Shown: in pieces, positions 1 through 60,747 of the stretch | Layout: each line of letters starts with the position of its first letter | Position numbering within the stretch: the stretch's first letter is position 1 | Source of the DNA: Enterobacteria phage JenK1 | Sequence record: NC_029021.1 | DNA length: 60,747 nucleotides | Direction: 5' to 3' (one strand) | Notes under the pieces: model-generated | What the model was told of the DNA's origin: nothing | What the model saw: the letters and a program-made list of their open reading frames with translations, nothing else | Databases searched by the model: none | Position numbers and translations under genes: made by a program

Positions 1-552
1 ATGGTAAAGCCTATTCTACCTTGGACACGTAGCATTGAATACGAAGCCGATCTCACTAAAGAAGAGATGGCTATACGTGACTCTGTCGTTGAAGAATATC
101 TGTTCGATTATGATTGGGTTAATGCGTGTAAACGTGTAGGCATGAGCTCCGCAATGGCGTTTGATTATGCTAAACGTTTTCAGGATGATAGCTATTGCCA
201 AAGACGAATTAAAGAACTTCAACAGCAGAAAGCAAGAAGTGCTCAACGTGACAGCAAATATGAAATAGAACAAGAGCGCCAGCGCATCATTGAAGGTCTT
301 AGATTTGAATCCACTTATCGTGGACCTGGATCTTCTCAAGCTGCTCGTGTTGCTGCATATAAACAATTATGTAGCATCTTTGGATTTGAAGCTCCTAAGC
401 AACAGAAGATGGATGTTGGTGTATCTACTGGTGTTATGCTGGTTCCTATGGTTGGTTCTATGGATGATTGGGAAAGAGTTGCTGGGGAGTCTCAGACTAA
501 GCTGCAAGAGGATACTTTAAATGGACTCAATGATTCAGACACCGTCCACTAA
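1..552 (+). CDS. putative terminase small subunit
   Basis: 183-aa ORF starting at position 1, directly upstream of and overlapping the large terminase ORF; assigned by synteny only. An AGGAG RBS sits 7 nt before the window end, positioned for this ATG if the sequence is circular. Confidence 0.4.
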   Translation: MVKPILPWTRSIEYEADLTKEEMAIRDSVVEEYLFDYDWVNACKRVGMSSAMAFDYAKRFQDDSYCQRRIKELQQQKARSAQRDSKYEIEQERQRIIEGLRFESTYRGPGSSQAARVAAYKQLCSIFGFEAPKQQKMDVGVSTGVMLVPMVGSMDDWERVAGESQTKLQEDTLNGLNDSDTVH

Positions 553-2119
553 GGTAGTATGGAAACCACATCCAGGATCTCAGGTACTGGCACTGAGTTG
601 TCCAGCAGATGAGATTTTATATCATGGTACTCGTGGCCCTGGAAAGACCGATGCTCAGTTGATGCGTTTTCGTCGTTATGTTGGCATGGGGTACGGTAAA
701 CACTGGCGCGGTATCATTTTTGACCGAGAATACAAAAACTTAGATGACTTAGTTGCAAAGTCACAGCGTTGGTTTCCTGAATTTAATGATGGTTGTAAAT
801 TCTTATCTTCCAAGTCAGATTATAAATGGGTATGGCCTAGCGGCGAAGAACTAATGTTCCGTGTTGCTAAAAAGCCTAAGGATTACTGGCTGTACCACGG
901 TCAGGAATTTCCATTTATTGGATGGAACGAATTAACTAAATATCCTGATAGTGGACTTTATGAAGCGATGAAGTCCTGTAACCGTACATCCTTTGTTGCA
1001 GAAGAAAACCCGATAATTATTGACGGTGATGTGTATCAGAGAACTGGGCGTCTTGTGCTTGTTCAACCGGACCATGAATACGCAATGCAGTTCATACTAC
1101 CACCTTTGCCGTTGCAGATCTTTTCTACGACTAACCCATTTGGGGTTGGACATAACTGGGTCAAGAAATATTTTATTAACTCTTGCCCTCTTGGGTCCAT
1201 GAAGAAGGAAGTAACAAACGTCTTCAACCCGCGTACACAGAAACGGGAAGACGTAGTTCGAACTCGCTGCCATATATTTGGTTCGTATCGAGAGAACCGT
1301 AACTTGACACCCGAGTATGTTGCGCAGCTTGTAAACATTGACGATCCTAACCTCCGTATGGCATGGCTCGGTGGTAGCTGGGATATTACGTCAGGTGGAA
1401 TGTTCGACGACCTGTGGCGCCAGAATATACATGTGGTCAAACCATTTCCAATACCTCACTCCTGGAGAATTGATAGATCATTTGACTGGGGCTCAAGTAA
1501 ACCGTTTTCTGTTGGTTGGTGGGCAAGAAGTGATGGTAGCGATATCGTGTATCCAAATGGGCGTCGTGTACGAACAGTACGAGGTGACTTATTTAGGATC
1601 ATGGAGTGGTATGGTACTAACGGGAAACCGAACGAAGGTTTAAGATTATTGGATTCTGAAATTGCTCGTGGTATCATCGTCAGGGAAATTGAAGCTGGTT
1701 TATACGGTCGCGTAGTTCCAGGCCCTGCTGATAACAGCATTTGGGACGTTAAGGATGGTAACAGTACCGCAGCAACAATGTCTAAACCAATAACTATCAA
1801 TGGTCGGTCTTATCCCGGTGTACAGTGGATTCGAAGTGATAAATCACCTGGATCTCGTAAAGCAGGTTGGAAACGAATGCGAGAATATTTAGCTGCTTCA
1901 ATTCCGGATCCTAAGGTTGCCGCTTTACGTGAAAGACCTTCTATGTTTATTTTTGACAACTGTCATCACTTTATAGATCTTGTTCCAACTCTTGCTAGAG
2001 ACGAAGATGATCTTGATGATGTCGATACTGATTCCGAAGACCACATTGCTGACGAAGCTCGTTATCGCGTAGCCAACGAAGCACGTGGCGGTAGTATCGG
2101 TAAGACTGTTGGGACATAA
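521..2119 (+). CDS. terL: terminase large subunit
   Basis: 532 aa; Walker A-like GTRGPGKT near the N-terminus; followed by portal-sized ORF. Confidence 0.75.
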   Translation: MDSMIQTPSTKVVWKPHPGSQVLALSCPADEILYHGTRGPGKTDAQLMRFRRYVGMGYGKHWRGIIFDREYKNLDDLVAKSQRWFPEFNDGCKFLSSKSDYKWVWPSGEELMFRVAKKPKDYWLYHGQEFPFIGWNELTKYPDSGLYEAMKSCNRTSFVAEENPIIIDGDVYQRTGRLVLVQPDHEYAMQFILPPLPLQIFSTTNPFGVGHNWVKKYFINSCPLGSMKKEVTNVFNPRTQKREDVVRTRCHIFGSYRENRNLTPEYVAQLVNIDDPNLRMAWLGGSWDITSGGMFDDLWRQNIHVVKPFPIPHSWRIDRSFDWGSSKPFSVGWWARSDGSDIVYPNGRRVRTVRGDLFRIMEWYGTNGKPNEGLRLLDSEIARGIIVREIEAGLYGRVVPGPADNSIWDVKDGNSTAATMSKPITINGRSYPGVQWIRSDKSPGSRKAGWKRMREYLAASIPDPKVAALRERPSMFIFDNCHHFIDLVPTLARDEDDLDDVDTDSEDHIADEARYRVANEARGGSIGKTVGT

Positions 2120-2131
2120 GGAGTTTAACAG

Positions 2132-3658
2132 ATGGCCATTTCTTCGGTTCATCCTAAATATTTACAGTTTAGTGCATTATGGTTGAAGATGCGGGACTGT
2201 TTCCTTGGAGCTGACCACGTTAAGGCTCAAGGTACTTTGTATCTTCCACCGACACCCGCTATGCGTTATGACGGTATGAAACCAGGCGAAGATGGCTATA
2301 TCCGTTACAACGATTATAAAGAACGTGCGGTGTTCCCGGAGTATGTCGCTGATGCGGTAGTTAATCACAGTGGTATGCTTCATAGTAAGTCAGCTATTAT
2401 TCAGTTACCTGCTGCAATGGAACCCCTTCGTCAATCTGCTACCAGCAAGCGCGAAGGTTTAGATCAGCTATTACGCCGCATAAACGAGCTACAGCTACGC
2501 GATGGTCGTCTTGGCCTTCTGTTGGAGCTGCCAGCGGGAAGTACCCGTGACACGCTGCCGTACATCGCAGTATACGAGGCGTTAAGTATACGAAACTGGG
2601 ACGACGGTGAAGATGATCTTGGTTCACTTAACCTTAACCTAGTTGTTCTGGATGAGTCCAAAGAAGTAATGGACAAGACTTCATTTGATTGGACTTATAA
2701 AGTTCAATATCGAGTTCTTGTTCTTGGAAGCGCCAACGTAGATGAACCATCAGATAGCGGTTACGTGTATGGGCAGTATATGACAGAACTGCTTCCTGGT
2801 GAAGATGACGAACCAGAAGAGGTGAGCTCTGACGTTGTAGTCCCTCAGTATAAAGGTACTCCGCTTGAGCAGATACCTTTCGTATTTTGTAACGCTATGG
2901 ACTTAGTCCCAGAACCAGATAAACCACCACTACTCGCATTAGCAAACAGATGTATTTCCATTTATCAGGGTGAAGCTGATTATCGACAGGCTTTGTTTAT
3001 GCAGAGCCAGGATACGCTGGTTGTTCGTGGTGGTATTACGAACAGTGACGCAGTTGATGATAAAGCCCCTGTTCGTGTTGGTGCTGGTGCTCGTATTGAT
3101 GTATCTCCGGACGGTGATGCCAAATACATTGGTACTAATTCACAAGGTTTACCGGAGCAACGTAAAGCACTTGAAGCTGACCATAAAGACGCTCAGACCC
3201 GTTCCGGGCATTTAACCAGTGCAGAAAGTGCTTCTCAAGAATCTGGTGACGCACTGGAAACACGTCTTATCACTAAGACTGCTTCATTAGTTGGTATTGC
3301 TAAGACTGGTGCTGCTGCGTTAGAAAAAATCCTTCGTATTTGTGCTATATGGATGGGATTAAATCCAGACGAAGTTAAAGTTACACCTAACCTTGACTTC
3401 AGCAAAGCTAATATTGAAGGACAGGAATTGGTGCAGGTGCAGACTGCCAAGAATCTTGGTGCTCCGTTATGTGCTGAGTCTATGCACAACTGGTTGCAGG
3501 ATAAGGGAATGACCTCTTTGACGTTTGAAGAGGAGATGAAACGGCTTGAGGAGGAGCGCAAAGAATACCCGTTCCTTTTACCTCAAGTTAAAAACGATCA
3601 GAACCAAATCCAGCAAACAACTGGAGAACAGACGGGGAATGAAAATGCCGCTAAGTAA
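2132..3658 (+). CDS. portal protein (putative)
   Basis: 508-aa ORF immediately after terL and before scaffold and capsid genes; assigned by size and synteny. Confidence 0.6.
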   Translation: MAISSVHPKYLQFSALWLKMRDCFLGADHVKAQGTLYLPPTPAMRYDGMKPGEDGYIRYNDYKERAVFPEYVADAVVNHSGMLHSKSAIIQLPAAMEPLRQSATSKREGLDQLLRRINELQLRDGRLGLLLELPAGSTRDTLPYIAVYEALSIRNWDDGEDDLGSLNLNLVVLDESKEVMDKTSFDWTYKVQYRVLVLGSANVDEPSDSGYVYGQYMTELLPGEDDEPEEVSSDVVVPQYKGTPLEQIPFVFCNAMDLVPEPDKPPLLALANRCISIYQGEADYRQALFMQSQDTLVVRGGITNSDAVDDKAPVRVGAGARIDVSPDGDAKYIGTNSQGLPEQRKALEADHKDAQTRSGHLTSAESASQESGDALETRLITKTASLVGIAKTGAAALEKILRICAIWMGLNPDEVKVTPNLDFSKANIEGQELVQVQTAKNLGAPLCAESMHNWLQDKGMTSLTFEEEMKRLEEERKEYPFLLPQVKNDQNQIQQTTGEQTGNENAAK

Positions 3659-3731
3659 AGGCGTGCAACGTAAAGCAAAAGACAAGAGTAAAAAATAGTT
3701 GCTTCATTCTTAATGATGTATTAGTCTTTAT

Positions 3732-3761
3732 AGCGCGGTAGAACGGTCTATCGCGCTTTTT
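3732..3761 (+). terminator. intrinsic terminator after portal gene
   Basis: Stem agcgcggtaga / tctatcgcgct (11 bp, one G-T pair) with acgg tetraloop, then TTTTT. Confidence 0.6.
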
Positions 3762-3789
3762 AGTGGAACGGTCCACAATGGAGAATTTT

Positions 3790-4668
3790 ATGAACAAATA
3801 TCACATTCATCTAGCGGTAGCTTATTCCGCTGGCTTCTTCCAGTCCATGCCTCGTTTTGGTGCATTGGAACTTGAATATACTTCTGAAGATGAAATCCCG
3901 GAAAACGCGCGTGAGTATTATTCCCAAGAAGGCGATAAGTGGATCCTCACTGGTGTAAAGGGTGGTGGCAAACAGAATATTGACAGGTTGCAATCTGCAC
4001 TTGAAAAAGAACGCAACGATCATAAAGCGGTCAAGAGTAAGCTAAGTAAGCTGAACGGACGTGATATTGACGAACTCTTGCAGCGCGACGCTGAATATGA
4101 AGAGCTTAAACTGCGTGCGGATAAAGTTGATGATGAAAAGTTGGAGCAAATCATTAACGTACGAATCCGTAACAAGTTGACTCCGCTTGAGCGTGAACGT
4201 GACGAGCTGAAAAACAAACTTTCTACCTATGAGAAGCAAGTAGAAGAGCTGACCACAAAAGAGAAGAACCGCATCGTTAAGACCGCTCTCAGCAAGGCTG
4301 CAATGTCTGCTAAAGTGATCACTGAAGCTATTGACGACGTGGAACTGATTGGCTCTCGTTTGTTTGAGCTCACTGAAGACGGTCAGGTTGTGACACGCGA
4401 CGGTGTGGGTGTAACTCCTGGGATCACCCCAGAAATGTGGTTACAGGACATCCAGGATAAGAAACCTCACTGGTTCCCTGGAAACGTTGGCGGTGGTGCT
4501 GGTGGCTCACGTACCCCTGGCGCTGCTGGTAAGAACCCGTGGAGTGCCGACGGTTGGAACCTTACTGAGCAGGGTAAAATTCTTCGTGAAAATCCTGAAA
4601 AAGCAGGCCGTCTGGCAGCCATGGCTGGCGTGGACTTGAAGCGTCCAGTACGTCCAGTTAAAAAATAA
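3790..4668 (+). CDS. scaffolding protein (putative)
   Basis: K/E-rich coiled-coil-like protein with Gly-rich C-terminal region, between portal and capsid genes. ATG at 3790 has a GGAG RBS; the ORF-track start at 3763 is a GTG just after the terminator. Confidence 0.5.
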   Translation: MNKYHIHLAVAYSAGFFQSMPRFGALELEYTSEDEIPENAREYYSQEGDKWILTGVKGGGKQNIDRLQSALEKERNDHKAVKSKLSKLNGRDIDELLQRDAEYEELKLRADKVDDEKLEQIINVRIRNKLTPLERERDELKNKLSTYEKQVEELTTKEKNRIVKTALSKAAMSAKVITEAIDDVELIGSRLFELTEDGQVVTRDGVGVTPGITPEMWLQDIQDKKPHWFPGNVGGGAGGSRTPGAAGKNPWSADGWNLTEQGKILRENPEKAGRLAAMAGVDLKRPVRPVKK

Positions 4669-4677
4669 TAAAATTTG

Positions 4678-4706
4678 TTGACACTCCCTCCGGTTGGTGT
4701 TAGTTT
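4678..4706 (+). promoter_or_regulatory. candidate sigma70-like promoter in capsid gene leader
   Basis: TTGACA (4678-4683), 17-bp spacer, weak -10 TAGTTT; followed by two overlapping hairpins. Confidence 0.25.
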
Positions 4707-4806
4707 TACATCAACCGGAGCACGGGCTCCGATCAATCAAGGATTATTGGAGCCTCCCACGGCGGTAGAGTTCCAAAGTAAATCGATTAACTTTGCGGAG
4801 ACTACC

Positions 4807-5910
4807 ATGTCTAAAATTCTGTCAGCTCCGATGCTTAATTTGCGAGCTACCAATTCAATTCTTCTGTCTGCTGTTCGTCGTGGTGCGATCACTGAACTTG
4901 CAGATGTTATCGTTCCAGAGATCTTCGTACCGTATGTGCAGAACCGCACAACTGAAAAGTCCCGACTGATTCAGTCTGGTGCTATTGAGATTTCTGAGCG
5001 TCTTAACGCTGCATTGATGGGTGAAGGTACTACCTTTAACCAGCGTTTCTTCAAAGACCTGGATCGTGACGAAGAAAACGTTTCAAGCGCAAGCGATGCA
5101 ACCGATTCTACTCCTGGTGGTATCAAATCTGGGCGTGAAATTCAGATCCGTCTGTCCCGTAACCATTCATGGGGTTCTGCGGACCTGCTGGACAGCCTGA
5201 TCTCCCCTGACCCGCTGGACGCTATCATTAACTTAGTGGCAAGCTACCGTCAGAGCCGTCTGCAACGTGCATTCGTTGCAACTGTAGGTGGTGTGTTCGC
5301 TATGAACGCCGCTGCTCCGGCTGGTTCCGGTGATAAGAAGTCTACTCACGTTCAGAACGATATGACCCACGACATTTCTGGTTCATCCTTCGTTGATGGT
5401 GTGACTAACTTCAACCCGGCTGGTGTTATCCTGGCGGCTGGTACTATGGGTGACTCCCTGAACGACCTGTCTATGATGATGGTTCACAGTGTGGTCTACC
5501 AGCGTATGCAGCTAATGAACCTGATCGACTTCATCCCAGATGCTCGTGCTGAAGTAATGATCCCGACCTACATGGGCCGTGAGGTTATCGTTGACGATAT
5601 GATGCCGCATGAAAGCGGTAAATACGAAACCTGGCTGGTTGGTCGTGGCGCATTCCAGTTAGGTGTTGGTTCACCGAAAGTTCCTGTTGAAACTGAACGT
5701 AAACCTGCATCCTACAAAGGTGGCGGTTCTGAAATCCTGTTCCACCGCTGGGAAAACATCATTCACCCTGTCGGTCACGCATGGGTTGGTACTGCTGCTG
5801 AAGGTGGTCCGGATAACGCCGCTCTGAAAACTGCTACCAACTGGGCTCGTGTATTCCCTGAGCGTAAACAGATTAAGATTGCTCGCCTGATCACTCGCGA
5901 ACACGCTTAA
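4807..5910 (+). CDS. major capsid protein
   Basis: 368 aa from ATG 4807 (ORF-track start 4675 is TTG inside the structured leader); strong host-like codon bias (ctg, cgt, ggt, aac); follows scaffold gene and ends at a terminator. Confidence 0.7.
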   Translation: MSKILSAPMLNLRATNSILLSAVRRGAITELADVIVPEIFVPYVQNRTTEKSRLIQSGAIEISERLNAALMGEGTTFNQRFFKDLDRDEENVSSASDATDSTPGGIKSGREIQIRLSRNHSWGSADLLDSLISPDPLDAIINLVASYRQSRLQRAFVATVGGVFAMNAAAPAGSGDKKSTHVQNDMTHDISGSSFVDGVTNFNPAGVILAAGTMGDSLNDLSMMMVHSVVYQRMQLMNLIDFIPDARAEVMIPTYMGREVIVDDMMPHESGKYETWLVGRGAFQLGVGSPKVPVETERKPASYKGGGSEILFHRWENIIHPVGHAWVGTAAEGGPDNAALKTATNWARVFPERKQIKIARLITREHA

Positions 5911-5930
5911 TGCTTTAGCCATGTAATTAA

Positions 5931-5954
5931 AGGGGCCTATATGGTCCCTTTTTT
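5931..5954 (+). terminator. intrinsic terminator after capsid gene
   Basis: Stem aggggcc / ggtccct with tatat loop, then TTTTTT. Confidence 0.6.
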
Positions 5955-5967
5955 GTTAGGAGGAAAC

Positions 5968-6402
5968 ATGCGTTATCAACGTCATTCAAGACATCGTCGT
6001 TATGTACGTCATGAACGTCACGGTTCAGATGCAACACCTAAAGCAAAGATTAAGACTGTAGGTAAAGTTCAGTATTCAGCTGACGGTGAAAGTGGTTGGC
6101 AAGATACAATCCCTGAAGGTCTTATGAAAGTAAGCACACCACTGACTTTCTACATTCGTGCTAAAGAAGTAGATCCAGAGGATGATGGTTCTTATGTTTA
6201 TAAGTTCCAGATTGCCGCTGGAACTGGCGATGCGTTGTCCCTTCAAAATGCGGGCGTCAACAAAGCAAAAATCTCTGGTACAGCTTCAGAGGATATGCTG
6301 AGTAAGACGTTCAGTGTTAACTGTACCGTTGAAGACAGTTATGGGACAGAAGTTACGGGAACTGCATTAACGCAAGCCTGGTCCGCAGCTCCCGCAGCAT
6401 AA
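5968..6402 (+). CDS. hypothetical protein with Arg/His-rich N-terminus (possible head decoration protein)
   Basis: Strong RBS aggagg 5 nt before ATG 5968 (track start 5941 lies inside the terminator hairpin); N-terminus RYQRHSRHRRYVRHERH followed by a beta-rich region; gene is bracketed by two terminators. Confidence 0.5.
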   Translation: MRYQRHSRHRRYVRHERHGSDATPKAKIKTVGKVQYSADGESGWQDTIPEGLMKVSTPLTFYIRAKEVDPEDDGSYVYKFQIAAGTGDALSLQNAGVNKAKISGTASEDMLSKTFSVNCTVEDSYGTEVTGTALTQAWSAAPAA

Positions 6403-6427
6403 ACGTTAAATTGCTAGATGTTTTAAA

Positions 6428-6462
6428 GGGTGTTACACTTCGCTTGTAACACCTTTTATTTT
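6428..6462 (+). terminator. intrinsic terminator
   Basis: Stem gggtgttaca / tgtaacacc with 7-nt loop, then TTTTATTTT. Confidence 0.65.
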
Positions 6463-6471
6463 GAGGAATGA

Positions 6472-7143
6472 ATGATGAAAGACAAGATCATTGAAGGGCT
6501 TCGTAAACTCAACGTTGAGAATGACAATCATTGGACTGCCGATGGCCTGCCTAAAATTGAAGCATTGAAGTTTACAGTTGGCCCGTCCGTCACGCGAGAA
6601 GATGTCAATTCTGTTGCGCCTGGGTTCACTCGTTCAAATCCTGTAATTGAGGACGTCGAACATGAAGAAAAGCATGACACTTCCTCATTGCAGGAAACCG
6701 AACAGACGGAAATTGTTGCAGATACCGACAATGCACAATATGAGTCCTTATCTAAGGCTGAAGCAGATAAGGAAACTGTTAACGGTAAATCGATTGTCAC
6801 TACGCGAGTAGCTTTAGAAGTCAACGTGAGCGATGCAGTTAAAGCAATGCTCAAAGGTATTCCAGATATTGACTTTGACACTGTTTCTGTGGAAGAACTT
6901 AAAGAATATGAAAAAGTTCTTTCAGAACAAGTCAACGCAGACAACCAGATGTTATCTGCAATGTACGAACTTGTTGAATCTCGTGCTAAATTGTACGCAA
7001 AAGTCAACACTGAAATTGAACGTCGTAAACCTAAGACCGAGCTGGCTCACACGTTAGCATCTTTCCGTGATCAGATGGCACAAATCCCACATGTGGTCAA
7101 TCAGCCTCGTATGGTTGTTCGTAACGGTATCCGCACTCGCTAA
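6472..7143 (+). CDS. hypothetical acidic protein
   Basis: 223-aa ORF with GAGGAA RBS; no recognisable motif. Confidence 0.55.
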   Translation: MMKDKIIEGLRKLNVENDNHWTADGLPKIEALKFTVGPSVTREDVNSVAPGFTRSNPVIEDVEHEEKHDTSSLQETEQTEIVADTDNAQYESLSKAEADKETVNGKSIVTTRVALEVNVSDAVKAMLKGIPDIDFDTVSVEELKEYEKVLSEQVNADNQMLSAMYELVESRAKLYAKVNTEIERRKPKTELAHTLASFRDQMAQIPHVVNQPRMVVRNGIRTR

Positions 7144-7151
7144 GGTGACAT

Positions 7152-7481
7152 ATGGCATTTCGAACAGACAAAAAGTTCTTGTTTCATATGATGCAACGTA
7201 ACAGACGTCGTCGAGATGCCACGTTGAACCCTGTAAGCGGTGTCCTGGGGTGGGTAACGCCGCCCCCGTCGACAGGTGTGGTAGATACCGATTACGTTAC
7301 AACGTGGCAGAATGGACAAACACCTTACGTTGTACAGGTCTTTAAAGATAAAGAATTGGTCTCACAGAATCAGTCTGATTTGCAGACCTTCACAATTAAC
7401 GAATCGTCTGCTGCAAGGTATGACATTAAAATTATAAGTGCAGACGGACAGATTCTTAATGCTACGATAGATATTGCTTGA
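7152..7481 (+). CDS. hypothetical protein (head-tail region)
   Basis: 109-aa ORF in a translationally coupled series between capsid and tail genes. Confidence 0.5.
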   Translation: MAFRTDKKFLFHMMQRNRRRRDATLNPVSGVLGWVTPPPSTGVVDTDYVTTWQNGQTPYVVQVFKDKELVSQNQSDLQTFTINESSAARYDIKIISADGQILNATIDIA

Positions 7482-7488
7482 GGCGCAT

Positions 7489-7992
7489 ATGACTGTAACT
7501 ATCATTGTTGAAGATGGGTCTTGTGTACCTAATGCAAATAGCTATATTGATGTCGAATATGCTACGCAATATTTAGAAGACCGTGGATTTACTGTCCCAG
7601 CGGAAGATAAGTTGAAACCTATGCTTATCAACGCAATGGATTTTATGGAAAGTCTTAATCGCTATAAGGGCAAGCGCACTAACCAAGATCAGGAACTACA
7701 GTTCCCGCGCAGCGGCTTATACAGCGACGGTGTAGAGATTCCAGGTAATACCATACCTGTAGCAATTAAGCGAGCACAGGCCCAACTGGTCGCGGATACG
7801 GTGCAGAGCGGTAAGCCATTATTAAGTAACAGTACCAATTATGCACTGAAAAAGCGTATTCTTGGACCTCTGACGCTTGAATACGCAGTTGGTCAGAGTG
7901 CTGTATTAGAAAGTGCAACACCACACCCGCGTTTCTGGGCTTTGATTAATGACTACCTGCGAAGCTCTAGCTCAAAAGGAGTAATGCGATGA
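7489..7992 (+). CDS. putative head-tail connector protein
   Basis: ATG 7489 with GAGG RBS (track start 7474 is TTG); position between capsid and tail genes. Confidence 0.45.
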   Translation: MTVTIIVEDGSCVPNANSYIDVEYATQYLEDRGFTVPAEDKLKPMLINAMDFMESLNRYKGKRTNQDQELQFPRSGLYSDGVEIPGNTIPVAIKRAQAQLVADTVQSGKPLLSNSTNYALKKRILGPLTLEYAVGQSAVLESATPHPRFWALINDYLRSSSSKGVMR

Positions 7993-8363
7993 CAATTGCT
8001 TCAGAATTTATTGCAATGGCACATGAGATGTTGAACGACCAAGAAATTGGTTTTGATGGAACACTCATTGTTAAAGTAAAAGAAGATGGAAGTGAATCAA
8101 GGCCTTGGGCTCCAACTTTTAAAGAACAAGAAGTACCACTGCGTTTGTTCTATGACGAGCAGTCAAAGACTAACGTAAACGGTAGCATAGTTCTTCAAGG
8201 TGAAAAGGTCTTTATCACTTACGAACCGGACGGTATTAGTCTGGAAGATTGCATTGGTTTTAAATTTATTGACCACAAAGGGCGCTCGTTCGTTGTTAAT
8301 GCAGTTGAGCCTATCGGTGCGGGTGGAACTACAATCATTAGTTACGTTAAAGTTGGTTCCTAA
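7989..8363 (+). CDS. putative head-tail joining protein
   Basis: 124-aa ORF; start overlaps upstream stop (ATGA); AAAGGAG RBS. Confidence 0.5.
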   Translation: MTIASEFIAMAHEMLNDQEIGFDGTLIVKVKEDGSESRPWAPTFKEQEVPLRLFYDEQSKTNVNGSIVLQGEKVFITYEPDGISLEDCIGFKFIDHKGRSFVVNAVEPIGAGGTTIISYVKVGS

Positions 8364-8782
8364 TGGCTAAGAAGAGCTTCCGTGATCAGTTTACCAGTGC
8401 TCAATTAAGAGCCATGCAAAAAGCCGCAGGTGAGGTAAAACAAAGACTTTATGGCTTCGTTAGTGCTGTTGTTGATGACACTCCTGTTAAGGACGGTGGA
8501 TTACGCGGAAGTTGGCAGATACAGAAATCACCCGACCTTATTGAGGACAATCTGCCGGAAGACCCGTCCGGAGCTGCTACGAAACAAAGATTGTTTACTA
8601 AAATAAGATATCTCCCAATCCATCAAGATTGGGATATTTATTTTGGTAACGGTAAGCCTTATGCTCAGAAGATCGAATATGAAGGTTACAGTAAGCAGGC
8701 GCCTAACGGGATGTTGCGTAAGAACATCGCAAGAGGTGGACAAGCATTCAGTGGATTTAAACTTGGGAGCTTTGATAAATGA
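8363..8782 (+). CDS. putative head-tail joining protein
   Basis: 139-aa ORF; TAATG overlap with upstream gene. Confidence 0.5.
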   Translation: MAKKSFRDQFTSAQLRAMQKAAGEVKQRLYGFVSAVVDDTPVKDGGLRGSWQIQKSPDLIEDNLPEDPSGAATKQRLFTKIRYLPIHQDWDIYFGNGKPYAQKIEYEGYSKQAPNGMLRKNIARGGQAFSGFKLGSFDK

Positions 8783-9246
8783 TCCCGTATCCGTTTCATT
8801 GGGTAGAAGATACCCTGAAATCACACTTAGTGAATAACTATGCTGAAATGTCACACGCTATGGCGTGGAAGAACTTGACATTTGATGCCAGCGGCTTTAA
8901 AGTGTGGTTAAAGATTATCAATACCCCATCCAGTGAAGATCCTGTAACGTTAGGCCCTTATGGCGATAATGAAATGCGTGGGTTTTTACAGATTGGTATA
9001 TATTCACAGTTGAATATCGGTATTGAAGAATCTAACGCTGTTCTTGGGCATGTGAGTAAAATCTTTAGTGTGCCAAGACAGCTCCAGGCACCGGACGGCT
9101 GCATGTTAAGACTGACAAGAAAGACGTTTTCCCAGGGCGGGCAGACGTCAATTGCAGACTTCACTCGCGGTGGTGTTGAAGGTGTTTGGGATGCTCAATA
9201 TGTAACAATCTACTGGCTCGCACGTGAGCCTAAACAGAGGATATAA
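8779..9246 (+). CDS. putative tail completion protein
   Basis: 155-aa ORF; ATGA overlap with upstream gene; precedes major tail gene. Confidence 0.5.
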   Translation: MIPYPFHWVEDTLKSHLVNNYAEMSHAMAWKNLTFDASGFKVWLKIINTPSSEDPVTLGPYGDNEMRGFLQIGIYSQLNIGIEESNAVLGHVSKIFSVPRQLQAPDGCMLRLTRKTFSQGGQTSIADFTRGGVEGVWDAQYVTIYWLAREPKQRI

Positions 9247-9248
9247 CG

Positions 9249-10430
9249 ATGGCTGAAGGTTCACGTTATAGTAGCTATTACATCAAAGAACAGACCTCCG
9301 GTGTCACTCCGTCTAGCGGAACTCTGAAGGTCTTTCGTGCTACTAAATCGGGTCTTGATATTAAAGTCGCTACTCTGCAATCTGAAGAAATTCGAGATGA
9401 CGCGGAAGTGGCGGATTTCCGTCTTGGTGCTCGTCACGTAGAAGGTACAGCAACGGGTGAATTGTCTTATGAGACATTTGACGACCTGTTGGGTGGTGCA
9501 TTACGTGGTACGTTTGCGGGAGAAGCGTTGACCGCAAGTATCGAGCGCCAATCTTTTACCTTTATTGACTATAACGCAGATATTCCGGATTTCCCGTATA
9601 CCATCTATCGTGGTTGTGAAGTTAACAGTCTTGCAATTACTGTAAGTGCTGAAGCTATCACCAGCGTGGAATTCGGTATCGTTGGTCGTACAATGGAACA
9701 GGCTGCTACCCTGCCGTCTGGTCTAAGTAAAGGTACTCGTACGACTACGTCACCTATGGATGGCTTCTCTGGTAAGCTAACTATGGGCGATGTGTCTGTT
9801 GATGTTATCACTGAGATGGCTATTAACATTGAGAACGGCATCGAGCCTCGTTTCGTTGTTGGTTCCAAGTTCTCTATCAAGCCAAGCTCTAAACGTCGTC
9901 AGATCAGTGGTACACTGACCGCCTACTACGAAGATAACAAACTGCGTAGTAAATTCCTGAACGAACAGGAAAGCGACCTAACTATCGACATCCTGGACGG
10001 AACTACTGGTGCTGGTTATCGTTTCAGTATGCCTCGTATCAAGATTACGGAAGCTCCGCGTCCGATCGATGGTGAAGGCGATATCATGCTGAACATGAGT
10101 TATACTGGTCTGTTGGACCAAGACGAAGGTTACAGCATTCGTATTACTAAACTTCCTCCGATGTCTTTCACGACCGATCTTACAGGAAACAAGACTATCA
10201 CTAAAGGACAAACACTAACCCTTTCAGTTGTGGTCAAAGGTGGCGAAGAACCTTATACCTATGTATGGAAGAAAGGTGGTGTTGTTATTCCGGAAGCTAA
10301 ACAAGCGACATACACTAAATCTAACGCACAAGAGGCGGATGCCGGTCAGTATGTATGTGAAGTAACAGATTCACATGGTCGTACTATACCGAGCACACCT
10401 TGCCTTGTTGCTGTTAATCCTGGTGAGTGA
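9249..10430 (+). CDS. major tail protein with C-terminal Ig-like domain
   Basis: 393 aa; C-terminal roughly 90 aa has an Ig-like pattern (YTYVWKK...GQYVCEVTD); located just upstream of the chaperone and tape measure genes. Confidence 0.65.
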   Translation: MAEGSRYSSYYIKEQTSGVTPSSGTLKVFRATKSGLDIKVATLQSEEIRDDAEVADFRLGARHVEGTATGELSYETFDDLLGGALRGTFAGEALTASIERQSFTFIDYNADIPDFPYTIYRGCEVNSLAITVSAEAITSVEFGIVGRTMEQAATLPSGLSKGTRTTTSPMDGFSGKLTMGDVSVDVITEMAINIENGIEPRFVVGSKFSIKPSSKRRQISGTLTAYYEDNKLRSKFLNEQESDLTIDILDGTTGAGYRFSMPRIKITEAPRPIDGEGDIMLNMSYTGLLDQDEGYSIRITKLPPMSFTTDLTGNKTITKGQTLTLSVVVKGGEEPYTYVWKKGGVVIPEAKQATYTKSNAQEADAGQYVCEVTDSHGRTIPSTPCLVAVNPGE

Positions 10431-10470
10431 TTGGAACGGGGTGCAAACCCCGTTTTATTAAGGAACGATT

Positions 10471-10899
10471 ATGTCTTCAGAAAACAAACAAGTATCCACT
10501 GAAGTTGCAAAGAAAGCTGTTGGTACATCTTTCCGTGACTTTAACTTGAAAAAGAAATTAGAAAACGCTCCGCTGTTGCATTACCCGCTTGTTTTTCCAG
10601 GACAGGGTGATACAGGTCACTGGTTGAAAATTCGCAACCGCCACAGCGAAGAATTTCGTCAAGCAGATTTAAAAGCGCAACGTCAGATCAGTGCGCTTGT
10701 CGTTGCCAACGGATCTTTTGAAAAGATTGATAAGGACATGCTCGACGATATCAATATGCGAGCGTTCTGTAAATTGGTTGCTTCGTGGAGCTTCGAAGAA
10801 GAATGCAACGAAGACAATCTTCTTGAATTCTTTGATAATAATCCGTTTGCGTATGACGACATTAATCGTCTGGCAGCTCAAGATTCCCTTTTTTTCTAA
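10471..10899 (+). CDS. tail assembly chaperone (G-like)
   Basis: 142-aa ORF directly upstream of tape measure; ends just after a T-rich slippery run. Confidence 0.65.
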   Translation: MSSENKQVSTEVAKKAVGTSFRDFNLKKKLENAPLLHYPLVFPGQGDTGHWLKIRNRHSEEFRQADLKAQRQISALVVANGSFEKIDKDMLDDINMRAFCKLVASWSFEEECNEDNLLEFFDNNPFAYDDINRLAAQDSLFF

Positions 10900-11282
10900 G
10901 ATCCCGCGAAAAGTTAATTGATCACTTACTGCTCGAATGGCAATTGCACAGTTGCCCGCCGGGCAGTAAGACTCCAACAATTAAACATCTCCAGCACGTT
11001 AAAAAAGTCACTGGTAAGACTCCCTCCTTACTAGCAAAGTACGAATCCAGCTCCGTACCGCACGAACTCAGATACATTTACAAGTTATTTCTTGACTTTT
11101 ATAATGGTGATAAATTCAGTTACAGCGAATTTAATGCCTGGCAAGATTATATAGGTGTAGAACTTGATTTTAGAGAGCGTGAACTAATTCGGCAGATTTG
11201 TCTTGAACGGCAAGCATTTGATATTAGGCGTCAACAAGAACTTATGCAACACGCTCAGACCAATAATAAAGGAGGTAAATAA
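10471..11282 (+). CDS. tail assembly chaperone frameshift product (GT-like) via -1 frameshift near 10890-10896
   Basis: Heptamer T TTT TTC (10890-10896) lies 1 codon before the G stop; the -1 frame is open from 10866 to 11282 and ends in TAATG overlap with the tape measure start. Confidence 0.5.
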
Positions 11283-14200
11283 TGGCTGATGCAGCTGACA
11301 TCGTCATTAGAGTCCGTGCTGAAGGTATTCAGAATGCTGAAACAGCACTGCGACGCTTGCAAGCGGCAGGTGTAAGAGTTGAGACTGTCAGCTCGCGTAT
11401 GGAGAATGGTTTTCAACGTGCGGCTACAAGTGCTGACGCATTCCATCATGCCATTAGTGCAATCTATACGGTAATGACTGTAACCACACTGACATCCTAC
11501 GTCGGCGGGCTTGCTAAGTTATCGGATGCGTGGCTGGACGTTACTAACAAACTGGCTAACGCCAACTCTGCAAACGAGCAGATGGTTGATATTCAAGAGC
11601 GAGTATTTGGTATCGCTCAAAGAACTCGTACGAGCCTGGAAGCTACGTCAACTCTTTATGCTCGTATGGAACGTTCACTGAACCAGTACGGTGTGACTGG
11701 TAAACAGGTCGCTCAGATCACTGAAACAATTAACAAGGCAATGATTGTTTCTGGTGCAACCACTGCAGAATCTACTGCTGCTATTATCCAGTTCTCACAG
11801 GGTCTGCAATCCGGCGTGTTACGTGGGGACGAATTCCGTTCTGTAATGGAACAAGCTCCTCGTCTTGGTAAGATGATTGCAGATGGTCTTGGTGTTGGTA
11901 CTGCTGGTCTACGTGAGATGGCTAACACTGGACAATTAACCGCTGATGTTGTTATTAACTCCATCTCTAAAGCTGCATCAACTATTGACGATGAGTTTAA
12001 TCGTACAATACCAACGTTCTCTCAGCGAATGGAGATTGCGAATAACAACCTGATTAAATTCGCGGGAACGTCAACCTCGGTACAAACTGTGGTCAATTCA
12101 ATGGGTGCTGTCATTGAAACTGCTACAGACCACCTCACCTTGCTGTCTAATATCGCAATCGGTGTTGCTGCTATTGTTGGCGGTCGAATGATTACCGCCC
12201 TGGCTGGGCAGATTGCAGCATTCATAAAGCTCAACGCGATACAAGCAAGTAGCTCGGCCATAAACATCAAGACCATTGATGGTATCACAAGATCCGCAGT
12301 AGCTCGATATAATGAAGCACAAGCAACGTTAGCACAGGTTGCAGCCGAGCGCACCAAGATTCAGGCGGCATTGCAAGCCAACCAAACGTATTATAAAGGT
12401 ATAGCGACACTCAACGCATACATGCAGAATACGCGGCAGGTGCGCGAAGCTACGGAAGCTGTTGCTATTGCCCAGACTACCATGCAGGCGCGTATGGCTG
12501 CCGCGACTGTAGCGTCCCGTGTGCTTACTGTCACCATGACAGGCCTGCGGACGGTAATGGGCTTGATGGGTGGACCTGTAGGTGTGGTCACATTGGCTGC
12601 TGCCGCATGGTTCATGTGGAGTCAAAACAGTAAACAAGCTGTCCAGGATGCACAGAACCTTGCTTCCTCCCAAGAAGATTTAAAGAACAAGTTAAAAGAA
12701 ACAACTCTTGAACAGCAACGAGCTCTTAGTGTTCAGTTGCAACGTGCCGCTATTACGTTGGACGAACAGATTGCCTCTGAAAACAGGGAGTTGGCTGAAT
12801 TAAAGAACCGTCTTAGCACAGTAACGCGCTATCAAGCTGAAGCAACTGAAGGAACAAGCGAGTATAACCGACTCACTAAAGACCGTAAGGAATTAGAAGG
12901 TGACGTTGCTATTAAGATTGGTGAAATATCTACTCTTGAGCAAAAAGCACAACAGATTAAATCTAATTTAACGACTGTACTGAACAATTTAACTGCTGCT
13001 GTAATGGGTCATACTGATGCACTCAAAGCAGAAAACGAGCAGTTATCTATTAATATCAGTTCTGCTGCCGGTCGTTCGAAGGAGCTAGTTAGTGCAATCC
13101 AAGCTCAGAATAATGAGCTCGATGTTGCTCAATTGAAGATGTCTGGTCATGCACGACAAGCAAGCATCTTAAAAGATGCTCAGACAGCTCTTGGTAAGAA
13201 GTATAAAGAAAACGAATCCTTCATCAAGAACTATATTAGCGGTCATGCTGACGCAACTGCTGTATTAACGGATGAGCAACGAGGACTGGTTGAATTTATC
13301 AACTTGTCTGGAAAGAACTATGACGCTCAGAAGAAGATCCATGAACAGCAAGAAAAAGAACGTCAGAGTAAGAAAGACAATAAAGCTGCCATACGCTATG
13401 CTGAACAATGGGATAAAGCATATGAACGCGTAGAAGCGCGTGGTGCTACTGGTTTACAGCGTCTTAACTTACAGCAAGAAGCTGAAGTTCGTGCTATTCG
13501 TGATAAAGCTGAACGAGCTAAAGCATCTGAAGAAGAATTACAGAATGCGTTACTGGCTATTCAACGTAAGTACGATCTGAAACGTGCAGAACTGGCAGAG
13601 CAGTACAAGCCAGGCGTTGCAATGGTGCGTGCGTACAAAGAAGCCCAGCAAGAAATAAATCAGTTGCTTGAAGCTGGTTTATTGACAGAGCAACAGGCAT
13701 ATACGGCTAGATTGAATTTGCAGGCGGATTATTATACAAAACGTGCGCAGATGCAATCTGAATTGAACCCTGCTGGACAAGCTGCTGATCAAGAAGCTGC
13801 TGAACTTGCAACACTTAAATCCCAGTATGAAACAGCGATTGAACTAGCTGCTGGCAAAGAAGAGCAACTAACCGCTATCAAAGAGAACTATGAGCGCATA
13901 CGACACGACATTCAGTTGAAGTACGCTCAGAAGCAGATGCTCGCTCAGAACCAGACGGCAATGGCTTACATTGAAAGTCTGAGTTCTATGGCTGGGTCAA
14001 TGACCACAATTATGGCGGCTGCTGGCGATGACGCTAGTGGTGCTTACAGGGTTATGTTTGCACTGTCTAAATCGTTCAGTATTGCTCAGTCGATGTTAAG
14101 TATTACCACCGCACTGTCGCAGGTGTTAGCAGATCCGACAGCATTGACACCGATGCAAAAGATGGCCAACTATGCAACTATTGCGGCCGCTGGTGCTAAC

Positions 14201-14542
14201 ATTATTTCGACATTATCCAGTGTCGCTCTTACTGGTATGGCTCACGATGGTATAGCCAACGTTCCAGAAGAGGGTACGTGGCTTCTGAATAAAGGTGAAC
14301 GAGTTCTTAGTCCCCAACAGAACGCGGACTTTACTAACTTTATGAAGGGTCAATCAAATACTGGCAATAATTCGGGTGGGGGTGTTATCATTAACCAGAA
14401 CTTTAACATCCAGGGTAGTGGTGATGCAGCTTTGAAAAGCGCAGTTCAACAAGCTGCGAGAGATGGCGCCCAGCAAGGTTATAACATGGTACTCCAAGAC
14501 TTTGCTAACCGTGGATCAATTAGAAAATTAGCGTTGGGGTAA
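11282..14542 (+). CDS. tail tape measure protein
   Basis: 1086 aa, Ala/Gln-rich and largely helical-looking, with hydrophobic Gly-rich segments; follows chaperone pair. Confidence 0.85.
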   Translation: MADAADIVIRVRAEGIQNAETALRRLQAAGVRVETVSSRMENGFQRAATSADAFHHAISAIYTVMTVTTLTSYVGGLAKLSDAWLDVTNKLANANSANEQMVDIQERVFGIAQRTRTSLEATSTLYARMERSLNQYGVTGKQVAQITETINKAMIVSGATTAESTAAIIQFSQGLQSGVLRGDEFRSVMEQAPRLGKMIADGLGVGTAGLREMANTGQLTADVVINSISKAASTIDDEFNRTIPTFSQRMEIANNNLIKFAGTSTSVQTVVNSMGAVIETATDHLTLLSNIAIGVAAIVGGRMITALAGQIAAFIKLNAIQASSSAINIKTIDGITRSAVARYNEAQATLAQVAAERTKIQAALQANQTYYKGIATLNAYMQNTRQVREATEAVAIAQTTMQARMAAATVASRVLTVTMTGLRTVMGLMGGPVGVVTLAAAAWFMWSQNSKQAVQDAQNLASSQEDLKNKLKETTLEQQRALSVQLQRAAITLDEQIASENRELAELKNRLSTVTRYQAEATEGTSEYNRLTKDRKELEGDVAIKIGEISTLEQKAQQIKSNLTTVLNNLTAAVMGHTDALKAENEQLSINISSAAGRSKELVSAIQAQNNELDVAQLKMSGHARQASILKDAQTALGKKYKENESFIKNYISGHADATAVLTDEQRGLVEFINLSGKNYDAQKKIHEQQEKERQSKKDNKAAIRYAEQWDKAYERVEARGATGLQRLNLQQEAEVRAIRDKAERAKASEEELQNALLAIQRKYDLKRAELAEQYKPGVAMVRAYKEAQQEINQLLEAGLLTEQQAYTARLNLQADYYTKRAQMQSELNPAGQAADQEAAELATLKSQYETAIELAAGKEEQLTAIKENYERIRHDIQLKYAQKQMLAQNQTAMAYIESLSSMAGSMTTIMAAAGDDASGAYRVMFALSKSFSIAQSMLSITTALSQVLADPTALTPMQKMANYATIAAAGANIISTLSSVALTGMAHDGIANVPEEGTWLLNKGERVLSPQQNADFTNFMKGQSNTGNNSGGGVIINQNFNIQGSGDAALKSAVQQAARDGAQQGYNMVLQDFANRGSIRKLALG

Positions 14543-14544
14543 AG

Positions 14545-15135
14545 ATGGCGATATTAACCTGGCCTGAAGCCTTAAGACCTTCTACAATGGACTGGGATCT
14601 CGTATCTAACTCTGTAAAATTTACAAGCCCCTTCAACGGGGCTTCACAGGTTGTAGGATATCCAGGATCACGTTGGAAGGCAAGTCTTAAATTTAATAAC
14701 TTGGACGATTGGGAATCCCGAAAGCTGGAAGTCCTTATCGCTAAGTTGGACGGCATGGTTGGCATGATAAAGTTGCACGACTTCGGTAGATGGGGACGCC
14801 CACCAGTTGGGACACCTGTGGTCAAAGGAGCAAATAATACCGGGACACAGATACAGTCAAGAGGTTGGCTCGCTAAACGCCTTGTTCTACAAGAAGGTGA
14901 TTACATTACTGTCAACAACGAACTCAAACTTGTTACAGAAGATGTATGGAGCGACGCCAGTGGTCTTGCTACGGTGTACTTTGCACCTATGTTAAGAAAT
15001 GTTCCACCTGACGGAGCTAAGATAGAGACTGAAAACCCATTTGGATTGTTTCGTTTATCCGATAACACAAATGGTGTGTCCCGTCAACCCGCATTCAATA
15101 ACTCGTTCACGTTAGAGTTTGAGGAGACTTTTTAA
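14545..15135 (+). CDS. minor tail protein
   Basis: 196-aa ORF between tape measure and tip protein genes. Confidence 0.5.
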   Translation: MAILTWPEALRPSTMDWDLVSNSVKFTSPFNGASQVVGYPGSRWKASLKFNNLDDWESRKLEVLIAKLDGMVGMIKLHDFGRWGRPPVGTPVVKGANNTGTQIQSRGWLAKRLVLQEGDYITVNNELKLVTEDVWSDASGLATVYFAPMLRNVPPDGAKIETENPFGLFRLSDNTNGVSRQPAFNNSFTLEFEETF

Positions 15136-15720
15136 ATGATATTTAGTCCATTCAGTGACTCTTTATTGGACTCTATGGAACAACCTAGCGTCACGATGAT
15201 AATTGCAGTTGCAATTTATTTTGATTCGGGAACAACAAGAGTCCATTCTGGTACTGGCGTATTATCTATTGATGGTCAGACATTCGTTGGTGTCGGTAAT
15301 CTTGGTGATGTAGGTGGTGTCACGGAAGAGAATACTACCAGTGCAAGTACGATGTCTCTTACATTAAGTGGACTTGATATGACACTTGTTGGGCAGACAC
15401 TCAATGAAAACTGCGTAGGACGCGATGTGAAATGTTATATTGCTACTATGGATGAAAGAGGGCAAGTGACTAACGCTAACGTCCTTTTTGAAGGTTTTAT
15501 TAGTGATACTGCAATGCAAGCGGGCACAACAAACGCTATCACATATACGGTGTCAAATATATTTGAAAAGTGGTCTTCCGGTATACCGGATCGTTATACG
15601 GATGAAAGCCAACAGCGATTACATCCAGGAGATCGCTTCTTTAGATATGTTGCACAGATGGCAGAGCGTTCAATTTATTGGGGAAGTAAAAAAGATGCAC
15701 CAGGATTCAACTACAATTAA
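15136..15720 (+). CDS. minor tail protein
   Basis: 194-aa ORF, translationally coupled in the tail tip module. Confidence 0.5.
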   Translation: MIFSPFSDSLLDSMEQPSVTMIIAVAIYFDSGTTRVHSGTGVLSIDGQTFVGVGNLGDVGGVTEENTTSASTMSLTLSGLDMTLVGQTLNENCVGRDVKCYIATMDERGQVTNANVLFEGFISDTAMQAGTTNAITYTVSNIFEKWSSGIPDRYTDESQQRLHPGDRFFRYVAQMAERSIYWGSKKDAPGFNYN

Positions 15721-16129
15721 GATTCCAGGTTGGCAGACACGCTTGCTAACCACAGTTAACTCCCTCAAAGAAGTTCCTTTCCAATGGGGTCAAAATGATT
15801 GCTGCATCTTTGCCGCTAAGTGTATTGATGCTCAATATGGTACAAAGATTGCGGATGAAGTTGTCGGTCAATATGACTCCGAGATTAGCTGTAAACGATT
15901 TATGCTAAAACGAGTCAAAGACACATCCTTAGCAATGGTTCTTGACTCATTCTTACCAGTTCGTGTAGACAGAAAGTTTGCTCAACGCGGTGACGTAGTG
16001 ACATTTAACGGGGATCTTGGCTTAACTGCTGGGGTGCTGTGGACAGGTTGCATCTGGGCGATGGGCCCGAATGGTGTTGTTACCTTTAAACTGGCGGACG
16101 TCGAAATCACAGACGCGTGGAGGGTGTAA
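15695..16129 (+). CDS. tail assembly protein with NlpC/P60-like motif (lambda K-like C-terminal domain)
   Basis: ATG at 15695 (track start 15488 overlaps the upstream gene); WGQNDCC and GDVV motifs resemble the NlpC/P60 part of lambda K; immediately precedes the J-like gene. Confidence 0.4.
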   Translation: MHQDSTTIKIPGWQTRLLTTVNSLKEVPFQWGQNDCCIFAAKCIDAQYGTKIADEVVGQYDSEISCKRFMLKRVKDTSLAMVLDSFLPVRVDRKFAQRGDVVTFNGDLGLTAGVLWTGCIWAMGPNGVVTFKLADVEITDAWRV

Positions 16130-19100
16130 ATGCCACCAGCAATAATTGGAGCTGTAGTTGCTATCGGTGCAGCGGCTGGGGCAGCGGCAGGTATTATCAC
16201 AGCCACTACTGCGCTTGTGATTGGTATTGCTGCCAGTGCTGCTGGAGCTCTACTTACAAAAACTCAGAGCTATAACTTTGACTCCTATACACCTCAGAGT
16301 GAGCGTAAACAGGTTATTCGTGCTGCTGCTGCATCCAGGACAGTGATTTATGGGACAACTGTGTCTAGTGGTGTTCTTGTATTTGCAGAAGAAGAACCTG
16401 GAGTACAGGATCCAGATAAACACGGTGAGAACTACGAGAAGTTGACTCTTGTATTGGCATTAGCTGGGCACGAACTGACCGAAGTAGGACAAGTGTGGTT
16501 AGGGGATGATCCAATAGGTACTTATGCGGGAAATGCGTCCTATAAGGTATACAACAATCCTACTACGGTCAGCCAAGACATGTTGAATCGTTGCCCATCA
16601 TGGAAAAGGGACATGATTGGTAAAGGTATCTGCTGGATGCAATTGAATCTAGTATATGATTCACAGAAGTTTCCAGCTGGGCTTCCTAATGTCAAATGTG
16701 TTAAGAAGGGGAGAAAAGTTCTAGACCCTAGAACTGGTCAGATGGTGTTTAGCAATAATGCCGCCCTTGTGATTTTGGACTATCTTCGAGTGTATCTTAA
16801 ACGCGGAGACGATTCAATTCTTTGGGACCAGTTCAAAGAGGCCGCTAACATATGTGATGAAAGAGTTAAGAACGCGGATGACACGTTTGAATCCCGGTAT
16901 ACTATCAACGGGGAATTTGACATGGATGAAGCACCTTCCAAGATCCTGGAAGACATGCTTGACGCTTGCGGTGGGGAGTTGACTTATATCGGCGGTAAGC
17001 ATGGTATCCTAGTAGGTGCATATTACGGGCCTCCGGAATTAACTCTGGATACGAGTTGCATTGCTGGTGACATTAAAATCACACCAGAGACAGCTTTTAA
17101 AGATCGAACTAATACAATCACAGGTACTTACATCGATCCTCTGCAAAACTATCAAGAAGCAGACTTCCCGTCTGTAAGTGTTTCTGAATGGGTACAACAA
17201 GACGGTCAAGAGATTACACAAGACGTCGATTATCGTTTTGTCACAAGCCCATATCAGGCTCAACGTCTAGCTAACTTGACGTTGAAACGCAAACGTATTG
17301 GTCGTTCCATCGAGATACCATGTAACATGCGTGGGTATCGTTTCCGTCCAGGTATGTATGTCTACGTTGACATTCCTAATATTGGAATGAACAAAGTAGA
17401 GATGCGTGTTATTAAGTGGCAGTTTGATCCGAAAGGTGGTGTCACTGTAACTGTACGTCAAGACTTCCCGGACTTATGGGACGATGCAATTGGCAAACCT
17501 GTAGAGCGACCAGATCTAGTGGATTTGCCTACTGGTGGCGCTATGCAACCTCAGAACCTACAATATGAAGTCTTACAAATTAGCGACGTTGTACAGGGTG
17601 TTCTGTCGTGGCAAAATATAATGGCTGTAGCCTACAACAACGTAGTAATTAAGAAAGATGGTACTACCGTATTGACGGTGCAAGTACCGGGCCAGAGCAC
17701 GCGGATTACGGGGCTTATTCGCGGCGCTTATACAGCACATGTGAAAGCTGTGGCGTATACCGGCGCAACAAGTCCAGAAGCGTATCTTGAATTCAATATT
17801 CAAGCACCTTCCGCCCCTACGTCTGTTGAAGTAACGCAAGGCTACTTCGCAGTGACATTGAAACCAAAATCTGCAGATCTGGCGAACGTTAGTACACAAT
17901 ATGATTTCTGGACGTCCGGTGAAACAAGATTACCATCCGCCGCTGTAGACGTTGTAGAACGACAGGCCACCCGTGCTGGTATGGGCACAACGTGGACTTC
18001 AGAGGGGTTGCTTAATGACCACACTTATTACTGGTACGTGCGGGCAATTAATGCTTTTGGTTCTTCTTCATTTGTAGAGGTGGCTGCAAGATGCTTCACA
18101 GATGCTGCTGGCCTTATTCCGCAAATTGACACAGAGTTCAAAGGTACTAACACCTATAAAGAACTTATGGCTGAGATTGGAAGCGTCAGCGATGGTGTCA
18201 AGAGTTATGTGGACGACCAAATTGAAACCTCTGAAGGGCGCTTAACTCAAACAATAGATACAGTACAACAATCTGTAGTTCTTGTTGACGGTAAAGTGCA
18301 GCAACAGGGCGTCACAATCAATGAACAGGGGCAGTTAATAGATGCTCAAGGTAAGTTGATCGAGACAAACGGCCAACAGATCAATGTGGTCAAAGCTACT
18401 GTACAGGAAGTCAGTAAGTCCGTTGTGGATCTTGAAGGTAACGTCAACGCTCAGTGGGGTGCCAAGATCCAGGTAGATAGTAAAGGTCAAAAATACGTTG
18501 CCGGTATTCAGTTAGGTATGGAAGGTTCCGGTGGAGCCATTCAATCTTACTTTATGGTCAACGCCAACAACTTCGCTATCTATAACCCAACTAACAGCAC
18601 AGCGGATTTAGCATTTGCAGTTAAAAACGGTCAAGTGTTCATGAAGGCAGCGTTCATTGAGAACGGTTCTATTGATAATGCTAAGATCGGTAACTATATT
18701 CAATCTAACAACTATGTAGCTGGTTCTGCAGGCTGGAAGTTGAATAAAGCTGGGGATGCTGAACTGAATAATGTTGTCGTGAGGGGTACGGTATATGCCA
18801 CGAACGGTAGATTCACAGGCGAGATACAAGCAACTAGTGGGACATTTAAAGGTACAGTTGAAGCAAGTAGATTTATCGGGGATGTAGTCGCAATCTATAC
18901 TTTCCCAGATATATTAAGTATAGGTACGGATATTTCCGGTGAGCAATATAAAGTATACACTTATAATGACTCGTCATCCTCCCCACAAGCAAGATCTGTT
19001 GTATTTGATTGTATAGTGAGAACTACAAATACTACAAATGGATATAAATTAAAACTAACATTAGCAGGTCAATATAGGGAATATGTATTCTATCAAACTA

Positions 19101-19258
19101 ATACTATGATTCCTATAAAATTCGGAGTAAGTGGAGTTACAACACGTAGTATACAACTGATTCTGGATACAGATAGGGGTAGTGGTACACATATAGATAT
19201 AATAGCACCGACATTAACAATAGGGAGAGCTAGTGGTACTTTCACTGTAAGTGGATAA
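16130..19258 (+). CDS. tail tip / host specificity protein (lambda J-like)
   Basis: 1042 aa; C-terminal half contains segments matching lambda J as recalled (YVAGIQLGMEGSG...NNFAIYNP, fibronectin-like YYWYVRAINAFGSSSFVEV). Confidence 0.85.
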   Translation: MPPAIIGAVVAIGAAAGAAAGIITATTALVIGIAASAAGALLTKTQSYNFDSYTPQSERKQVIRAAAASRTVIYGTTVSSGVLVFAEEEPGVQDPDKHGENYEKLTLVLALAGHELTEVGQVWLGDDPIGTYAGNASYKVYNNPTTVSQDMLNRCPSWKRDMIGKGICWMQLNLVYDSQKFPAGLPNVKCVKKGRKVLDPRTGQMVFSNNAALVILDYLRVYLKRGDDSILWDQFKEAANICDERVKNADDTFESRYTINGEFDMDEAPSKILEDMLDACGGELTYIGGKHGILVGAYYGPPELTLDTSCIAGDIKITPETAFKDRTNTITGTYIDPLQNYQEADFPSVSVSEWVQQDGQEITQDVDYRFVTSPYQAQRLANLTLKRKRIGRSIEIPCNMRGYRFRPGMYVYVDIPNIGMNKVEMRVIKWQFDPKGGVTVTVRQDFPDLWDDAIGKPVERPDLVDLPTGGAMQPQNLQYEVLQISDVVQGVLSWQNIMAVAYNNVVIKKDGTTVLTVQVPGQSTRITGLIRGAYTAHVKAVAYTGATSPEAYLEFNIQAPSAPTSVEVTQGYFAVTLKPKSADLANVSTQYDFWTSGETRLPSAAVDVVERQATRAGMGTTWTSEGLLNDHTYYWYVRAINAFGSSSFVEVAARCFTDAAGLIPQIDTEFKGTNTYKELMAEIGSVSDGVKSYVDDQIETSEGRLTQTIDTVQQSVVLVDGKVQQQGVTINEQGQLIDAQGKLIETNGQQINVVKATVQEVSKSVVDLEGNVNAQWGAKIQVDSKGQKYVAGIQLGMEGSGGAIQSYFMVNANNFAIYNPTNSTADLAFAVKNGQVFMKAAFIENGSIDNAKIGNYIQSNNYVAGSAGWKLNKAGDAELNNVVVRGTVYATNGRFTGEIQATSGTFKGTVEASRFIGDVVAIYTFPDILSIGTDISGEQYKVYTYNDSSSSPQARSVVFDCIVRTTNTTNGYKLKLTLAGQYREYVFYQTNTMIPIKFGVSGVTTRSIQLILDTDRGSGTHIDIIAPTLTIGRASGTFTVSG

Positions 19259-19263
19259 AAAAT

Positions 19264-19283
19264 AGGCGCTCTATCGAGCGCCT
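19264..19283. terminator. bidirectional terminator between J-like gene and minus-strand moron
   Basis: Perfect 8-bp stem aggcgctc / gagcgcct with tatc loop, A/T runs on both sides. Confidence 0.6.
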
Positions 19284-19288
19284 ATAAT

Positions 19289-19579
19289 TTATTTACAACC
19301 TTCAGACCAACCAACACGGTTCATAGCCGGTGAGCAATCAGGTTTGACTTTTTTACCTTTCATCCACTCAGCTTTAGCTTTACCAGCGGTAGTACCTTCG
19401 TAGATGGAAGTCTGGTGCTCAATGTTACTTACTCCACCAGTATGCCCGCCTAATGATGAACCACTACCAGGACCACCAGCTCCACCATTACCTGGACCAC
19501 CAGTACCACCGGAAGGACCAGTCGCGTAAGCAAACGTAGCAGTCATAGAAAGGATAATGGCGCAGATTAAAGTCTTCAT
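19289..19579 (-). CDS. secreted Gly-rich small protein (moron)
   Basis: Start at second Met (MKTLICAIILSMTATFAYA signal peptide) with AAGGAG RBS; Gly-rich mature region with two C-terminal Cys; opposite strand to flanking tail genes. Confidence 0.6.
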   Translation of the reverse strand: MKTLICAIILSMTATFAYATGPSGGTGGPGNGGAGGPGSGSSLGGHTGGVSNIEHQTSIYEGTTAGKAKAEWMKGKKVKPDCSPAMNRVGWSEGCK

Positions 19580-19610
19580 TTCGAACTCCTTTATGTTTGT
19601 GTGTAACAAC

Positions 19611-19638
19611 TATATAGGGATATAATTTAAGATGTAAA
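19611..19638 (-). promoter_or_regulatory. candidate sigma70 promoter for moron
   Basis: Minus strand TTTACA - 16 bp - TATATA upstream of the moron RBS. Confidence 0.35.
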
Positions 19639-19665
19639 CCCCGATCTTATATAAGGGCACAACTC

Positions 19666-22600
19666 ATGGCAATTCGTTTACATGGTATTTTAGTTGATGG
19701 ATTGAATAAACCAATCGTCAATGCAAACGTCTTCTTACTTGCACGAAGCAATACTATTGTAGTTCTAGGTGGAAGTAAAGCGGTATTTAAGACCGATTCA
19801 CAAGGTGCTTACGACGTCACAGTGAACACCGGGCATTATGTGGTTATCATTGGACCAGAAGGTAAGGAACCATATAAAGCGGGTGACATTGTAATCTATG
19901 CAGATAGCCAGAACGGTTCACTTAACGCATATCTTACTAAATGGGCTCCAGAAGAAACCACACCTGAAATACTTCAGGAAATAAAGCAACTGGTGGCTAA
20001 CTCTGAGCAATTTGCATTGCAGGCGTCTGAATCTGCTGCTAATGCTAAGAAGAGTGAGCTTAACGCGGAGACAAGTAAAAACTCTGCTGCAACGGACGCA
20101 GCGTCAGCTCTGCTGTCAAAACAGGAATCTGCTGCTAGTGCGTCTTCCGCATTGCAATCCAAGAACGCTGCGGCTGGTTCTGCTACATCAGCTCAACAAG
20201 CTCTTACTGCTGTGCAAGGACTCAAAGCTGAAGTTCAGCAATTAAAAACCGACACGCAGCATATTAAAGAAGAGGGCGTCGCTGAAGTAACAGCTCTCAA
20301 AAATGCTGCAACTACTGCGGCTAACAATGCTAAAGCATCAGAAACTGCATCTGCTAATAATGCGACTTTGGCTGATACTAAAGCAAAGGAAGCGTCTGCA
20401 AGTGCAACCACTGCCAATCAAGCGAAAGTAGCTGCTGAGGCAGCAAAGGCCGCATCCGAAGCAAGCGCAGTTGAGTCCGCTACTTCTGCTGGTAAATCGC
20501 AGACCGCAGCTAATGCAGCTAAGGCAAGCGAGACGGTTGCAACACAGAAGGCAGCTTCGGCCTCTACGTCTGAAACTAATGCGGCAGCTTCCGCTCAGAC
20601 TGCGACTAGCAAAGCTGGTGAGTCTGCCGCTAGTGCTACCGCAGCTAAGGCAAGCGAAACTAATGCTAAGACTTCAGAAACTAATGCTGGTACATCAGCT
20701 GGAAGATCTGAGTCTGCTGCTTTACGCTCAGAAGCTGCTGCCCAACGTGCGGAAGACATCGCTGATGCAATTGGTCTTGAAGACGCAACTTTGACTGTCA
20801 AAGGTATCGTTCGTCTTAGCAATGATACTAACAGCACTGCTGAGAACCTGGCAGCTACACCAAAAGCTGTTAAAACAGTCATGGACGTTGTTAATACTAA
20901 AGCTCCGTCAAGCAGTCCTGTTCTAACTGGTGTACCAACGGCACCAACTCCAGCACCTGAAGTCAATAACAATCAAATTGCTACAACTCAGTTTGTACAC
21001 CAAATTATAAGCGCACTGATTGGTGATGCACCAGGCGCTTTAAACACTCTGAAGGAGTTAGCTGACGCTCTTGGCGGTGATCCGAATTTTGCAACGACGA
21101 TAACCACACTTATTAACAGTAAGTTGGCTAAAGATCAGAACGGTGCTGACATTCCTAATAAGCAATTGTTCATTGATAACGTTGGTCTACGCGAGACTGT
21201 CAACTTAGCTCTCGGTGCATTGAAGAAGAACCAAAACGGTGCGGATATACCGGACAAAGGTGTCTTCCTTAATAACATCAATGCTGCCAGCAAGACGGAT
21301 ATGGCCGCTAAGAAAGGCATGAAATATACTGTGGTCAATGCCCCAGCGGGGGTTGAAGCAGGTAAGTTTTATCCTGTTGCGATTCGTCGTTCTTCTGGAT
21401 TCAGCAGTGAATTAGCATCCAGGGTGACAATAAGTACAGGTTCAAGAACGGGAAACCATAGGCTGAACAACTGCGAGTTCAATGGTTTTGTTATGACTGG
21501 TGGTTGGACTGACAGGGGACGTTATGCTTATGGAATGTTCCACGCATATACTGCAAATGAACGTGCTATTCATTCCATTCTGATGAGTAATAAAGATGAT
21601 GATCTGTGCTCTGTGTTCTATGTCGAAGGTGAAGCGTTCCCTATTTCTGTATATGTAGAAGAAGGTTTATCTGTTGTTGTACCATCTGCCGACTATGTTG
21701 TCGGACAAACGACTTACAAATGGGGTGCTACAGACCCTAGAACAGAATGCGTGGCCACTGATACTGTACTTGATTTCTCCAATGGTAGAGGATTCTATAG
21801 TTCTCACGCTCTCCTCACAAATGTAGATATTAGTGGTGCCAGAATCTACGCTAACGGTGAAATCGTAGCTCGTGGTGAGAATCAAGTCCGCATGATTGGT
21901 GGAGACTATGGTGCATTATGGCGCAATGACGGTGCCAAGACCTATCTCTTATTTACCGCTAAAGGCGATCAATACGGTGGTTGGAACGATTTAAGACCAT
22001 TTATGATTGATAACGCTACCGGTGAGTTTACCATTGGTACTAAATTGAACGCCGGTCAAGGTGTGAATGGTAACGCATCCAGTGCTACTAAGTTACAAAC
22101 AGCGCGTAAGATTGGTGGCGCCTCGTTCGACGGTACTGCTGACGTCAATCTTCCAGGTGTTAACATTCAGGGTAATCAGAACACAACTGGTAATGCGGCA
22201 ACTGCTACCAAACTACAGACAGCACGTAGGATTGCCAATGTACCTTTTGATGGTAGTGGTGATATATCAATTCCACCTAGAAATGTGAATGCGTTTGCGT
22301 TAGGACTGACAGGTAGTATTAGTGTAGAAGATGATATAGATAACAACAGCGTTCCGTGGAATGCTATATCTGGTGTCTATAACCATCAGAGAAGGGGTAG
22401 CTCGGATCTTGTAGTTCACTTTTATCAACATACTGGTTCAACTCCTGCTTTACAGATAAGAGGTAACTATAAGAATGGTGGTATTTGGTATCGTACAGCG
22501 CGTGATGGCTATGGTTTCGAAGAAGATTGGGATCAAATTTACACTAAAAAGAACCCACCTCCTGTGGGTGAAACCTTACCTGTAGGTGTTCCATTACCGT

Positions 22601-23328
22601 GGCCTACAGATACACCACCGTCCGGTTATATTGTAATGCAGGGTCAACCCTTCGATAAAGCTGCATACCCGAAACTGGCTGCTGTATACCCAACGGGTGT
22701 ACTTCCAGATATGCGTGGTCAAACTATCAAAGGTAAACCAGCAAGCGGTCGTGACGTACTTTCTACAGAAGCTGATGGTGTGAAATCACATACTCACACT
22801 GCGTCTACTGCATCTGTCGATCTTGGAAGCAAGACAACTTCTAGCTTTGATTATGGTACTAAAGGGACAAGTAGTTTCGACTACGGTACTAAGACGAGTA
22901 ATAATACTGGTGCGCATACACATGGTATTAGCGGAACAGCAAATAGTGCAGGTGGGCACCAACACCAGAGTTCTGGACCATATGCGAATTCTAGTGATAG
23001 TGATCTCTTTCCTAACGGTTATACCCAGGTTTCAGCCACAAACAAACCAGTTGTACCACGGCAAGGTGGCGCAGGTATGACCCGTGTATCAGGGAAGACA
23101 TCATCAGATGGTGCTCATACCCACTCGCTGTCCGGTAGTGCCGCAAGCGCAGGTGCTCACGCACACACTGTTGGTATTGGCGCGCATACGCACTCAGTCG
23201 GTATTGGTGCTCATAGTCATACAGTCGCTTTAGGTTCGCACAGCCACGGTGTTACAGTTAACGCAACTGGTAACACAGAAAACACTGTTAAGAACGTTGC
23301 ATTCAACTATATTGTGAGGGCTGCTTAA
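19666..23328 (+). CDS. stf: side tail fibre protein (lambda Stf-like)
   Basis: 1220 aa; N-terminal domain, long Ala/Ser/Thr-rich repeat region, and C-terminal GAHxH repeats ending [16 protein letters not shown], which matches the lambda Stf C-terminus as recalled. Confidence 0.85.
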
Positions 23329-23905
23329 TGTCTTTTGAAATGAGTAATGAAGACCAGACTGTAACTGTGTACGACTACTCCAATGATACGGGCGAATATG
23401 TGGGAACCCGTGAAGCGTATGTGGTGGCCAACACAGGTCTTCCAGCATGTTGTACTGATATGGAGCCTCCAGTGGCTCCAGAAAATCATGTGGCGATTTT
23501 TAAAATAGACAGCGAAGTATGGATTTTGCGTGAGGACCATCGAGGGAAAGTCGTATACGATAAAAATACAGGACTTCCTTTAGTGATAACCACAATTGGA
23601 TCACTCCGGATAATGTGACCTATATCGCTCCCAACGGCGAGTATATGAAGTGGAACGGCGATATGTGGGTGGACGACCCGGATGCACAACGTGCTAAGTT
23701 GGTTGCGGATGCAACACAACATAAAACAGATCTTCTTAATTTAGCAGATTATAAAATCAGTATTCTGCAAGATGCTGTGACTTATAATCTAGCTACTGAC
23801 GAAGAAAGTTCGATGTTGGAATCGTGGAGAAAGTTTCGTGTACTTGTGAACCGCATAAACGAAAACGATCCACAGAATATTATCTGGCCTGAGTCTCCAG
23901 AATAA
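23328..23905 (+). pseudogene. tfa: tail fibre assembly protein gene (tfa) split by a frameshift at about 23604-23606
   Basis: ORFs 23328-23618 and 23615-23905 together align colinearly with lambda Tfa as recalled; continuity is restored by a -1 shift after CTC at 23604-23606. Confidence 0.6.
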
Positions 23906-23944
23906 TACCTGTCGTAGTGACCTCCATTAGCTTGATATAAATAA

Positions 23945-23987
23945 TTATCCGCTGTAAGTCCAACGACCAGCGGATAATTTTTATTTT
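23945..23987 (+). terminator. intrinsic terminator after tail fibre module
   Basis: 10-bp stem ttatccgctg / cagcggataa, 13-nt loop, then TTTTTATTTT. Confidence 0.7.
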
Positions 23988-24099
23988 CAATATTTACAAA
24001 TCATTTTTACGCTTTACCTTGTGATTCCCCACTTTTGCTATATGCTTGCTCTGTAACGTAAGAGTTACATCAATTTAACAATCTAAATGGGGAATCCAT

Positions 24100-24813
24100 A
24101 TGTCTGACATGACTCTTATTCCGGGCGGTTTGGGTGGCGGTTTCGGTGGTGAAGCTGGCGCAGCGGCCGTTGGCGGTGGTATCGGTGGCTTAATCGGTTC
24201 GTGGATCGGAAATGGTTGGGGTGGCAATGTCGGTTGGGGTGGTCGCGGCGGTTGGGGTGGTGGTGTCGGTGAAGTCCAGGCTTCCGTAGATACTAACGCA
24301 ATTCTGCAAGCCATCAATAACGGCAACCTGCAAAACATCCAGGGCCAGAACGGTACTAACCTGACTGTCGAACGTTCTGCGGCGTCCACCTTCAACGGTA
24401 TTACTCAACAGAACACTCAGAACATGCTGGCTTCCGTTCAGGGCTTTGCTGGTCTGAACACTGAAATTCGCACTGGTACAGCGTCTGTCGTAGCTGCTGT
24501 CAATGCTGCGGATGTAAACGCGTTGAACCGTTCCTTCCAGGCTCAGTTAGCTGCTCAGGAATGTTGCTGCGAGACCAACCTGAACATCGAACGTCAAGCG
24601 AACGAAACCCGTGGCCTGATCCGCGATCAGTTTGCTCAGTCTCAGGCTGTTCTGATCTGTGATCTGAAATCTCAGTTGCAGGAAGCTCGCTTTGCGAACT
24701 CCCAGCTTCATCAGACCGCTCAGATCGATTGTAAGATCAATCAGGTTGCACAGCTCGTTAACTTCAAACTGCCAACCCCTCCGACTCCGCCGACTGGTTG
24801 TTGTGGTTGCTAA
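24100..24813 (+). CDS. Gly-rich N-terminal / Cys-containing hypothetical protein
   Basis: 237 aa; N-terminal 60 aa dominated by GG/GW repeats, Q/N-rich middle, CCC and C-terminal GCCGC; strong host-like codon bias; bracketed by terminators. Confidence 0.6.
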   Translation: MSDMTLIPGGLGGGFGGEAGAAAVGGGIGGLIGSWIGNGWGGNVGWGGRGGWGGGVGEVQASVDTNAILQAINNGNLQNIQGQNGTNLTVERSAASTFNGITQQNTQNMLASVQGFAGLNTEIRTGTASVVAAVNAADVNALNRSFQAQLAAQECCCETNLNIERQANETRGLIRDQFAQSQAVLICDLKSQLQEARFANSQLHQTAQIDCKINQVAQLVNFKLPTPPTPPTGCCGC

Positions 24814-24834
24814 GATCCTAAAGTGTGGTCAACT

Positions 24835-24858
24835 AAACGCCTCTCACGGGGCGTTTTT
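24835..24858 (+). terminator. intrinsic terminator
   Basis: Stem aaacgcc / ggcgttt with 8-nt loop, followed by TTTTT. Confidence 0.5.
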
Positions 24859-24875
24859 AAAAAGAGGTCAGACAT

Positions 24876-25241
24876 ATGGGTCACATTAAATTAGCAACAC
24901 TTGCGTTACCACATATCCGTCTTCCAATGATTGCTTTACCGCATCTGGTTTACAAGACGGGTGAGCACCATACAGAGGAGCATCACGAACATGATAAACT
25001 TCATGCTAGAGATCATGAATCTATGGCAGTTATGGAATATGTGCATGAGCGGATGGAACAACCTCCGTCAACTTGGGCGGCGTACAGTAGCAAGTCCGGC
25101 GGTATGATGTCAATTGTCGAAATGGAGTATCGTGAACTGATGGAAAAGAAAGCTGAAGGTTCACATACTGGTGTAGAAAAAGAACTAACTGATCTTGCTG
25201 CCGCTTGTATTTGTGCGCTCAAGAAAATGAAAGCGAAGTAA
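24876..25241 (+). CDS. His/Glu-rich hypothetical protein (possible MazG-like NTP pyrophosphohydrolase)
   Basis: 121-aa ORF with E/H/D-rich helix-like segment; assignment weak. Confidence 0.35.
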   Translation: MGHIKLATLALPHIRLPMIALPHLVYKTGEHHTEEHHEHDKLHARDHESMAVMEYVHERMEQPPSTWAAYSSKSGGMMSIVEMEYRELMEKKAEGSHTGVEKELTDLAAACICALKKMKAK

Positions 25242-25257
25242 AAGATAGGAAGCCGAC

Positions 25258-25806
25258 ATGCAGAACATAAACAATGGTATGGGCGTTACTCAATTCAATG
25301 GTATGAAACCGAAAAGCTCCATCAGCGTTGGCGGCGTTGAATGGGCGTTACGTCGGGACGCTACCGATTCAACGACTGCGTTTCCGCACCAAAAGGTCAG
25401 CTGGCTAAATGCTGGTTGCGAACCTATGGCAGATGGTCGGGTTCATTATTGTTGGATAATGGGTGTGATACCACCAACGCCAGGTACTATCGAACGTCCA
25501 GTGAATGTGATGTATGTTGGCTTCCACCAGTTTAAGATCACAATAGCTCCGAACTCCATTAGCCAATCCGATCTCGATCGTATGCACGTATATGTGAGCG
25601 ATAACTCTGACTTTGCAGGTGAATTCGTAAGTAAGTTCTTAGGGCTGGAACCCGCGCAGCCTGTAGAATCCCGTGAGAGCATTAGCCCATGGCCACCAAC
25701 GATAGATCAGAGCGTGTTACACGCGAAACCGCAGACTCCAGAACCTCAGGCGCAACCACAACCGCAAACTGTGGTCAAGCCAGAGCAGAAAGGTGAAGTT
25801 AAATGA
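25258..25806 (+). CDS. hypothetical protein
   Basis: 182-aa ORF with Pro/Gln-rich C-terminus. Confidence 0.5.
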   Translation: MQNINNGMGVTQFNGMKPKSSISVGGVEWALRRDATDSTTAFPHQKVSWLNAGCEPMADGRVHYCWIMGVIPPTPGTIERPVNVMYVGFHQFKITIAPNSISQSDLDRMHVYVSDNSDFAGEFVSKFLGLEPAQPVESRESISPWPPTIDQSVLHAKPQTPEPQAQPQPQTVVKPEQKGEVK

Positions 25807-26072
25807 CGAAGAACGAAGGTATTGATAAAGTAGTTCAGCAACTGGCAATACGTGCCCATGTTGTAGTAGACGAAGGTCATTCCGAATTAGACATCCTAAA
25901 GTCCGCTTTCAATGACTTCAAATCCATGGGTTCTTTAACTGGTATTATGTCAGTGATGAGCTCAGGTAAATTAACTCAGCAACAAGTTGATGTTGCACAA
26001 CGTATTGCTGTAAAGGTCTTGGCTGTGCTAGGCATCCAAGAATCAAATAAAAAACAAAAAAAAGAAGAATAA
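25803..26072 (+). CDS. hypothetical protein
   Basis: 89-aa ORF; ATGA overlap with upstream gene. Confidence 0.45.
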   Translation: MTKNEGIDKVVQQLAIRAHVVVDEGHSELDILKSAFNDFKSMGSLTGIMSVMSSGKLTQQQVDVAQRIAVKVLAVLGIQESNKKQKKEE

Positions 26073-26108
26073 GCAGAGGCAACGTGCGGTATTTTGGGGC
26101 ATTTTATT

Positions 26109-26144
26109 GTGGGCCAGTATAAACGTATTGGCCCACTTTTTATT
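26109..26144. terminator. terminator at convergent junction of plus late genes and minus replication operon
   Basis: 8-bp stem gtgggcca / tggcccac, 12-nt loop, then TTTTTATT on plus strand. Confidence 0.55.
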
Positions 26145-28116
26145 AAGCGGCGTATGCGAGTTTTTCCAGCAATTTTTCCGCTTTAGCTATGTACACTTCG
26201 TGGTTGAGATCTGGCGGTAATTGGTCAGTGAGTTCCATCATTGGTTTACCCCCTGCTGTCTTACCAACACGACCTCCACTCTTGACTATTAGTATTTCAG
26301 GTACTTCTTCTTTTGTATAGTACCAGCGAACAACCTTACCTAACGGCTCACTATTCCACGCAGCTCCACCATTAGCTGTCTTGATACAAACAAACTTACG
26401 AATATCCTGACACTCTGTGATAGTTTTGGCAATTGGTGTACCGTCACGAAGCAGATTAACAACTGCATCCATAATGATCTCACCTTCTGCGTTTTTAGCA
26501 AGACCTGTCTCAGCGAACCAACCTTTACGCTTGGCTTTACCATCCGCTTTGATTGCAACGTAGTTGTTAACGTTTGCAGAGTTAAGGCGCAGGTACTGGT
26601 TCAACTCCATTTCAAAGCCAGTTGTCTCTTCCCACCACTTAATGATATCTGTCATTAATTGCTTCTTAGCTTTGCAAGGTTTAATAACAATACCGTCCGT
26701 GTTAGCACTGACGACCTGAATACCGTTAAGCTCCAGTGTTTCAATGAGCATAAGCAAAGCCAACTGGCCTGTCAATGTGGTCTGAATAATAAGGTGCGGT
26801 GCATACAGAATAGAGAACGGTGAACCGAACTTACCATAAGAACCGTTAATAACGATCTTAAGAGTTTGTGCAGTCTTATCGTCATGAGCCATCTTAGCTG
26901 CAATACGTCGTTCTACGATCTTAACAAAGATATCTATAAAGCGCGGGCCCAGGTGCTCAGGATACAGTTGCTGGTTAATGATACAGATTGGGTAGTATGA
27001 CGTTACGTCAGCATCCCACATCTCTTCATCTTCAGATGGTACAATCTCCATTAACTCTTCGCAGGAGTGCAGACCACCGATACCCATGTTGTAGGTTGTC
27101 TGATTGATTGTAAACTTCAAAGAGTTCATTGTAGATGGTTGCTTAATTTTACCATCTTCTGCAACTCGGAAGTAACTATCAAGCACAACCTGAAATACAG
27201 ACTTCATTAGTGGAGTTTGGAAACCTAACCACACTGGAGGATTGTACCTAAAGGTTCTGCCAACTTCCACCATTCCCTTCTGTGGTACGAAGCCCAGCAT
27301 TTCCTTCATTTCGTGACGGATTACAGCTTCTGCAATCTGTGCATCGGATTTAGAGCGAAGGTCCACTTTATACTCTTCACTCATAATCTCACGTAGATGG
27401 ATCTGTTCTTCCAGGGAGTTAAACAGAGCCATTGTTGTATCAAGGTCGTTAATACAGTAGAAGCGCACAATAGCGATCTGTTCTACGGATAACGCCCAAT
27501 GTGGTGGGAATGGTAAGTCCTGGAGCTTCTGCATGTGCATACGGCCACCATACAACTTCAGCGAACCGAAGCCAGGAGCTACCTCTTGAACGTCAATGTG
27601 GTCAATCCAAAACTGTTTTACACCAAAACTGTTAAGAATGTCCCACGGAGCCCACTCTTCCTGGATCATCCTGTCACTTGCTTCTTTCAGCTTGTCAACA
27701 GTTAAACCAGCAATGGCAAGGAATGTCATCGTATTATCGTAGTTTCTTGAGTTGAAACCAACAGTACGAAAGTTCTTCATTATCCATTCATATTTTTCCG
27801 TGTCGAGTGTCTGACCGGCAGTCATTTCTAGATAATAGACCTTACCGAACTTAACCCCTTTAAACGCCACAAGAAAATAGTTCTTGTAACATTCAATATC
27901 GTATACGAACGTTTCTTGCGCAAAATACATCTCCACTAATTCACCGTCTGTCATACGCGGATCATTAGCTGCAAAACGCATTGCTGCATCAAGACCTGGA
28001 AGGTAATCCGGGCGTTCCCATACCCTTTCAACTGGTTGACGTTTTACTTTCTGTTTCTTCTCTTTCTTAGCGGGAGGTAAATCCTCCCAAAAGAAACCAA
28101 TAGCATCTTTTCTCAT
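26143..28116 (-). CDS. DNA polymerase, family B, with 3'-5' exonuclease motifs
   Basis: 657 aa; Exo I YDIE, Exo III YCINDLD, motif A DVTSYYP, motif B KIVINGSYGKFG, motif C NTDG. Confidence 0.8.
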   Translation of the reverse strand: MRKDAIGFFWEDLPPAKKEKKQKVKRQPVERVWERPDYLPGLDAAMRFAANDPRMTDGELVEMYFAQETFVYDIECYKNYFLVAFKGVKFGKVYYLEMTAGQTLDTEKYEWIMKNFRTVGFNSRNYDNTMTFLAIAGLTVDKLKEASDRMIQEEWAPWDILNSFGVKQFWIDHIDVQEVAPGFGSLKLYGGRMHMQKLQDLPFPPHWALSVEQIAIVRFYCINDLDTTMALFNSLEEQIHLREIMSEEYKVDLRSKSDAQIAEAVIRHEMKEMLGFVPQKGMVEVGRTFRYNPPVWLGFQTPLMKSVFQVVLDSYFRVAEDGKIKQPSTMNSLKFTINQTTYNMGIGGLHSCEELMEIVPSEDEEMWDADVTSYYPICIINQQLYPEHLGPRFIDIFVKIVERRIAAKMAHDDKTAQTLKIVINGSYGKFGSPFSILYAPHLIIQTTLTGQLALLMLIETLELNGIQVVSANTDGIVIKPCKAKKQLMTDIIKWWEETTGFEMELNQYLRLNSANVNNYVAIKADGKAKRKGWFAETGLAKNAEGEIIMDAVVNLLRDGTPIAKTITECQDIRKFVCIKTANGGAAWNSEPLGKVVRWYYTKEEVPEILIVKSGGRVGKTAGGKPMMELTDQLPPDLNHEVYIAKAEKLLEKLAYAA

Positions 28117-29105
28117 AGACGAAATCCTACAATTACCCCACGTAGATTTTCACCATAAAAAATAATAGGAGTTGAAAGACCCCTTTCGTCCTTTTCATTG
28201 AAACGCGAGGCATCCCAGTCCGTTGCAAGTCCTTTCAACTGCATAATAAGATCTATATTATACACGCCAATTGACTTGGATTCACGGAACATTGCACTAG
28301 CACCATCCAACTCGTTGTAATGTGTGCGTACAACACCGTTTTCCATGTAAATACGCCCATCCCGCTCACAGAACGGTTTTATCTTTTCTAGGCAATTAAA
28401 AAGCTCAGTATCAAGCGTATAAACGTCGGACCCCTTTTCTGTGCGCTCAATTATCTTATCAATGTTAGGCCACTTTAATTCCAGCAATTGTGTACGCAAC
28501 CAGCAACCGTCTTCGTAGTGAAATGTCATACTGGTATCCGTACATTGAATTCTTACTGGTGGCTTTTTAATACGCAATAATTCTTTGATGGCCATACGTG
28601 GCACAACACAATCTACAGGGAATACAGCACCGAACCAATATTGTATAATACTAGCGTTGTTGGTCGCGTACATGCTGCCCTGTTTTACCAGCACGCCGCA
28701 AGACCACGGGCGGGAAGCATCGTCGCTTATAAATGGCGTTACGCGGCTTAAACCGTTGAGAAAAAGCTGACCGTCTATTTCGTGAATTGTTCCTTCTGGC
28801 TCTACGTGTGCAGTTGGTTTTTGAAGAGTATCCACACTAACCTTAAAGCCACCAGACTTAATGCTCAACTTACCGTTCGCCAACATTGTCATCTGTACAG
28901 CTTCATCACATGCTGCAATAGCTTTCAACATTGGTTCAGCTTTAGGTGTGCAGTCAATATTCAGCGGCACTGGACTACACAATGAAATAGTTCCGTTGAA
29001 CCCGCGCACAGTACCATCAACAATACGGAAGTGAGTTAAACCTTCCTGAAGTTCTTTCTTAGCTACAGAACCCTGAACAAACTTTAAAGCATCAAGTAAA
29101 TCCAT
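28113..29105 (-). CDS. hypothetical protein between DpdA and DNA polymerase
   Basis: 330-aa ORF, translationally coupled to polymerase; no motif recognised. Confidence 0.5.
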   Translation of the reverse strand: MDLLDALKFVQGSVAKKELQEGLTHFRIVDGTVRGFNGTISLCSPVPLNIDCTPKAEPMLKAIAACDEAVQMTMLANGKLSIKSGGFKVSVDTLQKPTAHVEPEGTIHEIDGQLFLNGLSRVTPFISDDASRPWSCGVLVKQGSMYATNNASIIQYWFGAVFPVDCVVPRMAIKELLRIKKPPVRIQCTDTSMTFHYEDGCWLRTQLLELKWPNIDKIIERTEKGSDVYTLDTELFNCLEKIKPFCERDGRIYMENGVVRTHYNELDGASAMFRESKSIGVYNIDLIMQLKGLATDWDASRFNEKDERGLSTPIIFYGENLRGVIVGFRL

Positions 29106-29113
29106 AAGTAACC

Positions 29114-30067
29114 TTATTCGTCAAATAAATCCTGGAGACGTTCGTTGAACTTCCCATTGTGGTTAGCAAGAATCATAGCGTTGACCACACCATACGCCCA
29201 TAAATTGTATGCAGCGCGTGATTCGTATATCGTTGAAAGTCGTTCGTATGTGAAACCTGACTCCTCTAAGTAGCGTAGAACGTTATTCTGTTCTATTTCT
29301 GAAAGGTTACAGATATGCTGTCCTTGATAATGGCGTGACGGGGACTTTTCGGATACCTGCATTGGGCCCCACTTAGGAGTTTCAATAGCACCAAACGCCG
29401 CAGATTGAATCCAGGAGGATGAGTCACAGGAGTACCACGGGTAACGCTCCATAAGCGGGCGGGACGTAATACCAAAGCCGTGGACTTTAATCTTAGCGCG
29501 TCCACTACCGTCTACAAGGTGTTTATCCCATACCCTGTCCAGCCATACCTGAAGTTGTTGTGTACTCGCTCCAACAAGACCACCGAGAGTGATATATTCA
29601 TAATTTCGCACATAATGGTCCAGGTATTCAAAAGGTTCACCGGCGTGGAAGCATGGTAAAGGTCTTACACCCCTGGCTTCCATCTCTTCCTGGTTGCGCC
29701 ACGTTTGAAGTGGATCTCCGATACCATCGAGTACAGAAGCCATAAGCGAACCATCTTCTACACGGATGATATCTATGTTTCGTTGGATGTAATCACAGTA
29801 TTCTTTAACCGATAACGTAACTCCCAAAGTGTAGGCTGAGAACGCCCCGGAGTCGAGGAATATCTTGGCCCCATCGGCACGCATGGCATCAACATAGGAT
29901 TGCTTTCCAACGTAGTGCCAGGATTCAAGAATGTTTGGAATATTCTCGACAACGCGTTTTTCTTGCTCGTTGAGTTTGACATAGCGGTTCATTCCTGGTT
30001 TATAGCTGTTCGTATATACGGCAGCCATATAAATCTGAAAGGTATAATCGATATCTTGTCTGTGCAT
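29114..30067 (-). CDS. dpdA: tRNA-guanine transglycosylase-like DNA 7-deazaguanine transglycosylase (DpdA-like)
   Basis: 317 aa; FLDSGAFS motif resembles the TGT DSGGFQ substrate-binding motif and YSCDSSSW resembles the catalytic Asp region; adjacent to the preQ0 pathway genes. Confidence 0.6.
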   Translation of the reverse strand: MHRQDIDYTFQIYMAAVYTNSYKPGMNRYVKLNEQEKRVVENIPNILESWHYVGKQSYVDAMRADGAKIFLDSGAFSAYTLGVTLSVKEYCDYIQRNIDIIRVEDGSLMASVLDGIGDPLQTWRNQEEMEARGVRPLPCFHAGEPFEYLDHYVRNYEYITLGGLVGASTQQLQVWLDRVWDKHLVDGSGRAKIKVHGFGITSRPLMERYPWYSCDSSSWIQSAAFGAIETPKWGPMQVSEKSPSRHYQGQHICNLSEIEQNNVLRYLEESGFTYERLSTIYESRAAYNLWAYGVVNAMILANHNGKFNERLQDLFDE

Positions 30068-30136
30068 TGTTCACCTAACAAATAAGCGCCCGTAGGCGCT
30101 TATTATATTAAAGATAATGTATGATTCGCAAATCAG

Positions 30137-30751
30137 TTACTTTTTACACGCTTCAAGAAATTCCCGACGCCATGTGTCACCAGTTACGTCCGGTAATACA
30201 CCATCGCCCAATGCAGTACGCCCGCGGAATGCCTTAGTGATGGTTGAGCTACCGCATACCTGTTTAATACCGCGCGACTCCATGCACATATGTTTTGCAT
30301 CGATGTAGACGCACACAGCTTTCGGCTCTAAATGGTCACGGATGGCGTCCGCAATCTGGTTAGTTAAACGTTCTTGGACTTGCAAACGTCGAGCGAAAGC
30401 ATCAACTACCCGAGATAACTTGCTGAGACCGACAATTTTTCCATTTGGAACATATCCAACCACCGCATGACCAATAATAGGAGCCATGTGATGCTCACAA
30501 TGACTATATACAGGGATATCGCGAACGATGACCATTTCATCGCAGTCTTCCCCACCATCTTCAAATGTCTTGAACAGGGATGCGATATCGACAGAATAAC
30601 CCCCGAACCACGTCTCAAATGCTTTAGCGACGCGCAATGGAGTTTCAACTAGACCTTCACGCAAGTCATCGCCACCTTCAATCAACTTTAAAATCTTTTC
30701 AATACTGTGCGAAATTTCTGCTCGGTTTGTCATCTTTGTAAATTCATTCAT
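30137..30751 (-). CDS. folE: GTP cyclohydrolase I
   Basis: YSHCEHHMAPIIG signature; ATG at 30751 chosen (track start 30787 is TTG and overlaps QueD). Confidence 0.85.
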   Translation of the reverse strand: MNEFTKMTNRAEISHSIEKILKLIEGGDDLREGLVETPLRVAKAFETWFGGYSVDIASLFKTFEDGGEDCDEMVIVRDIPVYSHCEHHMAPIIGHAVVGYVPNGKIVGLSKLSRVVDAFARRLQVQERLTNQIADAIRDHLEPKAVCVYIDAKHMCMESRGIKQVCGSSTITKAFRGRTALGDGVLPDVTGDTWRREFLEACKK

Positions 30752-30777
30752 GGTTTGCAGTTTCCTTGTGTGGTCAA

Positions 30778-31311
30778 TTATTTGCAATAGTTAACATGGC
30801 ATTTGGACGTTTCTTCAATGGTGCATTCTACCAATTCAACACCATATTGGTCAAGCAGTTGAGGACCAATTACGTCAACCATATATGCAGCTAAGTTTTC
30901 CGCAGTTGGGTTGAATGGTAAAGCTACCAAAGAATCAAAGAACGGATCATAATCTTCATCCGTTACTAAATTGTTCTCACGTGCAAACTTAGTCGATGCG
31001 ACAACAATGAGCGAATTAATTACGCTGTCTTGTTCCCAATGCAGGAACTTATGATCCCAATTATCTTCCAACCACTGGCAAAGCGTAGTTTTAACCACAC
31101 TGAAGTCGATAACGCGACCTACGTCATCCAGCGAACCTTCTAGAGCAAATCCACTTACAGACTTGACGTAACCTTCCGACAATGTTTTCTTCGGGGCAAC
31201 TTTAAAATGGAACTTATAGTTGTGGCCATGCAGGTGACGACATTTACTTTCATGTCCTACGACACGATGCCCAGCGCAAATCTCATGTGAACGAATAACA
31301 GTGTAACCCAT
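30778..31311 (-). CDS. queD: 6-carboxy-5,6,7,8-tetrahydropterin synthase
   Basis: CRHLHGHNY zinc-binding Cx4HGH motif; start at Met 31311 avoids overlap with upstream gene. Confidence 0.8.
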   Translation of the reverse strand: MGYTVIRSHEICAGHRVVGHESKCRHLHGHNYKFHFKVAPKKTLSEGYVKSVSGFALEGSLDDVGRVIDFSVVKTTLCQWLEDNWDHKFLHWEQDSVINSLIVVASTKFARENNLVTDEDYDPFFDSLVALPFNPTAENLAAYMVDVIGPQLLDQYGVELVECTIEETSKCHVNYCK

Positions 31312-31312
31312 T

Positions 31313-32728
31313 TTATTCCTCGCTTTCGTATTTAATAACTTCTTGTGCATTATTAATATTAAACGCAGTCCGACGCATCATGCAAGGGCCACAAGTACCG
31401 CAATGCAAATCCCCGTTACGGTAACAGCTCCAAGTGTGCTCCAACGGGGCCCCTAAACGCAGACCTGTAGCGACAATTTCGTGCTTCATTAAGTTACCTA
31501 CCGGCATGAGCACTTCAACGCGCTTACCGTCCCCTACAGCGAACGGTAACACTTGATTAAAGCGGTTAATAAACTCAGGCTCGTTGTCCGGATAGGCTCC
31601 AGCTTCTTCTAGGTTGTTACCAAGAACAATATAGTCGAAACCGTTAGCTTCTGCGTATGCAGTAGCAACAGAAAGCATTACAAGGTTACGAGCTGGAACC
31701 CATTCATGCGCGAATTCAGCGCCTTCTTCACCGCCAGCAATTGCAGCATCTTGATCAAATAACGGGCTATCTTTTTTATCGTAAATTGGAATTGGGAATT
31801 CAACTAATGGAACTTCCATCACTTCCGCAATCTTACGAATAGCATACAGCTCATTAGTTTCTGCACGACAACCATACTGGAAGTTAATCAGAGTAACATC
31901 TAAACCATTGGACTTACACATTTGAGCTGCTACTGTGCTGTCCATACCGCCACTGGCGACAACTAACGCACGTTGAGTTTGCTTATTTGGAATAAGATCA
32001 ACTTCATTGCACACATCAGTCGATGTGACCACATTACATGAATAAGGCTTCAGCATCTGCTTAATAGCGCGGGTTGGTAGCATGTCTTCCTGGCTGGCGA
32101 AATACATACCAGTATCAGTCTTACCGATCCAGATTGGACGATAATTACATGCTGTAAACACACATCCTGGAAAGGAATCATGTGTTGCAAGGATTGCGAA
32201 GCTACCTTTCAATTTGCGAACAACTTCATGAAACACACTGTACAGGTAATTAAAGTCAGACAAACACATTTCATCTGCTGAAAGTGTACATTCTGCCAAC
32301 TGTTCAACGATCGCAGCACTATCAATCTTAGTCTGTAGGGCATAGGTACGAAGGTCTTTATCGTTCGCAATAGTACCGTTATGAACAATAGTCCAACCAT
32401 CCATATGATACGGTTGCTGGTCCCACTCATTCTTGTCAACGACCCACTCTGTAGTCGGTTCAGCGCGAGCGTTACCAATCATTGTGAAGCTACCAATAGC
32501 TCCAGCATGAGATACAATGCGCCCAACTTTAACAAGACGTTCCAGCGATGTTTTCTTACCGACACTAACAATACGTTGCGGGTGCATACTGTGGTCACCA
32601 TGCGTAAAGCGTACACCAAGACCATCACGACCACGGCTGATACTAGCTTTAATAAGATCCTCAATGTCGTTACGGATAATAAGACTTTCAGGTTGACCGT
32701 TAGTAATAACACCAAAGATAGAGCACAT
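31313..32728 (-). CDS. queC: class-II glutamine amidotransferase fused to QueC-like PP-loop synthetase (Gat-QueC)
   Basis: Start at MCSIFGV (AsnB-type N-terminal Cys nucleophile); SGGMDS PP-loop; C-terminal WSCY...CGTCGPC...R zinc motif typical of QueC. Confidence 0.75.
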   Translation of the reverse strand: MCSIFGVITNGQPESLIIRNDIEDLIKASISRGRDGLGVRFTHGDHSMHPQRIVSVGKKTSLERLVKVGRIVSHAGAIGSFTMIGNARAEPTTEWVVDKNEWDQQPYHMDGWTIVHNGTIANDKDLRTYALQTKIDSAAIVEQLAECTLSADEMCLSDFNYLYSVFHEVVRKLKGSFAILATHDSFPGCVFTACNYRPIWIGKTDTGMYFASQEDMLPTRAIKQMLKPYSCNVVTSTDVCNEVDLIPNKQTQRALVVASGGMDSTVAAQMCKSNGLDVTLINFQYGCRAETNELYAIRKIAEVMEVPLVEFPIPIYDKKDSPLFDQDAAIAGGEEGAEFAHEWVPARNLVMLSVATAYAEANGFDYIVLGNNLEEAGAYPDNEPEFINRFNQVLPFAVGDGKRVEVLMPVGNLMKHEIVATGLRLGAPLEHTWSCYRNGDLHCGTCGPCMMRRTAFNINNAQEVIKYESEE

Positions 32729-32729
32729 A

Positions 32730-33491
32730 TTATTTACCTTCCTTAACCATTTCAATTTCACGCTCAACGGATGCAATAATATCGTTGAGGTCTTCCAGTA
32801 AGTCTTTATGACCGCGCTCACCCGCACACAGCACTTTCTTCAGTGCATGTTGCATGGGCCCACTGGTTACATTGAATGCTTTAATTACGTCGTACACGTC
32901 AACCCATACATCGATTTCGATTGGGCTACCGTTAAGGTCATGGGATTCAAAAGTTTTAATTTTGCGCATATATTTATTTGGACGTGGAGCTTTAATCTCC
33001 TGGATACAACCCTTGTCGATAAACGTTTCTTTAATGAATACTTCCGGATCGCCTTCTTTGTTACGATCAACTTTAAAGACGCTCGTAAGTACATCTTCCA
33101 TGATACTTGTTAATTTATGAGTGGACGTTGTGTGCTTCATGGTATTCGCTTCCGCTTCTTCTGACACTTTCTGACTTCTTCTAGCAGAAGCATTGATACG
33201 CCATTTGTAAAGTGCGTTACGTGGAGGTGTTACATGCGTGTTGTAGACCGTCTTTAAGTTCATAAGATCGTGTCCATCCATAGCTTCAACAAAAACAGTG
33301 AGTGCAGGACTACTATCGTTCAGAACATCCACCAAATATCCTTCCCGAATTACAGATGCAAGAGCTGCATGTGACGCGGCCTGAGAAACTGTGGTTACAT
33401 AATGTTTCACAAATCCGTCTTCATCAAACAGACACTGGTTTAACACATTTTCTGGAACAATTTCACCGAGTAATTGAACGTGCTTATTCAC
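32730..33491 (-). CDS. hypothetical protein embedded in 7-deazaguanine cluster
   Basis: 253-aa ORF between Gat-QueC and QueE, tightly coupled; no motif recognised. Confidence 0.55.
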   Translation of the reverse strand: MNKHVQLLGEIVPENVLNQCLFDEDGFVKHYVTTVSQAASHAALASVIREGYLVDVLNDSSPALTVFVEAMDGHDLMNLKTVYNTHVTPPRNALYKWRINASARRSQKVSEEAEANTMKHTTSTHKLTSIMEDVLTSVFKVDRNKEGDPEVFIKETFIDKGCIQEIKAPRPNKYMRKIKTFESHDLNGSPIEIDVWVDVYDVIKAFNVTSGPMQHALKKVLCAGERGHKDLLEDLNDIIASVEREIEMVKEGK

Positions 33492-33525
33492 AATAATTTA
33501 CCTTATTAGTTGAATATGTATAACT

Positions 33526-34314
33526 TTACTCTACACCTAAATATTTATGAATCTGCAATTGCACGATGTAATTGTGCTTCATTGCATATTTAACGACAGC
33601 TTGAGCGTTTGCTTTATTAGCATCGTCGTCCTGTTCATCCATAGGTTGAAGATAAATCTTACCTTTAAAGTGTACAGGTGGGCGTGCAATAAATGGTGTC
33701 GCACGGTGATCCAGTGCCTGCAACGGTAATCCATCTTCCTCGTTGACGTTTCCGCTTTTCATTACATATTTGAAAGCATCCGCTCGAGCGGAAACGCTAG
33801 GGTGAACCTTTGCTGCCTTAGGACTACATACTACCACACAGTTATAGTTGAGTTCACGCGGGATAGGCATAGTTCCGTTAGTTTCGACCTGTACGCGATA
33901 ACCTTTCATATCAATAAGGTAATTGATAAAATTAGCAACTTCAGGTTGACGGAAAGGTTCGCCGCCAGTAATGACAACTAAGTTAGTCTTGGCTTCACCA
34001 GTAACACGGACAATCTCTTGCCAAATGTCACCGTGGTTCATCTTCTTACGATTGGATGTATAGTTTGTATCACATCCTGGGCATTGCAGATTACAACCAG
34101 CTAATCGAACAAATACGGCAGGTTGACCACAAAATGGGCCTTCGCCTTGAATGGTATGAAAAATGGAATGTACGTCAAGAATACCACGTTCACGAACTAA
34201 CTTCTCAGGTTCCTGAGTATTAATAATTTTCATATGATTTCCAAATTTGGCTTGAGCCCAGTGGTGGGCGATAATGGCTTGTGCAAACATTTGAACCTCG
34301 GGGTAAGATAACAA
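33526..34314 (-). CDS. queE: 7-carboxy-7-deazaguanine synthase (radical SAM)
   Basis: CNLQCPGC radical-SAM Cx3Cx2C-type motif; 262 aa. Confidence 0.85.
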   Translation of the reverse strand: MLSYPEVQMFAQAIIAHHWAQAKFGNHMKIINTQEPEKLVRERGILDVHSIFHTIQGEGPFCGQPAVFVRLAGCNLQCPGCDTNYTSNRKKMNHGDIWQEIVRVTGEAKTNLVVITGGEPFRQPEVANFINYLIDMKGYRVQVETNGTMPIPRELNYNCVVVCSPKAAKVHPSVSARADAFKYVMKSGNVNEEDGLPLQALDHRATPFIARPPVHFKGKIYLQPMDEQDDDANKANAQAVVKYAMKHNYIVQLQIHKYLGVE

Positions 34315-34358
34315 AGGGGCAGTAAATGCCCCTTCTGAGTTTCCGAAGTATCTACAGA

Positions 34359-35183
34359 TTACTCTGCAGTTTTCTGAGACGGAATTTCTACGTTAGCGGC
34401 CGCTTGTGCAATATTAGCAGGTACTGGAACGGATACGCGACCAGTAATGCCCATGTATTTTTTCCAGCGAGCGTATTCCGCTTTAACGTTCGCTTCGTTC
34501 AGGCCTTTGTCCAGTGCAACAGGCAGAACGTAGCTGATCGGTGCAGTCTGACCCAGCTCCATGGTGACAGCGTCAAAGATATCCCATGCAGCACGGCACA
34601 GAGTACCGACACCAGGCTTACGAATACCGTTCTGTTCAGGCTCTTTCTTAGCTTCGCGTTCTGCTGCTTTACGAGCACGCTCTTCGTCCTGCAGACGTTT
34701 CTTCTCAGCGCGTTGTGCGTCACGTTGAGCTTTTTCAGCGGCCTTAGTGGCTTCGCGGGCAGCGGATACACGACCTTTAACATCTTTCAGAGTGGATTCA
34801 ATGGAGGAAACCAGATCTTCAGATGCTGCAACGGCAGTTTTCAGCTGATCGTTGTCTTTAACTTTACGTGCTGCCGCTTTAACAGCTTTCAGACCTTCTT
34901 TAGCGGTCTTCAGTTGAGCGGTAACTACGCCTTCAACTGCTTTAACTTCGTCCAGCAATGAACCTTCGTTCAGGGTCGCGAACTGTTCTTTAACAGCGGA
35001 CATAGCACCTTCGATCACATTGTAACCGGCAGTGGCTTCGTTCATTGCGGCGTCAACTTTAGCCTGCAATTCACGTGCTGCTTTTTCTTCAGCTTCACGT
35101 TTTTTCTTTGCTTCAGCTTCTTTTGCTGCTTTCTTTGCTGCTTCTTCTGCTTCCAGTTGTTCTGGAGTTTTCTCTTTAGCCAT
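34359..35183 (-). CDS. highly charged coiled-coil protein, probably abundant
   Basis: 274 aa, K/E/A-rich N-terminus, globular C-terminus; very strong host-like codon bias; strong promoter immediately upstream. Confidence 0.6.
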   Translation of the reverse strand: MAKEKTPEQLEAEEAAKKAAKEAEAKKKREAEEKAARELQAKVDAAMNEATAGYNVIEGAMSAVKEQFATLNEGSLLDEVKAVEGVVTAQLKTAKEGLKAVKAAARKVKDNDQLKTAVAASEDLVSSIESTLKDVKGRVSAAREATKAAEKAQRDAQRAEKKRLQDEERARKAAEREAKKEPEQNGIRKPGVGTLCRAAWDIFDAVTMELGQTAPISYVLPVALDKGLNEANVKAEYARWKKYMGITGRVSVPVPANIAQAAANVEIPSQKTAE

Positions 35184-35238
35184 GATTTAAATCCTCACAG
35201 TGTGGTTATTGGTTGTGAACTACGTTCTAAGTGGTTGC

Positions 35239-35267
35239 ACTATAACCCCTCTAAAAGAACTATGCAA
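35239..35267 (-). promoter_or_regulatory. candidate sigma70 promoter
   Basis: Minus strand TTGCAT - 17 bp - TATAGT, then GAGGA RBS for the 34359-35183 gene. Confidence 0.4.
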
Positions 35268-35279
35268 TATTTTAATTAA

Positions 35280-36002
35280 TTAATTTAAGCCACGTTCTTT
35301 TACCCAGACCCCTAATGTATTACTTGATGTATTACGCTTCACACCTTGTGCCTCTAAACGATCCATCATTTGTTTTCTAAGCTGTAGGATTTCCTTCTTG
35401 TCACGAGGTTCACCAGCTTCTTTCCACATTTCGTCAGCAACAGCGAAAATAATATCGCGAGTGCCGGCTGTACGCGACGTTGCGGCACGTTTTTCGTTTG
35501 CCGGTGTGCTAGTACCTTGCCGCTCTCTTGTCGGTGTCCATGCCCCTTGTATGCCCATATTTGTTTGTACGGTTGGGCCGTCAATGATGGTGGATTCCAA
35601 TGAACTATCATTCCGTACTTGAATATTAGGCTCCTCCCCCAAATCTGGAACAGAGCTGCCTTCGCGGTACATGCACTCACCCTCTTTATTACTAGCAATT
35701 GCCCAGTCCGCTTGTTCAGCCACATCCGCATCTATTACTGTCTCCGGTATTTCATTTAAAAAGTAATGGATGATCTTACTGATCATTTTCTTTGGATATA
35801 AAGCACCTTGCTTATTACCCGTTAAGTTGATGTACAAAAGCTGCATTTGCACATCATCAAACTCTTTATACAGTTCTTCAACTTCTAACGGAAGAACTAC
35901 AGAACTTTCGCTACAGCATAGAATTCCATACTCATGAAGACGTTGGAAGTTTGGATGTTTGGCTAACACCTGCATCCGATCATAATCAATTAAGACGTAC
36001 AT
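35280..36002 (-). CDS. hypothetical protein
   Basis: 240-aa ORF downstream of helicase. Confidence 0.5.
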   Translation of the reverse strand: MYVLIDYDRMQVLAKHPNFQRLHEYGILCCSESSVVLPLEVEELYKEFDDVQMQLLYINLTGNKQGALYPKKMISKIIHYFLNEIPETVIDADVAEQADWAIASNKEGECMYREGSSVPDLGEEPNIQVRNDSSLESTIIDGPTVQTNMGIQGAWTPTRERQGTSTPANEKRAATSRTAGTRDIIFAVADEMWKEAGEPRDKKEILQLRKQMMDRLEAQGVKRNTSSNTLGVWVKERGLN

Positions 36003-36022
36003 GTTAATCCTTCCAATTAAAA

Positions 36023-38026
36023 TTAAAACGGTATGTCGTCATCAAAATCTGGTGGTAGTTCTTTACCGTTACCAGTAAGAATAGGTTGATTAGACGTAGA
36101 ATGCAATACTGTCGTACGGGAATCAGTCTGCTCATCTTCATCAAACTTATTCGTATAACTTCCACCAAACTGGGACAGACCATTCATTGCTGCAATTTGT
36201 ACAACAGGACGTTCGTTTGTTGCTTCTTTCTTACCGAACTCGCTACCGTCATAACAACTATTCAACACTTCAGGGAACTTACCCTTCAAGTTGACATATA
36301 TGTGCGTCGGTACACGAAGCTGGCTGACCACATTGAGAGCTTCGTCAATGTTAGCTGGGATTGCCAAGCTGCAATGCTCGCGCCACCAGTTACGCGCTTT
36401 CTTGCCCGCAAAGCCAGTATGGAACAGGCAGATATATTGTTGGATAGTCTGTGAGCCACAAAGATAGTCGACACGAAGTGTTGGTGGTTTAGAACGGTCG
36501 CCCCTGTTCTCGTGGCGGTAGTAACTTACCATATCAACTTTCAATACCTCAGTGACCGGTAAATCATTCTTGATAATAGCTTTCGTACTAGCACTCGCCA
36601 TTAGTTTCTTCTCAAAAGTAAACTCATGACCGCAATAACCAGCACGGCACGCTTTATTATTTGTAATGGTATAGCCTAATCCTTGTAGATAGAGTATTTC
36701 TTCATGCGACATGCTACTTGTGTCGAATGGTTTTAACCCACCACAGAATCGAACTGACGCATGGTTCCATGTTTTACATACCGGGCATTCTTTAACAGGT
36801 GCAGCGGACTTTCCTTTCTGCCCTGGGCGCTTAGGAATTACAGGGTCATTAATAGGCCCAAGGCGTCTTGTGTTACCTGCATAGTCCAATACAAGACAGT
36901 TCTGTTTATGCGAAGCGGAGATAGCTTGCAAACGACCCTCTGTTGTGGTCAAATCAAAACCATCTGCATAATCAGGTCGTGTACCACGTCCAAGCATCTG
37001 AACCCACAAACGGGAAGATTGAGATGGTCGCATACCAATTATCAAATCAAGCCCCGGATGGTCAAAGCCTGTCGTTAATACGTTGTTGTTTGCTATTGCC
37101 TGTAAACGACCAGCTTTAAAATCAATAAGATACTGGTCACGCAAGGCTTTCGGTGTATCACCAGTTACAACTTCACAACTAATACCGCGCTCGTTGAGGT
37201 AGTCTTTGACATCTTTTGCATGGTCTACACCAGCACAAAAGACAAGCCAACTCATTCTATTCTCTTCTTCCGCAATACTAATCGCATCATCTAATAAATG
37301 GCGAGTTACATCAGGATCGTTTACAACCTTTTGAAGTTCGCTTTCAATGAACTCACCGCCTCGAGTATGAACACCACTTACGTCATACTCTTTCTTTGTT
37401 TTACGTGGTACTAACGGAACAAGATAACCTTCATCAATGAACCAGTTGAAGCACTCTACGGTACACGCGTTAAATACGATTTCATCAAATAGAGCGTTAG
37501 GCGCATAATCATCTTTGATGATAGAACCAAAACCAAGACGCCAACTCGTAGCAGTAAGACCGATAATCTTTAGATATGGGTTCTTTTCACGAATGTGCGC
37601 AAAGAACTTCTGATAACTTGTTTGCTGATTTGGGCTAATAAGGTCACATTCGTCAACTATAATAATATCAACGTCCTCGAAGTATTTAGCTTGTTTTGCA
37701 ACAGACTGAATACCTGCGAACGTTATCATTGCATTCTTATCCTTGCGACCCATACCAGCACTATAAATACCAGTCGGTGCTTCAGGCCACAACTTCTTAA
37801 ATTTATCGTGGTTCTGGTCTATCAATTCTTTTACGTGAGTAATTACCATCATGCGGGTACTACCCCAATTATCGTGAATTGTCTTTAATAGACCAGCAAT
37901 TACAAGGGACTTACCAGTCCCTGTAGGCAACAAGATAACAGGATTTCCTGACTTTTCACCATACTTGATGAAATAGCGCAATGTACTGTTTACAGCTTCT
38001 TGCTGATAATCACGTAGTTTGAACAT
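36023..38026 (-). CDS. superfamily 2 DNA helicase with SSB-like C-terminal tip
   Basis: Walker A LLPTGTGKS, DECD box, Cys-rich region; extreme C-terminus PPDFDDDIPF matches the E. coli SSB C-terminal tip. Confidence 0.75.
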   Translation of the reverse strand: MFKLRDYQQEAVNSTLRYFIKYGEKSGNPVILLPTGTGKSLVIAGLLKTIHDNWGSTRMMVITHVKELIDQNHDKFKKLWPEAPTGIYSAGMGRKDKNAMITFAGIQSVAKQAKYFEDVDIIIVDECDLISPNQQTSYQKFFAHIREKNPYLKIIGLTATSWRLGFGSIIKDDYAPNALFDEIVFNACTVECFNWFIDEGYLVPLVPRKTKKEYDVSGVHTRGGEFIESELQKVVNDPDVTRHLLDDAISIAEEENRMSWLVFCAGVDHAKDVKDYLNERGISCEVVTGDTPKALRDQYLIDFKAGRLQAIANNNVLTTGFDHPGLDLIIGMRPSQSSRLWVQMLGRGTRPDYADGFDLTTTEGRLQAISASHKQNCLVLDYAGNTRRLGPINDPVIPKRPGQKGKSAAPVKECPVCKTWNHASVRFCGGLKPFDTSSMSHEEILYLQGLGYTITNNKACRAGYCGHEFTFEKKLMASASTKAIIKNDLPVTEVLKVDMVSYYRHENRGDRSKPPTLRVDYLCGSQTIQQYICLFHTGFAGKKARNWWREHCSLAIPANIDEALNVVSQLRVPTHIYVNLKGKFPEVLNSCYDGSEFGKKEATNERPVVQIAAMNGLSQFGGSYTNKFDEDEQTDSRTTVLHSTSNQPILTGNGKELPPDFDDDIPF

Positions 38027-38977
38027 TTACTCACCGTAATAATCTGCTGCTTCGTATTGACCACATGCTGCCATCTGATCTTCCTTCGTTAATACACCTT
38101 CGGTTCCATCTGTGATGTATGCAGTAGCAGAAGCTAATTTTATTGCACATCTCCAGGTTCCATCTTCAAGCGGATAAGAGTGCTTACAGGTGCGGCAGTT
38201 AACTTCAGGCATCTTGTTGTTATGGCACACTGCTTTGTGGTCACACCATTTGCATTTATAGTAGGATTTACTTTCATTGATCTTAGGTGGTGGACATTCT
38301 GCCAGTGCAATTACAAATCCACGGTCTTTGTAGCGTTCCGCGGTTTCTTTATCAAATGGTACAAGCTCTGCCCAAATCTCGTCCGTGTTCTTATTAACTG
38401 CAATATAAAGAGCGGCTGGGAGCCCATAGTACAACATGTACTCCTGCATCTGAACATAGTGCTCCCATTTGGATTCCATCACACCATTAACGACAAGTTT
38501 CTTGAACGAATCGTTATTGTGCGTTTTCATCTCCGTCAAGATTGGTGTAGAAGGTTGTGGCATGTCGGGGCAACCAATGACAATACCATCTATCGCAGAG
38601 CCAAAGTGCCCGTTGAGATAGCTAACTCGATACTGGCTGCCATTTTCGTCTTGTTGGATGACTTGCATACCAGCGGTAAGTAATAAGGCCACGAAGCGGC
38701 CTTCTTCAAGATGCCCGCGATTGAATAGACGTAATGTTTTACCGTTAAAGTGCGGTTTTGTTGCCCATCGCCATCCGTAGAAGATTGCTCTGCTACACTC
38801 TTGCCCGATAAGACTAATCCCAAGATGCGAACGGAATCCGCCATCTCCCTCTCGATATGCGTCTTCAATATGTGGTAATACTTTTCCGAGCCATACTCTG
38901 TAAGCGGATCCTTGATCTCGTTCAATACAGTCATTGAATAACTCCATTGTCTTAGTAGCAGGATAAAAATGTGGCAT
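38027..38977 (-). CDS. PD-(D/E)XK exonuclease (RecB/Cas4-like) with C-terminal Cys cluster
   Basis: Motifs AIDGIV, LTEMK, QMQEY plus multiple C-terminal Cys (CKWCDHKAVC...CRTC). Confidence 0.55.
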   Translation of the reverse strand: MPHFYPATKTMELFNDCIERDQGSAYRVWLGKVLPHIEDAYREGDGGFRSHLGISLIGQECSRAIFYGWRWATKPHFNGKTLRLFNRGHLEEGRFVALLLTAGMQVIQQDENGSQYRVSYLNGHFGSAIDGIVIGCPDMPQPSTPILTEMKTHNNDSFKKLVVNGVMESKWEHYVQMQEYMLYYGLPAALYIAVNKNTDEIWAELVPFDKETAERYKDRGFVIALAECPPPKINESKSYYKCKWCDHKAVCHNNKMPEVNCRTCKHSYPLEDGTWRCAIKLASATAYITDGTEGVLTKEDQMAACGQYEAADYYGE

Positions 38978-39039
38978 ATCATAATCCTATATAGAAAAAT
39001 AAAGCTCCCGGAGGAGCTTTATTATAACATGATTTTTAA

Positions 39040-39963
39040 TTACTGTGCAGCGTCATCGCCTTCAGTGGAACGTTTCCACGGTGGAGTCTTGGTCTGAGCT
39101 GCTTTAGCGATATCGTCCTGGACTTCAGGTTCTGCATGGTTAGCAGTACCAGTGTTCTGAGCCTGAGTTTGCGGTTGCTCTGCTCCAGGTTGTACCTGCT
39201 GAGTTGCCCAGTTAGGTTGCTGTGTGGTTTGTTGCTGCGGCTGCTGCGCACCAGTAGCCCACGGTTGAGATTGCGCCGCACTGTTAAAATCAACTGTTCC
39301 AGACTGCTGCTGTTGCTGTACCGGCTGCTGCGGCTGTTGTTGCTGCTGCGGTTGCTGGAACCCCTGAGTCTGAGGTTGTTGCTGCTGTTGCTGCGGCTGC
39401 TGCCCAAATGCGCCCGGGAAACCCTGCTGCTGCGGTTGCTGCTGTTGTTGCTGAGCACCACCGAACGCACCGCCACCAAATGCTGGAGATTGTGCTGCCG
39501 CTGCCGGAGTTGATTTAGGCAGGTTAGCCATATCCGCCTTAGTTGCGTATACAACACCTTCCATGTTATCAATTGCTTGATAAATCTGAGGTTCGTTGTT
39601 TGGCTCATAGCCAGGTTGTTGACGAACTTTCACTTTCAGGTTAAACGGAATACCGTGCAGTTGTTCAGTATCGTTCCAAACTGGAACTTTAACAGCACGG
39701 GACAGCTCTGCCAGTTCTTCCATTGCAATCTGTACAGCGACAGGGTTCGCGTTCTTGACGTTGTAACCGCCAAACATCACACGACCAGCAAAATCACCCT
39801 GCATAATCTTAAACTGAAGATTCAGACGCGCACCGCCTGGAGTTTTAGTCGGTTTGATTTCAGAGTTTACAATCTGAACAACATACCAACCAGCGGGCAT
39901 CAAGCTGTTGTGTTGACGCTCTGCGTGCTGTCCAGCGTTAAATTGCATTCCTAAACCGGCCAT
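39040..39963 (-). CDS. putative ssDNA-binding / annealing protein with Gln-rich linker
   Basis: Folded N-terminal 150 aa, then roughly 100 aa of poly-Q/P low complexity and acidic C-terminus; adjacent to Sak4-like ATPase. Confidence 0.45.
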   Translation of the reverse strand: MAGLGMQFNAGQHAERQHNSLMPAGWYVVQIVNSEIKPTKTPGGARLNLQFKIMQGDFAGRVMFGGYNVKNANPVAVQIAMEELAELSRAVKVPVWNDTEQLHGIPFNLKVKVRQQPGYEPNNEPQIYQAIDNMEGVVYATKADMANLPKSTPAAAAQSPAFGGGAFGGAQQQQQQPQQQGFPGAFGQQPQQQQQQPQTQGFQQPQQQQQPQQPVQQQQQSGTVDFNSAAQSQPWATGAQQPQQQTTQQPNWATQQVQPGAEQPQTQAQNTGTANHAEPEVQDDIAKAAQTKTPPWKRSTEGDDAAQ

Positions 39964-40709
39964 TATTGTACCCCTTTGATTTTGTTAATGATTGCACCGA
40001 GATGTGGATATTCCATCTGTTCTAACGAACCAGAACGATCTTTACATACATTTGACAGATCTGGTCTGGTCAGCAGATAACGAAAATCTGCTTGAGTATT
40101 TTGGTCTTTACCAACACTAATTTTGAAAACTTCATCAAAAAAGTATGGTAATTCTGGACCTAATTTTGCACCAGGCATAGAAGGACCATAAGACGTAATA
40201 CCTGTTAACTCGTCCTTATTACGGGACATTTTAGCTGCCATGTATACGTTAAGTCCAGGGATATCTCGAAAAGCACGAACTAACGTTTGCATCTTCTCAA
40301 TGAGATCCCCATAAGCCTGACGCGGATCCTTCACAGTGCGCTTCGCATTGTTAAGGCACTTTTCAGCAATCTCAGTAAGTGAATCCAGCGCAAGAGACTG
40401 AAAGCGCGGTAAACCATCTTCACCTACAGGATTGTTTGCAGGGTTAGTCGCCCAAACATAAGCCTGCTCCACATCCTGGATATTTTCAACCGTGATGGTT
40501 GGAATATCGTAACAGATATCTGGTCTGTTTTCACCAAACACACGAGCAATGTTATTCGGTGTTAAAGACAGAAGCCCAGACTCTGCAGAAATCAGCAACG
40601 GTCTTGGAAGGGTTGCTGTAAGCATGGTCTTACCCATACCGGATTCACCATACACAAGCATCTTGACACCAGTGTCCAAAACTGCCTGCGCGGTAGTTGT
40701 AAATTGCAT
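39963..40709 (-). CDS. RecA-like recombination ATPase (Sak4-like)
   Basis: Walker A GESGMGKT, Walker B-like LALDSL; roughly 250 aa; ATGA coupling with neighbour. Confidence 0.5.
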   Translation of the reverse strand: MQFTTTAQAVLDTGVKMLVYGESGMGKTMLTATLPRPLLISAESGLLSLTPNNIARVFGENRPDICYDIPTITVENIQDVEQAYVWATNPANNPVGEDGLPRFQSLALDSLTEIAEKCLNNAKRTVKDPRQAYGDLIEKMQTLVRAFRDIPGLNVYMAAKMSRNKDELTGITSYGPSMPGAKLGPELPYFFDEVFKISVGKDQNTQADFRYLLTRPDLSNVCKDRSGSLEQMEYPHLGAIINKIKGVQ

Positions 40710-40773
40710 ATGTTGTTCCTTGTGTGGTTACGGTTGCAATACTAGGACCTAATTAACCTGAATGCAAACGTGA

Positions 40774-41721
40774 TTATTCACTAATATCTGTTGGATCACG
40801 GAAACTTTGATGCGTAGGAATACGCAATTTGTCCTTCATACCATGAGCAAAGAATTTCCATTTAGAAATCTTCCCAATGAATTCATCAGGATGTTCAAAA
40901 TAATATTTACGTTCTTCGTGCGTAAGACGACCAGCACCTACACGCATCTCTTGTCCGACTTCAATAAGACCTTCGAGGCCTTCTGGTACTGTAAGCACAC
41001 GTACATCAAATGAGCCAACCATACCATTTGGAACCATATTAGCTTGATGGCTTGAACGATAAGTCTGCCCTAATTCATTAATCTGGGCTTCATTCTCATT
41101 GGTGCAACCTTCGATGATACGAATGATCTCACCTTCACCATCAGTGAAACGTTTAATGCGGAGATAACCGCCTTCACGCTGCGTACTGCGACCCCATTTA
41201 TATTTCGCTTCAAGGTCACGAATGATCACACCTTCGTATCCCATATCAAGCCAAATATTTTCCCACTCCAAGAGTTCTTGTTCGTTGTTGACCACATACA
41301 GTGGCACAAGTTTCACGTCCATCAACTCGCCGTTAGCGTGACATTCGTCCACGTACTTCTTGAGCATATCATAACGCTCTTTGTACGGTAGATGTGCAAC
41401 GTTTGGTTCGCACAAATCGAATACATGCCACGTCCAAACGTATTCACCTTCAATTTTAGATGTTGCACTACTTGTTTTGCGACATAAGTCAAAGTCTGTT
41501 TCGTTCCCAACGGCAAGCTCACCGTCCATACCATCATAAATGGGAGATCCAAACACCTTTGCGACCTGCTTATTTGCAAAAGATTTAAGACTTCGTCCAA
41601 CAAGCTCCCCAAACGGTTTCATTCCACGAACGCCGTCAATTTTAGGCATAATACCTACAGGATATTTCTGTTTAGCTGAATCCCAATCTGTTGCAAGAAA
41701 AGGACGAAATTTTTTAGTCAT
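40774..41721 (-). CDS. ATP-dependent DNA ligase
   Basis: Motif I KIDGVRG (KxDGxR); start at MTKKF (track start 41736 is 5 codons upstream). Confidence 0.75.
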   Translation of the reverse strand: MTKKFRPFLATDWDSAKQKYPVGIMPKIDGVRGMKPFGELVGRSLKSFANKQVAKVFGSPIYDGMDGELAVGNETDFDLCRKTSSATSKIEGEYVWTWHVFDLCEPNVAHLPYKERYDMLKKYVDECHANGELMDVKLVPLYVVNNEQELLEWENIWLDMGYEGVIIRDLEAKYKWGRSTQREGGYLRIKRFTDGEGEIIRIIEGCTNENEAQINELGQTYRSSHQANMVPNGMVGSFDVRVLTVPEGLEGLIEVGQEMRVGAGRLTHEERKYYFEHPDEFIGKISKWKFFAHGMKDKLRIPTHQSFRDPTDISE

Positions 41722-42248
41722 CTGAACCCTCCACATGCAAATTCGTCATGTATAGATTTTCTCATATCATCTAACCATTCTGAAGCAAGAGCTAAACCTT
41801 CATCCGTAAATGGAAACACCTTCTGTTTACGTTTACCATTAACTTGAATTGCGGCGCACCAACGCTCATAACCATTATTGTTTACAAACCGAGATACACC
41901 TTTTACACCGGAAGTGTTGTTAGCCTGAATAATTTTATTACAGTTATTTTGGCTTGATGTGGCTTTTCTAATATTACACCATCTGTTATCAAAACCTTTC
42001 CCGTTTTTATGGTCTATTTCGGCTTGAGGATCTTCCCCTGTCATCCATTTCCAAATGACCCTGTGAACAAAGTAATCGCGTCCTTTAAGACCTACATACT
42101 TATAATTTAGACCATAATACCCAGCTTCCGCTCCAGCAACTCTTCTCCGCCAACTTTTACGCCAACTAAGAATGCCAGTTTCCGCGTTATAATCCAATAA
42201 CTCTTTTAATTCCTGTTGACTATAAGGAATAGGTTTAAATCGAGCCAT
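41718..42248 (-). CDS. HNH homing endonuclease with AP2-like DNA-binding domain
   Basis: HRVIW...IDHKNG...N...NLR HNH motif and GVKGVS...W.A AP2-like segment; free-standing between ligase and RNase H. Confidence 0.65.
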   Translation of the reverse strand: MARFKPIPYSQQELKELLDYNAETGILSWRKSWRRRVAGAEAGYYGLNYKYVGLKGRDYFVHRVIWKWMTGEDPQAEIDHKNGKGFDNRWCNIRKATSSQNNCNKIIQANNTSGVKGVSRFVNNNGYERWCAAIQVNGKRKQKVFPFTDEGLALASEWLDDMRKSIHDEFACGGFR

Positions 42249-42825
42249 TGAAATTTACCTTTGTGTGTTCCCGAACAAGAAGTTTTAACTTCCTAACCCA
42301 AGATTGCTGTTTCTCAATGTTAACTTTCTTCAGTTTAGGAATAACGGATTTTGCTGTATCTACTTTTAATTTATCGTAGTCCATGCGTCGTCTACCTGTT
42401 CGCATGTGCATACCCGCAATTTCATCGCACTTGTCTTGTGCAAGGCTACGGGAATCCATCCTACCTGAATGACCTTTAACATGACGAAATTGGAAACTAA
42501 GCCTATTCTCGACAATAGTATCCATGAACCATTTATATACTTGCTGCTCTTCTCCTCTCGGTGGACGTTTACCTTCGAACATATGGATAGCTGCTTTGCA
42601 ATCCGTCTGGAACAATATAACGTCGTTTGTGTAGATAAGTCCAGCCTCTATACCGTGATATAAACCGTTAGCTACTGCAATACATTCAACTACGGTATTA
42701 TCTGTGTGACCATGTGCAGGGCCACCAAAAGCCTTCTTACCCCGTTTGGAGGCTACCCAAATCCCATAGCCTCCACATTTAGTACGGTGACAAAACGACG
42801 CATCCGATATTATCGTGATGAGCAT
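42235..42825 (-). CDS. rnhA: ribonuclease H
   Basis: DASF...E...D...HVKGHSG...CDE catalytic pattern of RNase HI. Confidence 0.75.
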   Translation of the reverse strand: MLITIISDASFCHRTKCGGYGIWVASKRGKKAFGGPAHGHTDNTVVECIAVANGLYHGIEAGLIYTNDVILFQTDCKAAIHMFEGKRPPRGEEQQVYKWFMDTIVENRLSFQFRHVKGHSGRMDSRSLAQDKCDEIAGMHMRTGRRRMDYDKLKVDTAKSVIPKLKKVNIEKQQSWVRKLKLLVREHTKVNFNGSI

Positions 42826-43251
42826 TTAACCCTTCTTAACAGCGATCTTAACCTGTGGAGAACCTGGAGTTGTGGTCACACATTCGTCAAAGATCGCCAA
42901 CTGTTCAGCTGTGAGCTTACGATATGCAGCCACACGGAGTTCTACTTTAGTTTCAGTAACTTCGTTAACATCCACACCAGCTTCAATAAGGTCTGGCAGG
43001 ATCTGACTAAAGATCGCCTTATCAACTTTACGCGTATAAGGTTGAGTAACAACAAGATCATCACCTGTATCAAGTTTAATCTTGTTAGTATTCTCGTTAA
43101 GACCATCTGGAAAGAAGACGCTAACCACACTTTGGCGCAGTGCGCGTTCTTGCGCTTGTACTTTGGCCAATTCTTCTTTCTTAGAATACCAGTTGTAAAG
43201 GAGTTCGTACTTCTGCTCTTCAGTTAAGTTCATTTCTGGTAGCTGGACCAT
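42826..43251 (-). CDS. hypothetical protein
   Basis: 141-aa ORF; no motif. Confidence 0.5.
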   Translation of the reverse strand: MVQLPEMNLTEEQKYELLYNWYSKKEELAKVQAQERALRQSVVSVFFPDGLNENTNKIKLDTGDDLVVTQPYTRKVDKAIFSQILPDLIEAGVDVNEVTETKVELRVAAYRKLTAEQLAIFDECVTTTPGSPQVKIAVKKG

Positions 43252-43260
43252 GTTATCACC

Positions 43261-43578
43261 TTATTGCAAAGATAAAGATACAGTAATAAAGTTTCTTGCC
43301 TGAATATCACTACTTACATTTTTGTCATTCATTGTGGATTCTACGAACTGCATTACTTCCTTCGTAGACATACCCGATTCTGAAGCTGTTCTTGCAGCTT
43401 TACACAGACCGATGCTAGTCTTAATGACGTTATCAGCGTACTTCTTATCAATATTGTAACGCTCATTCTTAATAAGAATGTCTTTATTTACAATGTCTGA
43501 GACAGTTTCACAATTGAACGTATATGCGTTCGCGTTGACAGATACAACTAATCCTAACAAAACAAGTAGCTTTTTCAT
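43261..43578 (-). CDS. secreted small protein
   Basis: Signal peptide MKKLLVLLGLVVSVNANA; AAGGAG RBS; own promoter upstream. Confidence 0.6.
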   Translation of the reverse strand: MKKLLVLLGLVVSVNANAYTFNCETVSDIVNKDILIKNERYNIDKKYADNVIKTSIGLCKAARTASESGMSTKEVMQFVESTMNDKNVSSDIQARNFITVSLSLQ

Positions 43579-43605
43579 TTCTAGCTCCTTTTTCTTAATG
43601 AGGGT

Positions 43606-43634
43606 ATATTACCCAACTAAAACGTTGATGTAAA
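43606..43634 (-). promoter_or_regulatory. candidate sigma70 promoter enclosed by inverted repeat
   Basis: Minus strand TTTACA - 17 bp - TAATAT, flanked by 8-bp inverted repeat GAGGGTAT / ATACCCTC. Confidence 0.4.
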
Positions 43635-43649
43635 TACCCTCGGAGCTTA

Positions 43650-44168
43650 TTACAGCTTACCAGTAGAACCAAAACCTCCGCGGCCTGTTTCTTCTACAAT
43701 ACCAGAAACAATGCGCGTACGAACCAACTCCACAAGACGTGCCTGTGCAATACGTTCGCCAACCTGGACTGTATAAGGTTCACAAGAGTCGTTATGCAGA
43801 CGTATCTTCAACTCATCACGGTAATCATGATCAATGATACCAGTACAGTTACCTAAACGAATTCCGTGTTTAAACCCGTGACCGCTACGTGAATAAACTT
43901 CCAGGCCGTAACCATGAGGGATCTGTAGCTTAATACCCGTGCTGAACGTATACGCACGACCTCCATAGATAGTTACGGGCTCTGGTTCATCCGCATAGAT
44001 ATCAAAGCACATAGAACCTGGAGTGGCAAATCGCGGCATTTGAGCAGTGTCCGTAAGGAGCTCCACGATTAGCTGTTGCACAGCGCCATCTTGAACCGCA
44101 ATAGTACCTTTGACAGTTACATCTTTGATAATATTAGACATATCGTCTTTGTTAGTCATGTTTTTCAC
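43650..44168 (-). CDS. dut: dUTP diphosphatase
   Basis: Motifs RSG, GIIDHDYRDEL, RGGFGSTG. Confidence 0.8.
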   Translation of the reverse strand: MKNMTNKDDMSNIIKDVTVKGTIAVQDGAVQQLIVELLTDTAQMPRFATPGSMCFDIYADEPEPVTIYGGRAYTFSTGIKLQIPHGYGLEVYSRSGHGFKHGIRLGNCTGIIDHDYRDELKIRLHNDSCEPYTVQVGERIAQARLVELVRTRIVSGIVEETGRGGFGSTGKL

Positions 44169-44307
44169 TCTCTTTATCAGACAGACGTTATTCCCACTGT
44201 TGCTTTAACTGATAATAACGATAAGCGTCCTCACCAGTTTCAGCTTCCCGTTGCATACGTTCACACCATTGAACGGGACTTTCCTCACTACTCACTTCTT
44301 ACACCTC

Positions 44308-44769
44308 CTAAGCGTGGCCGTTTCTCTTAATGTATTCGTAAGCATGTGATTTAAAGATCATTCGAAAATCTTCCAGGGATATTTCACATCTTGGGGGATC
44401 TTCTTTGTGATGTTTCGCTTCATCAGCGAAAAGCATGATAGGGTTCATATACAGGACTACGCGCCAGGACTTTTTATTCTGACGGTACATAAGAACTGGA
44501 AACTTGTCTGCTTCCAATGCGCTCTTAACACACTGCGCCCACCATGTGTTAATTGATAACTGCTCCTGTCGTTTAACTTCTACCGCATAGAAACAGGTAT
44601 TTGTGATATCACAACCACCTACAGCACTCTGATTTTGGTTACGTTGTGCTATGGGCTTTTCTGGATAAGTCATTCCAAGAGCGGCGTAAACTTCTTCGTA
44701 GATATCATTAAAGAATTTACAAATTTCACGCTCACCTGTTTGACCTTTGGTACGAGGATTAGCTCCCAT
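44308..44769 (-). CDS. putative nuclease (PD-(D/E)XK-like)
   Basis: GQTGERE and D-x-EVK pattern; start at second ATG (44769), which has a GGAG RBS. Confidence 0.4.
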   Translation of the reverse strand: MGANPRTKGQTGEREICKFFNDIYEEVYAALGMTYPEKPIAQRNQNQSAVGGCDITNTCFYAVEVKRQEQLSINTWWAQCVKSALEADKFPVLMYRQNKKSWRVVLYMNPIMLFADEAKHHKEDPPRCEISLEDFRMIFKSHAYEYIKRNGHA

Positions 44770-44784
44770 GTTATAAATCTCCAT

Positions 44785-44814
44785 CCAAAAAATAGGGGGT
44801 ACACAAGTACCCCC
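44785..44814 (-). terminator. hairpin with U-run (terminator or attenuator) on minus strand
   Basis: Perfect 8-bp stem GGGGGTAC / GTACCCCC, 4-nt loop, then TATTTTTTGG on the minus strand immediately before the nuclease gene start. Confidence 0.4.
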
Positions 44815-44955
44815 GAAAGCGAAGCATATAATAGATAATAACATGTCAGCGAGAGGCAGCCTTCGAAAAGGGGTAATCTACCAACCACTCTCGCAAATAA
44901 TGTTAACCCGTTTACGTGTTTGATTACAATACACGAATTCGTCAGAATTCACAGG

Positions 44956-45231
44956 TCATACCGTACATTTTTGCCAATGGCCCATAGAAAATGACAGCGA
45001 AGTACAGACAACTTCCAGCCCGTCATCATCACGCACCACGGGCAAAGCTAGGCCGCTGCGGACGTTATGTACAGTGCGGTGTACTCTATACACAGAGTTA
45101 TGCGTAAAGCGCCGCGTGTTCGCGTTTGTGCAGCGTAATAACGCTCCGATATGTACAAGTGGAGCAGGCATAGTAAAACCAATCATTAGATCCTTCTCTT
45201 TCTTATTAGGCTGGCGTACAGTTACATTCAT
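44956..45231 (-). CDS. hypothetical protein
   Basis: 91-aa ORF; ATGA overlap with upstream small ORF. Confidence 0.4.
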   Translation of the reverse strand: MNVTVRQPNKKEKDLMIGFTMPAPLVHIGALLRCTNANTRRFTHNSVYRVHRTVHNVRSGLALPVVRDDDGLEVVCTSLSFSMGHWQKCTV

Positions 45232-45407
45232 TGTGTCGTCCCCTCATTTAAAGATTCCAGGCGCTCACCTAACAAAATGAGCGATTTAATTTGATGCGGT
45301 TTCTTACCAAGATGTTCAGCAATGTGGTTATAAGTAAAACCTTTCTCCCGCATACGATAAGCAGTAATGGCGGCATTGCGATTGCGGATATCGGTTTTCT
45401 TACTCAT
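45228..45407 (-). CDS. small helix-turn-helix protein (59 aa, below ORF-track cutoff)
   Basis: Translation MSKKTDIRNRNAAITAYRMREKGFTYNHIAEHLGKKPHQIKSLILLGERLESLNEGTTQ; start overlaps upstream stop. Confidence 0.35.
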   Translation of the reverse strand: MSKKTDIRNRNAAITAYRMREKGFTYNHIAEHLGKKPHQIKSLILLGERLESLNEGTTQ

Positions 45408-45712
45408 GGTAAACTAGCTCTCCTTAATTTAGCTTCAATACGATTAATTAGCATCGACATACTACGATCTGCAACCATATGATGCGGTTCGTAGTAACCA
45501 TATGCCCAATAGTTTACCTCTTGCCCACAATGATTACAATTAATCTTTGACTCGCATACAGGCGAATAGTAGCCATCAACTTGATCTACGACAGTCTCTG
45601 TAAACTCAGTGTGACCACACTTTGGGCATCGTATGCACTTCATTTGCTTGTCGTAGTTTGAGCGAAAAGTATAAGGCTTCCACCCTAACACCTTGTATAT
45701 TTTGCTGGGCAT
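45404..45712 (-). CDS. zinc-ribbon protein
   Basis: Two CxxC pairs (CIRCPKCGH ... CNHCGQ). Confidence 0.5.
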   Translation of the reverse strand: MPSKIYKVLGWKPYTFRSNYDKQMKCIRCPKCGHTEFTETVVDQVDGYYSPVCESKINCNHCGQEVNYWAYGYYEPHHMVADRSMSMLINRIEAKLRRASLP

Positions 45713-45936
45713 TAGTGTAGATTCTCTTTAGGTTGTTCTTCGCTCGTCATAAGATGAGCTAATACGCTACATGTGTTTGATTTCTGCCAGGCTTTCTCAA
45801 TTTCATCTAATGAGGATTCTGGTTTACATAAGCGATAGGCTTCCATGAAGGAATTCTGGGCTGCTTCAATGATTGCCAGAGACACTAATACTCTTTCGTC
45901 TATCATTGTCATCATTTCTTCACATTTATTACACAT
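45712..45936 (-). CDS. hypothetical protein
   Basis: 74-aa ORF in coupled series. Confidence 0.45.
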   Translation of the reverse strand: MCNKCEEMMTMIDERVLVSLAIIEAAQNSFMEAYRLCKPESSLDEIEKAWQKSNTCSVLAHLMTSEEQPKENLH

Positions 45937-45953
45937 ATTATTTCTCCTGTGTC

Positions 45954-46175
45954 CTAATCATTAATTAATGTGATATCATCTACAAAAAATAAGCTATCGT
46001 TCTGGATACATTTACGTCGATTGATAATATCGTCGACATTGTAGTCCATCAAGGAAGGGTACTCGACCTCATCCTTCATACAAGGCCCATACACACTCAG
46101 ACCCAACTCAGCCAAATGTTGCATGAATCCTTCAAGAGATTTTTTAGTATAAATTGTCGTTTTTAATTTACCCAT
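45954..46175 (-). CDS. hypothetical protein
   Basis: Internal Met start chosen to avoid overlap with 46211-46408 ORF. Confidence 0.35.
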   Translation of the reverse strand: MGKLKTTIYTKKSLEGFMQHLAELGLSVYGPCMKDEVEYPSLMDYNVDDIINRRKCIQNDSLFFVDDITLIND

Positions 46176-46210
46176 CGCCCACTCCTTAAATCTTAATGGT
46201 AAACTGGAAG

Positions 46211-46408
46211 TTAAAAGAACGTACCAGTTAGCACATACAGCACAGCGTCGCGCAGTGTTGGCAACAAAGGTGAACAATTAGGAACGCTGTAGAATTTACG
46301 TGATCCCACTTTAACACTTACTATTGTAATAGAACGTTTATTGCGCTCTACTGCGTAGAGACCACCACCAAGACGACGGACTTTATATAGAGGTTGATGC
46401 TTTTGCAT
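46211..46408 (-). CDS. hypothetical protein
   Basis: 65-aa ORF. Confidence 0.35.
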   Translation of the reverse strand: MQKHQPLYKVRRLGGGLYAVERNKRSITIVSVKVGSRKFYSVPNCSPLLPTLRDAVLYVLTGTFF

Positions 46409-46425
46409 GTTTTAACTCCTTTCAT

Positions 46426-46704
46426 TTATTTGCTGACACGCATGGCTCTACCTGTTAAGAAGGTGTATCCACAGTGCCGCATTAAGTCACGTTCTTCTAT
46501 TACACTTCGTAACTGGCGTGACAGCGTTTCATAGTAAGGACGGACTTCGTTCTTACTGATAGCTAAAGCATAGGCGAACAGTTGTTCCGAGTCAATACGA
46601 TTAGACTTGATTCTTTTGATCGCCTGCTCAATTCCTGGGAACTCCTCATCCTGGTATAGAGCACCGTACACAATTTTAATAGCTGCTAGATTGTAACTGG
46701 ACAT
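46426..46704 (-). CDS. hypothetical protein
   Basis: 92-aa ORF with GAGGG RBS. Confidence 0.5.
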   Translation of the reverse strand: MSSYNLAAIKIVYGALYQDEEFPGIEQAIKRIKSNRIDSEQLFAYALAISKNEVRPYYETLSRQLRSVIEERDLMRHCGYTFLTGRAMRVSK

Positions 46705-46739
46705 TTGACCCTCGGACGTAAAATAATTCTTGATACCTA

Positions 46740-46767
46740 TTGCATTCCTAAGGAAATGCTCTATAGT
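46740..46767 (+). promoter_or_regulatory. candidate sigma70 promoter for plus-strand small gene
   Basis: TTGCAT (46740-46745) - 16 bp - TATAGT (46762-46767), then GGAGG RBS. Confidence 0.45.
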
Positions 46768-46802
46768 ATGTATTATACAGTTTGTAAGCGGAGGAACACA
46801 AA

Positions 46803-47033
46803 ATGACTCACCAAGATCTTATAAAAAGAAACATCAGAACTGCAATGAACAAGTCAGAGGAATTCTCACATAACTGTACTGATGGTACTCATAAAATTAG
46901 ATACGAATATATGGGATCCTCAACTGTGGTTAAGTTTGAGAAAGATGAGTATCACGTTGGAGATTTTTCAACACCAGATTACGACGAGATGTTTGAATAC
47001 GTTGTATGTGGGTTCTTAAAATTGCACGAATAA
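46803..47033 (+). CDS. small Cys/His-containing protein on opposite strand to surrounding operon
   Basis: 76-aa ORF with its own promoter, RBS and terminator. Confidence 0.55.
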   Translation: MTHQDLIKRNIRTAMNKSEEFSHNCTDGTHKIRYEYMGSSTVVKFEKDEYHVGDFSTPDYDEMFEYVVCGFLKLHE

Positions 47034-47036
47034 TAT

Positions 47037-47064
47037 AATGGGCGCATATAGCGCCCATTTTTTA
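47037..47064. terminator. intrinsic terminator
   Basis: Perfect 9-bp stem aatgggcgc / gcgcccatt, atata loop, TTTTTT on plus strand. Confidence 0.7.
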
Positions 47065-49611
47065 TAACTTAATAACTTCGTTCATTCTCTCAATATCTAC
47101 CAAATAACACTTCATTCTCGGTGGTGTAAACTCTGCGCCGAAGAAATTTGAAAAGTCCATTGGCCTCATCTCGGTAAGAACTTCCATAGACATCAAACCA
47201 TAGATTGTATTGTCTATGACCTGTAGGATGTTGTCATTTCTTGTCTGTTTAAAAGCCTTGAACTGGCGACATACTGTGCATAAATCACTCCTTGTGACAA
47301 TAAATGCGTCCTTAAACATGGGAAACCGTTTATATACACCAGCTTTAACTTCACCATCCAAGAACTTCTTAATGGAGTTCAGCATTATCTTCTCACGACT
47401 TGTACTGTCCGTAGAACCAATCTGCCCACTGTTACGCTTCTCTAAGAAACGCTCGTTACCCTGATCGATAAATGACTCAGCCCAACGATAATGTTCCATG
47501 GTGACAACAGGACGCTCACTGTTATCTGCAACAGCAAGAAGAGAAGCTATACGCAATACCTTCAACGCCTTCCTTGTGTACATCTGACGAATTACTTCGT
47601 CTTGCACCTGCTCACCATCATTGCCGCTGTTCAGGAACTTCGCAACAATATTATCAAGATTATCAAACGCTTCGTGTACCTCTGCTTCCATTTCAACATA
47701 ACATGGAGCAGTCCCTGACATAATACGCACAGCTTGTTTATAGATAGCTCCAATAGTGCGCAGAATTGCTTCTGGATATTCCAGGAGCATACTTTTATTC
47801 ATCAACGGTCGGTTAGCAGTACATTCCCATGCGATAATGCGGGACATGAAACCACTTGACATCATACGGTCATCTACGTTCCCGTAAAATTCATCTGGTG
47901 TCGTTTCACCTGCAAAACTATACGCCTTGACCTTACCGCCAGCAGTCGTATTATCTTTACTAGAGTGCTTTGAACCACCTGAGAAAGCGTAGAAATGCCC
48001 CTTATCATAAAGGGAAAGCATTTCATCCATAATGTCTTTAGCTTTACCGACTTCCATCTTACCGTTACGGAAAAACGCACCGACTTCAGTCTTATAGTTA
48101 ATGGATGAGCCACAGGACATAACTGACGTATCCATTATGACGTCTTTACGCAATGCAGCATCAGACGCATATGTACTTGTATCCAGGACACGTTCAATAC
48201 CAAATATCTGCTGCCCGTCCTGGCCGCCATAATTGGATACTTGAGAAAGAATAGTTTCAATGTTAGAGCGAAACGCTTCTTTACCAATACCAGAACGTGC
48301 AATCAGTACAAAGTAGTTATTCAAACCACTTCGTGTGACTGTGTTCCACGCCTTACCGCACATACCACTAAATAAAGCAAGAGCAGACAGAATACTAATG
48401 TCTTTAATAGGCAACAAGCTCGCTTTATACATATTACGCGCAACCTCGCCCATAAAGCCCGGAGGCCAAGCCAAACCGTCTGCCTGCTCTTCAGTGTAAT
48501 TGCCATCTGTGGTCAACACTTCTTCAGGTGGGCGTTCTGGTGTAGTTGCTTGACGTAGTTTTTCCGTGCGCTCTATAGCTGCATTAACGTTATTCTGAAC
48601 TATCTGCATAAGTCCCATAGATTTGACATGGGCATCATAGCGATAGTTGCGAATCATTCTATCCAGGTGATACGGGCGTTTGATTTTTTCACCAGGCAGA
48701 CGACGGGAATCATCGTAACGACTACTCATTGGTGAATACATGAACAAACGTCTTACCTGGAAATTGTACTTACTCTTAAAGCAAAGAAAGTCAATTAATG
48801 CAAACTCTGCTTCGGACTGAGAAGGGAAACAACGTTCACCGATAGAAGTATCAACTTCTTCAGCTCTCCAACGACCTTCCCATAGTTGCTTAAACAATGT
48901 TCCGTTTTCTTGTTCACACAACTGAATATAGACATCCTGGTCTTCCATTGCATATGGGTCGTTACTAAAATCTTCTTCAGTAAGTTCCAGCATTTGGAAG
49001 CCATCAGACTCATTAATCTCACTCATCTCAGACATAAGTTGATGAATGAGATTAGCGATATACCCTTCGCTTTCACTGCCTGGAGCACCAGACACAGTAC
49101 GCGGAGTAATATCCCAGTGATCTCCTGTACAGATAATAAAGCGATACTGTGAATACACTTCCACACCATCGCGGCGCTTACCAGCCTGAGGTATGGAATA
49201 AATCCATGTGTGCAACCCATCACCACTTCTGGAAATTTCCGTATAGCTATGGAACGATTCAACAATCTTCTTATATCGCTCACCAGCAACTTTCTTTTCC
49301 ATTTCAGACATGGTATCTTTAATGTCCATGTCTATACAACAGAACGGGTCACTTGGAAGTAGATAGAAACCTAAACGCAAGTTATGGCCGATCTCGTTAT
49401 AATAACGAACGCAGCGTTCAGCATCTTCAAAAGACATAAGTAAATGCAGGTTAGACGGTTTCTTATCATTGCCGTCTTTACGAAGTGGGACCATATCCCC
49501 TAAATCATCGTCCCATACATAAGGTTGTTTTTCTGATGATGTACCTGGATGGAAACCGCAGACAGCCCACTGTTCGTATTGTTTAATTTCTTGAGGAAAA
49601 AGTTCCAGCAT
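47062..49611 (-). CDS. DNA primase-polymerase (archaeo-eukaryotic primase-like) replication protein
   Basis: 849 aa; N-terminal AEP-like motifs CIDMDIKD (DxD) and SGDGLHTWIY (sGxGxH); large C-terminal domain unassigned. Confidence 0.55.
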   Translation of the reverse strand: MLELFPQEIKQYEQWAVCGFHPGTSSEKQPYVWDDDLGDMVPLRKDGNDKKPSNLHLLMSFEDAERCVRYYNEIGHNLRLGFYLLPSDPFCCIDMDIKDTMSEMEKKVAGERYKKIVESFHSYTEISRSGDGLHTWIYSIPQAGKRRDGVEVYSQYRFIICTGDHWDITPRTVSGAPGSESEGYIANLIHQLMSEMSEINESDGFQMLELTEEDFSNDPYAMEDQDVYIQLCEQENGTLFKQLWEGRWRAEEVDTSIGERCFPSQSEAEFALIDFLCFKSKYNFQVRRLFMYSPMSSRYDDSRRLPGEKIKRPYHLDRMIRNYRYDAHVKSMGLMQIVQNNVNAAIERTEKLRQATTPERPPEEVLTTDGNYTEEQADGLAWPPGFMGEVARNMYKASLLPIKDISILSALALFSGMCGKAWNTVTRSGLNNYFVLIARSGIGKEAFRSNIETILSQVSNYGGQDGQQIFGIERVLDTSTYASDAALRKDVIMDTSVMSCGSSINYKTEVGAFFRNGKMEVGKAKDIMDEMLSLYDKGHFYAFSGGSKHSSKDNTTAGGKVKAYSFAGETTPDEFYGNVDDRMMSSGFMSRIIAWECTANRPLMNKSMLLEYPEAILRTIGAIYKQAVRIMSGTAPCYVEMEAEVHEAFDNLDNIVAKFLNSGNDGEQVQDEVIRQMYTRKALKVLRIASLLAVADNSERPVVTMEHYRWAESFIDQGNERFLEKRNSGQIGSTDSTSREKIMLNSIKKFLDGEVKAGVYKRFPMFKDAFIVTRSDLCTVCRQFKAFKQTRNDNILQVIDNTIYGLMSMEVLTEMRPMDFSNFFGAEFTPPRMKCYLVDIERMNEVIKL

Positions 49612-49620
49612 GTTATTACC

Positions 49621-49857
49621 TTAAAACGTAGCGGGATTAATTTCAAATAACGAACGTGATGGTACAACATCAAAGTTGACATCTACCAGCTTAAAAGAAT
49701 TCGTGTAAACACACCATGTACCGACTTTTTCATTAAAGACGGGCTTGTCATTATTAAATGCGTACACGCAACCATCAGAATCTGTTGCAATATATCTTGT
49801 GTCTTTTGGTACTTCTACATCTGAACCATAATAGTGAACGGTAATTAAATCTGACAT
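49621..49857 (-). CDS. hypothetical protein
   Basis: 78-aa ORF. Confidence 0.45.
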   Translation of the reverse strand: MSDLITVHYYGSDVEVPKDTRYIATDSDGCVYAFNNDKPVFNEKVGTWCVYTNSFKLVDVNFDVVPSRSLFEINPATF

Positions 49858-49931
49858 GTTATTCTCCTACGATCCATTAGGACACACCTAGTATATACTG
49901 ATGGATCGGCAGGGGGCTAACCCCCTGCAAA

Positions 49932-50330
49932 TTATGGTACTAAGACCCAACGACAGGTGATAGGTTTACACGTTACTTGTTCTTTAGAGATAGTAATTCT
50001 GTCCCTGAACATTATTCTCGGATAAAAATATTGCATGTAATTATCCGAATCCGTTTTACATTGTGCATTCAATATGCGGGAGCTAACAATAAACTTTAAA
50101 TCCGCCCAATCCTCCATAGAATCAGAAAAGGATAAGATACGCCCATTTCCACGGACTTTAGCTGTTGACTTAGCTGGTAGTCTGTGGTCAATATCACACG
50201 GTAAGTCTAAAGCAGGTAGCTTCCCTTTGATTAATTTATCGGTATTAAAAGAGCCAATTTCCAAAGTATGGATATTTTGACCTTTAATTGGTTCTTCAAA
50301 CTTAACATCGACAACGAGTTTAACTAACAT
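49932..50330 (-). CDS. hypothetical protein
   Basis: 132-aa ORF. Confidence 0.5.
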   Translation of the reverse strand: MLVKLVVDVKFEEPIKGQNIHTLEIGSFNTDKLIKGKLPALDLPCDIDHRLPAKSTAKVRGNGRILSFSDSMEDWADLKFIVSSRILNAQCKTDSDNYMQYFYPRIMFRDRITISKEQVTCKPITCRWVLVP

Positions 50331-50344
50331 AACTTACCCTATAA

Positions 50345-50614
50345 TCACCATAAAATTTCTACACTTTCAGTATCCAGCTGACTTAATGGTTGCTTATATG
50401 AGATTGTATATCCAAATGATACCAGTTGTTCAGTGACCTTTCTCATTACAGGACGTGCATTAGGACTACCGATTTCACTATATGGCTTTTTAAATAATTT
50501 AATATGATCCCTGCCATCTAGAGACGCTTTAGTAATCCATTTATCCAAATCATCAAGATATGCACCGGTATCCAAGTTTTCACTATTTGTACGAGCTTCT
50601 TGTGCTGTAATCAT
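50345..50614 (-). CDS. hypothetical protein
   Basis: 89-aa ORF. Confidence 0.5.
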   Translation of the reverse strand: MITAQEARTNSENLDTGAYLDDLDKWITKASLDGRDHIKLFKKPYSEIGSPNARPVMRKVTEQLVSFGYTISYKQPLSQLDTESVEILW

Positions 50615-50616
50615 GA

Positions 50617-50832
50617 TTATTGCTCCATAGCTTGTTTCATCAATGCGTCATAGATACGTTTCGCACTAGACGCGTTCCACAGTTGTTCGTCTGTCTGAAC
50701 TTCCTGGTTCCATTGCTTGTCAAACAAACCTTCTTCATACGCATCTTTAATACGCTCGCACAAAGTAAGAATGTCGGTCTGAAGAATATCAATTTCTTCT
50801 TGTGTTAACGCAGTTTGGAGTTCTTTACTCAT
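50617..50832 (-). CDS. hypothetical protein
   Basis: Internal Met start (MSKELQ) chosen to reduce overlap. Confidence 0.4.
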   Translation of the reverse strand: MSKELQTALTQEEIDILQTDILTLCERIKDAYEEGLFDKQWNQEVQTDEQLWNASSAKRIYDALMKQAMEQ

Positions 50833-51217
50833 CCTTATCACCTTCTTTATTGAGTTGACCACATGCTTGAGTCCATTGTCCGTTCAATGTTCGCTTAAGA
50901 TCGTCTTTGCGCATACGTTCGAACCATTCAGTGTGGTCATGTGGATTGTCGCTTACTTTATAGTCAATATTAACACACGTTTCTTTGAAATCCATACCTT
51001 CCAGGTCCACGTTATAACAGATATCGATTTCAATACCTGGCTCAGTTAATACCCAAAAACCATCGCCATCAATACATTCGCACCACTGAGGTTCATTCTC
51101 AAATGCAGTTAAAGTACCGTCCTCGTCAACCGCAAGGTATTTCGCCCACACTGGAACAAAGAACACTTCACCGAAGTAGCGCACAGCCTTCTGAGTAAGG
51201 TTAATTTGCATCTTCAC
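50825..51217 (-). CDS. hypothetical protein
   Basis: 130-aa acidic ORF. Confidence 0.5.
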   Translation of the reverse strand: MKMQINLTQKAVRYFGEVFFVPVWAKYLAVDEDGTLTAFENEPQWCECIDGDGFWVLTEPGIEIDICYNVDLEGMDFKETCVNIDYKVSDNPHDHTEWFERMRKDDLKRTLNGQWTQACGQLNKEGDKDE

Positions 51218-51554
51218 CTCCCGATACTAGTTCCAAAGTCTCACGAAGCAGACGCTCGAGCTTCGATTTATTTTTGATAAGCTGATATTGCCGATCTACC
51301 ACCAGCACCTTCTCGCGGTTACGCATAAGGTATTCGAACGCACTTTGAAAATCTTCGACTTTACCTTCATAACCTAAAGCCTTGGCAACGTGCGACACGC
51401 GATGGAACAGAAAGTCCGCAAAGTCCATAAATTCCATCGCATTGACAATAGCGTCAAGTAAATCAGGATTTGTATTCGGGTCGACCTGTTTGGCTTGTTC
51501 AAGAAGTCGCACCTTTGCTTTATATAAAGGTGAATTGCTCACTGTTTGCATCAC
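51201..51554 (-). CDS. hypothetical protein
   Basis: 117-aa ORF. Confidence 0.5.
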   Translation of the reverse strand: MMQTVSNSPLYKAKVRLLEQAKQVDPNTNPDLLDAIVNAMEFMDFADFLFHRVSHVAKALGYEGKVEDFQSAFEYLMRNREKVLVVDRQYQLIKNKSKLERLLRETLELVSGGEDAN

Positions 51555-51820
51555 TTCCTCCAGATTTTACGTGATTCTTCAATACGGATGTTGTACCGTA
51601 TAAGCTGTTGCATAACTTTATGCAGGTCATCAAGATGCTTCCTTAAACGAAGACGTTTCTTGATAGCCCACAGGTTCTTCATATCTGTTCGGCGGAGCTC
51701 CTCCCTTAAATACAATGAAAAGTCAGTCTGGTGGTTTAAGATAAATTGAATACGCATCAAGGTATCCGACTTACGATAATCAGGATACCATTTAGGAAGA
51801 AGATCTTGTTCGCCAACCAT
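51551..51820 (-). CDS. hypothetical protein
   Basis: Start at internal ATG 51820, one nt after the stop of the upstream gene; the longer track ORF overlaps the upstream gene. Confidence 0.4.
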   Translation of the reverse strand: MVGEQDLLPKWYPDYRKSDTLMRIQFILNHQTDFSLYLREELRRTDMKNLWAIKKRLRLRKHLDDLHKVMQQLIRYNIRIEESRKIWRK

Positions 51821-51821
51821 C

Positions 51822-52442
51822 TCACGCTCCAAACTGATCAATGTATTCAATGAGCTCTTGCAATTCTTTCTGTAACTGCACATTACCACTATTATTCGTC
51901 TGAAGTCTAACGAGGCACTCCTTGATATGTGCAATGTGGTTAGCACCCATCCGACGCTTCTGTACATCACACCAGCGAACAACACCATCTTCAATATATG
52001 CACGACGCGCTTTACCACGTGGGTATCGCAGCGGCCGAACTTCACACTTATCGCCAACCCACTTAAAGCCCAGGATCATAACAGCGTTACCTTCCGTATC
52101 AGGACACACGTCAAAACAACTGGTGAACCCTTTACTGTGCATATACTCGTCGAGCGGAATCACACAATCCACCTCTAACAACCAGTACCCGAAGTAAATG
52201 TCAACAGTAAACATCATCCCCAACATCGGAGCCGACCAGCACATATACATCCGCCCGTCATCCAACTTCTTGACCGCATTCGGCCGCAACACGAGGCCAG
52301 CCTCCTTCCACGCTTTGACCACATTACTTAGGCTTTCATTATGCTGCTCTAATATGGCTACCGCTTTGGCGTACATTTCTTCGTTGTAACCGAACATTTC
52401 TTGTACGTGTGCGTGTGTTATTTCAATTTTACGATTGCGCAT
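51822..52442 (-). CDS. hypothetical early protein (first gene of long leftward operon)
   Basis: 206-aa ORF preceded by repeat-rich control region. Confidence 0.55.
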   Translation of the reverse strand: MRNRKIEITHAHVQEMFGYNEEMYAKAVAILEQHNESLSNVVKAWKEAGLVLRPNAVKKLDDGRMYMCWSAPMLGMMFTVDIYFGYWLLEVDCVIPLDEYMHSKGFTSCFDVCPDTEGNAVMILGFKWVGDKCEVRPLRYPRGKARRAYIEDGVVRWCDVQKRRMGANHIAHIKECLVRLQTNNSGNVQLQKELQELIEYIDQFGA

Positions 52443-52505
52443 AACCTCACCCTTGATGATAATAAATCGATTAATTTTGAAATTCAGTTGCCAAGTTTTA
52501 ATTTA

Positions 52506-52576
52506 TGCGAAGTTTTTGCTATTTGCAACTGTGATATTTTGCGGTGTTTGTATATGCAAAGTTTTTGCTTTTGCAA
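52506..52576. promoter_or_regulatory. two operator-like palindromic repeats upstream of leftward operon
   Basis: tgcgaagtttttgctatttgcaa (52506-52528) and tgcaaagtttttgcttttgcaa (52555-52576); each carries TGCAAA/TTTGCA inverted half-sites around palindromic TTGCAA. Confidence 0.4.
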
Positions 52577-52605
52577 AAATTACAACAGTCTGAAGGTGAG
52601 AAATT

Positions 52606-52651
52606 GTACATTTATAAAGATCGGTGAAAAAATGCACAATTTATAAAGACC
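52606..52651. repeat. direct repeats of TTTATAAAGA motif
   Basis: tttataaaga at 52611-52620 and 52640-52649; inverted copy tctttataaa at 52789-52798. Confidence 0.5.
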
Positions 52652-53039
52652 CCGTAATACATAAAACGGCGAAGCGAAGTGTATGAAAAATAATGGAAAA
52701 TTTTGAGGATTGGGAGGTTTGTAGTGATTTATATTATTTATAAAGGGGTCTCGTGGGGGTCGTCAGTAGACAACTCAAAAACAAAAAATCTTTATAAAAT
52801 TTATATAAATACACACATATACACATTTTTACCTTATTTTTCATGCACTTACCTCCTTTCATTTCGTATATTAAGCGACAATATACGAGCAATATAAGAA
52901 ATATTTGTTGCGCAACGACTGTGTGTTTTCTAACCAATCGAAAGATTGCTTTATATACGTCCGCGCGTCTAACACAAAAGAAAAGTAGATTGCAAGCGAT
53001 TTTTGCTGAGGTAACTCTCGAAGTGAAAGCGATTTGCGA

Positions 53040-53420
53040 GTTTGAAATTTTGTAGCCCGAAAACGATTCTATTTTATGGTATAAATGTCGGATTTTTCGG
53101 TGAAAGGTGGCTTTTCGGTGAGGTTGGGTGGCTGGAATCGGGGTAGCGGGTAGACCATAAAGCGAAAATAGCCGCGAAAACGGGGCACGCAGCGCGATTA
53201 ACTGGTTGGATCGGTGTAAGGGTGGCGGTGAGGGGCGAAAATGCCGCAAAATCGCGTACAGGGAAGCAGGGAGTGGATCACTGTAAGGGCGTGTAAGGCG
53301 ACTGAATTGGAGTCAATGGTAATGTACGGAAGAGGGATTCAGGTTCTTAGAGCGCGAATGGTGGAGTTATGGGTGAGGAATATGTGGTCAGCAGGGTAAC
53401 GCGGGAGGTTATGCAGGTAC
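53040..53420. repeat. purine-rich non-coding tract with tandem and dispersed short repeats
   Basis: ttttcggtga(a/g)(a/g)gtgg twice (53094-53131), gcgaaaat(a)gccgc(g)aaaa twice (53162-53183, 53234-53255), recurring GGTGAGG / GTAAGG motifs; no convincing ORF. Confidence 0.5.
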
Positions 53421-53457
53421 AAAAACGAAAGCGCCCCGTTGGACTTCAACAGGGCGC
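53421..53457 (-). terminator. intrinsic terminator ending leftward early operon
   Basis: Minus strand stem GCGCCC / GGGCGC with 15-nt loop, then TTTCGTTTTT. Confidence 0.5.
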
Positions 53458-53480
53458 GGATTATATAATGCAGTTAGAAG

Positions 53481-53729
53481 TTATTTACAAGTTAATAGTA
53501 CCGCCCAGGTATTATCTGGAAGCGTACCAACTCCAAGTATTTTAAGTTGAAGCGACTTGTTCTGCATGTTGTAATTGTCCAGTAACTCCTGGGCCGCGGC
53601 AGCGGCGTTCGCTTCACCGTTCAGGTTGTAGTCGTTTGCAGTTATTGCGCACATACCGAGGCCAACCGCTTTGAAGCGCATACCTTTGGATTGAGTCGGT
53701 GCTAGTGCTTTGACATGGATAGCGTTCAT
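53481..53729 (-). CDS. hypothetical small protein, paralog family B (copy 2)
   Basis: 82 aa; alignable with 54260-54505 product (shared AAA.EL...G.LPD pattern). Confidence 0.55.
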   Translation of the reverse strand: MNAIHVKALAPTQSKGMRFKAVGLGMCAITANDYNLNGEANAAAAAQELLDNYNMQNKSLQLKILGVGTLPDNTWAVLLTCK

Positions 53730-53758
53730 ATTATTTATCTCCGTTACAATTTGAAAGG

Positions 53759-54016
53759 TTAGCAGCTTTTTAACAGGTTAATGAAGCCCACCAGCGTGGA
53801 CGCGGTTGCAACCAGGCGGCCCATAGTATGCAGTTCCGCGTAAACTTTACCGTCGTTGAACACTGTTAAATAAACGTTAAGACCATTGCAACGGACGCGA
53901 TATTTGCGCGAGTTATTATTGAAAGTTTCTAATTCCGCAGTGATAGTCGCAAGATTAGCTATACGCTTGCCGATAATGCGGCGAGTGATAGTGGACTGGT
54001 TTAATACTGTAGACAT
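53759..54016 (-). CDS. hypothetical small protein, paralog family A (copy 2)
   Basis: 85 aa; N-terminus STITRRIIGKRI matches SMITKRIIGKRL of 55331-55636 product; AGGA RBS. Confidence 0.55.
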   Translation of the reverse strand: MSTVLNQSTITRRIIGKRIANLATITAELETFNNNSRKYRVRCNGLNVYLTVFNDGKVYAELHTMGRLVATASTLVGFINLLKSC

Positions 54017-54053
54017 AATCTTTTCCTCTGTTAACTATGCGAAGTGCATATTA

Positions 54054-54076
54054 TTGCCCACTGTTACTATGGGCAA
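54054..54076 (-). promoter_or_regulatory. palindromic element overlapping candidate promoter (copy 1)
   Basis: ttgcccactgttactatgggcaa; on minus strand reads TTGCCC - 17 bp - TAATAT upstream of 53759-54016 gene. Confidence 0.4.
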
Positions 54077-54084
54077 TGTATATG

Positions 54085-54249
54085 TCACTCAGCGGACACA
54101 TATTCTAACGCTTCTGATAGTGTAGCGAAGTGACCATCACTCACCAGATTAATAGCGTACTCAAGTTGATCCCGGGTCAGGTTGCGAAACTTGTTACGGA
54201 TGTGATAGCAACGACCGCGATAAATAACCTGGAAATAATTGCGTTCCAT
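54085..54249 (-). CDS. hypothetical small protein
   Basis: 54 aa from internal ATG 54249 with GGGGA RBS (longer track ORF overlaps upstream gene). Confidence 0.35.
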   Translation of the reverse strand: MERNYFQVIYRGRCYHIRNKFRNLTRDQLEYAINLVSDGHFATLSEALEYVSAE

Positions 54250-54259
54250 AATTATCCCC

Positions 54260-54505
54260 TTATGCAACGATGAACGCGTAACCGCTTTGATCCGGGAGCT
54301 CACCACCAGCAACAATCTCAAACTCAACACCCGCTTTATCGTTGAACTTTTTGATAAGCTCTTCCGCTGCGGCGCGGTGGTTGCCGTAAACACCCAAATC
54401 GTCACGCCATGTGATAGTCAAGGAGCCGTTCCAGCCTGTTGCTTTTACGCGCGGGTCACGGGTGGCAGTCGGGTTGATGAATTTCGTGATGATAGCTTGA
54501 GCCAT
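54260..54505 (-). CDS. hypothetical small protein, paralog family B (copy 1)
   Basis: 81 aa; paralog of 53481-53729 product. Confidence 0.55.
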   Translation of the reverse strand: MAQAIITKFINPTATRDPRVKATGWNGSLTITWRDDLGVYGNHRAAAEELIKKFNDKAGVEFEIVAGGELPDQSGYAFIVA

Positions 54506-54510
54506 GATAA

Positions 54511-54729
54511 TTACTCCGGTAAAATTACAGTGACGTTAATATTTGCAATGCGAGCGCACTCGCGGAAACCTTTTACATAAGCATCCATTTCGTCATAGGA
54601 TGCGAATGTCACGTCCGGGACTGGTCCGTTGTTAATATTCACGCAATATTCGTGTTCGTCCAGGTCAACCCAGCAGTATAGAACTATAGTTTCCATATTA
54701 TTTACCCTCCGTATAGTAAAGACCCGCAA
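54511..54729 (-). CDS. hypothetical small protein
   Basis: 72-aa ORF (possibly starting at internal METIVLYC). Confidence 0.45.
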   Translation of the reverse strand: MRVFTIRRVNNMETIVLYCWVDLDEHEYCVNINNGPVPDVTFASYDEMDAYVKGFRECARIANINVTVILPE

Positions 54730-54774
54730 CTATTGGAGCTCCGAACACCAAGAAAGCTAATAAGTAGAACATAA

Positions 54775-55269
54775 TTAGTTACCCCCTTTATTATTGAGCC
54801 CGTTGAATTTACGCCATGCGTAGAATTCAATCGTTGCATTATTAATATTCCAACCATTAGCTTTCGCAAGGTCACGGACGTTACCAATAGTTGGCACACT
54901 ATCAGGTAACATATTATCCAGGGCATTCCAAACGTCTGCGCATTTACCTTTAATTGGGCGGCGGACCCCGTTGCGCGTTTCGCTGCGCGTTTTGCTCTTG
55001 GCGGGAGCGACCGGAGCTTGTTGTGTGGTCACTTCCACGACAGTCGCTTTATCAGCTTCAACCAGATCGTTAGCTGCCTTGTTAACCGCGCTTTCGCTGT
55101 ACCAGTAGCGGCCACCGTCTTCTTGCGGTTCCTGGTGAATAAAGCTATTAGCTGTCGCAGTGTCCACATCCAGAACCTTTTTTAAGGCACGGCGAGCGTT
55201 AGACATATTGGTGAAGAAGCGAGCATCTTTTGCTACGCGAGTGATAGTAACCATTGTGAATATCTCCAT
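54775..55269 (-). CDS. hypothetical protein
   Basis: 164 aa; N-terminal TITRVAKDA loosely resembles paralog family A; preceded by second copy of the palindromic element. Confidence 0.5.
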   Translation of the reverse strand: MEIFTMVTITRVAKDARFFTNMSNARRALKKVLDVDTATANSFIHQEPQEDGGRYWYSESAVNKAANDLVEADKATVVEVTTQQAPVAPAKSKTRSETRNGVRRPIKGKCADVWNALDNMLPDSVPTIGNVRDLAKANGWNINNATIEFYAWRKFNGLNNKGGN

Positions 55270-55296
55270 GTTGTTCTAGCGGATTGCTAGTGGGAG

Positions 55297-55317
55297 CCCA
55301 CTGTAACAATGGGCAAC
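55297..55317 (-). promoter_or_regulatory. palindromic element (copy 2)
   Basis: gcccactgtaacaatgggcaa; 19 of 21 nt identical to copy at 54056-54076. Confidence 0.4.
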
Positions 55318-55330
55318 CATTAGCACGCTA

Positions 55331-55636
55331 TTATTGTTGAATAGCTTTATCTATCATTGCGATGAAGCAGAACACAGACCAAAGGCTATTCGCTTGGCAT
55401 ACTGCGCGGCCGTACATTACAGCGTGAGAGCTAACAGTACCGTCCTCGTTAATGCGAATATATAACGGGGTGCTGGAATACTTTTCGTTGCCCGGGAGCA
55501 TTACTAAATACTCGTCGAAACCCCAATCCCCGTCGACTTTTTCCGCAGTAAGGCCCAGCTGATACAGGCGCTTGCCGATAATACGTTTGGTGATCATGGA
55601 CTGGGACATAGAACGCGGTAAGTAGATAATGGACAT
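55331..55636 (-). CDS. hypothetical small protein, paralog family A (copy 1)
   Basis: 101 aa; AAGGGAG RBS; paralog of 53759-54016 product. Confidence 0.55.
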   Translation of the reverse strand: MSIIYLPRSMSQSMITKRIIGKRLYQLGLTAEKVDGDWGFDEYLVMLPGNEKYSSTPLYIRINEDGTVSSHAVMYGRAVCQANSLWSVFCFIAMIDKAIQQ

Positions 55637-55821
55637 AATGCAATCTCCCTTCGGGTGAAGCGGGCGCGGAACCCGTGTCCCGCTTTAAAACCCCCTTTAC
55701 CCCACGCGTTTATAGTATGACAACAGGGTATCAGATGCAACTATTATCTGCATTATTTTAGAACTTTTTTAGTTGTGTTTCATAATAATAACATCCGGGA
55801 CTATACGGTAGATGGTGTGCC

Positions 55822-55890
55822 GGAAATACCAGGTAGCGCGAGTGTGCTGAAAATACCAGGTAACAGCACGCGCAGGAAATACCAGGTAGC
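55822..55890. repeat. three iteron-like direct repeats in divergent intergenic region
   Basis: ggaaataccaggtagc (55822-55837), gaaaataccaggtaac (55849-55864), ggaaataccaggtagc (55875-55890); spacing 27 and 26 bp; each contains CCAGG. Confidence 0.55.
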
Positions 55891-56241
55891 ACATACATAG
55901 ACAGCACATAGTGGGCAGGTGGATAGTAACAGATGTAATTATACTGGACGGTATAGTATAGTCATGTAATAGATAGCACACTAATCAAATAAAAAATAAT
56001 AACGCGTGTAACAATAAACAACGTTATAGTAGAGCGCATGACAGTCACATCACGTAACAATCACCTCACTGACGATCACGGGACGTTATAGTAACGCCGC
56101 GGGGCGGCTCTTAGATCTCTGCCAAGGATTCATCGTTTGTAGATTGTCTCGTCACTAGACACTTTATATCCTCACCTCACCTGCCCTATATTGTTCGTAT
56201 AAAGTTAATTCCGTATGTAAATACTCGAGAGGAGATCTGTT

Positions 56242-56529
56242 ATGTTCGTTCTGGCTTTCAGTAGTGCAATATGGCTAGGTATCAACTGGATCCTTGCAAT
56301 TATATTGGGTCTTGTGATTTGGTATGTGCCGTTTATGCGTTACGCTGTTATCATTTCGCTTGTATATTTAGTTGTTAAACATTTCTTCGTATGGTGTGTA
56401 TGCAACCCACAAGCTGCAAACATCAAACGTAACAAAGCGAACTTCTTTAGTGTACTTATTTTAGGTTCACTGATTGTGTACGCATGGTTGCTCGGTGCGC
56501 AGAACTTAGGTTGGTTCACGTTACCTTAA
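56242..56529 (+). CDS. small membrane protein
   Basis: 95 aa with two or three hydrophobic helices. Confidence 0.5.
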   Translation: MFVLAFSSAIWLGINWILAIILGLVIWYVPFMRYAVIISLVYLVVKHFFVWCVCNPQAANIKRNKANFFSVLILGSLIVYAWLLGAQNLGWFTLP

Positions 56530-56614
56530 TGTGGTCACTAATTGTTGCGGCCGGCTATGTTAATCAACTTGCGTATCCTGTTATAGTTATTCCGTTAACG
56601 TTAAAGGGGTTTAT

Positions 56615-56980
56615 ATGAACGAGAATATAGTTAAAGCCTGGTCTATCTTACGACCACAGTTGAAAGACGATCGTGTCGCTTTTGTTTTATGTCCTGCTAA
56701 CGAATATCGCCGGAAGCTCGAAGAAGTGTTGCGCGAAGATCCTGAGTTCGTTCGCTGTGTGCAACTGTCGCGGGAGTCATCTGTGGTACAGTTTGATCGT
56801 TTCCATCTTCGTTTGGTTGCTCATCGCAGAGACTCGTATGAAGACACTGTAATTCGTACGAGTGGCTTCCATTGTGATATTGCGATTCTTGACTGTGAAT
56901 TAAGTATTGGGCAGAAACAAGAGTTATATAATCTCGCTCGTGAACGTCATGGTGAATTGTTGATTGTGGAAGTGCAATAA
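56615..56980 (+). CDS. hypothetical protein
   Basis: 121-aa ORF. Confidence 0.5.
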   Translation: MNENIVKAWSILRPQLKDDRVAFVLCPANEYRRKLEEVLREDPEFVRCVQLSRESSVVQFDRFHLRLVAHRRDSYEDTVIRTSGFHCDIAILDCELSIGQKQELYNLARERHGELLIVEVQ

Positions 56981-57318
56981 TGGCCAAAGATATCGTTATT
57001 CCGAAAATGTATTGCCAACTTCGTGATACTTTATTACAAAGCGGTTGGATTATTAGTCACACCGATGTGAATGATACTTATATTGTTCTTATACCACCTG
57101 ACGGGACGATATCCTGCATTTTGCACTACATGCCCGAAGCAAAGACGGTTTATCCGAACGGGTCGTTCTTACTTCGTCTGCGCTCCGATACATGGAAGAT
57201 CCAAACGGATACCTGTGCAATTGACGAGAATACCAGTAAAGAGTTTATTCGCAAGCTAACTCAGCTGAATAAAATCTACCAGCATGTTAAATTTGATTTA
57301 TTTAAGGAAGTCTTCTAA
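56980..57318 (+). CDS. hypothetical protein
   Basis: 112-aa ORF; coupled to neighbours. Confidence 0.5.
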   Translation: MAKDIVIPKMYCQLRDTLLQSGWIISHTDVNDTYIVLIPPDGTISCILHYMPEAKTVYPNGSFLLRLRSDTWKIQTDTCAIDENTSKEFIRKLTQLNKIYQHVKFDLFKEVF

Positions 57319-57758
57319 TGCTTACTATCAACGATCCAATCAAGCATAAAACTCAGAAAAGCATAATGGCTTGCATTCCTACCTGTCTTGCTATGCTTCT
57401 TGACAAAGACCCTGAGCAGGTATATGACGAGTTCACAAAGGACTATATCCGTGGACATATTGATGTTGCTAGTTATCTATATCGATACGGTATCTTTGCG
57501 CAGCCGCATATCACTGCCGGTATGCACCAAATCCGACCTGGGCGCTTGTATCTTGCGACTGTACCCTCTTTGCAGTTACCTGGACTTTTCCATCAGATCA
57601 TTATTGACGCTCGCTTCGGCGATGTTAAGGTATACGACCCATGTAAAGGTCTGCAAGGGAAACAATACTATTCCTATGACCACGTTGCAGAGGGTAATGA
57701 TCTGGCGTATCCTCTGCGGTCTTTCCTGATTGATTACGAAATTATATTGCCGGGGTGA
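57318..57758 (+). CDS. papain-like cysteine peptidase, C39-like
   Basis: Q at -6 then CIPTCLAML (compare C39 CGxACLAM), later HQIIIDARFGDVKVYDP (compare C39 HFVVL...DP). Confidence 0.5.
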   Translation: MLTINDPIKHKTQKSIMACIPTCLAMLLDKDPEQVYDEFTKDYIRGHIDVASYLYRYGIFAQPHITAGMHQIRPGRLYLATVPSLQLPGLFHQIIIDARFGDVKVYDPCKGLQGKQYYSYDHVAEGNDLAYPLRSFLIDYEIILPG

Positions 57759-57761
57759 TTT

Positions 57762-58115
57762 ATGAGCTTGCAACGTTTTGACAATGCAGAACTCGCGTGT
57801 GAATTTGCAAAGCGTAAGTTCGCTAAAACAGGTACGCCGCGATGCGTACATGCGGCTATTGGGCAAAATGGGGCAAAGTATTGGTACGTTGGTACAGTAG
57901 CTCAGATCAAGCGAAGATTCGCGACTACGCCCGAAATGCGCCGGCTTGGGTCCCCTACACTTGTGCGAAACAGGCAGTTGGATAAAGAGGAAATTTATCA
58001 ATTTCTTAGGAATTACACTGGTAAAGAGAATAGATTTCAGGTTGCAGCGAAAGAGTTCAATATCGGTCTTTCCACTGCTTATAAAATTTATCACATATAT
58101 GGGCGTTTAATATGA
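57762..58115 (+). CDS. putative DNA-binding protein (C-terminal HTH-like)
   Basis: 117 aa; C-terminal segment QVAAKEFNIGLSTAYKIY resembles a helix-turn-helix. Confidence 0.4.
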   Translation: MSLQRFDNAELACEFAKRKFAKTGTPRCVHAAIGQNGAKYWYVGTVAQIKRRFATTPEMRRLGSPTLVRNRQLDKEEIYQFLRNYTGKENRFQVAAKEFNIGLSTAYKIYHIYGRLI

Positions 58116-58606
58116 CCGCAATTGCTTATCGTAATGGTATATTGGCTGTAGATCGTCAGGTTACATGGGGTAATATTGCAACAACTACGGATAAAGTTCA
58201 CACTGTCAACATTCCAGGAATTGGACTTTGTCTTGTTGCGATGTCTGGTAAACTACGTCCTGTAACTGATATTATAGACCATCTGAAAACTACGGTTCGT
58301 GGACGCAAAGAACCTTTCTCAGATTTAAATCCGGATTCCCGTTATGGTATTGCGGTGACGCAGGAGCTTGTCGTATATCCTATCTACGGGGATGGTAAAT
58401 TAGGTCTACCGGACACTAATGAATTTATTGCGGAAGGTAGCGCGTTTGAGTTCTTGATGGGTGCAATGGCGGGAGGTTGCACCGCCGAAGAGGCTGTACG
58501 GCTGGCGTGCGTATATTGCGATAGTTGTGGTCAAGGGGTTAAGTTCTATGATGTAGCCTATACTCTTAAAGTGGCGCAGTGTAAAATCGAGGAGAAACCA
58601 TTTTGA
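58112..58606 (+). CDS. HslV-like N-terminal nucleophile peptidase
   Basis: MTAIAYRNGILAVDRQVTWGN aligns with HslV N-terminus [24 protein letters not shown] as recalled (Thr nucleophile after Met); later IAEGSAF...AGGCTAEEA resembles HslV IAIGSGG...TELSAREIA. Confidence 0.55.
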   Translation: MTAIAYRNGILAVDRQVTWGNIATTTDKVHTVNIPGIGLCLVAMSGKLRPVTDIIDHLKTTVRGRKEPFSDLNPDSRYGIAVTQELVVYPIYGDGKLGLPDTNEFIAEGSAFEFLMGAMAGGCTAEEAVRLACVYCDSCGQGVKFYDVAYTLKVAQCKIEEKPF

Positions 58607-58794
58607 AGAAACCTAAGACTGGTCTGTTCCTTTGTGTTGGTGGACCTTTTGACGGTAAGCGTATACGCTTAACAACATCAGATTTGTATCCAAGTTCCTC
58701 CGTTTTCTCTGTTCCATCCTATAAAAACGGTGAGAAGGGGCAATACGTCTGGAATGATGAAATTCGAAACAGTGTAATCTGGAGAACATCGTGA
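58603..58794 (+). CDS. hypothetical small protein
   Basis: 63-aa ORF; ATGA-type coupling. Confidence 0.4.
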   Translation: MKKPKTGLFLCVGGPFDGKRIRLTTSDLYPSSSVFSVPSYKNGEKGQYVWNDEIRNSVIWRTS

Positions 58795-59018
58795 GTGATC
58801 CTACAAATGCACAATTAGCCGCTGCAAGAGTGTATATGCGCGGAGCTGCCGCTGAGATTGATGCTTTGCCACAATTTGAAAAGCATGTACAGCAACTCGA
58901 AGATAAATTCAAGACTCTTAAAGATCTAGGGGATACAAAAGATGCTATAGCCTTTCTTCTTGCTATCCAATACTTGTCTATGGGGGTTGGTGACAAAGTA
59001 TGTTCCTTAGAAGAATAA
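58791..59018 (+). CDS. hypothetical small protein
   Basis: 75-aa ORF. Confidence 0.4.
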   Translation: MSDPTNAQLAAARVYMRGAAAEIDALPQFEKHVQQLEDKFKTLKDLGDTKDAIAFLLAIQYLSMGVGDKVCSLEE

Positions 59019-59500
59019 TTGGTATTGTTGCACCTTGGATACCACTTGTCATAATTGCTATTCTAGCCAACTGGGCTTATGACAATGCCATAGAATCAGC
59101 TAGAAAGGAGGGTTTCGATGCCGGTGTGTCGTACCAAAAAGAAACTCAGAAAGCGGTTGATTTCGAGGAGGAGAAACGAAGAGCGTATGAGAAAGACACT
59201 ATCGAACGTCAGTACCGATCTCGTATTGAATCTTTGGTTGCCGATCTTAATAATTATCGCGCTACTAATGACAGGTTGCACAACGAAATCGCAACCGTCC
59301 GTAAGTACCTCGGTGACGCTACCGGCCCTCAGCCCGACAGCAAGACAACCGCCCAGATCGCCCGTGTGCTCACCGAGCTGTATTCAGAAAGCGTCACAGA
59401 ATACAGACAAGTGGCAGAAGAGGCTGAAAAGTATCGTCTTGCCGGCGAGCAGTGCGAACTACAGTATGATGCAATGCGAAATCCGCGTAAAGAACGGTGA
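59000..59500 (+). CDS. inner-membrane spanin (Rz-like)
   Basis: N-terminal transmembrane helix, then charged coiled-coil-like periplasmic domain; contains embedded +1-frame lipoprotein ORF. Confidence 0.55.
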   Translation: MFLRRIIGIVAPWIPLVIIAILANWAYDNAIESARKEGFDAGVSYQKETQKAVDFEEEKRRAYEKDTIERQYRSRIESLVADLNNYRATNDRLHNEIATVRKYLGDATGPQPDSKTTAQIARVLTELYSESVTEYRQVAEEAEKYRLAGEQCELQYDAMRNPRKER

Positions 59501-59531
59501 TAAACTGCAAAGTCCTTGCCGGATTGCGTAA
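59187..59531 (+). CDS. outer-membrane lipoprotein spanin (Rz1-like), embedded in +1 frame
   Basis: Signal peptide ending in lipobox LLMTGC, Pro-rich mature region; ATG 59187 preceded by GAGGAGGA. Confidence 0.55.
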   Translation: MRKTLSNVSTDLVLNLWLPILIIIALLMTGCTTKSQPSVSTSVTLPALSPTARQPPRSPVCSPSCIQKASQNTDKWQKRLKSIVLPASSANYSMMQCEIRVKNGDKLQSPCRIA

Positions 59532-59622
59532 CTAACCGTTCAATCTTAATCACACATAATTGATTGTGTGCGTGTGATAATTCAACTATGCTCTATTCGG
59601 TTTAACTGAATGGAGCTTTTTT

Positions 59623-60057
59623 ATGACTATGCAACCACGAGGCATCCGGAATAACAATCCTGGAAATATTCGTTGGGGTGATAACTGGAAAGGTCTTGTT
59701 CCTGAAAACAAACGGACTGACCGTTCTTTCTGTCAATTTATCGATGTAAAATACGGTATTCGCGCCATTGCGCGTATTCTACTAAACTACCGCAACCGCG
59801 AAGGGATGAAACGTGTCGGAAATAAAGGGATTGACACTGTACGGGAGATTATTTCGCGCTGGGCTCCGCCGAATGAAAATAACACTGAAGCTTATATTCA
59901 ATCTGTGTCTAAGGCTTGTGGTGTTGGTGCAGAACAGCCGATTTCAGTGACCGATGATAAAATCATGCTCGCAATCGTGAAAGCGATTATCAAACATGAA
60001 AACGGTGTGCAACCTTATTCTGATGAAGTTTTGCTCGCGGGTATCCACATGGCATAG
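59623..60057 (+). CDS. hypothetical protein, possibly lysis-associated (candidate endolysin by context only)
   Basis: 144-aa soluble protein between spanin pair and two small membrane proteins; no catalytic motif recognised. Confidence 0.3.
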   Translation: MTMQPRGIRNNNPGNIRWGDNWKGLVPENKRTDRSFCQFIDVKYGIRAIARILLNYRNREGMKRVGNKGIDTVREIISRWAPPNENNTEAYIQSVSKACGVGAEQPISVTDDKIMLAIVKAIIKHENGVQPYSDEVLLAGIHMA

Positions 60058-60070
60058 TAAGAGGTTATAA

Positions 60071-60379
60071 GTGTCGCCGAACTGGGATTGGAATATAGTT
60101 TTTATTCTGACTGCCATTGCAATGGTAGGGGGTTCCCTTGGCTACGCTGCAAGAACCCATGATGCTAAAGAAAGGTTCAGACTCAGTGTCTTCATTCAAG
60201 AGGGTGCTTTTTCTGCATTCTTTGGTTTCTTGATAGGTGTAATTAACGTGGAACATGGTGTCTCACTGGGGCTCAGTGGGGCGTTCATAGGTGTGTTATC
60301 TTGGTCCGGTTCAAGAACCATGCTAAAGTTTCTACGGAGAAAGACAGAAGTATGTGACCGAGAAAAGGAAAGAGGTTGA
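60071..60379 (+). CDS. small membrane protein (holin-like)
   Basis: 102 aa with two to three hydrophobic helices and charged C-terminus; GTG start with GAGG RBS. Confidence 0.4.
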   Translation: MSPNWDWNIVFILTAIAMVGGSLGYAARTHDAKERFRLSVFIQEGAFSAFFGFLIGVINVEHGVSLGLSGAFIGVLSWSGSRTMLKFLRRKTEVCDREKERG

Positions 60380-60381
60380 TT

Positions 60382-60618
60382 ATGCGTCACTTCATCAACG
60401 ATCTTCTCATGTTGTGTAAGAAACCGCGATTGCTTTTCATCTATATGATGATTGGACTTGTACAAATTGGAGTCAGTGCTATCGCCATTGATCAGATGCA
60501 CAAGAAACACAGGGCAAACCTGCAACCTTCAACACCACCTGTTTATGTGGTCAATAAGGTTGAACAAATCAAACAAGATATCCGGGAGATAACGTACATT
60601 CCTAAAGTGGAAATGTAG
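60382..60618 (+). CDS. small membrane protein
   Basis: One predicted transmembrane helix; ATG 60382. Confidence 0.4.
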   Translation: MRHFINDLLMLCKKPRLLFIYMMIGLVQIGVSAIAIDQMHKKHRANLQPSTPPVYVVNKVEQIKQDIREITYIPKVEM

Positions 60619-60633
60619 ATTGGTTTATAAGTA

Positions 60634-60671
60634 AAGCCCGCTCCTTGAATTTATATCGAGCGGGCTTTTTA
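60634..60671 (+). terminator. intrinsic terminator at end of right arm
   Basis: 10-bp stem aagcccgctc / gagcgggctt, 14-nt loop, then TTTTTAT. Confidence 0.7.
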
Positions 60672-60690
60672 TTGACATTTGCTATAACCC

Positions 60691-60719
60691 TTGCAATTAA
60701 TTAATCCACCGCTTATATT
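60691..60719 (+). promoter_or_regulatory. candidate sigma70 promoter reading across the window junction toward terS
   Basis: TTGCAA (60691-60696) - 17 bp - TATATT (60714-60719); AGGAG at 60736-60740 lies 7 nt before the window end. Confidence 0.35.
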
Positions 60720-60747
60720 CGTGTCAAGAATCGACAGGAGTAACTTT

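Follow-up and report, generated by a model that had tools for sequence, protein, structure and literature searches.

In bacterial genome maintenance, the C-terminal tip of SSB (SSB-Ct) is the central signal for recruitment, one usually credited to SSB itself. The tip recruits at least 17 host proteins via pockets (PMC7145534; PMC10238739), and the bacterial SSB hexapeptide is DDDIPF (PMC5872125). One of the proteins that bind it is E. coli RadD, which takes up the SSB-Ct peptide with a Kd of 5.4 uM and whose ATPase is raised about 3-fold, in a DNA-independent way, by SSB or by this peptide on its own (PMC10238739). As a recombination accessory, RadD speeds RecA strand exchange (PMC8887467).

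Tails of a comparable kind have been described in phages. In T7, the tail of the gp4 helicase (peptide DTDF) and the tail of the gp2.5 SSB are placed at one common site of the phage polymerase (PDB 6P7E, as used in PMC12339929). The DUF669 protein of HK620 is a true SSB, and the binding of Sak4 to SSB-coated DNA requires the last six residues of that SSB, NDYPPF (PMC5928155). A phage helicase close to the one described below, Heli22 of Seuratvirus (658 aa, Bas22), activates Retron-Eco11, as do T4 UvsW and T5 D10 (PMC12746101); that paper does not mention RadD, and SSB appears in it only in unrelated contexts. An earlier description of an SSB-type tip on a phage helicase or a phage sliding clamp was not found in the literature. 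New here are the RadD homology of such a helicase, the module formed by Sak4, the DUF669 SSB, the Cas4-domain exonuclease and the helicase, and the presence of the tip on the Septimatrevirus clamp.

The helicase gene lies on the minus strand of the window, i.e., the whole stretch of 60,747 nucleotides of Enterobacteria phage JenK1 (NC_029021.1) that was analysed. JenK1 is a Nonagvirus, a 9g/JenP1-like coliphage. The ORF matches phrog_16, a DNA helicase family in PHROGs, and is built up as follows:

36023..38026, minus strand: RadD-like SF2 ATPase/helicase ORF, 667 aa, ATG start (stop codon included)
37547..38023, minus strand: RecA-like motor domain 1, aa 2-160 (Pfam ResIII/DEAD)
36977..37288, minus strand: RecA-like motor domain 2, aa 247-350 (Pfam Helicase_C, 1.5e-12)
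36632..36787, minus strand: Cys-rich, zinc-ribbon-like region, aa 414-465 (alignment, AF2)
36173..36559, minus strand: folded C-terminal domain, aa ~490-618 (AF2 pLDDT about 90 up to residue 618)
36050..36172, minus strand: disordered linker, aa 619-659 (AF2 pLDDT <50 for 619-667)
36026..36049, minus strand: SSB-Ct-type tip DFDDDIPF, aa 660-667, free C-terminus (sequence reading)

Motor domain 1 carries a Walker A (PTGTGKS) and a Walker B motif (VDEC), with G36, T37, G38, K39, S40, D125 and E126 invariant in the family alignment. In the same alignment C414, C417 and C428 of the Cys-rich region are invariant and C465 is nearly so; AF2 gives small beta elements for this region, and the RadD alignment extends to its CPxC. 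Read on the minus strand, the stop codon TAA occupies 36023-36025 and PPDFDDDIPF occupies 36026-36055. The protein ends ...KELPPDFDDDIPF, with the terminal F667 directly before the TAA.

An earlier note on this DNA had called the helicase end an exact SSB tip. This is accurate for DFDDDIPF and too generous for all ten residues: E. coli K-12 SSB ends NEPPMDFDDDIPF, and alignment of the C-termini, the check that had been named, gives 8/8 identical last residues, preceded by PP in the helicase and PM in SSB, with P at -10 and E at -12 matching too. The tip has the SSB-Ct pattern (a terminal Phe with Pro next to it at -2, position -3 aliphatic and an acidic stretch from -4 to -8), and D[DE][DE][ILVM]PF occurs a single time in the six-frame translation of the whole window, at the helicase end. 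From the amino-acid frequencies in the ORFs of the window, the chance of DFDDDIPF at a given C-terminus was estimated at 2.8e-11, with 2e-9 occurrences expected over the 73 ORFs of at least 100 aa. A Klebsiella-phage relative has all of the last 10 residues of E. coli SSB (10/10, PMDFDDDIPF). At the nucleotide level the last codons of the JenK1 gene are identical to E. coli ssb at 20/27 nt, and the Klebsiella-phage gene over its last 10 codons at 26/30 nt, stretches that are too short to decide on a recent capture from ssb. The other IMG/VR proteins that end in DFDDDIPF have no Pfam match, and PHROGs assigns part of them to SSB families and part to families without a known function. Neither Pfam nor PHROGs nor NCBIfam gave an SSB domain for the helicase itself; its fold is that of RadD, and the tail alone is common to it and SSB.

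The protein had also been described as an SF2 helicase. This is correct, but the assignment can be made more precise: the phage helicase is a full-length homologue of the RadD family, i.e., of a family that reads the SSB tip. Its best PDB match (phmmer) is E. coli RadD with 3.7e-64, and the top 8 Foldseek matches are all RadD (E 9e-35 to 2e-32, ~640 columns, TM 0.44-0.53), followed by the next family at 7e-15; the folded C-terminal domain (aa ~490-618) falls within this alignment. Against the NCBIfam RadD model NF053632, an equivalog model on which E. coli RadD itself scores 1030, the helicase reaches 292 bits over profile positions 1-389 of 573 only, below the cut-off of 720, and is therefore taken as a RadD homologue and not an orthologue. 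The SSB-tip pocket of E. coli RadD maps to motor domain 1, where it is framed by R21, R49 and R145. Its hydrophobic residues are kept in the phage family (F20 as F in 132/132 of the close set, L44 as F/L, L113 as L/I and L147 as I/V), and R145 corresponds to K153 of the phage helicase (K/R in 131/132 of the close set). The equivalents of R21 and R49 are mostly non-basic, with both positions at alignment indels, and the pocket does not differ between tip-bearing and tail-less members of the family. Heli22 is the Seuratvirus orthologue (by genus), about 54% identical to the JenK1 helicase. It is only 12.8-14.0% identical to UvsW and D10, and its triggering of Retron-Eco11 in the same way as these two suggests a UvsW-like branch processing.

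The genes that surround the helicase, or that bear on its function, are these:

38027..38977, minus strand: Cas4-domain (PD-(D/E)xK) exonuclease, immediately upstream of the helicase (phrog_1990, 1e-114)
39040..39963, minus strand: DUF669-type phage SSB with a Q-rich tail (Pfam DUF669; phrog_6015 SSB, 1.8e-99)
39963..40709, minus strand: Sak4-like RecA-core ATPase, single-strand annealing protein (Pfam AAA_24, 6.8e-23; JenP1 annotation)
28113..29105, minus strand: DnaN-like sliding clamp, tip-less, ending ...IVGFRL (weak TIGR00663 match; JenP1 annotation)
47062-49611: AEP-primase/DUF3987 protein, which holds the replicative helicase

Sak4, the DUF669 SSB and the exonuclease adjoin the helicase gene in all related phage loci examined, and the RadD-like ORF is best explained as a branch-processing or recombination accessory motor, not as the replicative helicase. 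The DUF669 SSB of JenK1 ends ...PPWKRSTEGDDAAQ; it has a PPW motif at aa 294-296 (nt 39076-39084) and no acidic tip, and this SSB is without an acidic tip in 11/11 phages compared. The annotation of the near-identical JenP1 genome lists no clamp loader. In the Septimatrevirus phages QH3 and PaMx42, the arrangement of the tip is different: the helicases are tail-less, and the clamps are extended by a linker that ends in NEDDIPF or YSDDIPF. The tail-less helicase of QH3 is found in the same Sak4/DUF669/exonuclease module.

That the tip represents mimicry rather than chance, as the earlier note had proposed, is strongly supported by the relatives of the helicase, given the 2e-9 expected by chance. 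Among the 120 closest database homologues (44-99% identity), 117 end in an acidic run followed by [I/V]-P-F, and the consensus of their aligned ends is DDDIPF, equal to the bacterial SSB hexapeptide. In the tip logo (n=117), P is found in 117/117, F in 116/117 and I/V in 115/117, with D in 100/117 at -5 and in 94/117 at -4. The linker is not conserved: after the C.DGS.F motif it measures 16-113 aa in the homologues, with <1 bit of information upstream of -8. In both family members modelled with AF2, the window protein and P0100, the tail has a pLDDT <50. The tail is kept in 16/16 Nonagvirus records; its apparent truncation in ESCO3 is an artefact of a run of N and a frameshift in the deposited sequence, which still encodes it. 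An additional gene of 88 aa begins within the tail-coding codons in JenP1 and most relatives, and since this gene is absent from the window, where the tail is unchanged, the overlap does not account for the conservation. Purifying selection on the tip across a large helicase clade, with a linker that drifts freely, is strongly supported by these alignments, and the keeping of the tail across so large a group of phage helicases argues for a selected docking signal and against chance.

Farther out, the tip is found on 28 of the best 150 representatives of 50%-identity clusters, and distant relatives are mostly tail-less. On an NJ tree, with RadD as the outgroup without a tip, the Fitch minimum is 19 changes; judged from this tree, gains or losses of the tip appear to have been numerous. 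The Seuratvirus tail has diverged to VEDPDYVPF in phages of the same host, E. coli K-12, and other relatives end in APW or GYF. Such diverged tails on one host imply that a strict match to the host is not needed, and a phage-encoded receptor would fit them equally well. In many relatives, and in some entire genera, Rosemountvirus among them, neither helicase nor clamp has the tip, and its function is thus dispensable in other genomic backgrounds. Tip-bearing members belong to proteobacterial phages. No tail is present on the homologues examined from phages of Gram-positive hosts (Sabella, Evaa, Bassarid, Javan17 and Mischief19), and the alignments of the alphaproteobacterial phage homologues stop near residue 590, which suggests that these are tail-less too. 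A tblastn search with representatives ending in DDEIPF and DDDLPF gave no close cultured relatives.

Docking onto the host partners of SSB is the most plausible function of this tail. Tentatively, and with somewhat less than even confidence, the tip is read here as a portable docking motif of the SSB type through which the helicase would engage pockets that evolved to take host SSB. It would enter the basic-rimmed hydrophobic pockets that are shaped for the host SSB C-terminus, with those of Pol III chi (clamp loader), PriA, DnaG, RecQ, RecG, RecO, ExoI and RNase HI as candidates, and host factors would in this way be recruited by the helicase to its branched DNA substrates, or the helicase would be recruited to the factors. 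As the phage SSB is without an acidic tip, it is proposed that DNA coated with it cannot act as a hub; the helicase, or the clamp in Septimatrevirus, would supply the missing hub signal. The presence of a clamp together with the lack of an annotated clamp loader makes chi the first guess for the host partner. The tip consensus has not drifted, unlike the phage-internal motifs NDYPPF of HK620 and PPW of the DUF669 SSB. In its most extended form, which is speculative and unlikely to hold as a whole, the proposal would be that the SSB tip serves as a hub plug that can be moved between proteins in those phage replisomes that have a tip-less DUF669 SSB and a clamp and no clamp loader. These replisomes would regain the host SSB interactome (most plausibly chi) through the helicase or the Septimatrevirus clamp, and the tail may in addition self-activate the RadD-like motor.

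The receptor of the tip could also be the helicase itself, if the tip were bound by its own RadD-type pocket, in cis or between molecules. The outcome would be a constitutive ATPase or oligomerisation and independence from host SSB; in Septimatrevirus the tip would reach the helicase in trans, from the clamp, and link the two proteins. In favour of this, RadD binds SSB-Ct and is stimulated in its ATPase by it (PMC10238739), the phage protein is homologous to RadD over its full length, the pocket hydrophobics and one basic residue are kept, and the phage SSB has no activating tip. However, R21 and R49, two of three Arg residues that are each essential in RadD, are non-basic in most members (with indels there), the pocket is the same in tip-bearing and tail-less members, and AF2 leaves the tails undocked, with a pLDDT of ~31 in the window protein and ~40 in P0100 (linker of ~8 residues), these monomer models being a weak argument. 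Such self-recognition is judged unlikely. Docking inside the phage machinery in the manner of T7 is doubtful as well. Here the tip would bind a phage protein, with the family-B-like polymerase, the clamp, the Sak4-like annealase and the DUF669 SSB as candidates, and would couple the helicase to the phage machinery. The sharing of one polymerase site by the gp4 and gp2.5 tails of T7 and the need of HK620 Sak4 for NDYPPF speak for this, as do the helicase gene always lying beside Sak4, DUF669 and the exonuclease (loci examined) and the different tails in phages of one host. On the other side, the family consensus is the bacterial SSB consensus across very diverse phages, the PPW motif of the module's own SSB is the likelier Sak4 handle, and QH3 has a tail-less helicase in the same module.

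A host cell contains thousands of SSB tails. Were the helicase tail a decoy that titrates ExoI, RecJ and RecQ from host SSB, and thereby shields phage DNA or stops host repair, it would have to outnumber these abundant host tails with one tail per enzyme molecule, and small dedicated decoy proteins would be cheaper. An exposed DDDIPF C-terminus should bind such proteins, as inferred from PMC10238739, but the placement of the tip on a helicase or on the Septimatrevirus clamp suggests recruitment or localisation rather than titration, and a decoy function is improbable. Competition with host SSB of this kind, which the earlier note had offered beside docking, is the least likely variant. It is scarcely credible that the tail is a functionless leftover, whether a 3' end recently taken over from an ssb gene or a product of chance. 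Many phage SSB-like genes with such an ending are available as donors, and the Klebsiella-phage gene shares its 26/30 nt with E. coli ssb. Yet the JenK1 codons differ synonymously from ssb (20/27 nt), the chance expectation is 2e-9, and the tip is kept in 117/120 homologues down to 44% identity with the linker scrambled; this conservation pattern effectively refutes a neutral leftover.

A conserved and repeatedly acquired tip on an enzyme that is not an SSB, and on the clamp in another genus, would mean that to phages the tip is an address label that can be passed from protein to protein. Its carrier is related to RadD, the one helicase-like family with an ATPase that is allosterically activated by this very tip; if self-activation were true, the enzyme would carry its own allosteric ligand, which would bear on the regulation of RadD. 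The tail would also help to show how host factors are used by phages whose replisome is incomplete (clamp present, loader absent), and it belongs to a helicase family already shown to trigger retron defence.

In comparison with known systems, the tail (linker plus tip) resembles that of bacterial SSB, in which MDFDDDIPF likewise follows a disordered linker, of 56 aa in E. coli SSB (PMC7145534) and of about 40 aa in the helicase. The OB fold, the tetramer and the ssDNA coating of bacterial SSB are all missing from the helicase, and its linker is not rich in Gly, Gln or Pro, unlike the SSB linker. E. coli RadD (YejH; PDB 6JDE, 7R7J, 8H5Y) shares with the phage protein both RecA-like domains, the Cys-rich zinc region and the C-terminal domain; however, it ends ...RLAHELRG without an SSB-like tail, i.e., RadD reads the tip and the phage helicase carries it. 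RadD works with RecA, and the phage helicase adjoins the RecA-core paralogue Sak4. The T7 system offers a parallel in that helicase and SSB both end in an acidic, Phe-terminated tail with a shared docking site (PMC12339929). T7 gp4 belongs to SF4 and is a hexameric replicative helicase; its tail copies the phage SSB and binds the phage polymerase, whereas the JenK1 protein is an SF2 RadD-like helicase whose tail copies the host SSB, with a different motif on the phage SSB. HK620 has the same module of Sak4 and DUF669 SSB, in which a C-terminal SSB-like motif recruits a partner; there the motif is on the SSB, whereas in JenK1 the acidic tip is on the helicase and the DUF669 SSB has an internal PPW.

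The 3-kb stretch around the helicase tail is 95-97.5% identical to 16 Nonagvirus records on sequence comparison, and the window belongs to a 9g/JenP1-like Nonagvirus (Queuovirinae). An earlier note had claimed that its 667-aa SF2 helicase ends in the C-terminal tip of bacterial SSB (SSB-Ct), the peptide on which partner proteins dock:

36023-38026, minus strand: RadD-like helicase ORF, 667 aa, C-terminus ...NGKELPPDFDDDIPF, stop codon TAA at 36023-36025

The C-terminus of E. coli K-12 SSB reads ...SNEPPMDFDDDIPF, and therefore the final eight residues of the two proteins are identical, with P(-10) and E(-12) matching too; the alignment to SSB bore the claim out. No second SSB-type ending was found in any other ORF in all frames of the window, and, given the window's amino-acid composition, about 2e-9 such endings would arise by chance among the 73 ORFs that are 100 aa or longer.

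Homologues at E <= 1e-10 numbered 7914 in a search of 5.8 billion proteins, and in 117 of the 120 best (44-99% identical) an acidic run is followed by [I/V]-P-F at the C-terminus. This retention, together with the chance expectation, upholds the earlier reading of the tail as mimicry and not coincidence. The consensus C-terminus of a 72-sequence alignment is DDDIPF, with P666 and F667 nearly invariant, and the right-aligned tail logo (n = 117) has P in 117/117, F in 116/117, I in 95 or V in 20, and, at the acidic positions, D in 94, D in 100 and D/E in 88, with less than 1 bit of information upstream beyond -8. From the last conserved core motif (C.DGS.F) to the C-terminus, homologues have 16 to 113 residues, and in the AlphaFold2 (AF2) model of the window helicase the core (aa 1-618) is confidently predicted, at pLDDT about 90, and the tail (aa 619-667) stays below 50. 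Conservation, a variable segment and a low-pLDDT tail are typical of a short linear motif tethered through a disordered segment, and the SSB tail is built in the same way; the helicase tail is selected, not accidental. An 88-aa gene (JenP1 gp41; JenP1 35885-36121) separates the helicase from the next gene in most Nonagvirus genomes, its start overlapping the tail codons, but it is missing from the window (36015-36025) and the tail is unchanged, so that this overlap was ruled out as the cause of the conservation. The genomes of 9g and ChristophMerian, which match the query as one query-length piece, also appear to be without this gene. A seemingly tail-less record, ESCO3 (OM386652.1, helicase CDS 401-2359), was rejected as such: a stretch of N together with an indel or frameshift in the linker region makes the annotated helicase end early in the wrong frame, and a different frame codes for the true tail, PPDFDDDIPF.

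Beyond these close relatives the tip is patchy. When 1.84 billion cluster representatives were searched exhaustively, only 28 of the best 150 (38-52% identical) had the canonical tip, and a further 112 ended with the core, ...RVWVNKKYPEIL..EF. A rough, approximate neighbor-joining tree of 193 sequences, rooted on RadD, has one large, almost all-tip clade that includes the window helicase and about 15 scattered tip-bearing lineages; parsimony on it requires at least 19 changes of tip state from a root state of "no tip". Despite the approximate tree, the sequences clearly point to repeated gain or loss. Among the homologues, P0032 has 995 aa and several of P0124-P0270 reach 800-1580 aa; one homologue carries intein/homing-endonuclease domains (PF05204, PF05203, PF14528), several representatives have N-terminal extensions of ~340-380 aa, and some of these long forms also terminate in the SSB tip. 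The Septimatrevirus phages QH3 and PaMx42 have a tail-less helicase, and next to it the DnaN-like clamp (phrog_947) bears an extension of about 40 residues that closes with NEDDIPF or YSDDIPF:

7640-8788, plus strand, Stenotrophomonas phage QH3 (locus L013): clamp with tip-bearing extension
3240-4379, plus strand, Pseudomonas phage PaMx42 (locus L149): clamp with tip-bearing extension
28113-29105, minus strand, window: DnaN-like clamp ending at the core, without extension

The IMG/VR ORFs ending in DFDDDIPF include, among the matches listed, at least 59 canonical SSBs, at least two helicases of the window family and at least 57 other, mostly small proteins, the sampled ones belonging to further SSB families and to families of unknown function. 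The exact tip occurs on the SSB families phrog_743 and phrog_44 (PHROGs, sampled IMG/VR ORFs, loci L023-L142) and on phrog_862, phrog_2544 and phrog_4477 (unknown function, 219-415 aa; sampled IMG/VR ORFs). Phage genomes thus use the tip as a portable module, found on SSBs, helicases, clamps and other proteins.

The carrier itself is recognized by Pfam only as a generic SF2 motor. Its best sequence match among solved structures is E. coli RadD (3.7e-64, aa 2-417), by 50 orders of magnitude; Foldseek with the AF2 model gives RadD at 9e-35 over about 640 columns and the next family at 7e-15. The RadD model is also the top NCBIfam match, at 292 bits against an equivalog cut-off of 720 and over the motor region only, and by these comparisons the protein is a homologue of RadD, not an orthologue. 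The importance of this kinship is that RadD reads the SSB tip: a pocket on its motor domain 1, bordered by R21, R49 and R145, takes up the SSB-Ct peptide (Kd 5.4 uM), and SSB or the peptide alone stimulates the RadD ATPase about 3-fold, independently of DNA (PMC10238739). E. coli RadD has no SSB-like tail, so that the phage protein, kin to a reader, itself bears the signal that it would read.

The helicase is the final gene of a block whose order is the same in CAjan, K9PH25C2, Iggy, QH3, 20Sep420, EC151, PSTCR4 and yong3:

39963-40709: Sak4-like ATPase, first gene
39040-39963, minus strand: DUF669 protein (SSB-type), second gene
39076-39084, minus strand: PPW motif in the DUF669 SSB gene
38027-38977: Cas4-domain exonuclease, third gene

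In the window and ten related phages the DUF669 protein lacks an acidic tip and has instead a conserved near-terminal PPW/APW motif, placed after a Q/P/A-rich tail with 2-11 residues still to come. The HK620 DUF669 protein is a bona fide SSB whose last six residues, NDYPPF, are needed for stimulation of Sak4 annealing (PMC5928155), and by this analogy PPW is probably the Sak4-docking motif of the module. The phage also codes for a polymerase with weak family-B similarity, the clamp and an AEP-primase/DUF3987 protein, likely the replicative primase-helicase; no clamp loader is among the annotated genes of JenP1. Directly downstream of the helicase module (29114-34290, minus strand) lies a 7-deazaguanine DNA-modification set (DpdA-like transglycosylase, FolE, QueD, glutamine-amidotransferase-QueC fusion, QueE), already known as typical of Queuovirinae.

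That the tail is a functional SSB-Ct-type docking motif is firm; a neutral remnant is scarcely credible, and a decoy role very improbable. As to what it binds, the earlier note had proposed docking onto host SSB partners or competition with host SSB for them, and these candidate receptors are plausible; with a RadD homologue as the carrier, a further mechanism comes into view, in which the tip would dock in the helicase's own RadD-type pocket. RadD biochemistry and the conserved pocket residues F19, L46, I121, I155 and K153 speak for such self-binding; yet mostly non-basic residues stand at the positions of R21 and R49, where the alignment has indels, the pocket is the same in tip-bearing and tail-less members, and the tail stays undocked in the AF2 models of two members, making self-binding unlikely. 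Docking on a phage protein has its precedent in T7, where the gp4 and gp2.5 tails use one site on the polymerase (PMC12339929), and is about as doubtful as self-binding.

We favour host SSB-interacting proteins as the receptor, with slightly less than even confidence. Across very diverse phages the family consensus keeps to the bacterial one, and in enterobacterial phages the match covers 8-10 residues of host-specific SSB sequence, whereas motifs for phage-internal contacts (NDYPPF, PPW) have drifted from it; a tip that sits on either helicase or clamp speaks for a role in the machine as a whole more than for control of a single enzyme, and the phage's own SSB cannot give a hub signal. Against a host partner count Seuratvirus, which infects the same K-12 host but has diverged in its tail (VEDPDYVPF), and the lack of any tip in some related genera. 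Speculatively, the chi subunit of the host clamp loader, which binds SSB-Ct (PMC3045619), would be an attractive partner, because the phage has a clamp but no loader.

Literature searches found no description of a canonical host-type SSB-Ct conserved on a phage RadD-like helicase clade, or of one borne by a phage clamp instead. Already known are SSB-Ct, RadD and helicase tails imitating an SSB tail, as in T7. The Seuratvirus orthologue Heli22 (Bas22) triggers Retron-Eco11, like T4 UvsW and T5 D10, in a study that does not mention RadD and treats SSB in unrelated contexts only (PMC12746101); the uvsW3' cloning primer in the same study implies that T4 UvsW ends in ...DEVEESF, another acidic, Phe-terminated helicase tail.

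Follow-up and report, generated by a model that had tools for sequence, protein, structure and literature searches.

A small gene for a predicted exported protein and a hairpin containing a putative promoter at the dUTPase–DUF7173 junction of a Nonagvirus genome

The window, by which we mean the whole stretch of 60,747 nucleotides that was analysed (Enterobacteria phage JenK1, NC_029021.1), is the genome of a Nonagvirus (Queuovirinae; phage 9g group). The region studied here is 90–98% identical to the Nonagvirus phages ESCO3, BRET, SE1, ChristophMerian, 9g, JenP1/2, and HdSG1, and the genes in this part of the window are oriented on the minus strand. The locus contains the following features:

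42826..43251, minus strand: DUF7173 gene, the next cistron (PF23791, 2e-37)
43261..43578, minus strand: gene for a small, predicted exported protein; 105-aa ORF with an ATG start (PHROG 32702, function unknown)
43525..43578, minus strand: predicted Sec (signal peptidase I) signal peptide, residues 1–18 = MKKLLVLLGLVVSVNANA, cut before YTF
43585..43590, minus strand: Shine–Dalgarno motif AAGGAG of the small gene, read from the sequence
43600..43641, minus strand: hairpin or quasi-palindrome containing the promoter (RNA fold, covariation, covariance model)
43606..43634, minus strand: sigma-70-type promoter-like element TTTACA-17-TAATAT (motif scan and comparison with relatives)
43650..44168, minus strand: dUTPase gene (PF00692, 1e-17)

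Upstream of the small gene lie the dUTPase (PF00692) and a PDDEXK/RusA-like nuclease, while DUF7173, an RNase H, an HNH endonuclease, and an ATP-dependent DNA ligase follow downstream. This confirms the location in a DNA and nucleotide-metabolism block that had been noted in an earlier, sequence-only reading of the same DNA. A search for a replication origin found that GC skew tracks gene orientation only and shows nothing particular at 43.6 kb. The dUTPase stop codon and the ATG of the small gene are separated by a 71-bp spacer, which on the minus strand reads TAA-TAAGCTCC-GAGGGTAT-TTACA-TCAACGTTTTAGTTGGG-TAAT-ATACCCTC-ATTAAGAAAAAGGAGCTAGAA-ATG. The sequence GGAG is found at 43588..43585, six bases ahead of this ATG, and the complete AAGGAG motif is kept in ESCO3, SE1, and BRET and in a distant phage contig (L013). 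The ATG of the DUF7173 gene is located 9 bp past the stop codon of the small gene, and a terminator scan of the region detects no terminator after the small gene, which makes it the first cistron of a shared operon. When loci with and without the small gene are aligned, DUF7173 is the first cistron behind the same promoter in the phages that lack the gene. Judged from these loci, the small gene is an optional first cistron of a shared replication operon and stands behind that operon's putative promoter.

The ORF is matched over its full length by phrog_32702 (4e-69). Among eight alleles, giving 28 allele pairs, dN/dS ranges from 0.05 to 0.44, showing that the reading frame is under purifying selection and that the small ORF is a real gene. 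Its distribution is narrow. Among 50,697 phage records, the only carriers are ESCO3, BRET, and SE1/SE1Kor. A search of 5.8 billion proteins returned five close protein clusters, and two further relatives of 108 aa with ~30% identity (P0007 and P0008) came from an exhaustive HMMER scan of 1.84 billion representatives, so that among 5.8 billion sequences the family amounts to no more than about seven protein clusters. A further match from the representative search, the 692-aa repeat protein P0006 (E = 1.5e-4), was judged spurious, being repetitive and having neither the signal peptide nor the cysteine pattern of the family.

The two distant relatives are encoded on the phage contigs L012 and L013, where the homologue (X) occupies the same slot in the order dUTPase–(57-aa ORF)–X–DUF7173. 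The neighbouring proteins of these contigs are 57–84% identical to those of the window, whereas X is only 28–32% identical, and this comparison indicates that the small protein diverges much faster than its replication-gene neighbours. Furthermore, the presence of ~30%-identical homologues in the same slot of divergent phages points to a long residence at the locus; on this sequence comparison, the small gene is an old resident rather than a recent import.

Among all the nonagvirus-like loci that we collected, 14 of 32 carry the small gene and 18 lack it. It is absent from 9g, JenP1, JenP2, HdSG1, SP8, ChristophMerian, PD328, FritzHoffmann, and Kpn2-P2. The flanks of ChristophMerian are the closest to those of the window (97.9%), yet this phage is without the gene, which indicates that the distribution is mosaic and not bound to a clade. 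Simple deletion was considered as the source of the gene-less form and rejected, as the two intergenic versions share no ORF remnant. From the dUTPase stop codon up to the ribosome-binding site of DUF7173, the gene-carrying and the gene-less forms have different spacers throughout.

The encoded 105-aa precursor starts MKKLLVLLGLVVSVNANAYTFNCETV... and is arranged as MKK / LLVLLGLVVSV / NANA|Y. Its n-region contains two lysines, the 11-residue core formed by residues 4–14 is the sole hydrophobic stretch in the protein, and Ala occupies positions −3 and −1 of the predicted cleavage site (A-N-A before Tyr19). The signal peptide was called from rule-based features only, namely a charged n-region, an h-region of 7–15 residues, and small residues at −3/−1, all of which are present in the protein. 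Both distant homologues, at 28–32% identity, retain the signal peptide, the YTxxC start of the mature protein, the second Cys, a GM motif, and a C-terminal SLSL[QN]. The product is thus predicted to be exported by the Sec pathway and cleaved after residue 18, and the secreted small protein of the sequence-only reading stands, as a prediction by rules (lysines, hydrophobic residues 4–14, A-x-A) whose layout is kept at ~30% identity. Alternatively, the N-terminal segment could remain uncleaved, yielding a type II membrane protein with its helical domain on the outer face of the inner membrane. Cleavage is indeed deduced from rules only; however, the 11-residue hydrophobic core is too short for a stable transmembrane helix, and a conserved A-x-A/S site follows the core in all homologues, which makes such an anchored form very unlikely. 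No lipobox is found, as the signal-peptide end does not match [LVI][ASTVI][GAS]C; position 13, preceded by V-V, is S in the window and C in some alleles, and is not conserved.

The predicted mature form has 87 residues, a mass of 9.8 kDa, and a pI of 6.4. AlphaFold2 models it as a four-helix bundle with a pLDDT of 85.1 and a pTM of 0.74 when the distant homologues are included, and with a pLDDT of 74 when only close homologues are used. Cysteines C23 and C59 are invariant, and a single disulfide between them probably staples the predicted bundle. Structure searches with the model return generic helical bundles, with no significant match besides its own SE1Kor orthologue. For the small protein, Pfam yields only a sub-threshold match to DUF4738, PHROGs only families of unknown function, and NCBIfam, PADLOC, and a PDB sequence search no match; these empty homology and structure searches mean that the function is not readable from homology. 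A literature search found no description of the small protein or of a promoter placed in a hairpin of this kind. The small protein is an uncharacterised addition to a broad class, namely the small accessory proteins that phages export.

The promoter-like element consists of a −35-like TTTACA at 43634..43629, a 17-bp spacer, and a −10-like TAATAT at 43611..43606 on the minus strand; by the usual spacing, the start site would lie near 43599. Its match to the sigma-70 consensus is 9/12, and such matches occur here at the shuffled rate (28 found, 27.6 expected). Perfect 8-bp inverted repeats within 60 bp are likewise present three times in the surrounding 1.2 kb. At such chance-level frequencies, neither motif stands out in a single sequence, and the evidence that the element is real comes from the comparison with relatives. 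All 32 nonagvirus-like loci have this architecture at this junction, once per locus, so that the TTTACA-17-TAATAT described in the sequence-only reading is both present and conserved. Across seven variants, which follow TTTACA-17-TA[AT][ATC][ATG]T, TTTACA and the 17-bp spacing are invariant and the −10 hexamer keeps T1, A2, and T6 in 7/7, while the sequence of the spacer varies. Constant hexamer positions over a changing spacer are the signature that would be expected of a working sigma-70 promoter.

The gene-less relatives have a dUTPase–DUF7173 spacer of 75–80 bp with the same promoter design. In these phages, the promoter and hairpin are located directly after the dUTPase, 31–32 bp ahead of the DUF7173 gene. 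The element reads TAGGGGTA-TTTACA-AGGAATTTAATTCTAAG-TATTAT-ACCCCTA in 9g, TAGTGGTA...TACCACT in ChristophMerian, and TAGGGG-T[AG]-TTTACA-ACGAACTAAGTTCCTAG-TAAATT-ACCCCTA in FritzHoffmann and the Klebsiella phage Kpn2-P2. In the two distant contigs that carry the gene, it reads ATGTAGGTAC-TTTACA-17-TATTGT-ACCTACAT (L012) and TAATGAGGGTA-TTTACA-17-TAATAT-ACCCTCATTA (L013). Since the promoter is kept in relatives without the small gene, it is not, as had been proposed at first, that gene's own; on this comparison, it belongs to the replication operon. The genome paper of 9g predicts promoters only at the genome end (PMC4276943), and our literature search found no nonagvirus transcriptome.

The relation of the small gene to its promoter bears on its resemblance to morons. 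Morons are autonomous inserts of promoter, gene, and terminator between conserved genes. Similar to these, the small gene is optional, is flanked by two conserved genes, is present in some close relatives and absent from others, and is predicted to encode an envelope-directed product. In contrast to morons, it has no private promoter and no terminator, the next cistron begins 9 bp on, and the slot is shared by homologues of ~30% identity from divergent phages.

The promoter is embedded in a larger palindromic structure. The perfect 8-bp arms GAGGGTAT (43641..43634) and ATACCCTC (43607..43600) overlap the hexamers by 1–2 bases rather than strictly enclosing them. The repeat that was reported first is therefore present with perfect arms, but instead of enclosing the promoter it forms the base of a larger hairpin, and the whole promoter is a quasi-palindrome of 42–50 nt. 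In the window, RNAfold predicts a three-tier hairpin of 17 bp (−20.6 kcal/mol, z = −5.3) with the lower stem GAGGGUAU/AUACCCUC, the middle stem UUAC/GUAA, and the upper stem UCAAC/GUUGG. Across lineages, the lower stem has 8–13 bp, the middle stem is UUAC/GUAA, and the upper stem has 3–5 bp; the folds of six lineages range from −18 to −25 kcal/mol, with z of −4.2 to −7.0.

An alignment of 11 sequences gave a covariation score of 0.307, compared with 0.164 ± 0.024 for shuffled alignments (0/500 reach it) and at most 0.143 for slid partners. In the same alignment, six pairs show double-sided changes, for instance from A-U to G-C, G-C to A-U, or G-C to U-A, and these changes are located at pairs 16–57, 17–56, and 18–55 and in the upper stem. 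The one-sided changes that leave a standard pair are all G.U, such as the change from A-U to G.U in the upper stem of BRET. The arms of L012 are wholly different, yet complementary over 12 bp. The hairpin is thus kept in seven sequence variants by compensatory change, while the inner GGTA/TACC of the arms is almost invariant.

With filters off, a covariance model scores the element at 70.8 bits and finds it as a single copy in the window, the next match having 12 bits. Among the 32 nonagvirus-like loci, the model finds one sense-strand copy in each, always at this junction. A regex scan of all −35/−10-like sites for flanking inverted repeats revealed no second copy, and the element has no Rfam match. 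Scans of IMG/VR and metagenomes returned no more diverse copies, only two common haplotypes. An intrinsic terminator was considered for the hairpin and rejected: the arms are separated by 26 nt, the sequence that comes after them (ATTAAGAAAAAGG) has no T run, and the terminator scan makes no call.

The dUTPase stop codon is located 8 bases ahead of the hairpin, and the scan detects no terminator-like site between the two, so that dUTPase transcripts run into the hairpin. In contrast, a transcript starting at about 43599 would not contain the 5' arm, and only dUTPase read-through RNA can therefore fold. A different role for the repeat was put forward in the sequence-only reading, which described the promoter as flanked by an operator. 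In such a model, the inverted repeat would bind a dimeric regulator of the phage or the host, clamping the −35 and −10 hexamers and switching the internal promoter off or on during infection. In every variant, the dyad symmetry coincides precisely with the outer edges of the two hexamers, and the inner GGTA/TACC core of the arms is almost invariant, as would suit a protein-binding site. Moreover, regulators are predicted in the 9g paper (TetR-like gp3, gp15, and gp17; PMC4276943). However, the arm 8-mer has no copy beyond the two arms in the 60.7-kb genome, the whole element being single-copy, and the ~34 bp between the centres of the half-sites are an unusual distance for a dimer. The arms also differ between phages with 100% identical DUF7173 protein (gp17), their outer positions changing in pairs, and those of L012 are entirely different. 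In addition, the upper and middle stems pair and covary, which an operator on the flanks does not explain. The paired, complementarity-preserving changes in the arms, together with the G.U changes, favour base pairing over sequence-specific recognition by a repressor. A conserved, dyad-symmetric element is thus indeed located upstream of the gene, but with a unique arm 8-mer and covarying outer positions its reading as an operator is doubtful, and we consider it unlikely.

The diverged relatives Vid5 and Seurat also have dyad symmetry at the junction promoter in a different geometry, with an 8-bp repeat around the −10 in Vid5 and a palindrome in the spacer in Seurat; this, too, can be counted in favour of an operator.

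The opposite possibility is that the likeness to a promoter is incidental. The element would then be nothing but RNA structure in the terminal part of the dUTPase message, acting in processing, as a stabiliser, or as a pause site, and the small gene and DUF7173 would be transcribed from upstream promoters only. The hairpin is strong, conserved, and covarying, and the promoter score of a single sequence is at chance level. In addition, TTTAC and GTAA are mutually complementary, and part of the hexamer likeness consequently follows from the palindrome itself. Nevertheless, TTTACA and T1, A2, and T6 of the −10 are fixed while the neighbouring stems covary, and their distance is exactly 17 in 7/7 variants despite different upper stem-loops. 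Furthermore, a terminator (44814..44795) is located only 1.2 kb upstream of the element, and it would be sensible for the long replication operon that follows to be served by a new promoter. We therefore regard a purely RNA-based role as improbable.

The explanation that we prefer, with somewhat more confidence than doubt, combines an accessory periplasmic protein, a conserved internal promoter, and a hairpin in read-through RNA. At the boundary of the dUTPase gene and the DUF7173–RNase H–ligase genes, all members of the group would carry one internal promoter of the sigma-70 type, built into a hairpin-forming quasi-palindrome of 42–50 nt, and we infer that this promoter is active. In about half of the lineages, including that of the window, an extra gene between the promoter and DUF7173 would become the first cistron of an early/middle replication operon. 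Its product would be exported by the Sec pathway, lose its 18-residue signal peptide, and remain in the periplasm as a four-helix bundle of 9.8 kDa. The hairpin, in turn, would act mainly in the dUTPase read-through RNA, as a stabiliser of the 3' end or as a processing site of the RNase III kind, and would not serve as a repressor operator. A 3' stabiliser or processing site of the upstream message may thus be superimposed on the promoter of the downstream message.

Several observations stand against this explanation. The arms always abut both hexamers, which a role in RNA alone does not require, and the inner GGTA/TACC could equally be the half-site of a protein. The hairpin is interrupted, and compared with a classical RNase III substrate its stems are short (8, 3–4, and 3–5 bp). 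The promoter match, as mentioned above, is only 9/12 and at chance frequency as a single sequence.

The closest parallel for such a processing site is found in phage T7. The RNase III hairpins of T7 are intergenic, 40–60 nt long, and interrupted, and are located in long early/middle transcripts near internal promoters. The three-tier hairpin described here is likewise intergenic and is conserved by covariation. The arrangement differs, however: a T7 hairpin lies downstream of the promoter and is part of its transcript, whereas here the promoter is inside the hairpin and only read-through RNA can fold.

The protein is likely to be a periplasmic, envelope-directed accessory protein, as judged from its sequence features. 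In the preferred explanation, it would act on the cell envelope early in infection, most likely by blocking the entry of further phage DNA. Its closest functional analogue is Spackle of phage T4, by analogy and not by membership in the same family. On the T4 map, the Spackle gene is early and embedded among DNA-replication genes. Its precursor of ~100 aa carries a cleaved export signal, similar to the 105-aa precursor described here, with its predicted 87-aa four-helix bundle and two invariant cysteines. Spackle itself (gp61.3) is produced early, has ~75 aa and one disulfide, and forms a helical bundle in the periplasm; it blocks superinfecting phage (PMC7677548). In contrast to these likenesses, a PDB profile search at E up to 10 reveals no sequence similarity between the two proteins, and structure searches reveal no similarity of fold. 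The target of Spackle is the tail-spike lysozyme, for which no counterpart was found in the tape measure, J, and fibre proteins of this siphovirus; Pfam detects no muralytic domain in these, the only proteins scanned. Spackle is also widespread in T-even phages, whereas the small protein forms about seven clusters among 5.8 billion sequences. By this analogy, superinfection exclusion following the logic of Spackle is a tentative assignment.

Small exported proteins that protect the infected cell are also present in lytic and temperate siphoviruses, such as Llp of T5 and Cor of T1 and phi80. The protein described here shares with these its small size and, by prediction, its export. However, Llp and Cor are receptor-masking lipoproteins encoded beside the receptor-binding gene, whereas the small protein has no lipobox, its gene is located in the replication block 24 kb from gpJ, and its presence is uncoupled from the receptor-binding allele. 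In the comparison of small-gene presence with this allele, no link was found: HdK1 and HdSG1 share the gpJ-distal allele of the window (99% identity) without having the small gene, and BRET and SE1 carry the gene together with another allele. No sequence or fold link was found between the small protein and Spackle, RI, Llp, Cor, or any other known protein of superinfection exclusion or lysis, the two functions suggested in the sequence-only reading.

The same facts, namely presumed early/middle expression, predicted export, optional presence, and fast divergence, fit a periplasmic role other than exclusion equally. The protein could neutralise or exploit a component of the host envelope, or tune the timing of lysis in the manner of the T4 antiholin RI. 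Candidate targets for such a role include periplasmic proteases, stress sensors, enzymes acting on the cell wall, and envelope defences encoded by a prophage. The lack of correlation with the receptor-binding allele is in favour of a role of this type. Small siphoviruses usually keep their exclusion gene beside gpJ (PMC8594841), and this genome has another, separate gene for a secreted protein at that canonical position, which likewise favours a role outside exclusion. Nothing positive, however, points to any particular target. For lysis timing in particular, a long distance separates the small gene from the lysis genes, the signal peptide, with its strong hydrophobicity and its AXA site, does not resemble the Gly/Ala-rich signal-anchor-release segment of the RI type, and no match to RI is found in fold or sequence. 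A periplasmic role other than exclusion is thus a possibility to which we give limited credence.

A more far-reaching version of the preferred explanation joins two proposals, a junction with dual use and a new class of soluble periplasmic exclusion factors that would block entry independently of the outer-membrane receptor. In this combined form, the DNA would act as a sigma-70 promoter and the read-through RNA as a covarying hairpin that is cleaved or bound, and read-through and internal initiation would either give near-identical downstream 5' ends or trade off against each other. We consider it a long shot that both proposals hold together.

Small exported accessory proteins are common in phages, and neither the protein nor the element touches a long-standing open question. 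The small gene is a fairly ordinary accessory gene, and the regulatory element in front of it is mildly unusual. Should the protein prove to act in exclusion or to modify the envelope, it would represent a new soluble effector that siphoviruses use in the periplasm. Relatives of this phage are part of therapy collections (Bas19 and Bas20 of BASEL), and such a factor could influence cocktail design and the competition between phages. The promoter in the hairpin is compact, single-copy, and comparatively well supported, and it offers a direct test of whether a phage uses one set of bases both for a promoter in DNA and for a structure in RNA.

The dUTPase/DUF7173 junction, which in the window holds the 105-residue putative exported-protein gene, carries a further small gene (MSRRKRKLKEVEY...) in three relatives, located in each between dUTPase and the junction promoter:

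L012, 3564-3737: small basic ORF
L013, about 4755-4926: small basic ORF
L025 (Seurat), about 1715-1880: small basic ORF (MGKRKKKLSKQ...)

L012 and L013 are divergent phage contigs with homologues of the putative exported protein, and Seurat is a more distant relative. A Pfam search of the basic ORF gave no match. Its presence in these three phages and its absence from the window mark the junction as a hotspot for optional small genes.

Two other features are found in the neighboring minus-strand genes:

41718-42248, minus strand: HNH_3 endonuclease gene (PF13392, 2e-9)
44795-44814, minus strand: intrinsic-terminator-like hairpin, GGGGGTAC-TTGT-GTACCCCC, then TATTTTTT

The endonuclease gene interrupts the RNase H and DNA ligase pair, which adjoin or overlap in ESCO3, 9g, BRET, and SE1. 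In FritzHoffmann, this slot is occupied by a different homing endonuclease. The hairpin immediately precedes the RusA-like gene's ribosome-binding site and is marked as a terminator in the HdSG1 and SP8 annotations. Its arms (GGGGTA/TACCCC) are identical in bases to those of the 9g-type junction hairpin, the form enclosing the junction promoter in 9g, a relative that lacks the exported-protein gene. This identity may be a coincidence or a clue to the origin of the promoter hairpin.

A second predicted signal-peptide ORF is observed in the tail region:

19289-19609, minus strand: glycine-rich ORF, MKTLICAIILSMTATFAYA|TGPSGGTGGPG...
about 19283-19252, minus strand: strong terminator-like hairpin with T-run, TATAGGCGCTCGATAGAGCGCCTATTTTTT, directly after the ORF

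The ORF has the gpJ-like tail-tip gene on one side and the gene for the lateral fibre on the other, both on the opposite strand, and a Pfam search of its product gave no match. The interval between gpJ-like and lateral fibre genes is the reported location of exclusion genes in small siphoviruses (PMC8594841). Across 18300-19665, which covers the distal portion of the gpJ-like gene and the sequence beyond it, identity to HdK1 and HdSG1 is 99%; this is the Nonagvirus receptor-binding allele for which the BASEL study found no matching known receptor.

Finally, the control region where the minus-strand early genes begin contains a repeated element, with copies spaced by about 1.2 kb:

54054-54076: 21-bp near-palindrome TTGCCCAnnGTnACAGTGGGC, copy 1
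55294-55316: the same near-palindrome, copy 2

The element gives four strand-matches against 0.04 expected, and its copies may be either operator sites or structured RNAs.

Follow-up and report, generated by a model that had tools for sequence, protein, structure and literature searches.

The gene considered here lies in the genome of Enterobacteria phage JenK1 (NC_029021.1), and the whole stretch of 60,747 nucleotides that was analysed is referred to below as the window. The window belongs to a phage of the genus Nonagvirus (Queuovirinae), the segment 46400-47400 being 99.6% identical to that of Escherichia phage vB_EcoS_HdK1 and 91-95% identical to those of 9g, JenP1, JenP2, BRET, SE1, the BASEL phages Bas19 and Bas20 and others, all of them Nonagvirus. 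Members of this genus are siphoviruses of ~60 kb with DNA containing 7-deazaguanine (archaeosine) (PMC8594841). The direction of the genes across the window is rightward from 1 to ~25.8 kb, leftward from ~26.1 to 55.6 kb and again rightward thereafter, and in the annotation of HdK1 the small gene is the sole plus-strand gene amid ~50 minus-strand genes. A preliminary description of this DNA had placed the gene inside a leftward operon. The gene does lie on the opposite strand among leftward genes, but it stands at a boundary, the hairpin behind it also following the stop codon of the primase gene. Moreover, several further leftward terminators are annotated in the leftward block of HdK1, and the block is therefore not one operon. 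The small gene thus lies where two leftward transcription units adjoin, within the early/replication arm of the genome. The features to which we refer are listed below, where the sister clade denotes the Klebsiella/Ec1-ASingh clade of phages.

35239-35267, minus strand: second TTGCAT-17-TATAGT site, upstream of the gene at 34359-35183 (minus strand); also in HdK1
46211-46408, minus strand: second gene of the downstream leftward unit, N4 gp8-like (PF25713, E 1.4e-17)
46426-46704, minus strand: first gene of the downstream leftward unit (phrog_17339, labelled 'protease'), with GAGGG at 46713-46709, 4 nt before its ATG
46740-46745, plus strand: -35-like hexamer TTGCAT, within the invariant block CCTATTGCA, in 12 of 12 Nonagvirus genomes and in the sister clade
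46742-46759, both strands: imperfect inverted repeat GCATTCC-TAA-GGAAATGC in the spacer of the putative rightward promoter, in Nonagvirus only
46762-46767, plus strand: putative -10 hexamer TATAGT, following TTGCAT after a 16-nt spacer; TATAAT or TATACT at this place in the sister clade
46772-46777, minus strand: candidate -10, a perfect TATAAT, in the block ATTATACA (on the minus strand TGTATAAT), invariant in both clades
46790-46794, plus strand: Shine-Dalgarno sequence GGAGG, 8 nt before the ATG at 46803
46796-46801, minus strand: candidate -35 TTGTGT, 18 nt from the TATAAT and abutting the start codon of the small gene
46803-47033, plus strand: open reading frame of 76 aa (phrog_17131), the same as 9g_00024 and HdK1rev_00081
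46925-46932, plus strand: copy of the 8-mer TGTGGTYA inside the small open reading frame, kept in 12 of 12 genomes with T/C at Y only
47037-47059, both strands: hairpin AATGGGCGC-ATATA-GCGCCCATT with a 9-bp stem, between the convergent stop codons
47060-47065, plus strand: T-run of the predicted rightward terminator, T6 here and 5 to 10 in length among genomes
47062-49611, minus strand: convergent gene for an AEP primase/DUF3987 helicase of 849 aa, the stop codon of which (47062-64) lies 2 nt from the hairpin

The promoter hexamers, the GGAGG, the 76-aa frame and the 9-bp hairpin with its T-run are all found where the preliminary description had them. The hairpin has a folding energy of -16.1 kcal/mol (z -5.3) on the plus strand and -16.8 kcal/mol (z -3.8) on the minus strand, and the annotations of HdK1 and HdSG1 list it as a leftward terminator, that of SP8 as a terminator on both strands. 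Its core, GGGCGC...GCGCCC, is invariant between the clades, the sister clade having a symmetric arrangement, A4-stem-T5. With a stable GC stem and U-rich tracts on both strands it is predicted to be a bidirectional intrinsic terminator, which would end transcription of the small gene as well as of the primase unit, such that the convergent units would be insulated from each other and would not interfere. When the region was compared with Rfam, only sub-threshold, terminator-driven matches were obtained (E 0.2-1), with no known sRNA or riboswitch among them. On the other side of the small gene the next leftward unit begins with the gene at 46426-46704, in the product of which a Pfam scan detected no protease domain, the label 'protease' having been inherited from 9g. 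The gene that follows belongs to a family (PF25713, N4_GP8) named 'bacteriophage N4 DNA replication inhibitor'. In phage N4, gp8 acts on the delta subunit of the clamp loader, and the small gene thus has at least one likely host-takeover gene as a neighbour.

The 76-aa open reading frame is a genuine conserved gene under purifying selection. Each of the 12 distinct Nonagvirus genomes carries it, 11 of them in unbroken form; PHROG profile comparison matches phrog_17131 over residues 1-76 of 76 (E 2e-55), and in every Nonagvirus record (9g_00024, HdK1rev_00081, BRET_58 and others) the product is annotated as a hypothetical protein. The Nei-Gojobori dN/dS ratio is 0.154 overall and 0.10 in codons 32-76, the neighbouring genes having values of 0.05-0.09, and diversity at codon positions 1, 2 and 3 amounts to 0.063, 0.071 and 0.182, respectively. 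Synonymous diversity is unevenly distributed, being four times lower in codons 1-20 (0.08) than in codons 32-76 (0.32). The GC skew reverses sign across the frame, as is expected of a plus-strand coding region among minus-strand genes, while the GC content of the small-gene unit (0.34-0.36) differs modestly from that of the neighbours (0.41-0.43). Two alternative frames annotated in BASEL phages were considered for the same place and set aside: stop codons break the equivalent of 46882-47019 in 5 genomes, and the equivalent of 46730-46873 begins upstream of the rightward promoter. The earlier view of a self-contained small gene is thus upheld by purifying selection together with a predicted promoter, a Shine-Dalgarno sequence and a predicted terminator that are conserved in the 12 Nonagvirus genomes and recognisable in the sister clade.

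The small protein is probably dispensable for plaque formation, because its gene is frameshifted by a 1-nt G insertion in FritzHoffmann (Bas20), a viable BASEL phage, and by a separate event in a T-run in database cluster P0005, unless these frameshifts are sequencing errors, a possibility given that both sit in homopolymer runs.

The 8-mer of which one copy lies inside the small gene is over-represented in the window at large. TGTGGTYA, or TRACCACA when read from the opposite strand, is present in 55 copies, where 4.6 +/- 2.1 would be expected, TGTGGTCA being the commonest 8-mer of the window and single-base variants of TGTGGTYA being rare. Both strands carry such sites (35 and 20), which fall in every codon phase and run with as well as against the genes that contain them, and the sites are far more evenly spaced than random ones, with a coefficient of variation of 0.61 versus 0.98 (0 of 2000 simulations as even) and of 0.35-0.39 per strand. 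The four sites that were checked are retained throughout the aligned Nonagvirus genomes, T/C at Y being the sole substitution. The motif is apparently enriched also in loci of Seuratvirus, Craquatrovirus and the Klebsiella clade, at just 3-5 copies each; a literature search on TGTGGTYA found nothing.

The family of the small protein extends beyond Nonagvirus. A tblastn search gave a weak match (31% identity, E 9e-3) to Escherichia phage Ec1-ASingh, in which an open reading frame of 97 aa occupies the identical place in the order 'protease-like' gene (minus strand), small gene (plus strand), hairpin, primase gene (minus strand). The layout in Klebsiella phages K9PH25C2 and Kpn2-P2 matches that of Ec1-ASingh, and the homologues in these three phages are ~33% identical to the Nonagvirus protein. 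Searches with the Ec1-ASingh sequence and then with a joint profile brought in ~30 additional clusters, all on contigs of at most ~60 kb, and no clade beyond Nonagvirus and Klebsiella/Ec1-ASingh. In the resulting alignment of 24 sequences only M1, M15, G28, I32, D59, Y60 and F64 are invariant. To judge from these sequences, the small gene predates the split between Nonagvirus and the sister clade.

The protein itself is small (9.0 kDa) and acidic, with a pI of 5.4, that of the sister-clade protein being 4.2. The preliminary description had called it Cys/His-containing, which could hint at metal binding, and it does have 2 Cys and 5 His. Yet Cys25, His23 and His30 are substituted in the SP8/BRET/JenP2 allele (LFE--QGSS), none of the residues is retained in the sister clade and the 24-sequence alignment has no column with an invariant Cys or His; with just two Cys and no conserved set of 3-4 ligands, a zinc-binding protein is rejected and the hint loses its basis. 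A first structure model, built from 5 Nonagvirus-only sequences, was unusable (pLDDT 56). With the two-clade alignment AlphaFold2 returned a model (pLDDT 82.7, pTM 0.67) with a helix at residues 3-14, five strands and a helix at residues 60-75, that is, a predicted alpha1-beta5-alpha2 sandwich. Foldseek found no match to this model under E 0.4 in the PDB, and the sole match in BFVD, a protein of 97 aa (TM 0.86), is apparently a member of the same family. A resemblance to SH2/Spt6 may be the source of the old note on the 9g protein, 'similar with transcription elongation factors'.

Sequence searches with the protein were similarly barren. Scans against Pfam (no match at E<0.1) and NCBIfam and a PDB sequence-profile search were empty, PADLOC profiles yielded nothing at E<=1 with the proteins of both clades, and a literature search found no mention of a function for this gene. 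A HicA/dsRBD-like alpha-beta3-alpha fold was considered and discarded, there being no Pfam match at E<0.1 and only Foldseek matches to dsRBDs at E ~1, while the His that would correspond to the catalytic residue of HicA (His30) is Ser or Tyr in relatives. When the Nonagvirus profile was run exhaustively against 1.84 billion representative proteins, the HMM search returned only the family itself and FG-GAP-like repeat proteins, which have the motif HxGDF...D(D/E)xFxY in common with the small protein (GGWHIGDFNGDGKDDIFRY versus EYHVGDFSTPDYDEMFEY). This FG-GAP/VCBS-like score arises solely from 5-6 summed repeats, the matching segment is predicted to form a beta-hairpin and a helix and has no Pfam match, and we judge the resemblance to be due to chance, a short motif being inflated by repeats.

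Upstream of the coding sequence, TTGCAT has just 3 of 6 bases in common with TTGACA, the rightward promoter as a whole having 8 of 12 consensus matches; a consensus promoter scan did not list the TTGCAT/TATAGT site, and in a weight-matrix scan of the window it came 94th of 2055 sites. Taken by themselves, the hexamers could be due to chance, and the support for the promoter comes from position and conservation. The intergenic stretch 46705-46802 (98 nt) has only 3 variable sites among the 12 Nonagvirus genomes (pi 0.008), compared with a pi of 0.08-0.23 at third codon positions of the flanking genes; the very low diversity over 46650-46860 may be due in part to a recombination sweep and not to constraint. 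Both clades share four invariant non-coding blocks, namely CCTATTGCA with the -35, TATA[G/A/C]T as the -10, ATTATACA and, together with the start codon, ACAAAATGA. Contexts related to that of the Shine-Dalgarno region are GGAGGATTACAAAATG in Seuratvirus and GGGGATTACAAAATG in the sister clade. From these elements rightward transcription would be predicted to start near 46774. The preliminary description had also reported a second occurrence of the hexamer pair, and this is confirmed, with a spacer of 17 nt, at a position 55 nt upstream of the ATG of the gene at 34359-35183; the exact pair occurs twice in the window against an expectation of 0.03. Two candidates for regulatory sites were rejected: the inverted repeat GCATTCC-TAA-GGAAATGC as an operator, being single-copy in the window, invariant in Nonagvirus and missing in the sister clade, and an activator box TATTGCAW, which is not enriched (11 copies versus 7.6 expected).

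On the minus strand the same intergenic stretch carries the candidate hexamers TTGTGT and TATAAT, with 9 of 12 consensus matches and a weight-matrix rank of 58 of 2055. The sister clade has TTGTAA at the position of the candidate -35 and, in TATAAT-AGC-ATTATA, two perfect -10 hexamers 3 bp apart. A leftward promoter TTGTGT-18-TATAAT, to which the conservation between the clades points, could restart transcription after the terminator, with a start near 46765, and would feed the gene at 46426-46704 and the cluster that includes the N4 gp8-like protein. The predicted starts at 46774 (rightward) and 46765 (leftward) assume standard spacing, and the transcripts would diverge. The rightward and leftward promoters would melt one and the same region of ~13 bp (~46763-46776), and their footprints would overlap by ~50 bp. 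Because both polymerases would melt the same ~13 bp with overlapping footprints, simultaneous occupancy should be impossible and the two promoters mutually exclusive. Alternatively, ATTATACA and ACAAAATG could be conserved for rightward initiation and translation and not for a leftward promoter. Another promoter-like site on the minus strand, 46933-46906, was dismissed, its -10 being missing in SE1 and PD328. A literature search for a Nonagvirus transcriptome found none.

Comparison with other genera shows that the arrangement is more widespread than the gene. In the Seuratvirus KurtStettler (Bas22) the gene directly after the primase gene is again small and reverse-oriented, with a TTGCA-type -35, GGAG-ATTACA-ATG and the above GGAGGATTACAAAATG, and a GC hairpin, AAAGGGCC-TTTC-GGCCCTTT, stands between the stop codons. 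The protein encoded there is an unrelated one of 74 aa, with a weak match to the AP2 domain (E 1.3e-3, below the Pfam cut-off), and a leftward promoter is not recognisable in Seuratvirus. Likewise, Providencia phage PSTCR7 (Craquatrovirus) has a reverse gene of 59 aa with TTGCAC-17-TATATT, GGAGATTACAATG and a hairpin. Comparison by hhalign of the small protein with the Seuratvirus and PSTCR7 proteins from this slot gave a probability of 0.5 or less. A reverse small gene beside the stop codon of the primase gene is a conserved positional feature, the occupant of which varies, and the slot is older than the gene.

Taken together, these observations are probably best accounted for by an accessory gene in an autonomous unit at an operon boundary, with a promoter interlocked with that of the next leftward unit and with a protein-binding product. 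The rightward unit would consist of a sigma-70-type promoter, a strong Shine-Dalgarno sequence, the 76-aa frame and the intrinsic terminator. The product, a small acidic protein devoid of a catalytic, metal- or DNA-binding signature, would bind a host or phage protein early in infection; binding to another protein is its most likely way of acting, although this is a guess. The start sites, the exclusivity of the promoters, the timing of expression and the mode of action of the protein we infer from the organisation of the locus.

One could ask whether it is the protein that matters at all, or rather the act of transcription, the open reading frame being a passenger. The unit would then be a conserved insulator or switch: rightward firing would occlude the leftward promoter that shares its melting region, rightward polymerases and the hairpin would jointly stop read-through from the primase unit, and the replication and host-takeover blocks would be timed relative to each other in this way. 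Consistent with this is that the promoter region is far better conserved than the reading frame, that facing -10 hexamers are conserved in both clades and are both perfect TATAAT in the sister clade, that the architecture of the slot is retained in KurtStettler and PSTCR7 with non-homologous frames, and that synonymous diversity drops to 0.08 in codons 1-20, compared with 0.32 in codons 32-76. However, a passenger would hardly be expected to be under purifying selection (dN/dS 0.10-0.15) behind a strong Shine-Dalgarno sequence, nor to retain the fold-defining residues of its product in both clades, and Seuratvirus lacks a recognisable leftward promoter, so that we regard this explanation as unlikely.

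The facing -10 elements of two clades, which would use a single melting bubble, together with the slot and its shared bidirectional terminator as seen in Nonagvirus, Seuratvirus, the Klebsiella-phage clade and Craquatrovirus, also invite a more general and more speculative interpretation, which we put forward as a long shot: the slot could be a mutually exclusive promoter switch combined with an insulator, timing the host-takeover block relative to the replication block, with the protein as a clade-specific effector or autoregulator.

The preliminary description had also raised the possibility of an independently acquired moron. In the classical sense this would be an accessory gene that was inserted, promoter and terminator included, between genes already in place and that acts in host range or anti-defence. 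The unit does look autonomous, with predicted promoter and terminator, and is slightly AT-richer than its neighbours (GC 0.34-0.36 versus 0.41-0.43), the slot is occupied by different genes in different genera and the gene is apparently dispensable, and to this extent the idea stands. Its sporadic nature does not: the gene is fixed in 12 of 12 Nonagvirus genomes and occurs in the sister clade at 33% identity, and is thus older than the clade split, while its promoter would be interlocked with that of the neighbour, promoter and terminator being common to the flanking units and not imported with the gene. There is no match to defence-related models, and in the BASEL phenotypes Bas19, with an intact gene, shows some sensitivity to EcoKI, whereas Bas20, with a frameshifted one, does not (PMC8594841). 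Nothing in these phenotypes points to an anti-restriction role for the small gene, and a classical moron appears quite improbable.

Lastly, the proposal that convergent transcription or antisense RNA down-regulates the primase, suggested by the convergent orientation and by a T-run length of 5 to 10 that could tune read-through, is very improbable, because the hairpin, a stable stem followed by T6, is confined to the interval between the stop codons (47031-33 and 47062-64) and would insulate the two genes, such that antisense overlap with the primase gene needs read-through, the terminated RNAs would have only the hairpin in common and no overlap with the primase coding sequence, and the same hairpin is predicted to stop the primase transcripts.

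The gene is already annotated in GenBank and is in itself an ordinary conserved hypothetical phage gene. What is added here is that it marks a boundary of transcription units, that the ideas of zinc binding and of primase antisense are removed, that the family is widened to a second clade, which made a usable structural model possible, and that the slot is kept in several siphovirus genera. For the engineering of BASEL-type phages the reverse-gene slot is a convenient site, being self-contained and apparently dispensable, and it also offers a simple system for testing promoter exclusivity.

How, then, does the locus compare with systems already described? The closest relatives are 9g gp24, HdK1rev_00081 and the hypothetical proteins of JenP1 and JenP2, which are of the same family (phrog_17131) and at the same genomic position, the family being enlarged by the 97-aa Klebsiella/Ec1-ASingh proteins. 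With T7 Gp1.2, the dGTPase inhibitor, with N4 gp8 and with anti-CRISPRs the likeness of the small protein is at noise level and there is no sequence relationship. Phage morons, as described for lambdoid phages, are autonomous promoter-gene-terminator cassettes between conserved genes, and the present unit resembles them in that a small gene, oriented opposite to its neighbours and slightly AT-richer, has a predicted promoter and terminator of its own; it differs in that the phage has no integrase, is described as virulent or pseudolysogenic, and carries the gene as a genus-fixed one. Bidirectional intrinsic terminators occur between convergent genes, and here too one GC-rich hairpin separates two stop codons and would be followed by a U-rich tract in either RNA, the leftward tail (AUUAUAUUAUU) of the Nonagvirus hairpin being weaker than the rightward U6. 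Overlapping divergent promoters exist in bacteria, for example at bioA/bioB and tetA/tetR, and bidirectional bacterial promoters with a symmetric -10 were reportedly described by Warman et al. in 2021. Common to all these and to the arrangement proposed here would be sigma-70-type promoters on opposite strands with overlapping footprints; unlike in those examples, the putative -10 hexamers of the small-gene unit and its leftward neighbour face each other 3-4 bp apart, with predicted starts ~9 bp from one another.

The slot directly after the primase gene, which in JenK1 holds the small gene (a 76-aa ORF at 46803-47033 on the plus strand), is filled in KurtStettler, a Seuratvirus, and in Providencia phage PSTCR7 by unrelated small genes that are likewise reverse-oriented:

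KurtStettler locus (L017) 3385-3609, reverse-oriented: slot gene after the primase
PSTCR7 locus (L018) 3391-3570, reverse-oriented: slot gene after the primase

Both resemble the small gene in RBS context (GGAGGATTACAAAATG), and in both slots a GC hairpin lies between the stop codons; the Seuratvirus slot gene gives a weak match to the AP2 domain (E 1.3e-3). Within the small gene itself, several alleles are frameshifted or truncated at homopolymer runs, namely that of Bas20 and those in the protein clusters P0005 (where the frameshift sits in a T-run), P0006 and P0007:

FritzHoffmann/Bas20 locus (L002) 2904-3135: frameshifted small-gene allele, G3 to G4

The records of both Bas19 and Bas20 annotate this region as a pair of short ORFs in frames other than that of the small gene, although Bas19 retains an unbroken 76-aa frame.

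Synonymous diversity is unevenly distributed along the small ORF, being fourfold lower in codons 1-20 (46803-46862) than in codons 32-76 (pS 0.08 versus 0.32). These first codons belong to a near-invariant block at approximately 46650-46860, and conservation of the low-diversity stretch does not extend to the sister clade of Ec1-ASingh and Klebsiella phages. A recombination sweep could account for the low diversity, as could a DNA or RNA signal that overlaps the coding sequence, for example the part of the leftward promoter that lies upstream. At the protein level, the Nonagvirus small-protein profile matched long bacterial proteins with FG-GAP-like repeats (P0008-P0022), in which the repeat GGWHIGDFNGDGKDDIFRY resembles residues 49-66 of the small protein, EYHVGDFSTPDYDEMFEY; although this motif match is striking, the score was judged to be inflated by the repeats.

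Of the genes in the leftward unit, which starts beside the small gene, the second is annotated as a hypothetical protein in all the Nonagvirus records examined; its 65-aa product matches the Pfam family PF25713 (N4_GP8, 'bacteriophage N4 DNA replication inhibitor') with an E-value of 1.4e-17:

46211-46408, minus strand: N4_GP8-matching gene, second in the leftward unit

The label 'protease' or 'putative cysteine protease' attached to the gene at 46426-46704 on the minus strand derives from a calpain note in phage 9g and has passed into phrog_17339; it is not supported, the product having no Pfam or NCBIfam match and only chance-level hits. The primase-helicase gene (47062-49611) is a single ORF of 849 aa in the window. 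The HdK1 record (L001 4663-7229), near-identical in other respects, annotates it as four separate ORFs and the SE1 record as two; these splits are probably assembly errors in the two records.

The promoter hexamers of the small gene recur at a second unit:

34359-35267, minus strand: second TTGCAT/TATAGT unit, same hexamers with a 17-nt spacer

This putative promoter would drive a gene for a 274-aa protein (phrog_11298), for which no Pfam, NCBIfam or PDB relative was found, and the unit looks to be monocistronic too, since the HdK1 record annotates a terminator directly downstream. The 11-mer TTGCATTCCTA, comprising the -35 element and the start of the spacer, has three exact plus-strand copies in the window, at 46740 and, within coding sequence, at 39943 and 57371. 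As many 11-mers occur at least three times in the window (56, versus 9-27 in shuffles), this recurrence is probably due to chance.

Of the 8-mer TGTGGTYA (TRACCACA on the other strand), the whole window holds 55 copies against 4.6 expected:

1432, 4250, 8270, 18385, 27597, 38058, 46925, 50183, 60546: example sites from the TGTGGTYA count

The copies occur on both strands, in all codon phases and in either orientation relative to genes, and their gaps, with a mean of 1.1 kb, are highly regular (CV 0.61 versus 0.98 for random placement, and 0.35-0.39 per strand). Across Nonagvirus the motif is kept at all four sites checked, the sole change being T/C at Y, and enrichment seems to extend, at 3-5 copies per locus, to the short loci from Seuratvirus, Craquatrovirus and the Klebsiella clade. 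No literature on the motif was found. One idea is that the copies are putative binding sites of a phage DNA-binding protein; another is that they may serve as preferred sites of lagging-strand priming by the shared AEP primase-helicase, the T7-type site TGGTC being contained within TGTGGTYA.

Follow-up and report, generated by a model that had tools for sequence, protein, structure and literature searches.

The classical packaging site is cos of phage lambda (cosQ-cosN-cosB), which gives 12-nt cohesive ends and no terminal repeats. Phage T7 has repeat arrays and the phiOL promoter, which Dunn and Studier reportedly described in 1983. For a T7 phagemid to be packaged, it must carry the terminal repeat together with an origin and a pac site (PMC13236587, citing Chung and Hinkle 1990). 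In Pseudomonas phage iggy, a related member of the Queuovirinae, direct terminal repeats of 1091 bp were mapped with Nanopore reads (PMC10484667). In phage T5, the inner boundary of the terminal repeat is occupied by 'Repeat Region 3', also called the injection stop signal, which is an untranslated region of 1.2 kb (Davison, bioRxiv 10.1101/866236).

We compared with these systems a non-coding stretch of Enterobacteria phage JenK1 (NC_029021.1; the 60,747 nucleotides analysed are called the window hereafter). By its sequence, the phage is a 9g-like siphovirus (genus Nonagvirus, phage 9g group). The gene-free interval spans 1038 bp (52443-53480), from the start codon of a leftward gene (51822..52442) to the stop codon of another leftward gene (53481..53729). 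This stretch is probably a non-coding junction, composed of three modules, at the left boundary of a direct terminal repeat of about 3.37 kb, and it is a genuine control region of a familiar kind rather than a new class of element. Similar to the T5 region, it is untranslated and repeat-rich, appears to straddle the inner boundary of a long direct terminal repeat, and is more conserved than the neighbouring ORFs. The sizes are also close (1.04 kb here and 1.2 kb in T5), as are the extensions into unique DNA (294 bp and 270 bp, respectively), and the repeat of either phage contains an operon of small genes, most of them without a known function. However, the T5 genome of 122 kb has a 10-kb repeat, two-step transfer of DNA has been shown for T5, eight paired DnaA boxes of the T5 region contrast with none here, and the two regions share no sequence similarity.

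Likeness to T7 and T3 consists in exact, sequence-defined repeats, short motifs clustered by the boundary, and an inward-facing promoter (a candidate here) a few hundred bp from the left end. On the other hand, T7 belongs to the podoviruses and encodes an RNA polymerase of its own, its repeat is non-coding and 160 bp long whereas that considered here has 3.4 kb and seven genes, and the motif sequences are unrelated. A partly two-fold-symmetric cleavage site, repeated protein-binding elements (putative here) and bent AT-rich DNA recall lambda cos, from which the locus differs by its terminal repeats and by the absence of an IHF consensus. Iggy and Seuratvirus ECP2304 belong to the same subfamily and have the same packaging style, and ECP2304 further has GCGAAGTTTTG boxes and a plus-strand TGGTATTAT element in common with this phage. 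Unlike in other Queuovirinae, a strongly G-rich tract is present in Nonagvirus.

Fourteen distinct Nonagvirus genomes (16 records) aligned across the whole stretch with DNA identities of 87.5-95%, and no DNA-level homologues of the stretch were found outside Nonagvirus. In both flanking genes the divergence at third codon positions was 0.16, compared with 0.035-0.081 in four blocks of the stretch, indicating that the non-coding stretch is under purifying selection.

The probable left boundary of a terminal repeat

Evidence for the boundary comes from relatives. The genomes of phages HdSG1 and HdK1 are flanked by direct terminal repeats, 3363 bp long in the former and 3367 bp in the latter, whose two copies are exact (100% identity). 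Window position 52737 (TTTATAAAGGGG) corresponds to the first base of the HdSG1 record and 52740 (ATAAAGGGG) to that of the HdK1 record, and the right end of the repeat maps in both to 56110. The two records, which are products of one laboratory and one pipeline, were linearised where most reads stopped abruptly (PMC6563267). Position 56110 coincides to the base with the published read-start hotspot of phage 9g (position 28,243), which was reported for the right end only, with none at the left end and with reads crossing the hotspot. Since the left ends of the relatives lie inside 52443-53480, the non-coding stretch would straddle the terminal-repeat boundary, with the left-end position taken from these two relatives. 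The repeat is present in the window as a single copy without terminal redundancy, suggesting a collapsed assembly. The features around the boundary are as follows.

52737..56110, no strand: predicted direct terminal repeat, 3374 bp, from the HdSG1 and HdK1 repeats and the 9g hotspot
52595..52650, plus strand: a 28-29-bp unit (GGTGARAAAWTGYACA(A)TTTATAAAGAYC) present twice in tandem, with TTTATAAAGA at the end of each copy (period 28, 1.9 copies, 85% matches by Tandem Repeats Finder)
52737..52745, plus strand: third TTTATAAAG copy, putative left physical terminus of the packaged genome and left repeat boundary, from the HdSG1 and HdK1 record starts
52737..52871, no strand: conserved AT-rich left-terminal block, 30% GC, with the lowest divergence in the region (0.035)

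The initial annotation had listed three copies of TTTATAAAGA, one of them inverted, and an exact count gave the same result (plus strand at 52611 and 52640, inverted at 52789-52798). A further copy of the 9-mer TTTATAAAG, third in position order, starts at 52737 and brings the number of 9-mers to four. All four copies in the window lie within 52611-52798, at most 190 bp from the left terminus, with 0.84 copies expected; from the local AT-rich composition about 0.03 would be expected, and four were reached in none of 20,000 simulations. TTTATAAAG, which contains a palindrome, was unchanged in both tandem units in 18 of 18 genomes while the adjoining bases varied. Copies 1-3 were invariant in the 18 genomes, the fourth was mutated in 4 of them, and TTTATAAAGGGGTC at the left terminus was likewise invariant in all 18. 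The packaging site that had been offered as one option for this region is thus supported in a sharper form, the left end mapping to 52737/52740 inside a copy of TTTATAAAG. That first reading made no mention of a terminal repeat or a genome end.

Within the left-terminal block lie the inverted TTTATAAAG copy at 52790-52798, A/T tracts in rough phase, a 17-nt run of alternating pyrimidines and purines (52810-52826), and three invariant islands (52737-52750, 52757-52775 and 52783-52817). In Seuratvirus ECP2304, an exact repeat of 3695 bp has its left end in the syntenic non-coding gap of 829 bp, within a palindrome (GGAATAATTTATTCC) of a locally repeated motif. We suppose that in this second module (the terminus, about 52595-52871) the terminase or a partner protein would recognise the TTTATAAAG cluster, and that concatemeric DNA would be cut inside the third copy so that packaged DNA starts at 52737-52740. 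TTTATAAAG would then be a short, invariant candidate recognition motif for terminase. A motif shared by the left and right repeat junctions was not significant, with 12% of shuffles scoring as well, and there is thus no sign of one recognition sequence serving both cuts. The terminase of this phage matched weakly and only the generic Terminase_6N family; the small terminase subunit is placed at window 1-552.

The unique side and the question of an origin

On the unique side, the following promoter-like and operator-like elements were found.

52443..52600, minus strand: promoter/operator-like region of the long leftward replication-gene operon, function predicted from sequence
52528..52500, minus strand: candidate sigma-70 promoter, TTGCAA-17-TAAATT, from hexamers and spacing
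52576..52549, minus strand: candidate sigma-70 promoter, TTGCAA-16-TATACA, from hexamers and spacing
52630..52603, minus strand: candidate sigma-70 promoter, TTTTCA-16-TACAAT, from hexamers and spacing, just beyond 52443..52600
52489, 52506 and 52555 (span 52489..52567), plus strand: three TGC[C/G/A]AAGTTTT(TG) boxes, read as CAAAAACTTYGC on the minus strand

Two 22-bp imperfect palindromes around TTGCAA had been proposed here. Palindromic cores are indeed present but measure only 6 bp (TTGCAA, 52523-52528) and 10 bp (TTTTGCAAAA, 52569-52578), and just 6-7 of the 11 arm positions pair over the proposed extent. The better description is a 29-nt direct repeat in two copies of 79% identity (52495-52523 and 52544-52572), which correspond to the two promoter-like units. 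The -10 hexamers of the leftward candidates are weak (4-5 of 6 consensus matches), one of the three candidates passed the consensus scan, and that scan returned four sites in the region against 3.2 expected by chance. The boxes lie in or beside the spacers of the candidate promoters and are therefore operator-like, and no further exact copies of CAAAAACTTYGC-type boxes occur in the window. At the syntenic place in ECP2304, TGCGAAGTTTT and AAGTTTTTGC stand in tandem about 10 bp apart within DNA that is otherwise unalignable. A promoter/operator function of the unique side is plausible on these grounds. In this first module (52443 to about 52630), tandem host-type promoters would drive the leftward replication-gene operon, and the CAAAAACTTYGC boxes in their spacers would probably serve as operators for a phage regulator.

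The same boxes could be read otherwise, namely as iterons for a neighbouring initiator, which would make the region or part of it a replication origin; an origin might also arise by R-loop priming, as in ColE1 and phage T4 origins, if transcription were driven rightward from TGGTATAAA over the G-skewed tract. We regard an origin as unlikely, and its function could coexist with that of a terminus. The tandem spacing of about 10 bp in the ECP2304 boxes is iteron-like, and the cumulative GC skew has its minimum at about 52-53 kb, where the leftward and rightward gene blocks diverge. Transcription direction changes at the same place, however, and fully confounds the switch in skew. An invariant extended -10-like element, common to Seuratviruses, followed by a non-template strand with a GC skew of +0.48 is the classic R-loop configuration, but the distal half of the tract is dispensable in phage JenP1. 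Lineages differ in the local repeat motif and in the gene that opens the adjacent operon, as in swappable initiator/origin cassettes, and a phage-encoded primase-helicase lies a few kb away. In the neighbouring 206-aa protein, on the other hand, no DNA-binding or initiator domain was detected. This protein is confined to the genus Nonagvirus, and its AlphaFold model (pLDDT 49) was too poor for a fold search. A Pfam search with nine neighbouring proteins matched only the primase-helicase (AEP and DUF3987); among the nine, the homologue of a 9g gene annotated as 'TetR family' had no Pfam match. Also against an origin, the DnaA box TTWTNCACA was absent from 52443-53480 (two occurrences in the whole window, with 7.95 expected), and a search of the region for IHF consensus sites found none. 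Repeated boxes and AT-rich DNA are present as candidate origin-type features.

The repeat side: rightward element, G-rich tract and terminator

In the preferred reading as a repeat junction, the third module (52872-53480) would be an untranslated terminal leader with a swappable cassette, a rightward element, a G-skewed tract and a terminator. The leader had no match in 5,426 E. coli genomes, and a host origin is therefore unsupported. Its parts are listed below.

52872..52965, no strand: variable mosaic cassette with three alleles among relatives (divergence 0.277, from the alignment)
52966..53091, plus strand: conserved block (divergence 0.042) ending in the extended -10-like TGGTATAAA (53077-53085)
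53092..53425, no strand: G-rich, purine-rich untranslated tract (GC skew +0.48, 66% purine, divergence 0.074-0.081)
53431..53457, minus strand: intrinsic terminator closing the leftward operon (seven small genes) of the terminal repeat (11-bp stem with 8 G-C pairs, then TTTCGTTTTT)

No invariant island of the region is longer than 53048-53085 (38 nt), which stops exactly at TATAAA, and the pattern TGGTATWAW-N7-TTTTTSGG has a single occurrence in the window. Plus-strand TGGTATTAT elements were also found in the syntenic gap of two Seuratvirus lineages whose DNA is otherwise unalignable. By its sequence and placement, TGGTATAAA may accordingly be regarded as a candidate for a promoter that points rightward and inward, about 340 bp away from the left terminus. 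As for the terminator, it is annotated at the same place in HdSG1, HdK1 and SP8, and 53432-53460 is invariant in all relatives but JenP1.

The tract between them (53092-53425) is among the two most strand-skewed stretches of the window, which agrees with the strong purine bias noted initially, and its divergence is half the synonymous-site level. Tandem repeats had been reported for it as well, but Tandem Repeats Finder (minimum score 30) detected no array in 53040-53420. The repeats present are short, dispersed and direct; the best of them (53162-53182 and 53235-53254) is marginal, with 15 of 300 shuffles scoring as well. Read leftward from 53430 to 53040, the RNA would have 36% C and 14% G over 391 nt (C 142, G 53) with 85 YC dimers, which places it in the top 1% of C-minus-G windows in the window. 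Folding energies of the tract were no better than those of shuffled sequence on either strand (z -1.1 and -0.4), nor was the consensus fold of 16 sequences better than column-shuffled alignments (z -1.25 and -0.24). Alignment folds of four blocks on both strands gave z values of -2.1 to +1.9, with no signal beyond DNA palindromes; on both strands, it was the palindrome-rich unique side that gave the values near -2.

Rho-dependent terminators with rut sites, such as lambda tR1, act through untranslated, C-rich, G-poor and poorly structured RNA. The leftward tract RNA has the composition of a rut site (untranslated RNA of at least 80 nt, C well above G, little structure) and lies directly after an operon, a likeness by composition only. 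Because this RNA is C-rich, G-poor and unstructured, a Rho-loading role is favoured, and the tract most likely would act as a Rho-loading back-up terminator or insulator between two transcription units. In the right-hand repeat copy and in concatemers, the third module would thus separate the repeat operon from the replication operon. JenP1, which is viable, has an HNH endonuclease gene in place of the tract from 53252 on and lacks the distal tract and the terminator. However, invariant islands of 24-38 nt are not normal for rut sites. Rho loading needs a composition rather than a particular sequence, whereas stretches of 24 nt within the tract do not vary, which hints at an additional sequence-specific role.

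On the opposite strand, the rightward element might make a non-coding G-rich RNA of about 340-370 nt, working in trans or restraining the repeat's leftward operon as an antisense or convergent-transcription brake, although we find this improbable. The 38-nt invariant island ending at TGGTATAAA, the similar plus-strand elements in two Seuratvirus lineages within unalignable DNA, and the conservation of the tract above synonymous sites are consistent with such an RNA. In addition, the plus-strand hairpin at 53431-53457 has no U tail, so that rightward transcripts could run into the antisense of the gene at 53481-53729. Against it, the element has no -35, the distal half of the tract is missing in JenP1, and neither single-sequence nor 16-sequence folds exceeded their controls. 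The non-coding RNA offered as an option in the initial annotation found no backing as a structured RNA, since an Rfam covariance-model search of the non-coding stretch gave no match even at a permissive threshold (E<=1) and a tRNA/tmRNA scan of the stretch returned nothing. Two other explanations of the G-rich tract were discarded. There is no Chi site inside the tract, and 13 GGA motifs (manual count), considered for a CsrA sponge, are no more than composition predicts.

Packaging mode and meaning of the repeat

Returning to the repeat junction, the unique genome lengths of HdSG1 and HdK1 differ by 460 bp, while their left ends are 3 nt apart and their right ends identical. A repeat length that stays constant despite this difference favours sequence-specific ends over headful packaging. 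Under the latter, a single pac-like cut would be made at 56110, about 52737 would mark the finish of the first headful, and the TTTATAAAG cluster would be unrelated to the ends. The single sharp hotspot at the right end of 9g, with reads crossing it, fits such a scheme. A headful ruler, however, would hold the total length constant instead, whereas the repeats are 3363 and 3367 bp with left ends at most 3 nt apart in the same invariant motif, and the same arrangement recurs in the record of a Seuratvirus from a different laboratory. Headful packaging is quite improbable for these reasons.

Long-read assemblers often leave overlapping contig ends, and the repeats of HdSG1, HdK1 and ECP2304 might likewise be assembly overlaps of circular or permuted genomes, with no physical end at this place. 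A literature search for Nonagvirus and Seuratvirus terminal repeats found, among the papers covered, nothing explicit beyond the 9g right-end hotspot, and the lack of explicit discussion for Nonagvirus would suit that explanation. We nevertheless hold it to be highly unlikely, because artefactual overlaps end arbitrarily while the two phages share both boundaries, the right one matching the independent 9g hotspot to the base, and because the record ends were set, according to their authors, at abrupt read stops.

The initial claim of about 1 kb of non-coding DNA was borne out. When all ORFs of at least 30 aa were checked, none within 52443-53480 was intact across 13 Nonagvirus genomes, every candidate being broken in several of them. 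It is barely credible that one or more small protein-coding genes are hidden here, even though a 36-aa minus-strand ORF (52844..52737) has a perfect Shine-Dalgarno sequence, a 52-aa plus-strand ORF (53241-53399) has a strong ribosome-binding-like sequence upstream, and various annotators have each placed different small CDSs here. Of the 13 genomes, 7 have a frameshift or a truncation in the 36-aa ORF. The 52-aa ORF runs into a stop at codon 3 in 9g, contains frameshifts in both HdK1 and JenP2, and has been lost by deletion from JenP1. Neither ORF matches any PHROG family, and the CDS calls vary in frame and position between genomes.

With a repeat junction at this place, the start of the packaged chromosome would be fixed for 9g-like phages and could guide the linearisation of their genomes. 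Annotators would gain a linearisation point, since arbitrary cutting and a collapsed repeat characterise most records in the databases, probably this one as well. The module map also offers a testable early-control region for phages of the BASEL collection and for phage therapy work, and, given its likeness to T5, whose untranslated repeat region is still unexplained, the locus may provide a smaller system for asking what such regions do.

By analogy with T5, the 3.4-kb repeat might even be a 'pre-early' module in a small siphovirus and the junction its gate, a DnaA-independent analogue of the T5 injection stop, a speculation to which we give very little probability. The right end would enter first, and an inward-facing promoter about 150 bp from it would express the seven small genes. 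DNA entry, transcription or both would then be held at the terminator, the C-rich tract and the repeat cluster until a repeat-encoded protein gave release. If this were true, TTTATAAAG, GGAATAAT and CCCTATA would be swappable recognition sites for that machinery. These repeat motifs are lineage-specific, TTTATAAAG occurring here, GGAATAAT in ECP2304 and CCCTATA in CAjan.

Gene content and composition of the gap

The gene-free gap at 52443-53480 (1038 bp) is a real, selectively constrained control region, and the initial annotation did not recognise its central feature, the putative genome end described below. Genes were arranged rightward from ~56.5 kb, past the record start, to ~26 kb, and leftward between 52.4 and 26 kb, with an additional leftward block of seven small genes at 53.5-55.6 kb. 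The gap and its flanks aligned over their full length, with 87.5-95% DNA identity, to 14 distinct Nonagvirus genomes (16 records; phage 9g group, subfamily Queuovirinae), and no DNA-level match to them was found beyond Nonagvirus. The absence of coding genes, as initially annotated, was borne out across the whole tract: when 13 genomes were aligned and each candidate ORF was translated from the homologous start, no ORF was conserved, every candidate being truncated, frameshifted or deleted in several genomes. Note that small CDS calls in the gap vary between annotators of different genomes, some of whom called none. Neither a tRNA nor an Rfam match was found in the gap. Judged by mean pairwise divergence, the gap DNA is nonetheless under purifying selection.

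Mean pairwise divergence in the gap and its flanking genes
52737-52871, conserved block: 0.035
52872-52965, variable cassette with three alleles: 0.277
52966-53091, conserved block: 0.042
53092-53425, G-rich tract: 0.074-0.081
Third codon positions of both flanking genes: 0.16

The 94-bp cassette, whose three alleles in relatives differ sharply, is set between two highly conserved blocks and looks like a recombination mosaic. Within 52734-52859, a minus-strand mini-ORF of 36 aa (52844..52737), behind a perfect Shine-Dalgarno sequence AAAGGAGGT that is itself conserved, is probably not a gene, as 7 of 13 relatives have a broken frame. Its stop codon (52736..52734) falls just beyond the terminal repeat and would be missing from the left-terminal copy. 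The leftward 206-aa gene adjoining the gap has a homologue in HdK1, a viable phage, that aligns in four segments and carries the annotation of two CDSs (L006, a stretch of the HdK1 record, 1503-2395), and may therefore be disrupted or rearranged there.

After the cassette comes a 38-nt island, invariant in 18 of 18 genomes, that ends in TGGTATAAA, a putative rightward extended -10-like element ~340 bp from the terminus. It is followed by the G-rich tract and then by an intrinsic terminator for leftward transcription (53457..53431). The purine-rich tract noted initially was recovered at 53092-53425 (GC skew +0.48, 66% purine) and is among the two most skewed stretches in the window, but the tandem repeats ascribed to it were not found, the best internal repeat being marginal. 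The sole stretch with a stronger G-over-C skew, 24118-24307, lies inside a plus-strand ORF (24100-24813) and is thus coding, presumably glycine-rich. Leftward RNA of the tract would be 36% C and 14% G, and unstructured. JenP1 has, in place of 53252-53480, an HNH homing endonuclease gene with a promoter of its own; the distal tract and the terminator are therefore dispensable. This gene (L014, from the JenP1 record, 2310-2914) has a strong promoter, TTGCTA-18-TATAAT with TG ahead, and HdK1 has a second HNH gene (L005 3536-4015) just beyond its right repeat boundary. Homing endonucleases seem to be drawn to repeat boundaries, and in T5 an HNH gene likewise splits Repeat Regions 1 and 2.

An origin of replication, based on iterons or on an R-loop that would start at the rightward element and extend over the G-skewed tract, could coexist with a terminus; we consider it improbable, given that the skew minimum at 52-53 kb, which favors it, is confounded with gene orientation, and that the gap has no DnaA boxes. 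These boxes (TTWTNCACA) are depleted over the whole window (2 versus 7.95 expected; at least 2 in 99 of 100 shuffles). A non-coding or antisense RNA transcribed rightward has a similarly low probability: the G-rich tract folded no better than shuffled sequence on either strand, and consensus folds of four blocks were not better than those of column-shuffled alignments.

The probable genome end and its motif cluster

The records of the Nonagviruses HdSG1 and HdK1 are ~4 kb longer than those of their relatives and carry exact direct terminal repeats of 3363 and 3367 bp, respectively. Their authors had placed the record ends at points where most reads broke off abruptly (PMC6563267). The first base of the HdSG1 record corresponds to window 52737 (TTTATAAAGGGG...) and that of the HdK1 record to 52740, and both records finish at the equivalent of 56110 (...GCGGGGCGGCTC). 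Kulikov et al. mapped a single read-start hotspot in 9g, at 28,243, and deduced that there is a terminal repeat, whose size they did not know (PMC4276943); the hotspot position aligns exactly to window 56110. We infer that the window holds one collapsed copy of the repeat at 52737-56110 (3374 bp) and, from the relatives' records, that the physical genome end lies inside the gap, at a conserved repeated palindrome. The terminal repeat is implicit in three database records, and no published description of it, its boundary motif or the gap region was found in the literature searched. Direct terminal repeats were determined experimentally in the related Queuovirinae phage iggy (PMC10484667).

Headful packaging is unlikely, because repeat length is constant in HdSG1 and HdK1 even though their unique parts differ by 460 bp, which argues for a left end defined by sequence rather than by a headful ruler. 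An assembly artefact is likewise unlikely, since the right ends of both records coincide exactly with the 9g hotspot.

The initially reported TTTATAAAGA repeats were present at 52611, 52640 and, inverted, 52789-52798, and their 9-mer TTTATAAAG has a further, fourth occurrence at 52737. These four copies are the only ones in 60.7 kb, whereas ~0.03 were expected from the local AT-rich composition, and none of 20,000 simulations reached four. Copies 1 and 2, which lie 126 and 97 bp outside the repeat, each close one of two tandem units of 28-29 bp, the terminus falls in copy 3, and copy 4 is inverted, 53 bp inside the repeat. Among 18 genomes, five of them metagenomic, copies 1-3 were invariant while adjoining bases varied; copy 4 was changed in four. 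As a perfect palindrome, TTTATAAA would be a suitable target for a symmetric nuclease. The TTTATAAAG cluster in concatemers would be recognised by the terminase, or by a protein acting with it, and cut in copy 3.

Conservation in the region is highest over the first 135 bp of the repeat, where there are roughly phased A/T tracts and a 17-nt run of alternating pyrimidines and purines. A comparison of the left and right repeat boundaries gave no significant similarity. Chi (GCTGGTGG) occurs at 4498, 16133, 19473, 51299, 53788 and 54303, five of the six copies being on the minus strand (1.24 copies expected; 0 of 100 shuffles reached 6). Those at 53788 and 54303 are found 1.05 and 1.57 kb into the left-hand terminal repeat copy and, by the Chi orientation rule, are oriented to stop RecBCD entering at the left terminus.

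Promoter- and operator-like sites

Three sigma-70-like arrangements lie upstream of the 206-aa gene, the first of the replication operon.

Sigma-70-like arrangements
52528..52500, minus strand, TTGCAA-17-TAAATT
52576..52549, minus strand, TTGCAA-16-TATACA
52630..52603, minus strand, TTTTCA-16-TACAAT

The 22-bp palindromes initially described around TTGCAA have palindromic cores of 6 and 10 bp, and a 29-nt direct repeat in two copies describes them better; TTGCAA is plausibly the -35 element of a duplicated promoter. The box CAAAAACTTYGC (minus strand) occurs within each spacer of the duplicated candidate promoter as well as at the first start site, a placement typical of an operator, and nowhere else in the window; we regard it as an operator-like candidate. 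Host RNA polymerase would start the replication operon at the tandem promoters under a box-binding regulator. In the right-hand repeat copy and in concatemers, the repeat's operon would be shielded from the replication operon by the terminator and by the C-rich untranslated RNA, the latter through Rho loading.

For the repeat's operon, the best promoter-like site (ATGACT-16-TATAAT, 55965..55938, minus strand) is inward-facing, ~150 bp inside the right end, and fits the proposal of the 9g authors that the right-hand (hotspot) end enters first (PMC4276943). It faces a rightward promoter-like site at 55757-55786, which by coordinate conversion matches the rightward promoter annotated in 9g.

Counterparts in other phages

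The gap resembles the T7 concatemer junction, where short repeats and packaging signals lie close to a terminal repeat. Packaging of T7 phagemids takes an origin, a pac site and the terminal repeat (PMC13236587). Phage T5 offers the nearest parallel in its Repeat Region 3, 1.2 kb of untranslated DNA laden with repeats, which crosses the inner terminal-repeat boundary by 270 bp, shows stronger conservation than the adjoining ORFs and is the presumed site of the injection stop signal (bioRxiv 10.1101/866236). Geometry and conservation pattern match; however, Repeat Region 3 is defined by paired DnaA boxes, which the gap lacks, and we therefore did not file it as a member of that family.

In Seuratviruses, the syntenic site was located via the widely shared primase-helicase.

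Syntenic gaps and their repeats
Window, 52443-53480: TTTATAAA, four copies
ECP2304, L024 2009-2837: GGAATAA, eight copies
CAjan, L026 1164-1793: CCCTATA, seven copies

The Seuratvirus ECP2304 has an exact 3695-bp terminal repeat, whose left end falls within a non-coding gap of 829 bp, bordered on one side by the start of the primase operon and on the other by the end of a leftward small-gene operon, inside a palindrome, GGAATAATTTATTCC, of a motif present eight times nearby. Its unique side carries tandem GCGAAGTTTTG boxes, the same box as in the window's gap and the only sequence of at least 10 nt common to both gaps at a consistent position. CAjan has a third version, rich in (A)CCCTATA, and a plus-strand TGGTATWAW element occurs in all three. 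The gap architecture is thus conserved and the repeat motif lineage-specific, as expected of a recognition site co-evolving with its binding protein. Each of the three lineages also has a different first gene in the adjacent operon (206, 71 and 260 aa), which suggests that binding site and binding protein form a swappable pair. In the GenBank record of ECP2304 (L025 1-2781), the left repeat copy has no annotated genes and the right copy has them, an annotation gap rather than biology.
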